Shown piece after piece: positions 1 through 64,000 of a DNA stretch of 64,000 nucleotides. The stretch's first letter is position 1, and the number at the start of each line of letters is the position of its first letter. This stretch comes from Sporopachydermia quercuum (lineage: Eukaryota): the NCBI GenBank assembly GCA_001599295.1, contig BCGN01000012.1, forward strand, positions 124,001 to 188,000. Reading direction: 5' to 3'. The position numbers and the translations under genes are program-made. The notes under the pieces were generated by a model that was not told where the DNA came from, made no database searches, and saw only the letters and a list, made by a program, of their open reading frames with translations.

Positions 1-1677
1 TTGAATTCATCTTTAGGAAATCCATCAGCTGGTCCAAATTCATCTGTTGTTGGTAGTACTGCTAGTACGCCGTCAACAACGATACCACATCAAGGACCTT
101 CAGGGGCCTCTCATTTATCATCCAGTCAACATGTCAATTACTTTCCACCAACAAGTTCCACTCAAGGAGTGGGATTAATACCTCATTCAAATCAAAACGT
201 GACTTACGCTTTGTTTGTTTACAATATTCCATTCAATGTATCCCTAAGAGAGTTCAGGTTGATATTTGCTGTGATACCAGACTATGTGTCCTGTGAATTC
301 AAGAAAACTTCTATTGATGCGAATGATCCTTGTGAAACAAAATTGGGTATTGCACGATTTCATAGTTATCAGAGTGCGCAATATTGTTGTTCGATGCTTG
401 ACGGAAGAGCCGATTTGTTTGAGAATGTAGGAACAACGCTAAGTTCACAATCACCTTCTTTTTTACCAGCAATCCCCTTGAAGTGTGAACTTTTTGGACC
501 ACGACAGTTTCCATCAACAAGTGACAGTTCTGGTTTTATTTCGAAGATGAAAACGCCAAGCGTTAGTAGTCAATCACAAGTAAAAAGTTCAGTGTCTGGT
601 GCTAGTAGTGGAACGACAGCTGGTAATTCTGTTGTAGGTGCAACTGTAACAAATGTGACTGGGCCCCCAACTAATACTGCGGGTATCATTGGAACTGCCA
701 TTGGAACTGGAGCTGCTCCTGTAATTGCGTCCGGAAATACCACTGTAACAACATCTACTAATACACCTACAGGTTCTTCACATTATACGACATCTGCAGT
801 TTCACCTGTTTCAACTAGGTCGTCCTTTTCGGGTGTTTTGTCAGAGCTATCTTCTGCATCTACTTCTACAGGCAGTATACCCAATTCTTCATCAGCAAGT
901 GCAGTAGGTGCTGCTAGAAGCTCAAGGTTTTCATTTTCTCATGATGTTTATCCACCAACTTCACCTTTAGGCGAAGGTAATGCTGCTATTAATAGTACCA
1001 ACGCAAGTAGTGCTAATACAATCAATGGGGGAAGTGCGTCAACATCAGAATCTGAAAAGCCTAATGATAGTAACACTGACGAAGTAGCTAGAACTTTACA
1101 AGATTTAGCAATAAAGTCACCCCCTCAATCACCAATGGCATTAGCAAATGGTGTAGGCCATGGACCAGGACAAATTCCACCTAGCGCAGCCAGCAAAATC
1201 GTCATGCAGTATTCTCCAGGCTCATCATCTACTTCTTTACAAGTATTACAAAGTGGCGGTAGAGTTTTGCCTCCAGCTAATCCCGCTGATCAAAACCCTC
1301 CTTGTAATACATTATATGTTGGAAATTTGCCCATGAATGCTAGCGAAGAAGAGTTAAAAGCTTTATTTTCAACTCAACGTGGTTATAAACGGCTATCATT
1401 CAAGAATAAAGGTAATGGACCAATGTGTTTTGTTGAATTTGAAGATGTTGCATATGCTACTAGAGCCTTAACTGAATTATATGGAAGAGGATTAAGTAAT
1501 TCAGTGAAAGGTGGGATCAGGTTATCATTCTCAAAAAACCCATTGGGCGTTCGAAGTCAAAGTAAAGGAAGCAGCAGCCATCTAAGTAGTAACACTGGTA
1601 ACAGTAATACGAATGGAATCAGCACAAGTGGTTCAGGTAATAACAACTCTCAGAATCATAAGTATGGATGGCGATAA
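1..1677 (+). CDS. WHI3: Whi3/Whi4/Scw1-type RRM RNA-binding protein, 5' end outside window
   Basis: C-terminal [21 protein letters not shown]...[10 protein letters not shown]...[15 protein letters not shown] is the Whi3/Scw1 RRM signature. The ORF is open from base 1 and has Ser/Thr/Asn low-complexity sequence and an N-terminal RRM-like segment (LFVYNIP). Confidence 0.9.
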
Positions 1678-1907
1678 CTACATCCCATGAATGCTTATCC
1701 TACTGATGATACATTCATCTTTTTGTTATTAGTATCAATTTGCATTAGTATTCGGTGAGGTCACTCAAGTTCCTTAATTGCTGGCAAATTCATAGAAAGA
1801 ATTCACATTGATGTATATGTTTTTTAACGCATACCTCAACTCATTTTCATATTATTTTCTGTCATTATTATCGATTATACTATATCAATTTCTCGTTTCT
1901 CATCTCC

Positions 1908-1938
1908 ATGTTATGTTATGTTATGTTATGTTATGTTA
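1908..1938 (+). repeat. (TTATG)n pentanucleotide microsatellite downstream of WHI3
   Basis: atg(ttatg)5tta read directly. Confidence 0.9.
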
Positions 1939-4272
1939 CGTTCTTTTATTTTGTTGTGTTATATAAACTTCTCTCGTCATTATCTTTTTTTTGCTATTGT
2001 CATTCTCTTTCATCTTTTTTTTTTTTTAATTTTGTCTATTTTCAATTCGCGGTGTATTTTATATGATTATTCATGTACCATGTTGTACAGTTCATTCGGC
2101 AAATAATATTCACAGTTGCTTTAATAAATACTGTTAGGAAATGCATAAGAAACCATTTTGCTTTTCCGTTCTTTATTCTGTTAACTAGCTTATTCTTACA
2201 TGTGTATTAAATTATTTGTAAGATCGCTATGAATAAAAATGTGCTAGAAAGAAGATCGCTCTAGTTCGATCAAATTGATTATGTCGTTTATGTTGATCGG
2301 AGCTTCCTACTTTTGGGAAACGTTTCGATATACATATCTTCTATTAAAAAGCAGATTTGATAACTCTTCCGGATAATGATGCCTATATCAAGTATGATTA
2401 CTATATTGACTTATCTGCTTACATTATTTGAAATTTCCTGGACAATATTAGTGATTGATACGGCAATTGAGGAAAAAGAAGAAAAAAAACTCTATCCTAT
2501 TAACTGGTAAAGATTTTTGACTCCAATTCCCAAATTCAGTTTATGAGGACCAATCTGTTTTCCTTTCGCTCCTAACATCTCTCTATTCTCAGACAAGCAG
2601 TATTTCCGATTGCTGTATTTGTCTATTGGGAGCTTCAAGTAAGTCAAATTACAACATTTTTTTCCGCTAGTCCTTGGTATATACCACTGAAGTAGAAATA
2701 GTAATAATTATAATAGTTGTAGTGGCTATAACAGTGGGTATTAAATCTTTGGATATTACATAACCCCTCTTCTCATGTACCTTCCTGTGGAGATGTCATT
2801 GGATCCTCTTTCAGGTATTCACTACGAACCTACTAGATCTACATCTACTACATTGTGTCCTATTTATATGTCACTACAACTTCTGTACCTAGTCAATCTC
2901 TACTTTCAATAATCCAAAATTCAGTATACAAGCTGTTTTTCTTTCTTTTCTTCATATTCGTTATTCACTTTCCTTCTATCGTCCTTTCCTAAGGGAAATG
3001 ATCTATTATCAGTCAACCTCATATCTCACTTTGCTTACAGTTCGAACTGTACCCCCGATTCAAACGTTCTGCGTTGAACTCAAATTTAAGTTTGCACATC
3101 CTCCTCTAACAAAAATACAAGCAAAAAAAACTTGTATGTATACCCCCCCTCCCCAACAACCTTGTCACGTTTTGTCGTATTCCTTCTATTAAGGCATCCA
3201 CTAGATTGCTGGTGGCCTTGTCTTGTTTGTCTTGTCTTTCAATTTCCTCCATGGCAGCTCAGACCCAATCTTAGACCCCATCCTAAAATGCATACTTCAC
3301 AAACTAGTTCATCTTTTCCTCATCATGAGTGCATCCCTCTATAGTTTCTTCTTATTAACTCTTTATAACAGGTTATTATCTAGAATCGAAGTTTGATATA
3401 ATCCATAGAAAAAGCAACAGATTTATCAGTTGACTACTTGATTCAAGTTTCTGTTTATCTGCTAACATTTGCAGTTTGAATTTGGAATTAGGGCTGAGAT
3501 TTTTAGTAAGCAACAATTGAGTGATAGACAAACATTGCGTTGTTAGGATAACAGCTGGTCTTTTTAGAGTAAACCTTAGAGAGGCCTAGTAGTGGAACTG
3601 CTGATATACAGATTTAGATGCTAGAATTATTCATTTGACGTTCCCCTCAACTCACTTTTAGTCTGCTTTAACCTGAATTTTCCTCACTGTTCTGATTTGT
3701 GATAATTACAAGAAACCAACAGGTAGCAACAAGGGACTATTATCTATTGAGCTCTTTACTAGCTTCAAACAGCAAAGCAAAGCAATCAATACGACAGGTT
3801 GAGCTGTTTGATCTACTGATATTACAATCATTATATTGTTCGATCTTAGACTATTAGAAACCAATAATTCATCATACCATACCGCACCATACAAGACAAC
3901 ATTGAATGTTCAACTCCATCCCACAATAAAATATTATCCCTCATATAAATTTCATTACCGTTTGATTATAAACTTTGTTCGCCATTTTGTTAGTCGCCTA
4001 TTTGATCACCTGCTTATCTGTGTTATGTTTTGTTAATCATTAGACCTGGAAACAGCAATAAGCCAAAAGATTAACAAACGGACAGGCAAATACCTCATAG
4101 AACCAAGCTCTAGCCAGCCAACCATCATTATACAAACAGGATATACGAACATCTACCGATTTGATCATACTCCATTGTATTTCCTGTTTACTGCTAGTTC
4201 AGTTATAAATCATAGACATTACCCTTTCATTTGAACCAACAATACAAGATCCGATAGAATAGATTATTCAAA

Positions 4273-7200
4273 ATGGGGTTGCTTTCAAAGAATAAGAAAA
4301 ACAAACATGAAGGAGAAGACGGGAAAGAAGAGAAGAAGTCTCATTTCAGATCCCGGATGTCTTTGAGACGGAAAGATCGGCATTCGCCAGCGGCGCAGGG
4401 CGGCACTTTAGTTGAAACGCAGAAACCCAAGGAGGATTTGGCGTTATTAGAAACAGCAAATGCGATCAGAAAGGTGGAAAAGGAAAATGTAGGTCCTTTA
4501 GAGGTAATAATGGAACCGTTGAACTCAGGTACCCCTACCGAACCCTCGGACAAGGCTCAGGAATCGGAACCGGAACCGAAAGCCAGTACTGCAGAGACCA
4601 CACAACCACCTATTTCGGAAGCTATTACCGAAGCAATTGTTACCGAAGCTGTTCTGACCGAAAGTTTAATTGTGTCGGAAGATGCCCAAGATAACGAGAG
4701 TACGCAAACGTCTTCTGAGGTACCCGGCAACGTATCAGACTTGACACCCACAACTCCTAAGCCACAATCACAGGTACCGCATAACAACCCCCCTTTATCC
4801 CTCACAATTCCTGGTAACAAATCACAAAAAGCTCCTACGCTCGTGACAAAAGATAGAAAAAAGTCTGTGGAGTCGTCTCATTCCGCTTCTTCTGCTAAAT
4901 CAAATGGATCGACCCCCGATACCCCGTCTAGTATTACAAAAACCCCAACTAAAGTTGTGTCAACCAAAGCCGAAATTGCTTTGTTGAATGTCGGATCAAC
5001 CCAGCAACACCCGAAAAAGCTGCACAAATCTCATACATTCTCCAAAATATTTCACAAGGACAAACATTCCAACCCCAATCCCCCCGGGGCCGAAATTGGG
5101 TCCGGTAAGAAAAAGCTCGGCGTTCTAATCAAACGGAACTCGGACGGCATGTCCCCTAATTCTGCCGGCAAAAACACGCACAACGCAACGGTTCAACGAG
5201 CCCAAACAGAACTATTTAGCAAACGGTATCAGCAGCCGACTAATGCTACTTCCACTCCTCTTCTTATTGACGCTACTAAAGGTCTCGGAATAGGATCCCG
5301 AGTTCCCAAAGAGCGGAAAGTATCCTACATGTTTACCGACACTTCAGCCCAGAAACACTATGCATCGGAAGCGGGACATCGGCAGACGGAACACACAGCA
5401 ACCACAGACGATGGAAAACCTAAATTACCGAAACCACAGGAACCAATCAAGTTACCGACGGAAATAGTTACTGATTACTTCAAACCTTTCTGTTTATCTT
5501 CCTTCTCTGAATACGCTCATTATTATACAACTTTGGAACGGCCTATTGAAGTTGAGACTCTGAACCCAAATAACCGGCCTGGTACATATATGAAGAAAAT
5601 GACGTTCCGAAGCCGGGGTCTCGGAACGGGAGCCACATGTGCCGTCATTACCGTTTGCCGGAAGTCATCCAATCATGTGTTTGCCCTGAAGAAGTTTAAC
5701 ACGTTTTTGTATAAGACGGAAACATATGAACAATATTACAAGCGGATAAGCCGAGAGTTTAAACTAGCGAAAAACCTAAAACATCCGAATTTAGTGCGGA
5801 CGTTTGCATTACTTAAACTGGAAAACAACCCGGGAGATGTCTACACAGACATCCCACCAAGTAATAATACTACTACTACTACTAATAAGAACAATAGTGT
5901 GAAGGCGCCGGTGCTAGAACCATCTTTAGGGCACGGACTTGGAATTGTCCTGGAGTATTGTGACTCGGGAGATTTATTCACTGTTTTAATGTCCCATCGG
6001 AAGTACGGACATCTCATGCCATTAGACGAACGGACATGTATATTCAAACAGATTGTGCGTGGTGTTGCTTATTTACATAAGAACGGAATAGTCCATCGGG
6101 ACATAAAACCGGAAAACATCTTGGTGAACTCCCGGAACGAAATAAAGTTAACCGACTTCGGCACCTGTGAATTTGCTTATCAATACGACGGAGACGAGGA
6201 GGATATTTATACCCAAATTGGGAGATTGGATTACCGCCCCGATATTTCAAAGCTCGGAGCAAGCCGGAAGCAACAACAGAAAGAATTTAAAGTTAAAAAA
6301 AGCTCTAAGTTCGTTGGATCCACACCTTATTTAGCACCCGAAGTAATGGCGGTGAAAGAACAAGGTTTATCCGCTCCGTCTTATGATCCGTTCAAAGTTG
6401 ATGTCTGGGCTTTGGGTGTTACCCTGTTCAACATTGAATTCTCATCGTTGCCGTGGCAAGAGCCGAATATGCTGGAAACGAATTATCGGGAGTACGTCCA
6501 GCATTATGAGTCGACTATTTTGAATATGCAAGGGTTCCGGGAGACGAAATTGAGTAAGAAGCGGATAATTTTACTGAATTCTATTAATCAAGATGCAGCG
6601 GAAACAATGGCGGCAAACGTAGTAATGGCGAATGCGAATAACGGAAGTGGAAGCGGAAGCGGAATTGGAAGTGCCGTCGGTATTGGAAATAATAGTGGAC
6701 TTAATAGTATGAATAACAGCGGAGTCGGAATCAATTCCGGGCCTCCTGATGGACTAGCTCACGACGGAACGGGTGTCGCGCCATTCGGTCATAGCCATAA
6801 TGGAAGCGCCGCTAGCCTAGAACATTTTTCGTCGTCTTCAACTTCCTTGGCGCTACTGAACTCTACTCCAGCTTCTGGTTCTGGGGATCGGAACGGGTTC
6901 ACGACCCATTCACATATCCAGTACTCGTTGGTAAACGGCAACGGAAATCATGGCGGAACCAATAGTAACCACGCCATGACTCGGATCCGAACGCTTCCGC
7001 CTCCGTTAACTAAAATTATACTTTTTATGCTTGATCCAAAAGCGGAAACCCGGGCCACAGTCTTTGAGATTCTACATAACCCGTTTTTGGACGATTTTGA
7101 GACATGTGTTGACGATTATGATTTGGATTTTCCCGAGGTTTATGAGGATTTGTATGAGGGAGACGATCGGTTTACCGATGGTGAAGGTTCCGATGCCCAA

Positions 7201-8451
7201 TGTGCGGAGTGTGCAGAAGCAACTATGAGATGCGCGGAATGCGGATATGGTGACAGAACGGAGAAAGATGGAAACAGTTCCGATCCGAATTCGGAGAAAG
7301 TCGGAACAGAGGATGAAGATAAAGATAAAGATAGTCATCAATCGCATGTTCACGGACATAATCACGGACTCAGACTTACCCAAACGCTAAGTCACGTGCA
7401 TGACCAGATACATTCACATGCTCAGCAGAAACTACATGATTTACATGACTTCCACAGTCATGCGCATGAACATTTGCATGTATCGAGTCTCAAACATGAC
7501 CACGGACATGACAACGGCCATGGCCATGAACACAGACATATACATTTATTGACACGTCCGTCCCAGTTTGTAATCAGTGAATCGGATACTGATTCCTCGG
7601 AATCTGATTCTACTTCTGTTTCGGCATCAGAAGCAGGTTCCGCTAGGCAATCTTTTAGTTCAGTTGGTGTGTCACAGGCAGTGAAATCCATGTTGGATTT
7701 TTCCGGAAGCGGCAATTCTCGGGGAGCTAATAGCGGAAGCAATAGCGGAGGCATAGGAAGTATCGGAAGTGAACGAGATAATTTAGTCGCGGAAACAACG
7801 CATGCTAAAGAGTCCGATATTATTTCCGGTTTTACCCCTGAAAAGACAACCAGAGCGGAAACTATAGCAGCTCCTCAAACTTATCGATCTTTATTTGACC
7901 CTATACCAGACACAGTTAAGTCGACCTTCAAAAAGCAGTCAATCACGCCGCCCAAAAGAACAGCAACTAATAGTAATTATAAAAGTATGCTAGGTGGTGC
8001 AGGCGGAGCAAATGAAGCAGCGGAAGAGAAAGTAGAAACAATACCGGAAGACAGAGCGGAAACTATATCCTCCACTTCACACTCTATTACCCAATCCCCC
8101 GCTTTACACCCAGTTCCAGCCTCCGCCCCTCATTTACAATCACAAGCACTGTCTGTCACCCCACCAGCTTCCACAGAACTTAAACCAATCGACTTCCCGA
8201 AACTAGAATCAAAAGCGTCTTCAATCGCAAGCTCCTCTGGAGTATTGTCGGACCACGGCATTTCTGCTTCCCAGAATAACAATAAAAACAATAGAAGCAC
8301 TTCAAGTGCAAGTTCCATTGCTCCCCAGGGAAGGAAATATGGCTTAAGTGTAAGGCAAAGAAGCTGTTCAACAGCAATGGTGAAAGAGTATAAGAATATA
8401 ATCAAATCCAAGAAGAAACCGAAACATCACCATCAATCTTATCATCCATAG
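4273..8451 (+). CDS. Ser/Thr protein kinase, NPR/HAL family, closest to Ptk1/Ptk2 type (1392 aa)
   Basis: Motifs GTGATCAV, FALKK, YYKRISREF, HRDIKPEN, KLTDFG, GSTPYLAPE and DVWALG. Long disordered N- and C-termini, an Asn/Gly insert in the C-lobe and a His-rich tail. Confidence 0.88.
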   Translation: MGLLSKNKKNKHEGEDGKEEKKSHFRSRMSLRRKDRHSPAAQGGTLVETQKPKEDLALLETANAIRKVEKENVGPLEVIMEPLNSGTPTEPSDKAQESEPEPKASTAETTQPPISEAITEAIVTEAVLTESLIVSEDAQDNESTQTSSEVPGNVSDLTPTTPKPQSQVPHNNPPLSLTIPGNKSQKAPTLVTKDRKKSVESSHSASSAKSNGSTPDTPSSITKTPTKVVSTKAEIALLNVGSTQQHPKKLHKSHTFSKIFHKDKHSNPNPPGAEIGSGKKKLGVLIKRNSDGMSPNSAGKNTHNATVQRAQTELFSKRYQQPTNATSTPLLIDATKGLGIGSRVPKERKVSYMFTDTSAQKHYASEAGHRQTEHTATTDDGKPKLPKPQEPIKLPTEIVTDYFKPFCLSSFSEYAHYYTTLERPIEVETLNPNNRPGTYMKKMTFRSRGLGTGATCAVITVCRKSSNHVFALKKFNTFLYKTETYEQYYKRISREFKLAKNLKHPNLVRTFALLKLENNPGDVYTDIPPSNNTTTTTNKNNSVKAPVLEPSLGHGLGIVLEYCDSGDLFTVLMSHRKYGHLMPLDERTCIFKQIVRGVAYLHKNGIVHRDIKPENILVNSRNEIKLTDFGTCEFAYQYDGDEEDIYTQIGRLDYRPDISKLGASRKQQQKEFKVKKSSKFVGSTPYLAPEVMAVKEQGLSAPSYDPFKVDVWALGVTLFNIEFSSLPWQEPNMLETNYREYVQHYESTILNMQGFRETKLSKKRIILLNSINQDAAETMAANVVMANANNGSGSGSGIGSAVGIGNNSGLNSMNNSGVGINSGPPDGLAHDGTGVAPFGHSHNGSAASLEHFSSSSTSLALLNSTPASGSGDRNGFTTHSHIQYSLVNGNGNHGGTNSNHAMTRIRTLPPPLTKIILFMLDPKAETRATVFEILHNPFLDDFETCVDDYDLDFPEVYEDLYEGDDRFTDGEGSDAQCAECAEATMRCAECGYGDRTEKDGNSSDPNSEKVGTEDEDKDKDSHQSHVHGHNHGLRLTQTLSHVHDQIHSHAQQKLHDLHDFHSHAHEHLHVSSLKHDHGHDNGHGHEHRHIHLLTRPSQFVISESDTDSSESDSTSVSASEAGSARQSFSSVGVSQAVKSMLDFSGSGNSRGANSGSNSGGIGSIGSERDNLVAETTHAKESDIISGFTPEKTTRAETIAAPQTYRSLFDPIPDTVKSTFKKQSITPPKRTATNSNYKSMLGGAGGANEAAEEKVETIPEDRAETISSTSHSITQSPALHPVPASAPHLQSQALSVTPPASTELKPIDFPKLESKASSIASSSGVLSDHGISASQNNNKNNRSTSSASSIAPQGRKYGLSVRQRSCSTAMVKEYKNIIKSKKKPKHHHQSYHP

Positions 8452-10225
8452 GATAGGTGTATTATGAGAGGTCGAGCTGTAGGTTGAAGTATGTTTAGTG
8501 TATTAGTATGTATGTTGGAAACAGTATGGTTTTCAAGAAAGGAGTTGGATGTGATAGGCAAGCATGTTGAGTGACGTGAGCCATAAGCTGCTTCAACCCG
8601 CTCCTGCTTTTCATTCTCTATGATTGCAATTGTATTGGTTTGGCTGCTTTNTCGGCTGATGACAACGTGAAAGTTAAATGGCGCAACAACCTAGTTTATA
8701 TATTGTATCTGTGGTGCAGGAACCGGAGATTACTCATAATAAAACGTTACTTAGAAACAATAAANTGAAATCAAAGTGTAGATTGATGATGACGTTTATT
8801 TATTCGAAGATTCCTTCTCACTCTCTGTGACCTTTTCCCTTCCAGTAACTTTACTTCATTGATAAATGTTGTACACCAATAGGCATTCAAATTATCTCAC
8901 ATTCATTTGGTATCAGACAGAATCATGACAAATGGTTGCTTATCATAAATGAGATTCTAATAGAATCAATGAAGAACCACTTATAAATGTTTCTACAGAC
9001 TTAAATAAGTATAGATAAATTGTTCCATAGCATTAGAGATCGCAGGTACACGCTATGCTATGGCTTCCTTCATCTCCCTTTGTTTTTGATGGATATATGC
9101 TACATTATTCATTAATATGCATTGAAATTGTCTACACTGTGCTATTTGTTTATTTGTTCCTTTATTCCCGGCCAATATCCCATTCCGAACGAGTATTTAC
9201 GGCTCTTTGGCTTTGGTTACTATTTATTTATGGAATTTATTGTACTTATGCATTGTCAAGCTTCCAATAGCTGTCTGTGATGCTCTGTCATTTATTTAGT
9301 TCATTTATCATATATTGAACCTTTTATTGAAGCTGTTTAATGAAATTCTATTCGTACGTACCTGAATAATTGGTAATCAACAGAATGAGCGCCCAGCAGA
9401 TCCACAGTTACTGCAAAAGAGTGAGAGACGTTGATACTTGACAGAATTCTTCTGCAAGAAAAGAAGTGCCAAACGACTTGAGAAATGATAGTATAAATTT
9501 GTTTTTAAATATAAAGTGAATTACCAGGGAAGTTGCGGTACGATTCTAAGAGAATATTGAATATTGATAGGACAAGTAAACAGCTTTGAGAGCTTGTTTA
9601 GCAGCTTTTCCTCGCTTATTAGTGAACAGTTACTACAAAGGGCCCAACAATAGGGTAATTGTTGTGCTGAAGAGGCATCGTTGTGTCACAAACATGATAC
9701 GATAGCAGTTGAGAGTTGATAGTTGATAATTCGGAAAGCTGATAGTGAAGTAAATGGTTTGGTAATATTCAGCTGAATATTTGCAAAAAGAAAGTCCAGT
9801 TTATTAAATTGCAGTTTAGAATATAAATGTTCAACATATCATTTAACAAAAAATACTAGATGTTCATTGTTTGTGGTGTTGGATTATTCAGTTAGATGCG
9901 TATGGTTTCAAATTGTGCTGTATGTATTATATGTATTATCTCGTATTACATTGCATTATAGTAAATTATATATTNAATTATTCAATAGATCTGACTCAAT
10001 AGTTGACTTACCTGTTAGCATCAGATATATATTATTCTATTGAGGATTCTAACCTTCAAGCCAGAATACAATCCATCTCAAAGTTTATCATTACCTATTG
10101 TACCAGACGTACAATATAATCTATGTAGGTTATATAAACATTAGTTATATTATACTATTTCATCTTTTCACATCGTTAAAATCTCAAAGATCGCTTACAT
10201 TCTCTTCCTGCTTTCCTTTCTTTCA

Positions 10226-12798
10226 TTATACACTTCTGTCTGCTCGCACTCTCTGAAATTTGATACCAGTTCCAGGATCTTCTTCTTGAACTGGTAGACC
10301 CTCAGCACTTGGATTTATATCTTCGTCTTGGGGAATTGCTGACAATAAAGATAAACGTTGATTTTGTATATTTGCTTGGTTTTGATAATCAAAATGATCA
10401 AATGCTGATGTATTAAGTCCTGGTGTTGGGTCCGGAATAACAGCAATTCCGTTACCACCAACAAAACCGGGACCACCTGTATTTCTTATTGGGGTCTCTT
10501 TATGTCTAGCACTTTCTGCAGCTTTCAGTTTCTCTTGAGTGGCCAGCCATTCTTTATGACGTCTATATACGTTTCTTGTACATACGCCACAGTCTAGAAT
10601 GAATGATANTAGTAACGCAGCTACCGCTGCCCATGTCATACCGAACATTGAAGCGCCAATAGACGCATGATCACCATTATCATTGAATTCATTTCGACCC
10701 ATGACATAAGCTGCTGTAGTGATAGAAGAAGCAGCGGCAACTAAGAAGAAACCGATGAAGGCAAATACTGCGGAAATCACGGACACTGAGATCGAACAGA
10801 AACTGACAAAAGAAAGAATTAACGCAACAGCTGTAAATGCTAACGCAATGAGATATAATGGAAAAGAAAACCTGGATAGATAGAAATAAGTGTCTCTGTT
10901 CTCAACAAATGATTCCGGAACGTTAACGGTTGTTCCAAAGTTATCAAGGGGAGAAAACGGATAGTCGGGGGCCAAGTCGGTACAGTTTCCGTTTCTCCCG
11001 TCAACGGGAGTGCAAATTCCCCAAAAAGTCCATCGAGAGACTGGAGGCGCAGATGGGATTCTATCTGTTGTTGCCTCCAGCCAGTAGAATCTGTTCACGG
11101 GGAATGAGTCCATTGAGCCCGACATGATGATCAAAATAAGGAGCAAAGTTGATCTAGAAGAGAAATTTGACGTTAGTGAATGTGATATTAAACGGGAAAG
11201 GATCAAAAGAGGCAGGATTATGCTGTACAAGGTCATAGACATAGGAATTGGGAAGGAAATTGCATGTGTCAGCAATAGAATATGCAAAACTTTGGATAAA
11301 GGTACATGCATCTGCATTTTGCTGCATTCTAGGACCTTTCGTTTTTATTTCTCATGTTTTGTCATGAAGATAAGTACAAGTCAAGAAGAGCATGTATCAT
11401 TGTTATTTCATAGNTTCCAAGATAACAGAAATGTAACTTCCTGTATGATTATTATAGTTCACTCTGCATGAAGCCTAAGGGTATTGCCTCGCATCAACCG
11501 TTGAGCATGGAATACACAGAGCACACACCATTTGCTACTGTGCGCTGTTATCTATCATACGGCGCTATTTCCACTGATTATAGTGTAATAGCTGCCAAAC
11601 AATATTACGAGTGAATTGTTGCTATGATGAAATGAGCACTGACTGAAAATAGTGTTCTCCTTCTGGGAAGTGTTATGAATTGCTTGGTTGCGTGGTTGCT
11701 TCTTGATAGAATTAATATGATATGGTGACGAACAGATTATGATATCTGTCAAACAGCTACGAGGNCGTTCTTTGGTGAATAACATGAATCTGAGTGTGAA
11801 TCTAGTAAAACGATGTTGACAGTAGCAGCTGTTGTGGGACTATTCATGTTTCTGCCTATTCCATTCCTCTTTCAAACCAAACCAAACACAATTAATTCTA
11901 AGAACAGCAATTTCCTTATATGCAATTATTTGATAGAAAAAGTGAATTATTGATTAATGATAACAATAATACTAACTATTGTTGTCGCTGCTGCTGCTGC
12001 TTAATAGGAGAATATCATAGCTCATTCTAATCCAATTGTTGTATTTGCATGACTAAAACAGCAATTTAAGTGCTCATATTGCAAACAACGGCCCTTTCTG
12101 TCTTTCAGTTGTTTATCNCGGCTGGAAAACTAGCAGTGACCATAATTAATTGAACCGTTTGGTTGTTCATTTCCTGATGCCCTAGATTCCCAGGGTTCCC
12201 TTTTAGAGGCTTCTTCTTAGTATTGCATTTTTTCAATGAGTTCTATACAGCTTGCTCTTGCAAAGAGTTGTTGCATATTCTCAATTCAAGTAAGCAAGCA
12301 AACAATACAAGTCAAATCAAATCAATAGGTTCTCTTTCCTGCTCGAAGTCCCAAAACAATTCAACGTTTGAAATCTGCGATTGTCATCTCACTCAATTGA
12401 AGTCTCATAGTTCAGTGATTCAAGACCATTGTATATTATAAAGAATAATATTAAGTAACAGTATGATTTATGTTCTCATATTATTTTCAGAGTCTATTAG
12501 CAGTAGTATCAACAATTAGACCATCTAGTAACACCCACTGATTTTTCATACAAGTATATATACCATTAAGTTCATAGACTCCCGGCATGTCCATTGTAGT
12601 TATTCTCTTTCTTTCATTTACTTTTATTCATTTCATATGCTAAGCAAAACGCTCTTTTTTCATAAAACCCGCTTACGGAATCTCATATTTTCCTTTTTTT
12701 TGTTTCTTCCTTTTCCTTTCTTTTCTCTTTTCAATAGCAAAATATACTTACCCAGCAAGGAAAAACAAGCTGAACAAATGAGCCCAGAATCGTGCCAT
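10226..12798 (-). CDS. SUR7: Sur7/PalI-family eisosome (MCC) tetraspan membrane protein; exons 12798-12752 and 11153-10226
   Basis: Exon 1 MARFWAHLFSLFFLAG ends GG|GTAAGT. Branch point CACTAAC...TTCTAG precedes exon 2. The splice restores ...FLAGSTLLLILIIMSG, followed by FYWLEA, RWTFWGIC, YPFSPLDNF and YYLSRF-like motifs. The ORF track's N-terminal extension is intronic. Confidence 0.88.
11154..12751 (-). other. Spliceosomal intron of SUR7, 1598 nt
   Basis: Donor GTAAGT at 12751, branch CACTAAC near 11172-11178, TAG acceptor at 11154, phase-compatible. Confidence 0.85.
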
Positions 12799-14342
12799 TG
12801 CGATAGATGGATGCCAAAGACTGATTTTCAAGCGAATAAGAACTCAACAAAACCAGCTGTTTCTGTTTTCAAGAGCAAGTCAGTTTCTTGTATCAAGAGA
12901 GTGTTCAATTGAAGTCAAAAGTGTGGCAAAATGGTGCTTTTATTGAAGCACGCCTGTTGTTGTTCTTTTGGTTTGTTGTGTTGTATGGAGAACAGTGTGG
13001 TGAATGTCTGTTGATGAATTGGTATTTGTTTATCTTGATGTTCAAGGTAATTGACAAAAAGCCTCAAAATAAATAGATACGTTGCTAAAACAGAACTTAG
13101 ATGTTTCACAATATCTAACACCTAGGAAGCTGTTGATGGAGCACTGTAACCTTTCAGAAAGGTTGCTAAAGGTGAAATGTAATATGAAAGAAGCAAATGC
13201 GTCAGATGCAAGTAGTTTGTTTACATTTTGGGTGGAAATTGAATCTGAACTAAATGTAAGGATTGATTTTGGTTTCCTAATCAGGATGGAGATTATCCAA
13301 TTAGGGCGAAAAAGGTAAATTGAAACTGAGATTTTGCAGAATTATGCATTACGTACAGTTAGGCATTTGCTCGTTTCGGTTTGGGAAATAGATCCAGGTG
13401 CTTTAAGTGGGCATATGGGAACAGAAGGGAGAGAATCCTGATTAAATGAATGGAATACATAAACTGTGAAATGGTTTATTTGCATGTTCGGAGATGAGAA
13501 AAGGTAATCAAGTTGTGTTGACAATCAGAAGTTGGCTTTGAAGCAAGATGTGTATTGTGGAAGATGGGCTCGTTAAGTGAACGAATATGTTCAGTATGGT
13601 TAATGTGACAATATTATGACGTTTGGAAGAGCAAGCATTGGGATTTGCCGGTTTCTTATGCTCTATTCTTAGTTACATAAAGTTTTCCTTCATTATGGAA
13701 TGGCACAGGTTGCTTAATTTGGTTCTGTGTGCTGTGATCTTCTAGTGGAGATGGTATTTGTTGTTTTTATAGGTCTAATTTTGCTCTTTTACCTCTCACA
13801 TTTTTCCTTCGGTGTCAATCAACATTTAGATCAAATCGAATTGAATAAAATTAATAGAGTATGCTATTTTCTTATTTCAAAAAAGAATAAAGCACCATTG
13901 CCCATTAAAAATTTCTTATGCATATGCATGATGAAGATGGTCTCCTATATAATAAACGTTTTCTGTTTCAGTAAACCTGCATATGATTATTCAATTGGGT
14001 AATAACCTTCATTCTTGCAGTTCATGCAGCATAATTTACTGCACAGCGACTACAGGTTATTTCTGATGACCCAATAACTAACAAAAGATAGGAAATCTTA
14101 GTGATTATTATTGGAATTATTGGGAAATTTGCAATGAACTCGGATTCCAATTTCCATGTACTTTTAAGCACATTTCGGTATGAATCTAAGTCAATTGCCC
14201 TTATAGATCATCTATCTGAATACCGAACATCAATGGTTGTCATCTATGAATGACTATCAAAAGCCATACAATTCTTTTTCCCCTATATATTCTAAAACAT
14301 TTTGTAACATAAATTCAATCTCGTATATTATCCTAACCTAAC

Positions 14343-15284
14343 CTATTTACTAATGCTTAACAATCGACTGTGATTGATGGTTGCTTCTAATGGCTTTTTC
14401 TGATTCCTTCCTGCTTTTAAATAATGATACAAGTACAATTTGCCTTTATCACTGCTTGCCTTATCAAATGTCTTGTTACTATTGAAATTAGCTGTGGATG
14501 AAGTAACTGACACTATTGCTTTGGCTTTCACATTCAAGCTACCAAGCATAGGCATCATAATATCTGATAGTGATAGTTGAGGATTTCTGTTTATATTATC
14601 AAATTCACTTATAATAGAACTTTCGTTTTGAATGGAAAATAGTGAAACTGAGTGTTCTTCATCCTCGGCATCATCTTCATGTGCATTGTTATCTACATTT
14701 CTAGTATGTGCCGTTGCTATTTGGTGATCTAACCTTTCCCCTTTTGCTCTGTCAAAGGTGCCATCATCAATATCATCAATATTGTCGTCATTTTCAGCAA
14801 CAATATTTTCTGAACTTTTCAAATAATCTGCAAATCGAGGACTCATCACAATTGGGCTCCATGGCTGACGTAGTCTGCTATCAGTACGTATAGGTGTCGA
14901 GCTTGCACCAATATCCATTCTTAAATCATCTTGACTATTGTCAGCACATAAACATATTTCTTTCCTGCGATCACATTTCAGTATTTTATTTTCTGTTTTC
15001 ACTTTATCTAAGTTCTTCATAAGCAATTGTATTTCAATTCGCAATGTATCCATTTCTTCTTGTACTTCATTTGCCCATTGATTCACATCTCGTTTCATCA
15101 GTTCCAGCTCTTCCACTCGGTCTTCTAAACAGTTACTATACTTTCTAGTTTCTATTATTTCCATATCTCGTTTTTCCAATTCAGCATTTAAATGCTCAAT
15201 ATCCAGCGATTGAAGAGATACTTTCAGTTCCAGCTCAGCTTTTGCTTGTTCAAGCTTTATTGCTATGCTTCTATAGTCAACCAT
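14343..15284 (-). CDS. Uncharacterised protein with N-terminal coiled coil (313 aa)
   Basis: 942-nt ATG-initiated ORF with heptad-like E/L/K-rich first ~105 aa, an acidic middle and S/T-P sites. No family recognised. Confidence 0.7.
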   Translation of the reverse strand: MVDYRSIAIKLEQAKAELELKVSLQSLDIEHLNAELEKRDMEIIETRKYSNCLEDRVEELELMKRDVNQWANEVQEEMDTLRIEIQLLMKNLDKVKTENKILKCDRRKEICLCADNSQDDLRMDIGASSTPIRTDSRLRQPWSPIVMSPRFADYLKSSENIVAENDDNIDDIDDGTFDRAKGERLDHQIATAHTRNVDNNAHEDDAEDEEHSVSLFSIQNESSIISEFDNINRNPQLSLSDIMMPMLGSLNVKAKAIVSVTSSTANFNSNKTFDKASSDKGKLYLYHYLKAGRNQKKPLEATINHSRLLSISK

Positions 15285-17041
15285 ATCAAGAAGATTATTG
15301 ATTATTGTACTCCAATCTCATCCCCCGTTGTGTTCATATATAACCTTTGCCAGTAAAACTTTATTAAGAGAATAATCTACCACTTCTTCTGAAGTAAAGT
15401 AGTAATGATTTATGATTTTCTTGTAATTGATTTTCCGATGCTTTGATAGAACCCAGTCTAATGCATTTCTAATCTTGTGTTACATCAAGCATATTCTTCT
15501 ACCTATCTATGGTATTCTATTGCAATTGCTTTTTCTTCCCTCAATGCATCCATTCCATATTCGGCAAAACTCCCATTTATGACCCTTTTATCTCTATGCC
15601 TTCTTTTTTTCCCTTATCCACTCTTTTGCTCTCTCGAAACTACCAGATTCAAATTCCTATCCCTTTGTTATTGTTTCTCTCTTCACCACTAGTACATTTC
15701 CCATTCATACTAAGCTTTTACGGGCAATAATTTCCCATTCCAGTATTTGGACACAATGGGAAATGTATCGAGATACACCCCCTATTTCATGATGTTGAGA
15801 CGCGAAGAGTTGAACTCAAGGTAATGTGACATTTCCCACGTTGATGTCATGACAACCGTAAAGTAACCCGCTCTTCAAATGATCCTTTCTAGCGTGCTGG
15901 AATAATCTAAAAGGGACTGGTTAATTTCACTCTAACAGTAAATTTCATCACTAAGAGAATATNTTTTTTCTACGTATAATCTTGTGTGGGAAAAGATGTT
16001 TCTTCTTTCTTCCTTGGAGTTGAACGACATATAAATATAATGGCAGATTCCTGTTGAGAGGGATAAAATATTTTTTGCAATTAACTGAACTAGGGGTGGA
16101 GTTAGTGTTGATAACACTGTGACATTCTTCTTTTATATACAGTTGTAGATTGATTGATGGACTGATCGACTACTTGGAAGATGTATTGATGAATGCTGAA
16201 TATGAATAATCAAATGTCTAATATATTTTCAGGCTAGCTGATCCTTCATTAACTAATATACAGTGTATATCAGCAGTTGGAACTAATCAGTTATTGTTGT
16301 AATTGCTAATGGGTAAGTTTAAGTGGAGTTTTCTCCAACTTTTGTTGTTATTTCGGCAAACAAAACTGTTTAATAATTAGATACGCAACGTAATCATTGC
16401 AAGAACAATCATCACTTGAATTGAAATGATGATAACACTGCACTTCTTTCCACATCTGAATCGACTCTGATGACAGGCTTGACTTTTATGTTGATTTGAT
16501 TGACTTCGGTCGACTCATTTCAGCTTCATACTTGCCAGTATTACAATTATCTGATCTTTTTACAAGAGTGATATTCATGCGTGATTGAGTCTTACTGCTG
16601 ATATGTAGTGTTTACCGAACTAGTTTTGATTTGCAAATAACATCAAATGTTAATTCCCAGCTTTATCACAACTGTTACTAACTAGAAGATTTAGTAAGCT
16701 TATAAGTACTTTTATAATCAGCAGAGACGTTTTATTGTTTAAATGATGAAAAACCACCCGCACATTCGCAGTTTCCTCGGTAGCGTACGCTAAGAACCCA
16801 TCTTTGTATGCCAGTGACCGTTGCAGTCCTTCCTGGGATGTCTGATTTAACAATATAGACGGATTTTTTGTCTGAGTGTTTAATCTTGCTGGTTACATGA
16901 GTCGTTTACTAACTAAATTTTCAGTACTTGTATATTACTGTCCGTACTTAAATGCACTTGCATATTTTAACTTTCATTAAATCATTATCTACATGTTATT
17001 GTAGTCCTGTTCTATAACCTGCTTGACCTATTTATCTATTC

Positions 17042-18565
17042 TTAATCCAAATGTGTGAACGATTTTATAACTGGAACAACTCCCAATGGTGTTGGATGCC
17101 AGTCTGCAGAATAACCCCAACCGTGAAAATTAATGGGTTCATGTGTATTATCTAACTCTTTTAGACGCTGCTCATCATTATCATTATGATCTATTGATGC
17201 CTTTGATGAATCTGGCTTTAGCCGTTTACGAAGCATCTTCAAATCCGCTTCCATCTCCTGTTCTCCATTCAATTCTTTCACATTATCCGCACTTCCTTCA
17301 TTAATATCTCCAATTCCATCCAGCGTATGCTTCTTTCCTGCAAGTATATCCTCTATCCTTTTAATAATACTCTCATAATTGTTGTTTGATTTCTCAATTT
17401 TCAGTATGAATTCTAAAACAGATTTTGCCCATGACGATTTATTATTCATTTCACATAAGTCCACTACCACCTCAACATCTTCAGTGCCTTCCAACCAAGG
17501 ACTTGATTTGCTCTTGATCCGAGGAGAAAGGAAAAACAGTATCCATTCAACTAACTGCTCGACTTGCGAATTGCTTAGTTGATAATTGTTTAGCAATTCA
17601 TTAGAAGTCCCTTTGGTATCATCAGTAGTATCGTCTTCATCATTAATGCTATAAGTGCTCATAGGATACCTATTCTCAGGGTGATACAGAGATAACTTTT
17701 CTAGTATAAAGAAAACGAGATTTCTTATGAGTCCGTTCACGTTCAGTTCATCAAATATAGGAGAATAAAGTATAGAATATTGGCTTACTTTAAAGTTCTT
17801 TTTCTTAGAAATCAATACTTCTTTNTACAACAAAACGTTGAAGAATAGATTCTCATCATTTTTAATAAAGCTTTCCAGTTCATTAACAATTCTCCAATAT
17901 TCTTTCCCCTCATGACTTCCATCTCCTCTTTTCACAACTTTGAACGGATCACTTCTTCTCAGTCGTCTCCAAACTTTAAAGCTTTCTTTTATCTTATCTG
18001 CTATTACTAATTCATCCTCCTCATCACCTTCGTCGCCTTCTCCATCTTCACCGTTCAGCAGATCCATGGGAACATCTCCTTGTTCTGCGTTGGCTTTCCC
18101 GTTCATATTCATATTCCAGTAGTGTTTCCAGAGCCAATCGAGCGCTCTCTCGGCGAAATACCTCAACGATTCCAACGAGGGTAATCCCTCATGGGTACCA
18201 GCATGTCTTACCTCTACAAAATAGGAATTCAGGTTCAGATTCCTTGCAAGAACGCTCAAAGGAATGGCAAATTGAGATTGCTGTGCGGGATCTAAAATTC
18301 CATTGACAAACCGTATTAGAGCCATCGTATAGCTCATTCTTGCCGTTAAAGCGTCTAATCCTTGTTCATCTTTCAATAGTGTGCAAACTATCATGGACGT
18401 GGCTTCCATCGCTATTGGTACATTTCCTCGGGTTTGATAAGCCTGCACTCTCTCAATAGCTCTTGATCGGTTGTCTATACCTTCTGTTTGATTATAGAAC
18501 CATTCTTTCAATATTTCCAGTTCGCTTGGAGATCTCCAAGGAACAGCTTTAGGATGTACAACCAT
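17042..18565 (-). CDS. LAS1: Las1 HEPN endoribonuclease (pre-rRNA ITS2 cleavage)
   Basis: Start MVVHPKAVPWRS; MALIRFVNGILDPAQQSQFA; HEPN motif RHAGTHE; C-terminal WHPTPLGV. Confidence 0.92.
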   Translation of the reverse strand: MVVHPKAVPWRSPSELEILKEWFYNQTEGIDNRSRAIERVQAYQTRGNVPIAMEATSMIVCTLLKDEQGLDALTARMSYTMALIRFVNGILDPAQQSQFAIPLSVLARNLNLNSYFVEVRHAGTHEGLPSLESLRYFAERALDWLWKHYWNMNMNGKANAEQGDVPMDLLNGEDGEGDEGDEEDELVIADKIKESFKVWRRLRRSDPFKVVKRGDGSHEGKEYWRIVNELESFIKNDENLFFNVLLXKEVLISKKKNFKVSQYSILYSPIFDELNVNGLIRNLVFFILEKLSLYHPENRYPMSTYSINDEDDTTDDTKGTSNELLNNYQLSNSQVEQLVEWILFFLSPRIKSKSSPWLEGTEDVEVVVDLCEMNNKSSWAKSVLEFILKIEKSNNNYESIIKRIEDILAGKKHTLDGIGDINEGSADNVKELNGEQEMEADLKMLRKRLKPDSSKASIDHNDNDEQRLKELDNTHEPINFHGWGYSADWHPTPLGVVPVIKSFTHLD

Positions 18566-19827
18566 TTGGTTGATTGATAGTATTGGAGGACAGATGCTGG
18601 TGCTAGAACTGTGTGATAGCACAACTACGGAATAAGCAGCAAGAAATAAGACCCTACTAGCTTGTGAGGGCTAGTTACAAGATTCAGTGCTTATTTCCTC
18701 ATACCCTATAAAGCTGCTGCTGCTGGTAATAAAGGGAGCAAACAACATAGAATCAATGGAGAAAAATGAAAAAAGTTGATTTTGTAGTGAAATGCACTAA
18801 CAAACAACAAAGAAAGACCTGATGTTCACTGAGAATATGATCATGTGACTGACTGTAGCCGATAGCTTGAGAGATGATACCCAAACAGGTCTTCAGGAGC
18901 TAAAACCAGAATGATGGACGAAAGGGTGTGAGATGCAATTGATTTACTGTATGTTAACAAACAACCTGGGAGCAGTATAAATAGTCATACTCACATCCAA
19001 TAAAAGATTACCGTTATAAAATACCAAATTAATGCTTCATCTTTTAACCTACTTAGTCATAGAAAATGAAGAAATGTGTACAGTAGAATATATACCACCC
19101 AACGGAAGGTTCGCATCTGCATGTACTATACATCATTATCTAAACTTTAACTCATATCGCGTCACAAAAACGCCCTATCAGAATCCAAATCCGAATCCAT
19201 CAACAATAGTGCTTTTTCTTGTTATTATTGAATGAATAGATCAACAAGTTCCTGTTGTATAGTGGAAACTAGTATAGTTCATTACCATACTGTTAACCAA
19301 CCTGTTTTGAAAGTAAGTGTGACTTCTGGTTGATGTTCCTTGTAATTGCGAAGAAACTGTATGACGAGATAGATACTCGTTTATTCGATGGCATCTCCTC
19401 TACTGACTGTAAGGCTGACTGATCAATGATCCATTGGTTTAATGGTTGATCATGGTTGATCCAACAATTGATTGATAACTATTTGTACAGACTACGTTTA
19501 TTGGAAAATTGAACTTACAAATAATAATATGCCATATAATTAAATGCTATTGCTACGCTATTGTCATTTCCCTGTTTGTTATTGTTTGACTAACCGCTTT
19601 CATGAACAGCGTATATGCACATACTGAGAATCACCCTATGTTAACAGTGATACCTCAAAACAAAAACAACAACAACAAAAACAACTGACCATTTCCTACT
19701 GTATCACTATAAATAACAGCTTATCTACCTCTTCCAACTTTCAACAACGTCCCATAAACAACATTTATAGTCATTCTCTTAAATCCTGGCAGTTTTTTAG
19801 ATTTATCTCTCCTAATCGCCTTTCAGA

Positions 19828-21721
19828 ATGACATCTAAACCACATGTTGTACAAGAGCTCGACCCTCTGTTTCCAGCAGAAGTCAAACACACTAAAGACA
19901 ATCACGCAATCAAACAGACGGAAGTTCTCATGGATTCCGGTGCTGGTAAAGGAACCGTCCTTCAATATGATTCCGATTCCGACTCCGGCTCTGACTCTGC
20001 ATCCTCTACAGACACTACTACTATAACTTCTACCTCCGGGATCAACTCAACTGACCCATCTTACTCTCGCAGAACTCGACAAGCGAAGTTTGAGGAAGTA
20101 GACCTGCAGGTTCCCAGTCCAGGAAGTCCCAGTAGCAGTGCTAATTTTACAGTTCCTCTTCTCCCTTTAAAAGCTCCCCAGAAACGCAGAGGTTCATGCA
20201 CTGCTCTTCTAATGAGAGAGCTACTACTATATCTACCGCAGGATAACAATATCAGCAATGAATTGGCTAGCAAGGGACCGTCGTCCCATGATAATCTACC
20301 ACCAGGTTCCGACACTGAAAGGAACAAGAAACAGATGATGACGAAACGTGATGTGAATCAGTTGGTAGCGTCCTTAAGAAAGTTTGGTAGAAGACTAAGC
20401 AAACTGTCGTTTAAATTGAATGTTCAGAACGTTTTACTCTCGGCGAAGATATTTGATATCGAGCCAATAATTGCTACAAGAAGAGTTGCTGAATATTTGC
20501 TACGATTGGAGAATAAAGGAACTCCCATAAATGTGTAAGTATCCCTATAGTTTGTAAGCTCGCAGAATAATCATCCTCATGATCACCATAAATTCACATT
20601 AACATATAAATAGCTTTATTCAAGACTGCGTTCTGGATATGAAAACATTCGGATACAATACGCTTGTGACAGAGCACCCAGAATACAAATCTAGAATATT
20701 TTCCTGGACGCCAGAAGAAGTGTCAAAGACTGCTGAGTCATTTGATCTAATAGTGACAATCGGTGGCGATGGGACTATTCTGTTTGCCAGTTGGATGTTC
20801 CAACAGGCTTGTCCTCCAGTACTGGGTTTTGGCTTGGGTTCTCTAGGATTTTTAACGTAAGTAATTAGTTGATATTAAGAAGATTTATCCGTTGTGTTAT
20901 TTGAAAATTGTGTCTGTTGATGGCTTCTTTCAGTATATGGAAACAAGACAACACATACAAGACATAGCATTCGTTTATGTAATACCACTGCTTATTGCAC
21001 ATCCTTACTAACAGTAAATACTTTTAGAGAATTCGACATTACAGCCCACGAGAAAGTTCTGCACGAAGTACTCTACAATGGATTCAAAACTTCTCTCCGT
21101 ATGAGATTCACCTGCACTGTTTCCAAATCAATTCATAATCCAACTATCCCTCTTAGCGATCGGAACCTCAAGGCAGAAATCGGAGATCCCAAATGTCTAA
21201 CTGGCACTTTTTCCACCCACAAGCCAGTTCAGGTGATCACTATATTCAATGACGTAGTAGTGGGAAGAGGGCCTAACCCCAATATGACTACAACTGAATT
21301 ATATGCTGACTGTGAATATCTAACAACAATTGATGCTGATGGTGTTGTTATTGCTACTCCGAGCGGATCTACAGCTTATTCTATGTCGGCAGGAGGATCT
21401 CTAGTGCACCCTGAAATCCCTGGAATGCTGGTCTCACCAATCTGCCCTCATACTCTATCTTTCAGGCCTTTGGTTGTTCCTGAAAGTGTCATTCTCCGTA
21501 TAGGTGTTCCTTATGACTCTCGAACTACAGCATGGTGTTCTTTTGATGGTAAATCGCGGTTTGAACTAGAAAGAGGCGATTTCCTTACTGTCACAACATC
21601 TCAGTATCCTTTCCCAATGGTTCAGACCTCTCATAACGGTTTACATTGGTTCCAGGGTATTAGCAATACCTTACATTGGAACGAAAGACAGCGACAGAAA
21701 CCCTTTCAGGTTCCTAAGTGA
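19828..21721 (+). CDS. ATP-NAD(H) kinase; exons 19828-20534, 20614-20856, 21028-21721
   Basis: Motifs GGDGT, GSLGFLT, NDVVV and ATPSGSTAYSMSAGG. Introns GTAAGT..CATTAAC..TAG and GTAAGT..TACTAAC..TAG join three ORF fragments in frame. Confidence 0.9.
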
Positions 21722-22587
21722 GATAACTGTAGTTTTAGAAGTAAACGATGTGCCTTGTACTTTCTGATGCTTTACTGTGTATTTAGAAGAGTGCAGCTGG
21801 TGATACAATGTGCAATTCGATGTTCTATTTGTTGATAAAGGAAGATCTATTTGTATATGTATATATGTATATCTATGTATATCTATGTATATAAGTTCGG
21901 TTTCTAGACGAGCGTTTATGCAGATGAATGGAACGTGATACCAAGAACCAAAGGTACAATATGATGAATATGATGAATTTATAGGTAATGTTCGCTATGT
22001 GCCTAGGCTGGCTTATATTGTGGTCACAGAAGGTATAGCATATGAATACAGCACAAGTCAATGTTGGAAGTAATGGTTATCTCATGACTACAACTACTGG
22101 GATTGATAACTGAATTCTTTGAACAACTGATTAACAGCTTCACAGCACATATATTCATAGAATACAACGGAGTGAGCAACGTTGCATCTTTTCCTGTTTC
22201 GGGGAAATATACAAGGTAGGTGGGAGTAAAGAATACTGAAATGATATATTGGAAAGATCTTTTCCGTAATTCTTTTCCCGTTGATCAGTATTCAGAACAA
22301 ACACTCCTGCGGACAATGCGCTCCTTCATTCTTCTACCAAGNATTAAAGAATTGGAGCTCACTTTGCAGCTACTTTAAACTGCCTTTCTTATATTATGTA
22401 TAACTTATATCTGTCTCATAGATAAATAAATACCCATCACATAGTAGAAATTACTGATGACTTCTATTTTACTATTCTCATGCACTTCTTTTTGCTTATC
22501 TATTTACTCTTTATCTCCGTAGTTCTCCTCTCCCATTTGCCTAACAATATCCGAAGTCTTTTATCAGTAATTTCCTGTTTTCGGCGT

Positions 22588-22613
22588 TCGGAAGTTTTGT
22601 GAAAATTCCGAGG
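22588..22613. promoter_or_regulatory. Candidate fatty-acid response element (CGG-N16-CCG imperfect palindrome overlapping CCGAGG)
   Basis: TCGGAAGTTTTGTGAAAATTCCGAGG about 1.3 kb upstream of the PTS1-bearing CoA ligase. Confidence 0.4.
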
Positions 22614-23911
22614 AACCAAAGAAGCATTCTCAGTATACGGAAGAATTGCGGAAATGATAAATACATAGGGGGTGTATCTAGAGATAACATGGAAGTCGGA
22701 ATTTATAATTGATGATGGTGACGATGATGATGGTGCTTGCAAGATTAAGGATAAAATGGTTACTTCATTGTTATTTACATTGATTTCTAGATTTTCCTGT
22801 TTGTCATGAAAGGAGGAGATTTTAAGAATTATACCTGCTGTTGTTGCATTTTCTGTTCAAAATAAGCGAGCGCGTAGTAGTTCGGTGCCTACATTACCAT
22901 ACTCTCAGTAGCCTAATACTATCTAATCTACAATAAAGTGTCTGCCTAGGTTCTAGGCAGGTTGGTAGCACAAAGAACGTTCAATGGTAGCAGCCTTATT
23001 GAATTATTTCTGAAAACCTATAATTTATAGATTAGATATCCTATTTCACTACTGGTCATTTATTCAAAATGTCGGTGATTCATTTAATGCTTTACTTGCC
23101 GATGGGCTCCGAGAACATTAGTGATAACCTGTATAATTTCCATAATTTGACACGTACGGAAACCATACCGGTCTTATCATCAATGATAACTCATCTACAA
23201 GAAAACCATAATGAACGAATAATAGAAACCGTTCAGTAATGATGACAATAACAAGAAAATGGTGAAAAACTAGTGAATATTTATTCTATATTTGAATAGA
23301 ATCTAATTACCGGGTTTGATATTAGTTAATAGTTTGGAGTATTTCGGAACACTGCATCGTCGGGTGATCCGCTTAGGTTGATTGCTCCTCTTCTCATAGG
23401 TATTCACGTTTCTACCGCTAAATAGCTATTATTGCATATAGTAATAGCCTCACTGTTAACGATATTGATATCTTTTTCACCCTCTTTTCACTCTCACTTT
23501 TTATTCTCGCTATTTGTTCAATCACCGCAACTTATTCATGCCATCCTCTCATTCTTACCGATTGGATATTATTTCCGAAATGCTTGCGTATAAATGCAAT
23601 TTAAAGTTCAGATCAGAGTGTGGAGAAATAAAGTTTCAGGCTAAAATCTCAAACATTAAGTCCATCTCCGCCATTTTTAAAGAATATTTCACCGTATTTC
23701 ACCGTTTTCCTCTCCTTTGACCTATAAAAGTAATTGATTTCCCCGATTAAACAACAAAAACCGTTGAAGAACAGGTAAATAGTTTGAATTGACTACTAAT
23801 TTATCTACTTTACTACTTTCTCTTCCTATACTTTCAGGATATAGCAGATTGTATCATAGTCTTTTCTTATGCTTAGCAGCTGTTGAAACAGAGTATTAAA
23901 TAGAATATATT

Positions 23912-25552
23912 ATGACAGAACACATTTTGCGATCGAAACGATCACCAACTGCACAATTATTCAAAGGAAACTGCTCCTTATACAGCAGAAACCAACCGCA
24001 TTCTTATTCTGATGATGTTTGCTATGTGGAATCTCACACGGGACATAGTGTGACATTTAAGCAATTCTGGGACAAAGTTGAGGCTGCTACCTATTTATTA
24101 GCTAATAAGTTCAACATTAAAGACGGAGACGTCATTGCTCTTTTCGCAGAATCAAGCATTCTTGTCCCAATTGTTCATCATGCTGTCTTGTCCCTAGGTG
24201 GTATCATCAGTCCCATTAATGTAGGATACAACGCTGAAGAGTATCATCATTGCTTGACAACAGCTGGTATCAAGTACTCTTTCACTGGTCATCAGTATGT
24301 TAAGGTAGCTGAGGACGCAGCAAAACTAGGAGGAAACGTCAACCCAGGACATTCTCTTGTCCATATTGAAGAGTTTGCCAAGTTACTTGACCAGGAGACC
24401 CATAGACAAGGACCCATTTTGATATCAGAAGAGGAAGCAGCTAAGAAGATTGCCTATTTGTGTTTTTCATCTGGGACATCAGGAAACCCCAAGGCTGTTA
24501 TGTTGACACATCTAAACATTTCTTCCAATTCTCAAATGACTCGTCAAGTTGATGACACAACTTTTGCTGAACGAGCCACCTTTTTAGCAGTTTTACCGTT
24601 AACTCATATTTTTGGTTTGCAATTGTACCTTCATTTGTCGTTGTGTGTTGGATTCAAGGCAGTGATAAGCCGTAAATTTGATTTGGCACATTTCCTTGAA
24701 ACAATTATCAAATATGAAGTTACCCACACAGCTTTGGTTCCACCAATTTTAGTGGTATTAGCAAAGCATCCATTGATTGATCAGTTCCCTGACATTTCCA
24801 AGACACTGAAGTTCATTATTAGTGGTGCAGCTCCTTTGTCAGATACTTTGGCTCATGCTGTCATGGACAGAATTCGTGTTAAAGTTGTCCAAGGTTATGG
24901 ACTTACAGAGACATCTCCAGTTGCTATGTTGTCAGGAATTGAAGATCCTGCTCCTCCTGGAGCTGCTGGTAGATTATTGCCTTACCAAGAATGCCGTTTG
25001 ATTGATGAAGAAGGCAAAGATGTCACGCAGTTACATACAAAAGGTGAAGTATGGCTAAGAGGACCAAATATCATGCTTGGATACTTCAACAATGAAGCAG
25101 CGACAAAAGACTGCATGACGCCTGACGGATGGTTCAAAACCGGTGACGTTGCTATTATTGAAGAGAATGGCTTATTCTATATTGTGGATAGAATCAAGGA
25201 ACTTATTAAGAGTAAGGGACACCAGGTGGCCCCTGCTGAACTTGAAGCTATATTACTTACTCATCCTTCTGTATTGGACTGTGCTGTCACAGGCGTTAAG
25301 GACGAGGAAAACCAAACTGAACTGCCACGGGGGTATATTGTGTTTGCAGAAGGGGCTGACATATTTGCAGTTAAAGCTTGGTTTGATGCTAAGGTAGCAA
25401 GACATAAGCGATTGTGGGGCGGAATCGTTCCAGTGGATGCAGTCCCCAAATCACCCTCAGGTAAGATTTTGAGAAGATATTTACGCGATCGCAAGCATGA
25501 CAAAGCTTTATATGTTGGAGATGCAACTAAGATGAATAAGGCTAAATTGTAA
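23912..25552 (+). CDS. Peroxisomal 4-coumarate-CoA-ligase-like acyl/aryl-CoA ligase (AMP-binding; similar to Yarrowia Aal type)
   Basis: YLCFSSGTSGNPKAV, QGYGLTETSP, GEVWLRGP, GWFKTGD, DRIKELIK, PKSPSGKILR; C-terminal PTS1 -AKL. Confidence 0.9.
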   Translation: MTEHILRSKRSPTAQLFKGNCSLYSRNQPHSYSDDVCYVESHTGHSVTFKQFWDKVEAATYLLANKFNIKDGDVIALFAESSILVPIVHHAVLSLGGIISPINVGYNAEEYHHCLTTAGIKYSFTGHQYVKVAEDAAKLGGNVNPGHSLVHIEEFAKLLDQETHRQGPILISEEEAAKKIAYLCFSSGTSGNPKAVMLTHLNISSNSQMTRQVDDTTFAERATFLAVLPLTHIFGLQLYLHLSLCVGFKAVISRKFDLAHFLETIIKYEVTHTALVPPILVVLAKHPLIDQFPDISKTLKFIISGAAPLSDTLAHAVMDRIRVKVVQGYGLTETSPVAMLSGIEDPAPPGAAGRLLPYQECRLIDEEGKDVTQLHTKGEVWLRGPNIMLGYFNNEAATKDCMTPDGWFKTGDVAIIEENGLFYIVDRIKELIKSKGHQVAPAELEAILLTHPSVLDCAVTGVKDEENQTELPRGYIVFAEGADIFAVKAWFDAKVARHKRLWGGIVPVDAVPKSPSGKILRRYLRDRKHDKALYVGDATKMNKAKL

Positions 25553-28472
25553 GAGGCCAATAATGGCGAAATAGTATTTATACTTTCTATAGAGATAAAT
25601 GAATGAATGAATGAANAATGATGTGACTGTGACAACAGAATGACACTGGATGTCCGTTCACTTGGAGGTGAACTTTTGTAAAGGAACGCATCCTAACAAA
25701 ACCGAAGATAGCTAAACTGGCTCCCGGTCACATTTGCTGTTAATTCAAATTTAAAACCAGAACAATTGATTATCAAATGATGGAGAAAGTATCAGATCTT
25801 TACTCATTATCAAGAGCATCTTTAGGTATCCATGCCATACACGTGACAAATGTACATTGAAATATCGGGCGTAGGCATATACCATTTTAAGTTCCAAACC
25901 TAGTTTAATTAACCTCATACAGAGAAATAATAATCCCAAACTCTAATTCAAGCAAATTCCAGTTATCACCCAGTTTGGAATGTGGAGATGAATCATCTTC
26001 GGCCAGATTCTTGTCAAAAACAGTGAAAAATCATCCATTTTCAGGATCGGAATGTGATAGGAACTGGGAGAATTAGTAGAAAACGGTTACACTACTACTA
26101 GATTGAGAGCCCAGTTTGTTGGTTTTTTTTTTTCTTTCAATGAATTAAGTAGAATAATAAGAGTAGGAACCGAGATCTTAAGTGGGTGACTCATATTTGG
26201 TACTGAAGAATCGATAAGCAATTAGCAAAATGACAATTGAGACTATCTAGGTTGAATTTTTGTCTGTTGACAAAGTGAAAAGAACGCAATCAAGCTTAAT
26301 CTGTCGATAGTTTTAATCGTTTGTTACAGAGGTTAGACATGTGACGGAATAATATGTAGATACTTGTAGGAAGTGCTACAGAAATAGTCATCAAAACATA
26401 ATCAATTTGAATGATAATTCAAACCAATTAAATATATAGGTGCCAAACCCGTCGAAAGAATATCTTCACTCTTGCTATCACTATGACCTATTTACCACTC
26501 CATTGTCTTCTCCTCTCATAGCCGAACGTTTGTCAGTCTAAATACCCATATACCTATGCTCATTTACCTGTCAGCTTGACGCTGGCATTCATCGTAATAT
26601 TTTCAGTAATTTGAATAAAGATAAACAAACAAACATAGTAAACACCTGTGAAGCTTGTTAGCCGTATATAGCAAAAACACCATATAAAACATTGTAGATG
26701 GGATGAATGGAATTCGCTTTTGCAATTCTTACATTGGATTATCGTGCACCATACAAACAACGAAGGGCTGTTGCGCAAATGAATGACAACAATACTAACT
26801 AACATCCAAAAGAGCTATCAACGGTCTTGGATTTCAACGTCAAGTATTCATTAATTATCAATTTAATACACAATTATCAGCGTTATAATTATAACTATTT
26901 ACGATTCATATTCTATCATTTCTATTTTGTATCAGATTGTTTGTAGCTATTGTCTTCTTAGTAGACCTTTTGTATCAGCCTGTATCAATATGCACCAAAT
27001 TCGCCTATACATCAAAGGTACATTATCTGCATGAACTCTGACTTATGCATGACACGGATAATTCAATCGTCCATTCCCATTCAGTACTACCCGAGACAAG
27101 GTTTCACCATGAAATCTTTTGATTTGATCTGACGAAATCACCGTAGAAGCGAAATTCTATGAAGGAAAAGCTGCCAATACCATTAATTCACTAAAAACTA
27201 AGAGTAAACCGATAGAAGGTTATGATTGAGAGCCATGACTCCAATATGACAGGATTTGTTTAAATATGGGTATAATATGAGAAAATAGTGAGAACAGTGC
27301 CTCACAACCGAAGTACAGCATAGTTCACAAANGATTTCTTCTCAAGGGTGAACATGCTTCATAGACATCGATCTATGCTATGGTAGTTAATGAGAGAGCG
27401 ATAACCAGAATTTCAGACGGTATTCTTGATAAGTGCGATGGGTTAAGGTATGGAAAATGGGTAACTATAGCAAAATAAGACATTTTAGCTCTCAGATAGC
27501 TGTTTTTTCCATTGACGTCTGAGCATCATCTTTTTGTCTTGAAATCCTGAAGATCCAAGCAAGAATGAACAATAATTACACTCTACGAGATCAAATGTCT
27601 TGATTCGTCTTGTCTCCCCGGCCTTTTCAGATTGGATTTCTCTTTATAGTTGAATACTCAGACATGTCGATTGTATTCGAACCCAATCCATCTTGTCAGA
27701 CCTGTAGATTATAGATCCTCATAGTAATTTCCATCGTAACTTTCTTCCCATGGTGTGAAATTTTCTTGCATTTCTGATGACATTCACATCTGACATATGA
27801 ATGTCGTACGTTAAATTGGCCAATTTGTCACAGGAATATCGCCTTGTCTTCTTCATCTAATAATTACAATATCGAATGAGTTAATAATACTTACTGATAA
27901 CATCCAAATCCATCTCTTAATTTTGCACCTGCGGAATCGTTCCAAGGTATTAGTTTTCATATGAGTCTCCCCAATATCACCACTACCCAGCTATTCCCTG
28001 TCTCCTATCAAGCACTCTTCTATTCTTTTCCTATTCTTCTTCCACTTTTTCTTCCTTCCTTTCGCTTTCACTGTAAACCTCAAAATAGCTCATTGCAAAA
28101 AGCATACAACTTTAATTTTTCTATTCCAGAATTTTAGCCCAACGCCCAAACCTTAACTCAAAGGTTTTGACCAAAACCCAATCCCAAACTTTATTCACAA
28201 CAAATATAAACGCAACTTCTCCCTCGTCTGGTCGTCCTGGTTTCATGATTGTTGTTCCTTTCTTGTAAGATATTGCAAATTTATTTTGATTTTCTCTCTC
28301 TTCTTTCTTCTTTTCCTTTACTTTACCGCTTTATTTTCTTGTTTATTTGATTAATCAGAGAAGCAGAAATAAACAGAACACTCGCTAGGGATTTGCTTTG
28401 ATTGTCGGGGAATAAACAATACACCTTGTATTTTTATTTACTAAACACATACATATAGAAGGTATCATCACA

Positions 28473-30466
28473 ATGCGTTACTCTCTTACTTTTGCTGGTA
28501 CGCTCGCTTTATACGCTGGTCTCACCAAGGCCCAAAACAGTGAGTATTTGATTTGATTTGATGTCTTCAATTGAGGAAAACAATGGTAATTTTTTGTGGA
28601 TCAAAATGTCGATGTTCAGGGGTATGTACGAAGAATCATGGTCTAGGGCAAGTCTTCCGCCTTTGGATTGATTAACCATCGTGAAAAAGAAATTGGGGAG
28701 GTTATCACACGAGTGCTATTAATTTAAAGAAGTGGCAGCACTTATATATATATTTTTGGTTTCAATCTGTATTGAACGAATAATGGAAGGTGAACTATAG
28801 ATCAAGAACAATCATGACCCCACAGATCAGAAGGCACAAGAGGCAATGGTAGTTTAATCCTACGAGTACGACAACTGCAGCTTCCTCTTGTTTTTTATTC
28901 CGAGATAATATAATCATTTGTTTGATATACAATCAGTATTTGGGATTTGTATATATTTTCATTCATTCACTTTCCAAACTCATTTCACATCTTATTTTCT
29001 TCGGTGTGATTTTCGTTTCTTCGATTTTCGATCGATGTGACAAACTGATTGGTTCTAATTGTGCATTGGTACGCAGAATTGAACAATGGAATCTAAAAAT
29101 AGATATTTGTCACGACAAAAATATGAGCGGGACCCAAACCTTAATTTGGGTTTACGACTTAGGATTAGGATGTCCTGACAAGGCACGACAATTGGTTCAC
29201 ATAGAGTTCTTTGAACTGTTTTTTCTTTCTTTTTCTTTTCAAATAAGCGTCTTACTAACAGCCTAAATAGGTACCTCTGTTGGTACTAGAGTCCAAAGCG
29301 GATGCTCCTTTAGCACCTATACTGTCACTGCCGCCGCTGATTTTGACACCTTAGCTGCCTGTAGCACCTTGGTCGGTGACGTTGTCATTGCTGGTGACAT
29401 TCAAGTCGCTAATCTTGCTGGTGTCGAAGCCATCGCAGGTTCTTTGATCATCACCGACAACCAAAACTTAACTCAACTCTCTGCTGATAGTTTAACCACC
29501 ATTACTGAAAAATTCACCATCCACGACTCTACAGAGCTTGCTGGTTTGACTTTTCCTTCTTTGACCACTGTTGGTTATGTTGACTTCATCTCTATCCCCA
29601 CTCTTAGTAACTTGGGATTTTCCAGTGTTATTACTAACGCTGATGACGTTGTCATCTCCAACACTGGTTTGAGTGAATTGACCGGTATCGATGTTACACA
29701 GGTTGGTATCTACGACATCAACAACAACAGATACTTACACACTATCACTACTGGTTTGATTTCTGCCTCTGACTACATTACCATCGCTGCTAACGGTGCT
29801 GGTTCCGGTAATTCTTTAGTTGCTTCTTTCCCTGAACTTGTCTGGGCTAGAAATGCTACTTTCAGAGATTTAGATGAAGTCGCTCTCCCCAAGTTGGAGT
29901 ATGTTAATGGTTCTTTGTCTTTCACCAACACCAGTGTTACAGAAATTGAGCTTATTATCACTGATCTTGGTGGATCATTATCTTTCATTGCCAATGACGA
30001 CTTAAGCAGCATCAGTTTAGAAAACTTGACCAGCATTGGTGGTGGTTTTGTCATTGCTAACAACAGTGCTTTGGACACCATTGACGGTTTCCCTAACCTT
30101 GAAACAGTTGGAGGTGCTATTGAACTTGTTGGAAGTTTCAACAATGCTACTTTCCCATCTTTGAGGGCTGTTTCTGGTGGTGTTTCAGTTGAAAGTGATG
30201 GTGAAGACTTCTCCTGTGATGAATTTAGCGAAAAGGAAAAGAGAGGTGTTATCAGAGGTAATTCTTACCAATGTGTTGCTGGTGAATCATCCACCTCTGT
30301 ATCTTTGACTGCTTCTACTGACAGTGATTCCGCTACCTCTGCGGGATCAGATTCAGATTCATCTTCTGCTACCTCCACCTCTTCTGATGATGGTGCTTAC
30401 GCCAATGGTGTCACCGGATCTGTTGCCCTTGGTGCCATTGCTGCCGCTATTTTCAATTTCCTCTAA
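28473..30466 (+). CDS. ECM33: Ecm33/Pst1-family GPI-anchored cell-wall protein; exons 28473-28539 and 29271-30466
   Basis: Signal-peptide exon MRYSLTFAGTLALYAGLTKAQN, then intron GTGAGT..TACTAAC..TAG (731 nt). Receptor-L-like repeats (LxxIGG, FPxLxxVGG), Ser-rich linker and hydrophobic GPI tail. Confidence 0.92.
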
Positions 30467-31275
30467 ATACTGTATCCTAAGAAATAGGAAGAGGGAATTC
30501 AAAAGTGAAATGAGAATGAGAATGATCATGATGAAGGTTTTGATATGTATGATAAGCTTAGTGAAGTATTCAAGGCTAGGCTTATGTATAGTGTGAAAGA
30601 ACTGTGTGTATTTGTGGGCTTTGGTTAAAGATAATTTAATATTATTTTATTGTATTAATTACATCTTGTCTTATATATAAGTTTAGAAATTTTTTTTTTT
30701 GTATGCTAGTTAATATTGGAAGAGCAGCATATTCTTCTGGCGAATTACCTTTCTACCAAGGGGAACAATGCCAACATAGCAGGCCCTACTACTACGTATT
30801 ATGTGTAATGTACATATTTTGTAAATATGCATGCTAATATACTATTATATAGTATAGTAGATGAAAGGCTTGCGAAGTGAAACATGATACAACGCGAAGG
30901 AAGATCGCTTGAGATCAGAATTCTCAATGTTTTTTTTTTTTGTGGATGATAGATGTTAGTTACATATTTCATAGGGAACAGTCATCAAATATATATACAA
31001 ATATGTGAGAAAGGATACAAATATTTGCTTTGAAAGTCAGCACTTACTGGTTTAAGTTCTCTTTCATTATCTAGTCATCGTCTTCCCTACAATTTTTTGT
31101 CTTTACTAATACTCCTTCATGGTCACCTAGCTCATAAATGCACCTACATCTCTATTTAAACTACAGGGTCTCCTTCACATACATCCCCTTGAAAGACAAT
31201 AATCCTGACAACATCCAATAGATACGCACCGAAATGCATTGCTTCCATTTTATACATTCATTTACTTATGATTAT

Positions 31276-33433
31276 TTATAAACCTTTTCCATAATTGCCA
31301 GAAGCGAAAAAGTCCATAATGATCTTAACAATGTGCTCTAAAGCTTGCAGCCAAATTTCTAGTTCCTTGAGAACTTCTTCTTCGGTTTCGCTTGATGGTT
31401 CTCCACCTGAGGTATCAGCTAGTTTCTTATAGAAATCTTTTCTATAAGGGCAAGCTTTCATAGCAAGCTAGTTTGGAGTTAGTACACTGAAGGAAAAGAG
31501 ACGGCTTTTGCAGCTTAATGGCAATTGAGAGAACGATTTGAACATTACTGATAACGAGAAATCGGCTAGACAAAACCACCCAACGAAACAATGATAGTTT
31601 TCACGGTCAACACCATAGAATCCGCTGTCTTAAAGAAACGATCGTCCACTGTTTCCATGAAGGAGTGAAGTTGCATCAATCATAACAACAGAGCTTGGTT
31701 CGGCCTTCTGAACGGTGATTCTGATTGTTCTCAATACAAGTTGACTGAATTATTGAAGAAAATGAATAATCTAGTTGCCTGTTACTAATACATACCTTGA
31801 AAACAGGCTTAATAAGCATGTTGTGATGCTTGCTTAAAGTCTTGCTGTAAGCTGTAGTGAAAGAGTTACTTAATTCTTCGTCCTTATTATCAACACTTCT
31901 TCTCATAGAAGCAGCAGTGAATTCGAGTCCTCTGATAAAATGTTAGTTAGTGCAATTAATGTATTTGTCATAATAGTAACAACAATATCATCATTGATGC
32001 AAAAAGTGACTCGTTGTGTGCGNTAGTACTACAGTATCAGACCGTATTACGGCTTGATACGACATAGGATGAGGATTAAGGAAATACCGTAGTTGGGGGG
32101 TAATATGAATATCAACTACAGAGCAACTTTAAATTGCATAGTTACTGTCATTCTCCTTATTTTCATTCTCCAACTGTCGTATAATATCCTATCGTATCAT
32201 ATCCTGCCGTATCATGAGTCAGACAGTCCTTAATCTTCGCAAAATACATACCTTGTAAGCCATAATAAACCTTGAGTAGCATCTTTTTTCTTACTTCCAG
32301 CTTCATCCAGTACAATGGCTTGTAAAGTGTTGTATTGAACAGGATTAGTCAAATATTTGGATCTGATTTTCACGACATTTCCTGTCATATCCTTCTGAAC
32401 GACTGAGAAAGCACTTGAGCCAAGTAAGTCTATTTTGCTACAAGGTTAGTAGGATGTATGAGAAATCAAGAGCAAAGAGCAAAGGAATGAATATATAAAC
32501 GGATATCAGACGTATAACACAATAAATAACGACATATGGTAATCAGTCCTGAATCATGATTTAGTGTACGAGCGAAATAGCAATAGGAATAACAACCCTC
32601 AAACCATAATTCTGCGGATAAACTTATCAACGAGAGCAGTTATTGTGAGAAAACTATCATGTCACTCAAAATTGTTTCTTGTAAACTAATGAAGTAAATA
32701 ATAAAAGCCACAGAGAAAATAATATACAATTCAATCAAGATAACCTTTTAGTTGATTATAGAAAGCACATTACTATTATGCCTTCTCTTGTCTGTCTTAG
32801 GTGGGTTATTGCATCCAACAGTGAATAGCTCTTCACAATATCAATTGAACTTGACAATATTTTTTACAATTGCAAGAATCAGGATTAGTCGTTAAACTGT
32901 TAATGATCAATTGAGTAAACTACCTCGTCTCTCATTATCTCTGTGAGTATAATACGTCCAATCATTCTGATAAGATTGACCGCAAACGGCTGATTGTTGT
33001 AACTTGATATCGTAATAGAGATTTTGGACGTGACAAGTAAACTCTACTAATAATTTTTGAACCTCTTAAATCAGACGGCCTTCTTGATCCTAAACCGGTT
33101 CTACTGATTTGTATATGGATTTGTTCTGTCATCACACCAAATACACCCTGTCTGGGTCATATCTTGTAATTCAGATTCGCTAACAAATAATTCCTTTACA
33201 TTCCTTTCAACCAATTATGCTCGTATAAGATCATTTTAATCATAATTATCCCATCGCTTAATGCTTATCGCTTATTGCTGGTGCCTTGATATCTATTGAT
33301 CGTAATCATAATACATACCAAATAGCTTAATTAAAGACTCAGATGCTTCGAGGAACTCGCCAGTTAAGACTTGATCACTTTCAATAGGAACATCCTTGAA
33401 GGATTTCTTCATTCCATCAAAAAAAGACGGCAT
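31276..33433 (-). CDS. Glycolipid transfer protein (GLTP/HET-C2 family), 206 aa; exons 33433-33319, 32429-32252, 31931-31796, 31467-31276
   Basis: The spliced product reads FLEASESLIKLFDLLGSSAFSVVQKDMTGNVVKIR...GLLWLTRGLEFT...AYSKTLSKHH...VFKLAMKACPYRKDF. All three introns have GTATGT donors, ACTAAC branch points and YAG acceptors. Total 621 nt in frame. Confidence 0.93.
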
Positions 33434-34213
33434 TTTGGTAGATCTATAGTAATAAGAATAGTCGGAAATATAGCCAGGAAAAGCTCAAATCAAGCAATCA
33501 AGCAATAAAACAATCAATAAAACAACACAATTCACTAAATAAACTCCCAGAATACTACTTGTATGAAAGAACAAGCAATTGAACTGTATGAGAACGAAGG
33601 CGTGGTTATTGGCAATACAACGGTGGATACTACAATACAAGAAGAAATAAGGAATTCATAGAAACTGCTCCTACCGCAAGCTCGATGATGCCAGGTTGTA
33701 TTTACGCGTTTGTGGTGAGAGTTACGAGACGCATTTAATGATGACGTGATAGGAAAGAAATAAATGATTATATGAGATAGAAAGCTATTAAGATTTAAGA
33801 GAGAAAAAGTGGAGAATCATTTCCGAAATTCGTAGACGGAAGGATGATGTATTATTGAAGAGAATAGCCTGAAATGCATGTGATTGACTTGAATAGCTAT
33901 CTTGATGTTGTTGCTGCTCATTTGGCATTCGACTTCAAGCTTTGCTTCCTCTTATCCTCTCAATGTGGATCCCAACTACCTCCAACAATCTAAAATGACT
34001 TATACACATTACATTACACACATCTCAAAGACATGTTAAGATCAACAAATTATATGTGTATATTATATAGCAATCGAGTAACTAACTACTATAAGACTAT
34101 GCACCTATACAAACAGCAATAACTGCGAAACAAACACTTTGTTTTATACGTCCACGCATGTTTCATGCTATTTCTATCCTTATACAAGATATTTCTTGCA
34201 AAAACCTAATCAT

Positions 34214-37204
34214 TTAAGAGGGAGGAGCAGCTCCACCAGACTTTCTGAATGTAAATTTACCGGACGATCCACTAGCAGCACCAGCAGTTGAAGGAGGAGG
34301 CACGCCATCACCTCTCTTCCTGAACGAGAATCCGCTTGTAGGAGCAGCAAACTTATTAGCACCAGGAGAAGAAAGAGAAGATGAAGAAGCAGGCGAACCT
34401 GGAACAGGAGAAGTAGAAGCTGCTGCTACAGGCGGGACATAAGCACCTTCACTTCTCTTTTTGAAGCTGAAGCCTGAAGGAGTAGCAAACTTATTACCCG
34501 CAGAACTAGCAGTTGTACTTGTAGTAGTAGTAGTAGTAGTACTTGCACTTGAATGAGTACCGAATTTACTAGCCAATCTAGCCTCACGTTCTTCTTCTTT
34601 TCTTCTGATTTCGGCGATTTCAGCATCTTTCTTTCTACGTAATTCTTCCAATTCTTTCTTTCTTCTTAATTGCTGTTGAATCTTTTCCTCTTCCTCAGCC
34701 ATTCTTCGTTCCTCTTCAGCCTTACGTTCTTCCTCAATCTTTCTCTTTCTTTCTTCTTCTTCCTTAGTTCTTCTTAGTTCTTCAATCTTTCTAATTCTGT
34801 ATTCTTCTATTCTCTTAGCCTTAGCAGTTTCAAATTCAGCCTTGGCCCTTAGTTTGGCTTTTTCTAATTCCTTCTTTCTACCAGCAACAATCTTGCTTCT
34901 GAATTCAGTGTAATCATCAAGCATTCTTTCAAAACGAGACTTGAGTTCTAAATCTTGCTGATGCTTAATCTTGGCTTTTTCAATAACAGAAGCTTTATGT
35001 TCTTCATAGAATTTCTTATCTAATTCTTTCTGTTCTTCTGCTTGTTTCTCCAATAAAGGAATTTCATACCTTCTCATAGCTCTTTCAATGTAATCCAATT
35101 TCTTTGCAGTGCTCTTCAATCGTTCCTTCAAGTCACTCTTTTCTTTACTTAACTGTTCAACTTGCATTAGCTTGATCTTTTCAGCATCTAAATCATCCAT
35201 ATTATTAATATCAATCCTAATAATACCTTTAGCATTAACTTCTTCAGCCAATTTCTTCTTTTCTTCCTCTCGTAAGGCTTGTTGTTCGGCCAACATTCTT
35301 TCTTCTTCTCTTCTCTTTGCTTCAGCTTCTTGTCTTTGTTGTAAGAAAGNNATTTCTTCATTCTTCTTCTTCTTTCTGGCTAACGCTTCTTCTTGTTCCT
35401 TTCTCTTGATNGCTAATTCAATTTCTTCCTTCTTCTTCTCGAGTTTTTCTCTTCTCATCAAAAGGTTGGCTCTTTCAACAGTTATACCTTTAGCTGCCAA
35501 ATCTAATGCCTTTTGCTTTTGATTGTTGATGTGGTTGATATATTCAGAATCAACATACAAAATACCAGCCAAAAGAATTTTGCTTAATTGAACAAGCTTG
35601 GACTTGATCAAATCAGATGGGGTCATTTGTAGTTTAGAGGTGGATTCGGCAAAAGAAGAATTGTTTTCATCAAAAGCGTCATTTTGGAAAATAATTGATC
35701 TTTCGTCATGATTAATTTTCAACGATAATTCATTTCTCTTACAGGCTTTAACGATGAAACTCTCAATATCGAAAGGAGTCAAGTTGAATTCATCTTGAGG
35801 GAAAGTAACCAAATCATAAACAAAGTCAAGCTTAACTGAGTCGTAGACTTGTGAAAGTTGTTGAAATAATCTTGTGAGAATGACTTGAGTCAAAGGTTTA
35901 TAGTATGTTTGAAGATAGCCAATTTCTTTGATAGCATCAAAGATAGGAATGAGCTTTTGTCTAATTTTCAATGGATGGAAGTCAACTTCCAACAACTTGT
36001 AAAGTTTTTGAATGCTTTCATCAGCATAATCTAGAACAGCGGAGTTGAGACAGAACTTGATCAATTCATCTCTAGTAGGAACATTATTCAAATTCAATAA
36101 TTTAGACCATTGGTTATTTCTGAATCTTGATTCATCAACTTCGTTTAATTTGTTTTCAGAAGATTGGGTTAACTTAGGAATTGCCAAAGCAGACATTAGT
36201 GCCAAGTTTGAATATTTCTTCTTGGTCTCTTCAGTAGCATTAGGAGATTGAATGAACAAGGCATAGAATTTACTCCAAGCAGCAGCATGGAAAACATAAT
36301 TGTCACTAATCAAGAACATTCTTGCTAAGTTTTCATAATAATTGGTCATCATACCAGGCTTGGAAGGTTGTTTGGCAATAGAAAGTAAAGTATGAACATC
36401 CTCAACGCATCTGAAAGATTCTTGACATAATTCTAACTTTACAGCAACGTTTAATTGATAAAATCTGGTATCCAAATACCTCTTCAAAGTGTCAGGATTA
36501 TTAAGATCAATAGGGAAAGGATTGCCCTCACTCTTTTGAGATTGAACAGCGTTTTGAACATGGTTTCTTAAGATTCCGCATAATCTTCTGAATTCAGCTT
36601 TACGATCATATTTATCGCAGAATTGACATGCCTTGTATGCAACAGCTTGATAAGTAACTTCTAAACGAGAGCAGTTACGTAATAAATCCAATCCAAGCTT
36701 ATAAGATTCCAAAGCAAATTTCAACCAAGGAGTAACAATTTCACGATCAGTTCTGTCTTTTGCTTGGTTATTAGAAACAGCAGAAAGAAGAATATGTTCT
36801 GGGGATTGTTCACCTTCCAAATCGTCCTCTTCATCATCATTGGTCTTCTCGCCATCTTCGTTAGAAATTTCAGCAGCCTTCTTACTAGCTTCTTCTAACT
36901 TTGCTTCTGACAGATCAATCAATCTCTTAATTACAGTTTCAACTGAAGCTAACCCAACGGGAGTTCCATGCACTTTCTTCTTGTATTGGTGTAAACCATC
37001 TTTGAGAAGCTTACCTTGCTTCAAGTCAACTGAAAGTTGAACAAAGAATAATACTAATGGCTCAAGTTCAGCGGGTTCAAATTGTTTAGTTCTTCTTGAT
37101 GATAAGAACTCATGAATGGTTTGCAAAGCCGCTGTTGACTGATCAACGGCAATCAGATCTTCTGCTCTCTTCAGCACGTTGGCCGGCTTAATAAATGGGG
37201 CCAT
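34214..37204 (-). CDS. TIF32: Translation initiation factor eIF3 subunit a
   Basis: KPANVLKRAEDLI, KDGLHQYKK, DRTDREIVTPWLKF, YLDTRF.QLNVAVKLEL; PCI domain and long charged helix. Confidence 0.96.
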   Translation of the reverse strand: MAPFIKPANVLKRAEDLIAVDQSTAALQTIHEFLSSRRTKQFEPAELEPLVLFFVQLSVDLKQGKLLKDGLHQYKKKVHGTPVGLASVETVIKRLIDLSEAKLEEASKKAAEISNEDGEKTNDDEEDDLEGEQSPEHILLSAVSNNQAKDRTDREIVTPWLKFALESYKLGLDLLRNCSRLEVTYQAVAYKACQFCDKYDRKAEFRRLCGILRNHVQNAVQSQKSEGNPFPIDLNNPDTLKRYLDTRFYQLNVAVKLELCQESFRCVEDVHTLLSIAKQPSKPGMMTNYYENLARMFLISDNYVFHAAAWSKFYALFIQSPNATEETKKKYSNLALMSALAIPKLTQSSENKLNEVDESRFRNNQWSKLLNLNNVPTRDELIKFCLNSAVLDYADESIQKLYKLLEVDFHPLKIRQKLIPIFDAIKEIGYLQTYYKPLTQVILTRLFQQLSQVYDSVKLDFVYDLVTFPQDEFNLTPFDIESFIVKACKRNELSLKINHDERSIIFQNDAFDENNSSFAESTSKLQMTPSDLIKSKLVQLSKILLAGILYVDSEYINHINNQKQKALDLAAKGITVERANLLMRREKLEKKKEEIELXIKRKEQEEALARKKKKNEEXXFLQQRQEAEAKRREEERMLAEQQALREEEKKKLAEEVNAKGIIRIDINNMDDLDAEKIKLMQVEQLSKEKSDLKERLKSTAKKLDYIERAMRRYEIPLLEKQAEEQKELDKKFYEEHKASVIEKAKIKHQQDLELKSRFERMLDDYTEFRSKIVAGRKKELEKAKLRAKAEFETAKAKRIEEYRIRKIEELRRTKEEEERKRKIEEERKAEEERRMAEEEEKIQQQLRRKKELEELRRKKDAEIAEIRRKEEEREARLASKFGTHSSASTTTTTTTSTTASSAGNKFATPSGFSFKKRSEGAYVPPVAAASTSPVPGSPASSSSLSSPGANKFAAPTSGFSFRKRGDGVPPPSTAGAASGSSGKFTFRKSGGAAPPS

Positions 37205-37575
37205 TCTACTGATTATTTGTTTTGATTAACCAGAAAACAGTCTCTTATAAGCTTCTTCTAGACTGTTCTTTGACAACTAGCTCTGTCTATACCGTTACTG
37301 CTACTAATACTACTACCTACTGAATTGTAAGTTGCCAAGTAACAATGTCTTGTATAGCCAAACAATTATAAACCTCAAGGACAAGGAATCAATCACTCAG
37401 ACTTAATTCTCTTCTTCCTATGAGAAATTTAAACAGCAAACACTACTTTTAACAAATATTTGAATCTTCGTTGGGGAAACAATCATTCCCTTTGCCTAGT
37501 GATACATTCATTGATGTCGTGGCTCACATTTTTTTCTTCCCTTTCCCGCATATTTTTCATGTTCATACAAATGTT

Positions 37576-37585
37576 TGAAAAATTT
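37576..37585. promoter_or_regulatory. RRPE element upstream of TIF32
   Basis: TGAAAAATTT. Confidence 0.5.
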
Positions 37586-37645
37586 ACACCCTTGCAACTT
37601 AGAGAATTACATGTGAAAATGAAGAAAGTTTGGTGTAGAAAGAGT

Positions 37646-37741
37646 GTGATGAGAAGTGCCACTATTAGAGGTCGTATTGAGAATAATATGGAATGGGGAA
37701 AGTACCAAAGACTATTATTGAAGATTGTAGGAAGAGCCTGA
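37646..37741 (+). ncRNA. Candidate box C/D snoRNA
   Basis: Box C GTGATGA (37646), C'-like TGAAGA (37719), box D CTGA (37738). The adjacent guide TAGGAAGAGC is complementary to conserved 25S GCUCUUCCUA. No terminal stem. Confidence 0.3.
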
Positions 37742-38138
37742 AATGAGACAGGAACTGTCAGATAGCGAGTGATAAAGAATGATAGGCCCCTGATGCTTTC
37801 ATCATCAACATGAGGGAGGATAACATAAATTAACAACGTCACAGTTGAAAGGCGAATCAGAGAGTCAAGTAACCGATAAGAAGCTTACATTGAAAAATAA
37901 AGATGGTATAAATAATGTAATAGATTACACATTTAATCGTCATCGTTCGAAAGTAGTATATCGAATATATAAACAGCAAGATAAGAAAGCAATCAAAACA
38001 CAACCACAGAAAATAGACAATATTCAATAGAAAACCAATGCCATAAACCCAACCGAACACCGAACATTAAGTAAAATAAGTAAAAAATAAACACTTCATA
38101 ATAATCCACTATAGATATGTTATCAAAGAATGAACCAA

Positions 38139-38567
38139 TCAGGCGTCACTGGGGAAGATATCCAAAAACTCTATATCACTCTCTTCGTCAAGAAACACTT
38201 CAAACACTTCAGGTTTTGAGTATCGAGACCCTTTACGCTCCTCATGATAGCTACTCATGAACAAATCTTGATTCCACTCAAAGCCTTGTGATTCCTTCAA
38301 GCTTAAACTGTAAACAGGAATAGATGTACAAGACCCATCTGGAGAGATTGTAGATGTAGAAGATAAGCGGTAAACGGCATGGACTTCATGGTCCAACATA
38401 GATTCCGACAAAAAAGATCGTCTTCTAGTTCCAAAGGGCGTACTGGGAAGGACGATTGAGCTTCGTCTTCTTCCAGTTATCTTTCTTGACCCTTCACTTT
38501 GGGGTGAGCTCCCAATAACCGGCAATCTGGTTTCGCTAAAGCTTCTATTGGAGGGATTTTCAGACAT
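38139..38567 (-). CDS. Small Ser/Arg-rich hypothetical protein (142 aa)
   Basis: ATG at 38567 (MSENPSNR...). RRRSS and RRRSF PKA-type sites, an ordered-looking motif PVYSLSLKESQGFEWNQDLF and an acidic tail. Confidence 0.65.
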   Translation of the reverse strand: MSENPSNRSFSETRLPVIGSSPQSEGSRKITGRRRSSIVLPSTPFGTRRRSFLSESMLDHEVHAVYRLSSTSTISPDGSCTSIPVYSLSLKESQGFEWNQDLFMSSYHEERKGSRYSKPEVFEVFLDEESDIEFLDIFPSDA

Positions 38568-39138
38568 TTCAAAATAACGTTCCAAGCTAATAATAGCCAA
38601 GTAGCTACAATCACACCAAATCTCTATGAAATCTTGAATTGATATTGCTGATGCATAGACGAAGACGATATTGTGTAGTAAACTATTAACCTTTAAGTTA
38701 TCCTTATCTCTCTCAATCGGTTTGCTTACTGACTGACCTGCCAATTCTTAACCTGTTCGATAGTAATTATTCCAATTCAACAGTAGATAATTTTATCACT
38801 TTATTTTTAAATGTTCAAACAGTTCGTATATATTCACTGATGCAAGCTTCTGAACCGACCTTTGTGGAATAATCGCATTAACAATACTGCAACTGATAAG
38901 GAGAAATGACACCAGTTTCCCTTATTAATCGATCATCGATTGACTCATTCCAACTGTCCCAGCACCTTCTTGGACATCAACCAACATAAGTTGTCGGGAC
39001 ATAATACCGGACAACTAATTTTGATACCTACCACATGTGTAAGTATGAGCATTGACCATCTTTGCTTGCGGTATCGATCAGCCAAACACTTGAAAACGAG
39101 GGTATGTCTGAAGATCTCCTGTATACAATGAAATATTT

Positions 39139-39160
39139 AAAAATTTTCTGAAAAAATTTT
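39139..39160. promoter_or_regulatory. Tandem RRPE elements upstream of NOP56
   Basis: AAAAATTTT and TGAAAAAATTTT adjacent; a further TGAAAAGTTTTCA at 39400-39412. Confidence 0.65.
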
Positions 39161-39465
39161 AGAAAGGGTGTGCACTTATATTTAATAATTGATTGATAAA
39201 GAGGTATTGCAATGCCTGTATAAACGGTTGATTTTGAAGTAACGGTCTATTGAAAACAAAGGATTATTTACTTAACAATCGGTTGTTGATCTAACCAGTA
39301 TAATAACAAGGATAATCAAGGTTTTGTCAGTAGTCAATTGATTGTTTAGTTGTTTGATAGTGAGGTAGACCAACTAAGGAGGTATAGGGAGAAAGTGAAT
39401 GAAAAGTTTTCAGTGAAACTATAGACACCACTCCTCAGCAGATACTTTAACATATCAATCTAAAA

Positions 39466-41037
39466 ATGTCAGGAGGTGTTGATTATCTGTTGTTTGAAGA
39501 AGCAACAGGATATGCTTTGTACAAGGTTGATTTGCAACAAGATGAAATTGGAAGTCGGTTGAAAGAAGTTCAAGCCGCTGCTCAAGATCTTGGTAAATTT
39601 GGAAAATTAGTGACACTTGTTTCATTTGCTCCTTTCAAGACTGCCGCACAAGCTCTTGAAAATGCCAATGATATCTCTGAAGGCATTGTCGGTGATTACC
39701 TTAAGTCTGTTTTAGAACTCAACATCCCTAAGGGATCTGAAAAGAACAGAGTTGTTTTAGGAATTTCGGACAAGAACCTTGGTCCTAGTATCAAAGAAAT
39801 TTTCCCTTATATTGATTGTGTGTCTAGCGAAGTTGTACAAGATTTACTTAGAGGTATCAGATATCATGGATTCAAGTTGTTGAAGGACTTACAAGAAGGT
39901 GATTTAGAAAGAGCGCAACTAGGTCTCAGTCATGCTTATTCCAGAGCCAAGGTTAAGTTCTCTGTTCAAAAGAATGATAACCATATTATACAAGCTATTG
40001 CGTTATTAGACCAGTTAGATAAAGATATTAACACTTTTGCTATGAGAGTTAAAGAATGGTACGGATGGCACTTCCCTGAATTAACAAAGATTGTCTCTGA
40101 TAACTATATCTTTGCCAAATTGGTTTTGATGATCAAGGACAAGGCTTCATTGAACGAAGATTCTCTTCATGATATTGCTGCTTTAGTTAACGATGATGCT
40201 GGTATTGCTCAACAAGTAATTGACGCTGCCAGGATAAGTATGGGACAAGATATTTCCGATGTTGATATGTTAAATGTTACTACTTTTGCTACCCGTGTTG
40301 TTGATATCACAGACTATAGAAATAAATTGTATTCTTACCTTGTTGGTAAGATGCACACTGTTGCTCCTAATTTGTCAGAATTGATTGGTGAAGTTATTGG
40401 AGCCAGATTGATCTCCCATGCTGGTTCTTTGACCAATTTATCTAAATACCCTGCATCTACTGTTCAAATTCTTGGTGCTGAAAAGGCTTTATTCAGAGCT
40501 TTGAAAACCAAGGGGAATACCCCTAAGTACGGATTGATTTATCATTCCACTTTCATTGGAAGAGCAGGTTCAAAGAATAAGGGTAGAATCTCTAGATACT
40601 TAGCTAACAAATGTTCTATTGCTTCCCGTATTGATTCCTTCTCTGATATTCCTACATCTAAATTTGGTGAAGTTTTGAAGAAGCAAGTAGAAGAAAGATT
40701 GAATTTCTACGATTCAGGTGTTGCTCCTACCAAGAATGCCGATGCCATGAAGGAGGCTATGGAATTAGCTTTAGCTAACATTCCTGATGGAACTTCTGTG
40801 ATCAAGGATGACATCGAAATTGATGAAGAAGATTCTGATGACAGTTCAGACGAAGAGAAGGAGGACAAGAAGGAAAAGAAGAAGGAAAAGAAGGATAAGA
40901 AAGACAAAAAGGGTAAGAAGGAAAAGAAAGAGAAGAAAGACAAAAAGGATAAAAAGGACAAAAAGGAAAAGAAAGAGAAAAAGCGAAAATCTGATGATTC
41001 TGAAAGTCCCAAAAAAGCCAAGAAATCAAAGAAATAG
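39466..41037 (+). CDS. NOP56: Box C/D snoRNP core protein Nop56
   Basis: LGLSHAYSRAKVKFSVQKNDNHIIQAIALLDQLDKDINTFAMRVKEWYGWHFPEL; KYPASTVQILGAEKALFRALK; KKE/D tail. Confidence 0.97.
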   Translation: MSGGVDYLLFEEATGYALYKVDLQQDEIGSRLKEVQAAAQDLGKFGKLVTLVSFAPFKTAAQALENANDISEGIVGDYLKSVLELNIPKGSEKNRVVLGISDKNLGPSIKEIFPYIDCVSSEVVQDLLRGIRYHGFKLLKDLQEGDLERAQLGLSHAYSRAKVKFSVQKNDNHIIQAIALLDQLDKDINTFAMRVKEWYGWHFPELTKIVSDNYIFAKLVLMIKDKASLNEDSLHDIAALVNDDAGIAQQVIDAARISMGQDISDVDMLNVTTFATRVVDITDYRNKLYSYLVGKMHTVAPNLSELIGEVIGARLISHAGSLTNLSKYPASTVQILGAEKALFRALKTKGNTPKYGLIYHSTFIGRAGSKNKGRISRYLANKCSIASRIDSFSDIPTSKFGEVLKKQVEERLNFYDSGVAPTKNADAMKEAMELALANIPDGTSVIKDDIEIDEEDSDDSSDEEKEDKKEKKKEKKDKKDKKGKKEKKEKKDKKDKKDKKEKKEKKRKSDDSESPKKAKKSKK

Positions 41038-41396
41038 GTTTTAACGCCCGGATTATAACCCAATTCCTCTCCGTTCATTCATTCGTTCATTCATGATTCA
41101 TTTTACTCTAATCATCCATATAGATATCCATTGACTATTTACTCCATAGAGTTTGTTCATCTATCTATTTTCCTTTATTGGCTTTACGGTATATATTTTT
41201 TTTTCTATTTGGGATATGCATCTGTTGCTCTGCCACATTGTACATTTTATTAATAAAAGTAACGTTCAATACACTACAACTGAAATGGTAGTAGTACCGT
41301 GACCCATAGAACGAACTATTAAAACGAGACTAGAACTGGTTATCACAAATTTTTATTAACGGAACTTGAATCTGAAGTATGATTTGTCAGGCTAAT

Positions 41397-42492
41397 CTAT
41401 ATATATAGAGATCCAGCACCATAATCAAAACTTCCGCTGTATACAGCCTTCTCATCAAAATAGTCACCTTCTAGACCTATGATATTGCCTATAGTTTTAA
41501 TAACAGGTACGATAGCCATAGGATTAGTAACTCTTTCAAAGAACATAGGACCTTCTGAATCAATGACAAAAACAATACCATTTCTTTTGAGTATCTCCAA
41601 CTATTAAAAATCATCGTTAGTATTTTAATAATCTAACCGGTAAAAAGATCTTTATGCAAAGTACGTTAACAGAGTACAAAACATTCAGAATAAACATACA
41701 TTTGCCATAAAGGTAGCACTTATTCCTGTTACATGACCTGGAGGTTTCAGCTTTTTCAGATCGTGTTCACTCTCATTCAACAACGTATGATTTGTGGTCG
41801 TAATAAAAGACACTGGTTCAATTTCCAACTGAGAATGACCTAGCATTATGTATTCAGTATCGGAATCAAGTGTATTTATCATGCTTCTCGCTATTACATT
41901 CTGAATGTCAGGACGTAAAATCGGGAAAGTAATCACTAGTATATCAGGTACTTTAGTGTCTTTATTGACTCCTTTTCTTATCACTATTGTTGCCAATTCG
42001 ACGTCAGTATCATCATCAACTCTCTCAGCCTCCTTACTTTTTGCTGTGCTATTCTCATGACCAATGGCCATTGAATTGTCAACATAAGTGTATGTAATTT
42101 GACCAAAGTCTGTGTAGTTATATCCAAGTGACTCTGTCAGTCCACAATTCTTCAAAGATTGAGGTTGTATTATAACAAGTTTTGGTATTACACCTAAAGG
42201 CAACTCGATTTGAGCTTCTGGTTTGGAGAAACTAACCGCAGGCAGTGGAGTATCAGAGAAGTCCTGGTTTTTCTGCAAGAGGACTTCATCTAATTCTTCG
42301 TCGGTTAGAACGTGTCTTGGAACCTTTGGTGGGGCAAGAGGCCGAAACTACAGTAGCAATATGTTAGTCTACTTGTACAATCTTTGCAATACAGCTATTT
42401 AACGCTCATCGAACAAACATCTGCTTCTTTCAAATTAACAANATTCAGAATTATTATCTGTCTGCAGTCAACCAAATGACACTTACAACCAT
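41397..42492 (-). CDS. PBA1: Proteasome assembly chaperone Pba1/PAC1, 285 aa; exons 42492-42487, 42347-41700, 41600-41397
   Basis: 6-nt first exon ATGGTT|GTAAGT; GACTAAC..TAG; second intron GTATGT..TACTAAC..TAG. Product MVFRPL..PRHVL...IDSEGP...GSLYI ends in an HbYX motif. Located between NOP56 and YKE2. Confidence 0.85.
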
Positions 42493-43084
42493 AGTTAATG
42501 TAATAATTTATGTTTTCGTTTAGGTGCCACAGGATCAATAGCTTCTCAATGGCAATTAACTTTCCTTTTCGTTCCTTTAGATTTATTACGCCGATTCTTC
42601 TATTTGTCAAAAATTGCTTCTAACCTCCCAGATACGTCTTATAATGAACCTTATATATATAAATATCATATCATTCTTCAATAAATAGCTTCTAATCAAT
42701 CTCTTTTTATAACTGTACAAGGCAAATAAAATATTCATTATTCCTTATGTTTTATACAGCTTTTCACATAAACAAAGTTTCGCCATTGGGGCATTACCAA
42801 AGAGAGACTGTAATTTTCCACAAACACTTCAAAATACTATCACCAAGAGAGTTCCATCAACAATAATATCTGCTCAACAAAGCACAAACATATTTTGGTT
42901 GTGTAATAATTGATCAACTAGCTTCTTATTTATTTATTTATATATACATCGCGACCATTAGTGCCTTGAACATCTTCGGTAGTTTTTCCTAGTANCTTTG
43001 ATTGACAAAGAAGACAACAGGACAGCAAGGACGATAAGGAGCTCTAAGAAAGCCTAGNATTATTTCGACATAGGTGATATAACG

Positions 43085-43756
43085 ATGGCAAGTGCAGCTG
43101 ACGCTGAAAAATTGAACTCTGAGTTTCAGAGCCTACAGGCAGGTTAGTAACAGGCTTAAAAGAACTTGTGGGCTTGGATGTAGTGAGAGATTGAGATGGA
43201 GCATAAAGGAACTAACAGAAACAGAGCTTTCTGAACTGATCAATGCAAGACAAAAACTTGAAACACAATATCAAGAAAATAAGATCGTAAAAGATGTATG
43301 TACTATGGACTGGAAGAAGAGGTGTGAGTAACATGTTTATTGTTCATGTATGAATGACAACAAAAGATATTAACAAATATCTTTTACAGGAATTTGATAC
43401 ATTGGATGGGGAAGCTAAGGTTTATAAATTGACAGGTCCTGTGTTGCTACCACAGGATAAAAAAGAAGCTGAATTGAACGTTAATAAGAGAATTGAGTTC
43501 ATTCAAAAAGAAATGTAAGAGCACAAACTAGTGTTGATTCTAGAAGCTATTAACACGATGGTACTAACGACCTGGGTAGAAAACGAGTCGAGACTCAGAT
43601 GGAAACATTACAGAAAAAATTAACAGAAACCAGACAAAAGGTTGGTATAATTATTTGAAGATTCTAACCATTGCTTTTTGAATAACGAGACTAACATGCC
43701 AACCATAGTTAATGGCATTTAGAAGTAATGCAGCCGCCACAGCACCTTCAACATGA
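43085..43756 (+). CDS. YKE2: Prefoldin subunit 6 (Yke2/Gim1), 120 aa; exons 43085-43142, 43225-43295, 43390-43514, 43580-43640, 43709-43756
   Basis: The spliced product has ARQKLETQYQENKIVKDEF..VYKLTGPVLLPQD..AELNVNKRIEFIQKEI. Four introns each have a branch point and YAG acceptor. Absent from the ORF track. Confidence 0.92.
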
Positions 43757-43880
43757 AACCGCTCACAACTGTAACTACAACAATGAAACAAGTAACTTAC
43801 TCGTATCTTAATTTCATTCACCATATATACCAAAAAAAAGCTGTCTCTTTTTCATGTAAAAAACGTATGCATCTGACCTA

Positions 43881-44690
43881 CTAGCCACGAGCCAATTGGG
43901 ATCGCAATAGATTTAAGGAAGACGAAGCAGAAAATCTTAACCATTCAGCAGCTCCTGTAGCAATACCACCTAGAGTGTTCATTTCCTTTAATCTCCTCTT
44001 GACAAAAGTAGCAGTATCTTTGAATTCGGTTGACTGATCTTGAGTCATGAAAAGCTCCGACTGTGCATAAATAGAGGAAAGTGCAAGTCTTTTGGAATAC
44101 CAAGCGAAGTCATTCGATTGATCACCAGACAGAAAAGCAATATCATCAGATAGTTGGTGCAATTGTTCTAATGAGTCCGAAACATACGGTGGAGTGAGCA
44201 TAACTCCCAACGCTTCATGAAGCTTAGAAATGTATGGTTTATTACCCATCAGTCTTTCTACCACTAACTTTTCTATCTTACTTGTATCTGTAGTTAACTT
44301 TGAAAATTCTTCTCTGAACTTAAGCGTGAAATCATCAACGTTATCACCTAAAATACTTCCTGCAAATTCTCCGTTGGTAAGTGTGAACAATCTTAATCGT
44401 TGCTTTGTCAAATGATATAGCACCAAATCAAATGTACCATTTGTAAACAAACTTTGAATGGAGTCTCCATATCCTAAATCTCGTGCTGCTTGAACTAAGG
44501 TCATATGCTTGAAACCCAACTCTGGAACTCTGGACAGGGCTTGTTCCAATATACGTTCTTGAGAAGGGTCATAAATTGGTTCATCGTAGTGATCATATGA
44601 ATAATAAGTTCTTGTAGCATTATTGACGAGGCTACCAATGGTGACTCGATGAGCTCTTTGGCTCAAATTTCTAAATGTTGTTGATAACAT
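43881..44690 (-). CDS. COQ9: Ubiquinone biosynthesis protein Coq9, mitochondrial
   Basis: Presequence-like MLSTTFRNLSQR; LHQLSDDIAFLSGDQSNDFAWYSKRLALSSIY..SELFMTQDQS. Confidence 0.93.
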   Translation of the reverse strand: MLSTTFRNLSQRAHRVTIGSLVNNATRTYYSYDHYDEPIYDPSQERILEQALSRVPELGFKHMTLVQAARDLGYGDSIQSLFTNGTFDLVLYHLTKQRLRLFTLTNGEFAGSILGDNVDDFTLKFREEFSKLTTDTSKIEKLVVERLMGNKPYISKLHEALGVMLTPPYVSDSLEQLHQLSDDIAFLSGDQSNDFAWYSKRLALSSIYAQSELFMTQDQSTEFKDTATFVKRRLKEMNTLGGIATGAAEWLRFSASSSLNLLRSQLARG

Positions 44691-46364
44691 AGTGAACTGT
44701 TGAAGGCAATTGACGCAGATATATTTGAAAATAAAACTACCTATTCCTGACCTAAATAAATCTCTGTCGACCAACAAACCAATAAATCAATGAGCTGTCA
44801 ATAATTGTAGTCCCTTAGTCGAAGTTGATCAATTCAATGTCTGGGTCAAATAGGAGAGCTATTATCCCAACCAAAATAAAAATCAGTTCATCTTGTGAAT
44901 ACCCTACATCATCGTATGGCTTTTTATTGATGAGGTAAGCGTAAAATAACATGGAAGATAGCAATTAGGTTTGAAAAGAGAACCCTAAATTATACTTGCA
45001 TACCTGTGCGTCTAGAATTTGAATCTTAAATGGTAGTTGGTTTAGTAGGGGGGAATATTTAGTCAAAAATGGAGTGCAAGAGCGGGGTCCGGAATGCTTT
45101 TCCCGATTAATAGTCCTTGTCCGAGAACTAAAGAAAAATAGTATTATGGAAATGTCTTTAAAAATAACTGAATGGGCCTGAATGGGAAAAAATATAGAAG
45201 ATCAATGAAGCACAACTGGATAGATCTCAACAATTTCAACAAGTTTACAAGGATCATATTAGAAACAATCACCAATAATCATAAAATAATACTAGTGATT
45301 AGCTTTTCTCGCTCTTCTTCAATGAATTCGCGAAGACTAGCATTAAAAATTAAATAATGTGTCCCTTTGCAGGTATAGCGGGACAAAACTTTTCATCTAC
45401 TTCGCATCTAAAGAATAAGCGACAATTGCCACTCTTGGCTTCATTTAATAGAAATCAAACCTCACTAGAAAAATTCTCTACTGGAATCGATACTAATATT
45501 TCTATTATCAATCGGAACAACGGTTTGATTTTAATGTTATAAACATTATTAAAGAATTCCAGAGCGCGACCAAAAATCTAGCCCAAAATAAAGATAAAAA
45601 TTTCCAGAACACTCTGATGTGAACTGACGTCTTAGTTCTTTGCCCTAGTTGCCAAAGTTCAGAAATTCTTCACTTCATAATCATCAATTGTTCCATAGTG
45701 CACCTCACTTACTCCAACTACTATATTACCGTTATCCGCTTTATACCTAGGGACATGTGTCGTACATGAATCTTGCTTCAAGATAACGGTCAGTCAATTA
45801 TCTCATGCCCTATTTTCTCCCTCTGCATATAGAGCACTCATCATTCTCACTATAAAATAAACGTCTATCTTTTTATAATCATCATTAAGCATTTAATTAT
45901 CATCCTATTTTCAACTATTCACCATCACAATCCATACTATTTTCACCTATCATTCAATTCACTATTACTGCACTTTCTCAACCTATTCAACATTTTTCAT
46001 CCTTCTCTCAACTTAACTTTCTTCTGCGTAAAGTTCCTCACTATAAATTTAAACCTTAAACCTAATTTTGATATCTTATCAATTAAACTTTCTGCCTACC
46101 GGAAACGGCAAAGTAAAGTCAATTCAGTGACAAAATACATAATTTAAACTTTGTCAATCTGAGGCTTGATGAAGCTTGAAAAAAAGGCGTTAAACCAGGA
46201 TCCAAAGCTATAAATATTTGATGAATTCCCTATTGGCAAGACCAAATGGGATGAATGCTGAGTGGATTGAAGACCACTGTGACAAACTAAGGGACGCACT
46301 TATTACGCAATTTCACTTGTTTGTAGCATATCTCATAGATTGACTTATGTTGTAATCGATATAG

Positions 46365-47564
<1,200 letters not shown>

Positions 47565-48709
47565 GGAAGTGTCCAGTCAGAGGAAAGCCTTTCAAAACTA
47601 ATACTGAAGCTATAGCATTCGATTACTGATTATAATAGTGGTAGTGTTGTGAATGCATTGTAATGTTGCAATTAACAAGAACATGGACCAATGGCAGTAC
47701 ATTATAATGAATAAATGAATCAATAGAAATGGGGAGCCATAATGAGAGTGTCAACAATTAAGAGAAAGCGTATGCTTGTGCCGCAATCACTATTTTGAGA
47801 TGTGTATATACTGCTTATAAGCAACATTGGAGATCAGAGAATGGACGTGAAATATGTACATGATATATGTAATTTTTCATGCCTATTTGGAAGATTTCTT
47901 CTTACTGGGTACTTTTGGGATGTCTCATTTAATAAAATGGAGTACTACTTGTATCAACTACTATATTTATTACTTTTTTTTATTGTTGTCCTGTTCCTAG
48001 GTGCCATTGGTACCAAGGTATTCATATTGTAATGGCTGATTTCGTTACAATGGTTTTCCAGTGAGACTGCTGGTTTAGTGCTAACTTATTTATATGGGGA
48101 TTCTTAATTCTATGTTAACTATGTTATGACGTTTTGGTAGATGTAAATGNTCTAGACGATGTAGATGAAATAAATGAAGTGGATACAGTACAGTGATGTT
48201 TTAAGACTTGGAAGGATTATTATTGACGGTTGGTCTATAAATGACTTCTAGAATACAAATATCATAAAGAAGATTCACTTGTTTGCGACACGGTATGATT
48301 TTGTAGTGAAAAATTATCATATATATCCTATAGATAACATTTACTAGAAATAGTCGAACTATATCACTAGGATTACGTTTATCGGCTAGACTGTTATTGT
48401 TCGTATATTTCCTTAACTTGAAGCGAACCCTATTGTTACAATGAAGATCAAAAGTCCTAAGTATCAACACACAACATCGTATGACTAAAAACCATTTATA
48501 TTTATACATATCTAGTATATCTATTGTTATTCATTGAGCACAGCTAGTAGATTAAATCATTTTATATACATTGCTGAACAATACAACTTCTTCTGCAGCA
48601 TTCTATTCTTCTCCATATAAGTATAGCATATTTTTCATGGTCTTTTCAGCTACTAATATAATTCGTTTGAAAAATATTTCTATCATTCTTTTTCATAATC
48701 TATTTTTCA

Positions 48710-50212
48710 CTATTCCTTTTCTAGTAGTTCTTCATACAATAGAGGATTTTCCTCCTTCAGTCCCTGAGACTCTTCCTGCAAATCCAACCATGTGACCTTT
48801 TCAAACACAGACTTATTTACTATCTCCTTCAAAGCATCGGATGATCCACCAGTAGTTATCTCTTTCACTTTAGAGACATTACTATCAGCAACAAGCAAAC
48901 AAATAGCATCATAACCTCCAGCACCAGGAACACAGCCACCAATAACACCTGGGAGACTCAGGCATGAGTTTAGTAGCACAGTTTGTTCCGGAGGCTCGAT
49001 TTCAGCTCCGCTTGCCCTGGTCATAGCCCTTAAACCTTTTCGAATGCTTTTAAAGCAAATAACAACATCTCGTAATAGATTGACATGCCTCGGTGTAGAA
49101 GATATAGGCAAATCGGCTACCATAGCAATATATTCACCCGAATGATTAGAAAGATACTGTAGCATTTCATCATATTCCTCAGGAACTTCGCTGTCCAGTT
49201 GCTTCAATTCGTTGAACAGATCTACCAGTTTCATATTCCAGTAATTGATCTCATCCCAAAGCTCCTTGGCTTCTTCAGCATTGGCTGACCTCCATGCGAG
49301 TACTCGCGATACAAGTTTAGTGGTAACTGAACCACCTTTTACATCCCCCATTACAAGTCTGATTCCACGAGGTAGAGAGCATGTTTCTATTTCCATATCC
49401 CATTCAGCATCAATTGCTTCGTTTATGCTGTCCCCAATGTTTCCTTGGTCTTGTCCATTAAGTGGTATCAATGATGCTATAGTACCAATAGGAAATCGCC
49501 TATAACGAATACTACCAAACACAGCAGCGCCAACATCAAAACCTGAGCCAATTTTCCCCTGAGCTGCACAATGAGCCAATTGGGCCAAATTATGCACTAT
49601 TTTCAGTGTAGAGATATCACCGACATTGAACTCATCTTTAAACGCCGACAGCAATGAAGCTACTAGCACAGTCACCAAACCAGCAGAAGAGCCCAATCCT
49701 GTTTTCGGCACACTGGAAATAGGAGCATCATAATAAGGAAGTTTCAAAGAAGATACAATCTTTGTGGCTGATTCAGAAGAGTGGTATGATCCGTCAGAGA
49801 AAACGGTGATAGAGATGTTATGTTTCTTAGTTGGCTTGACGTAGGCAAGTACTACCTTCAAGGTGGTTTCAATGAAAGAGTTCCTAGCAGCATCAGAAGT
49901 TCTTAACAAGAGGGGAAAACAAGTTAGTGATACTGGAATCAAAACGCTAAAAGGTACCGAGTTAAAATAGTATACTTACTGTATGGGAGTAAAACCCGAA
50001 TCATTAACTTCTATACCATATTCCCAAGTACTGGCTGCAAATTGTGGACTTCTTACAGTAATGGTTACATTTTCAGCTGGTACTGTTGTTATAACAGCAT
50101 GCATTCGAGCTGATAACGCTGTGACGAATGCTGAATATTCAGGTACCAGTACTAAATACCCACCAGCTAATAGGGCCTTACTGGGTGCACTGAATGATCG
50201 TTCTATAGACAT
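48710..50212 (-). CDS. ERG8: Phosphomevalonate kinase; exons 50212-49980 and 49901-48710
   Basis: FSAPSKALLAGGYLVL, KTGLGSSAGL, AHCAAQGKIGSGFDV, VPGAGGYDAI; intron GTAAGT..CACTAAC..AAG. Confidence 0.93.
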
Positions 50213-50416
50213 TTTTGATGCTTCTACCGTACAAAGTAAGGCAAGAATTAAAGATACACCTCTTGAAGAGCCTGAAAACAATATTCAAACGCAATTTGAG
50301 TAGCTATGAAGAATAGAGAGAACATTCTTCAAAGTCGATGACTTGTTGATCTAAATGTAAGTTTCATCAATTGATCCACCAAAGTGAGTTTGTGTCTCTG
50401 GAAAGCTAAGAGGGGT

Positions 50417-50503
50417 TTCGCAAGACATAAAATATATAATATACTATTACATAATAGAATATTACCTTCGCAAGACATAAGTGTAATATACTATTATATA
50501 ATA
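50417..50503. repeat. Imperfect direct duplication (50-nt period) in the ERG8/CYT2 divergent promoter
   Basis: TTCGCAAGACATAA...TAATATACTATTA(C/T)ATAATA starting at 50417 and 50467. Confidence 0.85.
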
Positions 50504-50555
50504 ATGTATTAGTAATCATGATTACCTAAAACAGCTAATGAAATATCAAACACAA

Positions 50556-50610
50556 CCAATGCGCATATTTATAATGTCATATAATTTAATAGTTGTTTCT
50601 GTTTGATTGG
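50556..50610. promoter_or_regulatory. Two CCAAT boxes (Hap2/3/5 type) upstream of CYT2
   Basis: CCAAT at 50556 and TGATTGG at 50604, in front of a respiratory gene. Confidence 0.45.
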
Positions 50611-50717
50611 GATTCTTGTGAAATAAAAGATGTAGTGATCCTGGCATATATGAAGAAAAGGATAAAAATCACTTAGATACATAATCAATTATAGCATTGT
50701 ACTGGATGTTATGAAAA

Positions 50718-51581
50718 ATGTCACAAGAAGTAAGGTGTCCTGTTGATCATGAAAACCTAAAGGCAAAACAGCCAGAGAAATGTCCTGTAGATCATGGGTC
50801 TCTCCGTAAGCTGGAGAAGCCTAGTGATATAGGGGAATGCCCTGTAGATCACAGTAAATGGGTCAATGAGAAAAAATTATCCACCATGTCTTCAGATACT
50901 GATGGTGTTGATGTTTGTCCAGTAGATCATGAAGCTCGAAAAATATGGTTGCTGAATAATAACGATAAGGGAACTGCACCATCTATCGCAGCTTCTACTA
51001 GTAAATCAGAGGAAGATTGCTCAAATGTCGCTGCAAATCTAACGCCTGTATCCCCAACACCTATANTTGATGAGAATTCAGCTGTTTTACCCGAAGAAAG
51101 GGAAGTTTCATCCATCCCTCGGAAAGGACTTGATGGTAACTGGGTTTATCCATCACAACGTCAGTTTTACAATGCCATGAAACGTAAGAACTGGTCACCT
51201 AGACCTGAAGATATGACAACTGTGGTTCCTATACATAATGCTGTAAACGAAAGGGCGTGGCAGATGATTCTGGATTGGGAAAAAGGACAAGGTGCTGAAA
51301 GTTGTGGTGGGCCTGAACTTATTTCATTCAAAGGTGACTCTAAGAAACTGACACCGAAAGCAAGGTGGAACATGTTATGGGGCTATGAAAAACCTTTTGA
51401 TCGACACGACTGGAAAATTGATAGATGTGGAAAAGAGATAGAATACGTTATAGACTTTTATTCAGGTAAAACTGATAATCGAATGCCAGGTATTCCAAGT
51501 TTTTATCTAGATGTTCGACCAAAATTGAATAGCTATGAGGGCATAGCTATGAGAATGAAGAAGTTCTTGGGTATATATTAG
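50718..51581 (+). CDS. CYT2: Cytochrome c1 heme lyase (holocytochrome synthase)
   Basis: CPVDH motifs; CPVDHEARKIWL resembles the Cyt2 N-terminus; WVYPS, HNAVNE.AW, PFDRHDW, YVIDFY, YLDVRPKLNS. Confidence 0.88.
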   Translation: MSQEVRCPVDHENLKAKQPEKCPVDHGSLRKLEKPSDIGECPVDHSKWVNEKKLSTMSSDTDGVDVCPVDHEARKIWLLNNNDKGTAPSIAASTSKSEEDCSNVAANLTPVSPTPIXDENSAVLPEEREVSSIPRKGLDGNWVYPSQRQFYNAMKRKNWSPRPEDMTTVVPIHNAVNERAWQMILDWEKGQGAESCGGPELISFKGDSKKLTPKARWNMLWGYEKPFDRHDWKIDRCGKEIEYVIDFYSGKTDNRMPGIPSFYLDVRPKLNSYEGIAMRMKKFLGIY

Positions 51582-51826
51582 ATCGCAATCTATCAACCGC
51601 TTCAGGAAACTCAACAAAATAACCATTGTATATATTTTAATATTATTTCGTTGATTTCATGTTTTCATACATTAATCTATCTACAACGAGCATTAACGTA
51701 AATACATAATATACATGCGTAAATTTCTTTCACATTCATTGATTTCTCATTAGAAATAACACTAGCCCGCTGAGAGTAAAGCCTATATACAGAAACATCA
51801 GCCTATATCCAATTCCATCTTTTCAT

Positions 51827-52193
51827 TTATTTAGGTTGCATAGTAGCACCTAACTGTTGCATTTTCTATAGCAAACTGTTAGTAAAATCCGTTTATTATC
51901 AATCTATCCATTTCGAGATACAATCTACCTCTCGCCATCTTTTCAAAACTTACCTCTGACACTTTTGTGTTGACTTCAAAGTACTTGGCAACACATCTGT
52001 CAATACATAATGATTCGCCAGAGGTTAGTGGCCCATCAGGATACTTATTGGTGATACATTTAGTATGGCAAGAATCGACTAATCTGTTGAACAAATCAGT
52101 GACCATTTCAATCTCAAACTCTGCAGCAACGAGCTTATTGCTGTCCACATTTCCAGTGGGATTTGATTTGTTTCCTCCAAATAAAAATGACAT
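51827..52193 (-). CDS. TIM10: Mitochondrial intermembrane-space small Tim chaperone Tim10, 92 aa; exons 52193-51954 and 51865-51827
   Basis: AAEFEIEMVTDLFNRLV; twin CX3C (CHTKC, CIDRC); intron GTAAGT..TACTAAC..TAG, then KMQQLG. Confidence 0.92.
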
Positions 52194-53652
52194 TTTTTAA
52201 CTTTGATATCAATACTTTCCTTACTGTATTTTATCCCTTTTATTCCTGTGAAAAATGTATAAGTATATTGGTATATTCTCGTTATAACTGTTGATCATTA
52301 ATAGTAGGTGAGTTTATTTCTTTGCAATCATGAAATTTGTCAAACCTCATTTTTCATCACTGTTTGATGAGTAGAAAGAGTAATTGTTATATCAGGGTAA
52401 TATTAAAAGTAGAAGGAGACGTTATGTCAAATGAAAATAAAAGTGTGATTGTGCGTATTAATTGCATAACGTACATATTTTTAAACCTTATATATTACAA
52501 CCTGTTCGAATTGAAGGCCACTAACTCTTCTTCTGCTGGTACGTTATTTGGTCAATAGAACTGATTCTGATTAGGTTATTGAAAAGAGACTTGTGGATCG
52601 AAGCAATGCGGACAAATTGGGAATTGTATTTACAGTTCAATGGAGAGAAAGCGTGCTCATAACACGCAGCGTCATCAAGTAAACCGATTACTATGAAATA
52701 TTGATTCCTACCGAGACTGATTGGAGTAGAAACCAGGTATCGAATGTTTCTAGGACGAATCCATTATTTGTTTTCAAAGGATTGATATCAGTAGACTTAC
52801 TAATATAATGATGACTAACTGCTTTTGTCCATCAGATATGTATGATTTGATCCAGATTCCATGCAAAGGTTAAGGCGCCATATACCCGCATTGTCTGACA
52901 CTGCCTTATTTATTACAACATTTCCGACGTTGGCTCTAATTATAGAAACATATTAATTTACCGTTGATCACTTTATCAATTCCGAATTCTTACCTGCACT
53001 CTCACTTTTAATTGTTAAATAATATATTATACTCCGATATTCATATTGTTTCCGATTCATTGGTAAATCACGGAAATAATCACTTACTACCATTTCTGCT
53101 GTTAGTTCTAGGTGTTACCCATTGGACTGATTTAGATTCTTGAGTAGACAACTAGAATATATCAATTTAATGAAATACTGTTATGGTCATAAATCAAAAT
53201 TGGTATCCAATTCTAGCCTTAACCCTTTTCTATCTTGACCTTTCTTTATTTCTCAATATCCCACTCATTCCACTGGTTCCACAATCTGCACATCCCATCT
53301 CAACTCATCACCCAATTACGGAAAGGATCTGCCTTATCTCCGATATTATCGGGGGCATCTCGAGATTGCTAGACCTCCTGAAACCAAGCTGTATACCCAA
53401 ATTGGACTAGTTACCACATAATTACACCTATTTTATGTAACTAAGGGTACACATCCCATTCACAGGGCGCACCCTTTTCCAATCTTATCAACAAACTCAT
53501 CATTATTCATAAACAGTCCTCTTTCCAACAGGTTTTAATGAAAGCCATCAATCAGCTTCTACTAGTTAACACAGAAACGCTACATGTTAAAAGCATTGTA
53601 GTTATCAGTGAATTGATTAAATCAAGGACACACCACATATCCTTTAACAACA

Positions 53653-55200
53653 ATGACCTCAATTGACATTTCGACCTATGGACGCGAGATCAAAAAAGCC
53701 TACGATTCCATTGTAGCAAACGATCCTTCAATTTCCTGGGTTTTACTGAACTACGGTGCAGGTTTATCGAACACGGTGAAACCTGTCGCTGAAGGTGCTT
53801 CCGATCTAGAAGATTTCCTTGAAGAGTTTGACGACGGTAAAGTACAGTATGGGTTTGTTAGAGTATCTGACCCAAATACCAATTTACCTAAATATGTATT
53901 AATTGGCTGGTGTGGAGAAGGCGTACCAGAGAGAGCTAAAGGATATTTTAACTCACATTTCAGCGCAATTGCTAAGATTTTTCCAAGTTATCATGTTCAA
54001 ATCACTGCTCGTTCAATTGATGATTTATCTGCGTCAGAGATTCTCAGGAAGGTCGAGAATGCATCTGGTTCTAAATATTCCCTTCATAGTAAAGCAGTCC
54101 CAGTGAAGCCAAAGTACTCTTCTCATCATACATCATCAGGTGCTAAAGAAGAAGACTGGGGTGACGCTCCTCCAGTTGTTGAATCAGAAATTACAAAAGT
54201 TCCTACTGCATATAAGCCTACAAAAGTTGATATTGCTAGTTTGAAAGCTAAGGCCAAACCTGTTCCACCCCCTAGTACTAAGAAGGTTGATATAGATAGC
54301 ATTAAACAGGAATCCAAAGCCACTGGATTAGACAAATTCAACTCCAAGCCTGAACCTGTGAAAGGTGCTTATGTTCCAATTGGAAAAGTCGATATTGCTG
54401 CCATTAGAGCTAAAGCTAAAGCTGCTGGTTTAGATAAGTTTGAAGACAAACCTGAACCTGTGAGAGGTGCTTATGTTCCTATAGGCAAAGTTGATATTGA
54501 CTCCATTAAGAGAAAGGCAAGTGCTAAAGCTGATTTTGCTGAGTCTTCTTCTAGCAGAGTTCCTGTCTCCAGATATGAACCTGAAACTAGTGGTAAGACA
54601 GCTGACGAAGAAGAAGAAGAAGAAGAAGACATTGATCAGGAACCCAAATCATTAAAAGATAGAATGAAGACTTTTCAAAAGAGTGAAAGGTTAACTGAAC
54701 TTCCTAAGCCGAAGGTTGAGAAGTCAGTATTGTCCAGATTTACTCCTGAAGGAAGATCTACCACTATTCATACTCCTAATCCTTTAGGCTTCCAATCAAA
54801 GGCTAACATTGTTGGTGGTGCTAGCAGAAACTTTGCTGCTGAAGGTGGTAAAACCCCGGCTCAAATTTGGGCAGAAAAACACGGCAAAGCTTCTCCATCT
54901 AATGGACCCTCAGAACCCGANGATGCTCATCATGATGAAGATGAAGAAAAAATCGATACTGAAGATATCGAGCCTGTTGATGAGATCAGATCTAAGTTTT
55001 CCCATGCTAATATCAACGACAACGACGATGGAGATGTTCATGGCAACGTTTCTAGTTTCAGCCAAAGGTCTAGTGTGTTATATGGACGACAACAGGAAGA
55101 AAAGGAAGAGGAAGAGCACGAAGAAGAAGAAGAGGAAGCTAGATACGTTCCTCCGCCCCCACCTGCTTCTACTAGACCTGTGACTGCACCTGCTCCTGTT

Positions 55201-55236
<36 letters not shown>

Positions 55237-55719
55237 TCATTTCCAGCTCCAGAATCAGCACCTGTACCACAGGCAAATGAAGAAGCTCAATCAGGAGCTG
55301 TTGCTATCGCTGAATTTGACTACGAAAAGGCAGAAGATAATGAGATTGCTTTTGCAGAAGGAGAAAAAATCACTGCTATCAAGTTCGTTGATGAAGATTG
55401 GTGGCTTGGTACCAACGCTTCGGGCGAAAGAGGTCTTTTCCCTAGAACATATGTTGAACTTATCGATGGAGAATCAGCAGGACGTGCTGAGCCTGAACCC
55501 GAAGCTGAACCGGAAGCTGAAGATGAAGAACCAAGCGCTGCAGGTGGCCCATCAGCTGTTGCACAATACGATTACGAAGCGGCAGAAAGCAATGAAATAT
55601 CATTTAATGAAAACGACGTTATCACTAATATTGAGTTTGTTGACGATGATTGGTGGTTGGGCTCTGTCAATAACGAACGAGGCTTATTTCCATCCAATTA
55701 TGTCGAACTTTCACAGTAA
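53653..55719 (+). CDS. ABP1: Actin-binding protein Abp1 (ADF-H plus two SH3 domains)
   Basis: N-terminal ADF-H (KVQYGFVRV..KYVLIGWCGEGVP), KTPAQIWAEK, Pro-rich linker and two SH3 domains (AEFDYE..WWLG..GLFP). Confidence 0.94.
55201..55236 (+). repeat. (CCAGAA)6 coding microsatellite (PE repeat in Abp1)
   Basis: Read directly. Confidence 0.9.
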
Positions 55720-56682
55720 GTTTAGTATGACGAATATAAGCCGAGATAGAGACTGGAAAGTTTGGGATTTGGACTTTTTTCATGATACTAAATACGATCT
55801 GGCAATAGTGAAAAATAAATAGTAATATCAGCAATATCTTTTTGGTCATCACTTGAGCGAGTCATTCAAACTCAGTCAACAGCTTTCACAACTTTTCACA
55901 GATCTATGTTGTAACTATGGCTGATTTAAGGCTAGTAGGTATGTGTAATTGGATTAGGATATGTTATATCCAAGGGGTAGAAGAAAGAAAAAGACTGAAT
56001 AAAATAAAAGAAAATAAAAGAAAGTATAGTAAAAAGTTTTAGAAATGAGAAATTACTATTGAATTGGGAAGTAGGTTACTGAATAAAATAAGAATTGAAA
56101 ATCAGTATTTCATATATTTTATATTCTAATGGTGCTAAGTGTGTTCATTATTATAATTATCATATATGATAATGTCTCGCGTTCATTCAATTAGCCCTAT
56201 GTAATGCACTTGTAAGGTTGTTATTAAGACTACGACTAAGAATTCTGCTAAGTAACAAAAGGATTACAATCATTTGTTATACCTGATCCATCGCATCAAA
56301 TATCATTCTTATAGTATGTTTTCACTATATTTATATTATATTTATATTTCTATATAAACATAAGCAGTTATGAGTTAATTTTAAGGTCATAATAGCAGTT
56401 ATCACTTAGCACTTATCCTATAGTTATGTTATCAGCAGCTAGTAATTCGTACCATTGATTACTTTTCAACCCATTTATATCGTAAAATTTGCTATCTCCA
56501 TGCTCAGAAAATCATTGTCGTTCATGTAAACACATTTATCAGTAATTGTATATTTATANTGTAGTGCATGTAGAACATGCATAACTTTTTGTAGTCCCTG
56601 TAGTTAAGTATACCCATTCCCTTTTATGCCATTTACCCGATTGTTCTTCTCTCATATGACTCTTTACTACTACCAGTATTAT

Positions 56683-58576
56683 CTATAATTGCTCACGAAG
56701 TTTGGCAACCCAAAACTTCAATACTGCCACACCCTTTGGCGAGTCTTTTACTCCTCTTCGTGCTATTATATTGGCATGAGTATTCCAGACCATCATATAA
56801 ACAGCGTATTTCTCCCATTTTAACGTATTCAAGTTCACCATTATTTCCTTTTCGTCTTTCGACAAAGACAAGACTTCACCTTGAACTAAAATTCCTTCAT
56901 TTAGCTCTTCTCCACCTAAATCGGGCTCAATTTTACTTGGTAATCTTTCCTGAACAGCTGATATAACAACAGCCTTTACGGACTCAAGATTCTTGTTAGA
57001 ATCCAATTTGGCGTTGCTGTCTCTTCGCTTACGTTCATCTCTTGCATCACTCATAGCTTCAGCCTCGTTTTTGATATCTGCACTGTCGACATTAAGAAAC
57101 TCAATCACTCTTTCTGTTACTTCTGCAGCTTCATTTGATACCTTCGATGCTCTCCTTGATCGATTCTCTATGAGGCTTTCCGAGGATAGATCTCCAAGAA
57201 GGTAATCTTCTACTGCTTCAGAGGAATAAGCTTCAGAAATTGTCGGTGACAATTGGTTCGAAGAAACTTCAGACTCGTCCAGGGGAGCAGTTGTATATGG
57301 CCCATTTTTACGTTCAGCCACATAGTTATTACTGTTTTTGGAGCTATCTAAAGCATCAGTTGCTGTTTCAGCTAATTTTTGAGCCACAGCTGCCCCATTG
57401 AGCTTATCAAACTTGTGTCCCTCATGTCCCTTACCATCAGGAACATCTATCTCTCTTTCCTGAGGTTTTGCATCCCTTAATATTACAAACAATTCTTGCC
57501 ATTCTTTCTTAGACACCTTTTCTGATTTGCTAGACTTGAACCTAGCAACCCGGAATCCGCTTCTAACTGTTCCATACATAGACAAGCAAATGGCTATAGG
57601 TAGAAATATTGGCAATATCATTATAATTGACATATAAACACCGACAATTCTCCTTGTCACTCCAAGTTTGCTTTTACTTTTCCTTCTTTGTTCTTTCGGT
57701 AAAAGCCTTGATCGTCTGAAATCTGCTACCAGGGGTCCTTCCATTAAAATCTGTTCTGGAAACGTCAATTGTCCTAATACACTTAGAAATTCAGGATTAT
57801 CGTCTTCCTCGGCTTCAAATCCTTTAAATTTCAAATCAACAAGCTTCCAATCATTCCAAGGATTCCTATCGTAAATGTATCCAGTATAAAAGCTTACGAC
57901 TCTATCAAAACGCAAATTAACAAATAGATACCTTTTCTCGAACATTGCTAAAGCTTTATAATAGCATAATCCCGGATTTGTCAGGTCTATCAATATTCGC
58001 GATCTGCTAATAAACATATCACGTCCTGATTGGCCCAATAGAATTTTCCCCATCTTATTTCGAAACATATCAAAGAAGCTTTTCTCAAAGAAATGAACTC
58101 CCATGAAAGGAGAAGCAAACGTAGTGAAAGTCTTTGGTTTAATTGAATCAAAAGCACCAAGCTCAAATAAACGTCCAATTACGTATCTGACAATAATGCC
58201 GCCCATAGAATAGCCCACTACACTTAAATCTGTTACTATTTGATTTTTTTCGCTAAGAGCTTTAATACGAGCGAATACTTCATTTATGATTCTTTCACCG
58301 CAGACAACAATTCCATCGTATGTTCTGAAGTTTTCGTTTGATTTTGTTACAAGGATATCAATTGAAGATTCAGTTGAATCCTTCAGTTCTTCCTGTATTA
58401 TTTCTTTCATTGATTCCATATGTTTAGAGGATCCCCATAGGCTAGAACGATGGGTTATGTTAGTACTGTGACGGACAGGTTTATGCAGTACTGCAGTAGC
58501 AAAAAGAATAATCAAGGAAAAAGATAACATACCCATGGACCAAGATAAAAAGATGAATATCAGCGGATTCCGTCAT
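56683..58576 (-). CDS. DUF676 alpha/beta-hydrolase putative lipase (Rog1/Lpl1-like); exons 58576-58533 and 58441-56683
   Basis: The splice GG|GTATGT..TACTAAC..TAG|C restores HLFILVHGLWG. Also TYDGI, nucleophile GYSMGG, FTTFASPFMG, a hydrophobic helix and C-terminal THANII. Confidence 0.88.
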
Positions 58577-59658
58577 TATAAGTAAAATACTCAAAGTTTC
58601 TATTGAGACTCTGCTAGACTCGAGATATGTTATCCGATGAATACCAGGTATTCAGCGCTCTAAAGAATTAGAGGTACTTGGAGAGTACTAATGCAAAAGC
58701 CTTTATGATGCTGTTCTTAATTTATGATTGATTTGTTGAACTATGATGATTCAATATAATCTGGTTTCATAACAGTATATAATACGTGTTCTGAGTGTAG
58801 TTTGTGGTAAGATTATGCTTGATTTGTTTAAATAATGGTAATCGTCACCATTAGGATAATAGTTGATCAGCACACTACTATCAGAAGTATCAGATATAGT
58901 ACACTGATTTGTCATTACCTTTCAAAGATTGATATATATATATATCATATAAAGTGCAATTTGACGCATATAATATAACATCGCAGGTGCTTTCACAGTA
59001 ATCAATAGTACAGTATATAAGTATGAATAATGCTATGATACAACTACATGATAAGTAAGAAGAGAAATCGTTGTAAGGTTACTGATGACATGAAATAATA
59101 AGGAGATAAGAGGAAATAACGGAAATAATAAGGGTTTTCATTTCATTGTGATAGTAAATGCAAACCGGAAGTTATGGGTATATATATAGGAAGATAATCT
59201 CCGAAAAATTCTCTCCCAATTCCCTTTAAGTGATGATTTTGACGAACCGAAGTGAGTTATCAAACATTCCGCATATTAAAACATATTATATCTTAATTAT
59301 TAATAACTGAGGATATTAACTTTGATGGTGATTCGGGTGGTTACAAACCGGGCATGAATCTCAGTGCTATTTGTTGTGTATCCTTAACTTGTAGGTAGTC
59401 CCTATGGTTAATATGATGTCAGAAAGGATTATACTTGGATGTTATTAATTCTACAGCAAACTTTATGTTATCTACAGTTATTACTTAAAATAATACCAAA
59501 AACAAAAGAAACTTCATTATACCTTTCGAAGAACCAAGAATAATTAATGGTGTTGAAATTTTTACTCACTTGCTTAATATGAAGTATCTATACAATTCAA
59601 CCCCTCCGGCATATCCTGTATTATTGTACCAACCTTCAAAATAATTAGGCATCAATAC

Positions 59659-60804
59659 TCAAACGCTTGTTGCAGAGACGGCAAGATCACTTAAAATTGT
59701 TAAGTATGTTGGCAGAGTAGAAGTTGAGTTGATAAAACTCAGAGTTGGCTGTATCGTTGTAGTATTATGGGTAACTATGTTACTGTTAATACTACTTACG
59801 CCAATGCTGAGACCACTGGATGGTTCAACAGTTGCACTTGGGTCTATTACCAAAGCAGGATCAGTGGTTGTGAAAGTTAATGTCAATGTTTGAGTTGACG
59901 ACGTTGGTCCAGTTTCCGCGACATTGTCACCGAGTTGGGTAACTGTTACTGTTACACCTGGTTCTTTAACTGTTACTGTCACAGTTGAAGCAGCATCGCA
60001 AGAATCAGACAAGCTTTCTCCATTGGATATTTTGAGCTCGCTTCCTGAAGCTAAATCTAGTTCATCTCCTTCAGCATCAGATCCTGAAGCAGCTGCTATA
60101 GAACTTATTCCATTCGTTTGCTCAGCATCATCATTTGTCAAAGTTTTGTAGTAAGTTCTACTAATTGTAGAGTCTAGGTTTGTTAGAACAGATGTGGCAC
60201 ATCCATTATCATCACATGAGGTAACAGTTTGAATTTTAGTGAGAACACTGTCGTATTGACTTTCAACATCATAACCAGCTTTATTGACACTTGATGCTTC
60301 AGCGGGTTGACACTCAGGCTCAGTGCAGGTTGTCACAGTTTGAGTGAAGGTGACCGTAGAATCTCCTCCTTCTTTTGGAGCTAAGGTGCTGTCATTTTCA
60401 GGACCTTCAGTCACAGTAGAGGCATCAGTCATGATAGGGGCACCAGAGGCATCCGAAGAGGCACCAGGTACATCAGAAGAATGATACTCAGTAACAGTAA
60501 TGGTGCGTTCCTCTTCAGTACAAGCATTATCGGAGCATGAGGTAATACTCTCGATTGTGAAAATCGGTGTGTACTCAACAGCGGTAAAGTATGTAACTTC
60601 AGTAGGTAAGATGTTACCTTCAGAGTCCGAGGTGAAAGTAGAGGCAACAGCAGCTTGTAATGTGAGACTTGAATTATAGTCAAGGGGACTTGAAAGATCT
60701 CTTGCCTTCAAGTTTGATGGTGCGTAGCCTCCGTATCTTTCAGCTCGTATGGCATGGCTCACGGCGATTGATGAAAGTGATATAGCAATAGTTTGGTACC
60801 ACAT
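59659..60804 (-). CDS. Secreted Ser/Thr-rich cell-wall mannoprotein with Cys-x4-Cys flocculin-type repeats
   Basis: Signal peptide MWYQTIAISLSSIAVSHA; repeats TSCSDNAC, TTCTEPEC and TSCDDNGC; TVTVT runs. Confidence 0.8.
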   Translation of the reverse strand: MWYQTIAISLSSIAVSHAIRAERYGGYAPSNLKARDLSSPLDYNSSLTLQAAVASTFTSDSEGNILPTEVTYFTAVEYTPIFTIESITSCSDNACTEEERTITVTEYHSSDVPGASSDASGAPIMTDASTVTEGPENDSTLAPKEGGDSTVTFTQTVTTCTEPECQPAEASSVNKAGYDVESQYDSVLTKIQTVTSCDDNGCATSVLTNLDSTISRTYYKTLTNDDAEQTNGISSIAAASGSDAEGDELDLASGSELKISNGESLSDSCDAASTVTVTVKEPGVTVTVTQLGDNVAETGPTSSTQTLTLTFTTTDPALVIDPSATVEPSSGLSIGVSSINSNIVTHNTTTIQPTLSFINSTSTLPTYLTILSDLAVSATSV

Positions 60805-61687
60805 CGTAAAACATAAACTATGAGATGATAGAAACGATAAGTCAAATTAAAGGAAAGACCTATCTCCGATCAAGCTCAAACGAAAGAGTGATAGTGGTAA
60901 TCGAATAACAAGCGACAGGTTGCAGAGTGGTAACAGCAGAGAGCACGTTAATTAGAATAAGTCTCAGTGTTCAAGGAGTGAATGTGCAACAGTGCTTGCA
61001 AGTAGTACTTAGTTTTAAATGAGTGGATGAGATTGGATCTCTTGATGTCAGTTGCTAACGGATTTAAGCGATTGACATTTAGTGAATGAATTGTGTTGAA
61101 GAAAAACAGAAGCAGAGAGAAACAACTAGCAACTGGAATGAGAAAGAAGTCAAAAGGAATGATAAAATAAAATAATAGAGTTAAGGGGATTCTAGTATAT
61201 TGAATATCAACTAGATAACCGTTGAAGGGAGACCAAATATCCTTATGTTACAATCCTATTCCAAATGCCAAATCTTAGAATTACTAAATTTATCGCCTCG
61301 CTTAAAAATACTGAAGAAAGATTGATTCTTCATTTTTCGACTACTTGTAAACTCTATATGCACTAGAAACTCTCTTGACAAGATGAAATTGAATCCAGGA
61401 ACTGATTTCACGCTCTACAAACTTGAACCACGAACGTACTGGCATGAGCTATTACCAGATGAAAGGCATCCCTTCATATCTTTATCGAAATTGAACCAAG
61501 AGGTTTCAATTGATAGTCTAAGAATAGAAAAATGCCATAACCATGAACATTCCTTTAACTAAAACAGTATTTATTTCTCATTAATTCCTATTTCGTCTTA
61601 AAAGCTCATCGTGACGTTTAATGATTCCTTTTCAATACAATTGAATTTTCTTAATTGAGATAAAAATCATCAATTCTATTTCGCTTC

Positions 61688-61744
61688 ACGCGTTTCATTA
61701 TTCTATTTTTTTTCTTCACTTTTTCGTGTTTCGCGTTTGTCGTG
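61688..61744. promoter_or_regulatory. MCB/SCB (MBF/SBF) G1/S element cluster
   Basis: ACGCGT (61688), TTTTCGTG (61721) and TTTCGCGT (61729) within 50 nt. Confidence 0.65.
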
Positions 61745-62316
61745 TTTTCAGCTTTCACTTTAAGTTGGTGAGGCTTGCTGTTAGGGAGGATAATCGAGCT
61801 GAGACGTGATATCAATTGTATTTGAGTGTCCGGTGAGATGATAGGGATTAAACGTATGTTTTGTCGTGTATTCGATAGGAAGTCGAACAAAATCTAGAAG
61901 TTAGGGTGAGAAGTAGCAAGTTTATTGCGCTGATGTAGATTATTCAGTGTCCGTTAATAAGGGATGCTAACCCTTTAATGGACTAAATTCATTTTGTATT
62001 CGGATATTGAGGAATCATAGAAACTGAGAGTAGAAGTGGAGAAATAGTTACTCACATTCTAGTGATTCTTGTTGAGCTGCTCATTATTAATAGAGTGAAT
62101 TCGAACCATCCTTTGAATTAGTGCTGGTTTGGAAGGGAATAGCGAGAGTGGGTGACTATAACGGAGCAAGTTGCACAGTTGTTTAGCGAAGTTACTTTAA
62201 GATTGTGGGTGTTTCAACCAACAGCGGTCATCAAAGAGTTATAACTTTCCAATATCCTTCCATTGAACACTTTACAGTATCAGTCCTTTAATCCTACTAT
62301 TCGAATAGTTTCAAAG

Positions 62317-63639
62317 ATGCCTACTGAGTCCGAAATAGATGAGTGGAAGCGAACGAAAATCATAGGCATCATAGGCTTAGGTGATATGGGTCTATTGTAC
62401 GCCAAAAGGTTTAGTGAAGCAGGTTGGAAAGTAGTGGGATGCGATAGAGAAGATCTAATTGAGACTACAAAAAGAAGATGCAGCGGAATTGATATTGAAA
62501 TACTGAAAAATGGTCATTTTGTTTCCCGATGTTCAGATTATATTATATACAGTGTTGAAGCAGAGAATATTAAGAAGATCGTTAGTTTATATGGACCATC
62601 TACAAAGATGGGATCAATTGTGGGGGGTCAAACTTCATGCAAGGCTCCAGAGATTGAAGCGTTTGACGACTATTTGCCTCAAGATGTAGAAATTATTTCC
62701 TGCCACTCAATGCATGGACCTCATGTGAACCCAAGGGGTCAACCACTTATTCTCATCAACCATCGGGCATCAGCTTCTAGTTTTGAATTTATCAAATCTC
62801 TATTTTCCTGCTTAGAATCAAAAGTCGAATATTTAACAGCCCAAGAGCATGATAGAATTACAGCAGATACACAGGCTGTTACTCATGCAGCTTTCCTGAG
62901 CATGGGTGTAGCTTGGAGAGCGAATAATCAATATCCGTGGAAAGTGGCTAGATGGACAGGTGGCTTGGAGAATGCTAAAATTAACATCTCGCTAAGAATT
63001 TTCTCTAATAAATGGCACGTTTATGCTGGTCTGGCCATCACTAATCCATCTGCTCATGAACAAGTGCTCCAGTATGCTGCTTCAGTCACTGGTCTATTCA
63101 AGTTAATGATCGAAGGGAAAAAGGAAGAGCTAAGAACTAGGCTACACAATGCAAAGAAGTTTGTTTTTGAAAACGAAGAACTCAATAAGAATCACAACTT
63201 GTTGTTATCTGATGATCTACTTGCTCAATATTCTTTGGGTAGTGTTCCTCCAGATAGGAGAACACCTAATTCACATTTGAGTCTGCTTGGTATTGTCGAT
63301 AGTTGGTATCAGCTGGAAATTGTTCCTTATGATCACATGATTTGTTCCACACCTTTGTTTAGAATTCTTCTTGGTGTAGTAGAGTACTTATTCTGTACAC
63401 CTGGTTTATTAGATGAATGTATTGAGTATTCTTTATCTGATCAAGTATTCAGGGCTGACGATTTGGAGTTTACTATTGCAGCAAGGCAATGGAGTAAGAT
63501 AATAGCAAATGGTGATTTCAAACATTATAGGGAACTATTTGAAGAGACACAACGGTATTTTGATCATATGTTCCCTGAAGCTACTAGAATCGGTAATGAG
63601 ATGATAGGGAATATTTTGTCTAACACCCATAATTCATAG
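62317..63639 (+). CDS. TYR1: Prephenate dehydrogenase (NADP+)
   Basis: IGIIGLGDMG Rossmann motif, GGQTSCK, HSMHGP, HDRITADTQAVTHAAFLSMG; first ATG at 62317. Confidence 0.96.
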   Translation: MPTESEIDEWKRTKIIGIIGLGDMGLLYAKRFSEAGWKVVGCDREDLIETTKRRCSGIDIEILKNGHFVSRCSDYIIYSVEAENIKKIVSLYGPSTKMGSIVGGQTSCKAPEIEAFDDYLPQDVEIISCHSMHGPHVNPRGQPLILINHRASASSFEFIKSLFSCLESKVEYLTAQEHDRITADTQAVTHAAFLSMGVAWRANNQYPWKVARWTGGLENAKINISLRIFSNKWHVYAGLAITNPSAHEQVLQYAASVTGLFKLMIEGKKEELRTRLHNAKKFVFENEELNKNHNLLLSDDLLAQYSLGSVPPDRRTPNSHLSLLGIVDSWYQLEIVPYDHMICSTPLFRILLGVVEYLFCTPGLLDECIEYSLSDQVFRADDLEFTIAARQWSKIIANGDFKHYRELFEETQRYFDHMFPEATRIGNEMIGNILSNTHNS

Positions 63640-64000
63640 AATCAAACTCTCAAAGTCAAGCTTTTATTAAAAATTTTGCAAAATAAATTTGGCTTCCTGT
63701 ATATAATAACATATACTTCATGTCTGCTAGCTTTCTTCATTTCTATACTAGAGAGTGAGAAACCGGCTAGAAAGCTATTAATAAAACAAAATGGATACAT
63801 TTGACATCGTTACAATCCAAACCCACTAAGCAGTTTGAAAATTACTTGAAGATGATATTTTCTTGACGTTGAAGATATCTAGCATTCACTTGTTCTATTC
63901 TTTTACCCTTTCTTCTCTCTTGTCTTTTTCTCCTCTCAGATACCTCCATCACGTGGCTATCATTTTATGCCATGGTCCTATAATTTAATGATTACGTAAG

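Follow-up and report, generated by a model that had tools for sequence, protein, structure and literature searches.

The locus examined here raises the question of why a single protein kinase gene should be densely strewn with the trinucleotide CGG, and whether these words constitute a signal laid over its coding sequence. The gene lies in a 64,000-nucleotide stretch of a contig of Sporopachydermia quercuum (hereafter the window), which also holds the 17 other ORFs that form our comparison set; the ORF at 55277-55822 was left out as it overlaps the one at 53653-55719. A sequence-only reading of this DNA had proposed that a second code, such as zinc-cluster sites, an RNA-protein motif or a translation-slowing device, might overlie the gene, with a local mutational bias or a foreign origin as further options.

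A CGG-rich protein kinase gene

The kinase ORF (Table 1) is the sole ORF of at least 100 amino acids within positions 3000-10000. Its product satisfies the Pfam Pkinase profile (PF00069) over residues 448-769, scoring 146.6 bits (cut-off 31.7) with an E-value of 1.2e-42, and an alignment with 10 homologues shows no variation in the HRD and DFG motifs. The best homologues share 32-36% identity with it, the named ones including 'PTK2' of Spathaspora sp. JA1 and a 'HAL protein kinase'; at this level of similarity, the protein appears to be nearest to the PTK2/HAL5-like kinases of budding yeasts. A scan of metagenomes for orthologous DNA returned, among its best 80 matches (79 distinct loci), distant kinases of 22-43% identity, with the exception of one 48-residue match of 60% identity. 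An assembly artefact was considered and rejected, the letters from 3500 to 9500 being identical in contigs from three DNA runs of two studies, which may include the window's own source and are to that extent of limited independence.

The ORF contains 106 CGG, 65 CGGA, 40 CGGAA, 15 CGGG, 71 CCG and 226 CG. Its CGG density of 25.4 per kb compares with 1.1-9.7 per kb in the other 17 ORFs and 3.7 per kb in the non-ORF DNA of the window. When 840-nt segments are taken in steps of 120 over the 64 kb, they hold on average 4.5 CGG and at most 30, and every one of the 25 richest starts within 4321-7441. The hand counts of the sequence-only reading, about 26 CGG in 5341-6180 as opposed to about 4 in each of 1-840 and 39481-40320, were reproduced exactly (26, 4 and 4), as was its remark that most of them are extended to CGGA or CGGG (15 and 6 of the 26, respectively).

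Expressed as the fraction of possible places that are realised, CGG reaches 0.39 in the kinase and 0.02-0.16 in each of the 17 other ORFs. Along the gene, the overlay sets in less than 50 nt from the ATG and keeps to a plateau of about 3.3 kb, with fractions of 0.40-0.53 per 300-nt bin from 4273 to 7572 and a single exception (0.19 in 4573-4872); past 7572 it drops through 0.32 and 0.19 to 0.14, and the final 131 codons include four for Arg, each of them AGA or AGG. That the signal fades beyond the coding sequence, as had been noted, is borne out by the flanks, where 600 nt on the upstream side contain a single CGG and 600 nt on the downstream side two; the waning is already visible within the ORF, over its final 575 nt. 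Within it, the spacing of CGG is near-random (CV 1.1; about one per 40 nt). The catalytic domain uses 26 of its 49 possible places and the remainder of the ORF 80 of 225; the arginine of the HRD motif is encoded by CGG.

Table 1. Features of the kinase locus, in positions of the window
Feature	Positions	Strand	Remark
Protein-kinase ORF, 1392 codons	4273..8451	+	ORF list and Pfam Pkinase profile
First-to-last CGG span within the ORF	4320..8256	+	106 CGG, scattered roughly at random
Four CGG within 30 nt, spread over two frames	5362..5391	+	Example string quoted in the sequence-only reading, present
Catalytic domain, residues 448-769	5614..6579	+	Pfam; CGG overlay at least as dense as in the disordered arms
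Gly/Ser repeat, GGAAGC-type units	6640..6681	+	Sole site where tandem repetition adds to the CGGAA count
3' tail of the ORF, overlay waning	7873..8451	+	6 of 35 possible CGG places used in the final 575 nt

The excess against synonymous controls

With the protein held fixed and codons drawn according to neighbour usage, 28.9 CGG are expected against the 106 observed (z 16). Matching the third-position composition as well raises the expectation to 44.2 (sd 5.6; z 10.9), and none of 1000 resamples reaches 106; this control for amino-acid content and GC3 (0.42 in the kinase) had been named beforehand as one that could overturn the observation, and the excess persists under it. Shuffling the kinase's own codons among synonymous positions yields 77 CGG (z 5.5), and in the same shuffle CGGA and CGGAA deviate with z 6.8 and 7.6. 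Codon preference alone is insufficient, as the sequence-only reading had held, and the most economical reading is therefore a 'second code' at the level of the nucleotides. The 40 CGGAA stand against expectations of 5.0 with neighbour usage, 7.5 with matched third positions and 15.8 with the gene's own codons, and the pentamer is realised at 40 of its 96 synonymously possible places in the kinase, whereas the neighbours use 16 of 338. At the core of the excess stands the word CGGA(A). Among all trinucleotides, CGG (z 15.1) and its complement CCG (z 8.9) deviate most strongly when the protein is fixed. Under neighbour codon usage CCG likewise stands out (71 versus 26.8; z 9), as does CCC (69 versus 35.7). 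In these controls the CGG excess is independent of amino-acid content, of GC3 and of how the gene itself uses its codons, and neither these nor chance suffice to explain it; the synonymous classes were those of the standard code, and reading CTG as Ser would move 11 CTG codons without materially changing the result.

Several other drivers were tried and rejected. An overlapping ORF finds no support, given the 46-105 stops in the five other frames, whose longest open stretch is 139 codons. Repeats do not appear to be the source: tandem repeats total less than 300 nt, dispersed ones are words of 14-27 nt, and the CGG spacing is near-random. Rfam detects only a sub-threshold mir-60 hit (26.8 bits versus 67). 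Nor do word counts point to words of the poly(A), Nrd1/Nab3 or Whi3 type as the driver; Nrd1/Nab3-type words are mildly depleted in the ORF and canonical poly(A)-type words are not, while T at third positions (0.295 versus 0.396 expected) and AAAAA (14 versus 28.9) are scarce.

Synonymous changes converging on one word

The words occupy all three frames, as the sequence-only reading had stressed when it pointed to Arg codons as well as codon borders: 26 of the CGG are Arg codons, 36 have the form NCG/G and 44 the form NNC/GG (a slash marks the codon border). Each frame is enriched over the 17 other ORFs, with 26/53 versus 12/350 possible places realised for the Arg codons (Fisher p 2e-17), 36/134 versus 34/654 for NCG/G (p 2.5e-12) and 44/87 versus 53/337 for NNC/GG (p 1e-10). 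The neighbours do indeed prefer AGA for Arg (55%, with CGG at 3%), and the kinase has CGG in 49% of these codons. In effect, it swaps AGA for CGG and, after C, GGT for GGA. It replaces NCT by NCG chiefly ahead of GAA (18 of 31, compared with 6 of 117 in the neighbours; ahead of GAG, GAC and GAT the kinase figures are 3/7, 3/9 and 1/11), and NNT by NNC ahead of GGA (26 of 38 versus 21 of 83). Overall, NCG codons account for 14-31% in the kinase and 5-7% in the neighbours, and GGA for 50% and 36%; NCG use is also raised ahead of bases other than G (0.18-0.25 versus 0.05-0.11). Outside C/G and C/C contexts, codon choice is close to that of the neighbours, as seen for TAT, TTT, CAT and the Leu codons, and NNC ahead of A is used at 0.41 in the kinase and 0.39 in the neighbours. 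No single mutation type yields every one of the synonymous changes that converge on CGGA(A).

The extended word is biased to the sense strand: CGGAA fills 0.42 of its possible places, its reverse complement only 10 of 67 (0.15). In the own-codon shuffle the reverse complements are without a context effect (TCCG 21 versus 21.2, TTCCG 10 versus 6.5, CCG 71 versus 63.4), and the bases 3' of CCG on the sense strand are A-rich, a feature that is not mirrored. An imprint extends to the order of the residues themselves. The protein offers 96 CGGAA-compatible places compared with 70-73 when its residues are shuffled (z 3.5-4.1), whereas the other 17 proteins offer 338 against 332; among its dipeptides, AE occurs 12 times (6.0 expected) and AD never (4.5 expected).

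A candidate array read on the transcript

We tentatively propose that the dense, sense-biased and frame-independent CGGA(A) array, which sits atop an unusually CpG-rich codon usage, may be a cis-acting signal maintained by nucleotide-level selection. It would be read on the transcript, either as mRNA or co-transcriptionally along the transcription unit, by a sequence-specific factor that would set the fate of the message, namely its stability, localisation or translation, in the manner of other motif arrays within coding sequences. We regard such a transcript-level signal, maintained by selection, as possible rather than probable. Because the non-ORF DNA of the window is CGG-poor, the words run counter to the mutational equilibrium of the region, and some force must maintain them. 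As in an RNA-motif array, the kinase CGGA(A) words form many sense-strand copies placed irrespective of frame. We infer that selection, and not a directional bias of mutation or conversion, is the cause, that the signal acts at the RNA rather than the DNA level, and that a reader exists.

Some features fit this proposal less readily. An RNA motif by itself does not explain the raised NCG ahead of non-G bases or the excess of CCC and CCG, and a simple binding platform does not predict the waning over the final 575 nt. In folding predictions CGGAA sites are no more accessible than in synonymous shuffles (probability of being unpaired 0.062 against 0.089; z -1.0), and the mRNA is not more structured than 40 such shuffles (z +1.6), 37 of which are at least as stable. 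We know of no yeast RNA-binding protein with CGGA(A) specificity, and in the literature that we searched no yeast ORF was described with an overlay of CGG or CGGAA specific to one gene.

Weighing the alternative explanations

The words might instead be zinc-cluster (Zn2Cys6) half-sites arrayed in the DNA of the gene body, where a CGG-reading factor would block or modulate RNA polymerase II or be held by a decoy. The prominence of both CGG and CCG among the deviant trinucleotides fits such an array, and five CGGAA/TTCCG words within about 120 nt of intergenic DNA at 22580-22700 make a CGGAA-reading factor plausible in this yeast. In S. cerevisiae, Rgt1 binds multiple CGGANNA copies in the HXT promoters synergistically (PMC3639059). 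Yet the kinase words are strand-biased, with a context effect solely in the sense orientation, and they end at the ORF borders rather than extending into the promoter, where Rgt1-type sites would be expected, in either orientation. The A at the seventh position of the Rgt1 site is not enriched beyond the excess of CGGA itself (17 CGGANNA among 65 CGGA versus 7.3 among 35 in shuffles, the same proportion). Nor is there support for paired half-sites, as inverted, everted and direct pairs show no preferred spacing. For inverted CGG pairs, as in Gal4-type dimer sites, none of the spacings from 0 to 23 is conspicuous, and direct pairs show isolated bins of z 2.5-4.6 that track the overall excess (78 versus 39.6, about the square of 106/77). 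An array of some 100 zinc-cluster sites inside a gene has no precedent known to us, nor did one turn up in the literature searched, and we deem this explanation quite unlikely. A neutral, context-specific bias of mutation, repair or conversion acting on the transcription unit would generate CGG and CCG with a transcription-linked strand skew and drag the residue order along. It would account for both words exceeding neighbour usage with a skew, as transcription-modulated symmetric processes do; for the fact that sites are used more often in the catalytic domain, which is old and alignable, than in the arms with their fast turnover, as slow accumulation would have it; and, if strong, for the residue-order imprint. 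Against it, at least four substitution types converge on one word, and to our knowledge no mutational process has such a signature. The flanks and the 17 other ORFs are also unaffected, including the likely highly transcribed eIF3a, NOP56 and ADH genes, GC3 is far from that of strong GC-biased conversion, and the abrupt start at the ATG followed by a plateau does not resemble the gradient that conversion from a hotspot in the promoter would leave. Hence, we consider a neutral origin unlikely.

Translational throttling, in which rare codons (CGG, NCG, GGA) and codon pairs would tie output to scarce tRNAs such as tRNA-Arg(CCG), draws support from the elevated shares of these very codons in the kinase, from the codon-usage shift alone giving about 48 of the 77 excess CGG (77.0 versus 28.9), and from an effect limited to the translated region, a border known only to the ribosome. 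It runs against the equal favouring of CGGA(A) across codon borders, in the two other frames, which hold 80 of the 106 CGG, and as far as the fifth base. The 17 inhibitory codon pairs of S. cerevisiae occur once against 1.84 expected, which gives no support to a slowing device built from such pairs, and no similar signal is seen in those other ORFs of the window whose expression is presumably weak. The gene thus shows neither the in-frame restriction nor the inhibitory-pair enrichment of an attenuator; a search for tRNA genes within the window found none. We rate throttling as distinctly improbable. Even less credible, and in our estimate very improbable, is an import of all or most of the ORF from a CGGA-rich donor, through introgression, paralogue retroposition or recombinational replacement, that remains unameliorated. 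It would suit a lone outlier gene in ordinary flanks, a 3' waning that resembles a nearby junction and a possible second CGG-rich locus in the genome, but the kinases most similar to it come from budding yeasts, broadly the group that also supplies the nearest homologues of NOP56, codon choice away from C/G and C/C contexts is close to that of the neighbours, and the overlay ends without a sharp boundary (0.50, 0.32, 0.19, 0.14). With its ordinary flanks, a shift only in those contexts and budding-yeast relatives, the gene does not look like a compositional island; import would, moreover, merely shift the question to the donor. From the earlier second-code interpretation, the nucleotide-level signal is what survives; Rgt1 sites, paired half-sites, inhibitory-pair slowing and a foreign origin found no support in the specific tests made.

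Comparison with known systems

A close likeness to the proposed transcript-read array is offered by the DSR arrays of fission-yeast meiotic transcripts, in which Mmi1 reads repeats of the hexanucleotide UNAAAC (PMC4077057): these too are many short sense-strand words without fixed spacing, read as RNA and deciding the fate of the message. They differ in word and organism, in forming regional clusters of roughly ten motifs as opposed to about 100 words over 4 kb, and in having a known reader, where that of the kinase words is putative. The HXT-promoter sites of Rgt1 share with the kinase the CGGA core and the many copies, which in the case of Rgt1 act together (PMC3639059), but they are located in promoters, while the kinase words are in the ORF, strand-biased and without the enrichment of A at position 7. 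In 'backmasking', codon choice shapes the Nrd1/Nab3 words of S. cerevisiae ORFs, so that there, too, synonymous choice writes a second, RNA-protein layer into coding DNA; it is, however, a genome-wide shift, mostly a sense-strand depletion of other words, and the kinase shows a many-fold enrichment in one gene (PMC5041482). Codon usage directed against premature cleavage and polyadenylation resembles the kinase, a long ORF in an AT-rich genome, in avoiding T-ending codons and runs of A, and would explain a general rise in GC3 but not a specific pentamer (PMC5869017). Finally, tRNA-dependent, gene-specific codon bias likewise sets one gene far from the usage of its genome; these cases are in-frame, whereas two thirds of the kinase words straddle codon borders (PMC12918127, PMC10702489).

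Overlapping signals in coding DNA are usually weak genome-wide statistics, whereas here a pentamer is enriched many-fold, strand-specifically and independently of frame in one gene, with a trace in the protein sequence as well. The finding is based on one gene in one genome. That this kinase gene carries a true second code, with about 100 sense-strand words in all frames that would have shaped codon choice and residue order alike and would serve a putative CGG-reading factor, be it an RNA-binding protein on the message or a zinc-cluster protein forming a conditional roadblock along the gene body, is a tentative suggestion that we think may well prove wrong. If the words are kept by selection, they would constitute a rare, testable, gene-specific regulatory array inside an ORF, in a gene that can be recoded synonymously. 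Their reader would then add a new regulator to those of a HAL5/PTK2-type kinase, and the expression of a transporter-regulating kinase would depend on a CGG-reading factor. If directional mutation or conversion is responsible instead, the process would combine a sequence context of unusual sharpness with confinement to one gene, so that either outcome would be instructive. A 32-nt part of the Gly/Ser repeat (Table 1) also occurs on another contig from this organism, on which the letters beyond the match again include two CGG; the overlay could hence belong to a class of genes and not only to the kinase message.

The kinase gene and its genomic setting

The ORF that carries the overlay encodes a catalytic domain flanked on both sides by long low-complexity arms (see the table below). 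In a 5.8-billion-protein collection, even the best homologues share no more than 32-36% identity with the kinase over the catalytic region; among the best 120 of 959 matches, the named ones are budding-yeast kinases, including 'PTK2' of Spathaspora sp. JA1. For the neighbouring NOP56 the top identity is 79%, with Babjeviella and Scheffersomyces, and from these values together it follows that the host is a budding yeast to which nothing in that collection is closely related. A metagenome scan did not find an orthologue of the kinase among the best 80 matches. Contigs from three public DNA runs, belonging to two studies, reproduce the kinase sequence letter for letter; these runs may include the window's own source.

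Nothing is unusual about the remaining ORFs of the window, which are yeast genes for an RRM protein, SUR7, Las1, NAD kinase, an AMP-binding enzyme, eIF3a, NOP56, COQ9, ADH, heme lyase and an ABP1-like protein. Single N letters occur 21 times, together with one NN, in 8651-56559 (about 0.4 per kb) and may be ambiguity codes or masked letters; the first sits 200 nt past the kinase stop codon, and 1-8650 is without any.

Features of the window bearing on the CGG overlay, with accompanying observations
Feature	Position	Strand	Remarks
Loose word group	2164-2662		Intergenic, upstream of the kinase; four TTCCG/CGGAA words in 500 nt
C-rich stretch	2750-3500	+	Intergenic, upstream of the kinase; pronounced C excess, GC skew reaching -0.38
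Kinase ORF	4273-8451	+	1392 codons; no other ORF of at least 100 aa in 3000-10000
Pkinase domain (Pfam)	residues 448-769		E 1.2e-42; product, protein kinase
Part of the Gly/Ser repeat	6642-6673		32 nt matched by a second contig
Word cluster	22580-22700		Intergenic; five CGGAA/TTCCG words within ~120 nt, ~1.2 kb upstream of the AMP-binding (acyl-CoA-synthetase-like) gene 23912-25552
Two adjacent open stretches	28853-30466	+	137 and 399 codons, same frame, one stop between; Receptor L domain match in the second, longer one (E 1.4e-8; compare Ecm33/Sps2-type wall proteins), which escaped the search for ATG-started ORFs of at least 150 aa
Loose word group	52922-53319		Upstream of the ABP1-like gene at 53653; five TTCCG/CGGAA words
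Excluded ORF	55277-55822		Left out of the comparison set because it overlaps another ORF

CGG words exceed compositional and codon-usage expectations

The sequence-only reading had counted by hand 26 CGG in 5341-6180 and 4 in each of two control stretches, and these counts are exact. The whole kinase ORF holds 106 CGG (25.4 per kb), 65 CGGA, 40 CGGAA, 71 CCG and 226 CG. The density of CGG is 1.1-9.7 per kb in the window's 17 other ORFs of at least 150 aa, hereafter the neighbours, and 3.7 per kb in its non-ORF DNA; the + strand of the 64 kb carries 77 CGGAA words, 40 of them inside this 4.2 kb ORF. Its CGG words are distributed over Arg codons (26), NCG codons before G (36) and NNC codons before GG (44), and the excess is significant in every one of the three frames by itself. 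When counts are expressed as the fraction of synonymously permitted places that actually hold the word, CGG is realised at 106/274 (0.39) in the kinase vs 99/1341 (0.074) in the neighbours, and CGGAA at 40/96 (0.42) vs 16/338 (0.047). No other ORF rises above 0.16 for CGG. The possibility raised earlier, that the excess is typical of all lowly expressed genes in this genome, is answered in the negative for these 17 neighbours. The kinase ORF has as much CpG as expected (54 per kb); the 17 ordinary ORFs fall to about half of expectation, with 13-37 CG per kb at ~40% GC.

The observed counts were compared with three null models, each holding the protein fixed, with the 17 ORFs of this one 64 kb window as background. 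Drawing codons by neighbour usage yields 28.9 CGG (sd 4.7; z 16) and 5.0 CGGAA. Re-weighting that usage to the third-position composition of the kinase, and hence its GC3, yields 44.2 CGG (sd 5.6; z 10.9) and 7.5 CGGAA, with 0 of 1000 resamples attaining 106; the excess thus outlasts control for amino-acid content and GC3. Permuting the kinase's own codons among synonymous positions yields 77.0 CGG (z 5.5), 35.0 CGGA (z 6.8) and 15.8 CGGAA (z 7.6), bearing out the earlier contention that codon preference alone is insufficient, while total CG is accounted for (226 vs 216; z 1.4). It follows from the value of 77.0 that about 48 of the 77 excess CGG come with shifted codon usage and about 29 stem from the placement of adjacent codons.

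Anatomy of the word and its imprint on the protein

The word has CGG at its core; the next base is A in 61% of cases and the one after it in 59%, with T being disfavoured. NCN codons of the kinase end in G in 18/31 cases before GAA, 3/7 before GAG, 3/9 before GAC and 1/11 before GAT, with fractions of 0.18-0.25 before A, C or T; those of the neighbours do so before GAA in only 6/117. Pyrimidine-ending codons take a final C before GGA in 26/38 cases in the kinase vs 21/83 in the neighbours, and Arg before A is encoded by CGG in 14 of 23 instances. Thus, the replacements AGA to CGG, NCT to NCG, NNT to NNC and GGT to GGA all converge on one word. Outside contexts of C before G or C, the codon choice of the kinase resembles that of its neighbours.

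The word is strand-specific, being mainly on the sense strand: of the 67 places open to the reverse complement of CGGAA only 10 hold it, and it is free of any context effect relative to the own-codon shuffle (TTCCG 10 vs 6.5; TCCG 21 vs 21.2), and the sense strand around CCG is A-rich after it rather than T-rich before it. The first word lies at 4320, 47 nt past the ATG. The realised fraction of CGG is 0.40-0.53 up to 7572, with a single dip to 0.19 at 4573-4872, and beyond 7572 it drops through 0.32 and 0.19 to 0.14 on approaching the stop codon. Loading of the conserved catalytic domain is no lower than that of the arms (26/49 vs 80/225 possible CGG). Spacing of the words is near random (CV 1.06-1.12), and the repeats of the ORF do not carry them.

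The protein sequence of the kinase itself bears the imprint of the word. It offers 96 CGGAA-compatible places vs 70-73 after shuffling of residues, whether globally (z 4.1) or inside 30-residue blocks (z 3.5); the corresponding figures for the 17 other proteins are 338 vs 332. All three frames contribute to this residue-order effect (z 1.7, 2.4 and 2.6). For instance, the dipeptide Ala-Glu occurs 12 times vs 6.0 expected, and Ala-Asp 0 times vs 4.5.

Possible significance of the overlay

Taken together, five features look like the work of a force that targets transcript nucleotides and not codons: a single short word is favoured via several mutational routes, in every frame, chiefly in the sense orientation, beginning at the start codon, and strongly enough to bias residue order. 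The closest documented analogue comes from fission yeast, where an array of UNAAAC words marks meiotic transcripts for Mmi1 (PMC4077057), and it is established in general terms that codon choice lets yeast ORFs convey RNA-protein information (PMC5041482). Given this pattern and these precedents, we therefore place a sense-strand cis-element array with a putative reader first, though only tentatively. However, an RNA word leaves the general rise of NCG, CCG and CCC unexplained. A directional mutation or conversion bias is a rather improbable source of the pattern. Relaxed codon usage is rejected: CGG is scarce in the surrounding non-coding DNA, and the words therefore go against mutational pressure.

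We consider it unlikely that the words serve at the DNA level as an array of zinc-cluster half-sites with an effect on the gene body. Paired half-sites are not supported by a CGG/CCG spacing test, nor is the earlier suggestion of Rgt1 borne out, as the words in the kinase are not the full Rgt1 word, confirmed as CGGANNA in PMC3639059. A throttle made of rare codons commands equally little confidence: the inhibitory codon pairs known from S. cerevisiae number 1 vs 1.84 expected. Import of the sequence is very unlikely; the foreign origin entertained before finds no support in codon choice, which outside the contexts named above resembles that of the neighbours, or in the relatives, which are yeasts, and the kinase looks native at the protein level.

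Other candidates were also rejected. Examination of the other reading frames of the ORF ruled out an overlapping gene. RNA structure is not favoured by folding predictions, the native sequence folding on average a little less stably than synonymous shuffles (z +1.6); accessible single-stranded sites are likewise not supported by prediction, and an Rfam search of the ORF gave no family match. Runs of A are avoided relative to the ORF's own codon usage (AAAAA 14 vs 28.9; AAAAAT 0 vs 5.4), but the overlay is not explained by avoiding words of the poly(A), Nrd1/Nab3 or Whi3 type. Third-frame TGA (+2 offset, NNT before GA) occurs at half the neighbours' rate (40 vs 82.6 per 4179 nt).

Related words elsewhere

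A limited literature search found no report of a gene-specific CGG or CGGAA overlay in a yeast ORF. In the same organism, a second contig of 27,986 nt, from one of its public DNA runs (X1), matches 32 nt of the Gly/Ser repeat of the kinase with 2 differences; the 30 letters past the match add two CGG, which would both be in frame provided the frame carries on. This contig may carry another CGG-rich gene or a paralogue, a weak hint at a gene class rather than a single case.

Outside the kinase, CGGAA/TTCCG words occur at about 1.2 per kb, both strands combined. Neither of the two loose groups is significant alone after scanning. Judged by its sequence, the tighter cluster upstream of the AMP-binding gene looks like a group of zinc-cluster-type sites, suggesting that such words are employed in promoters of this yeast.
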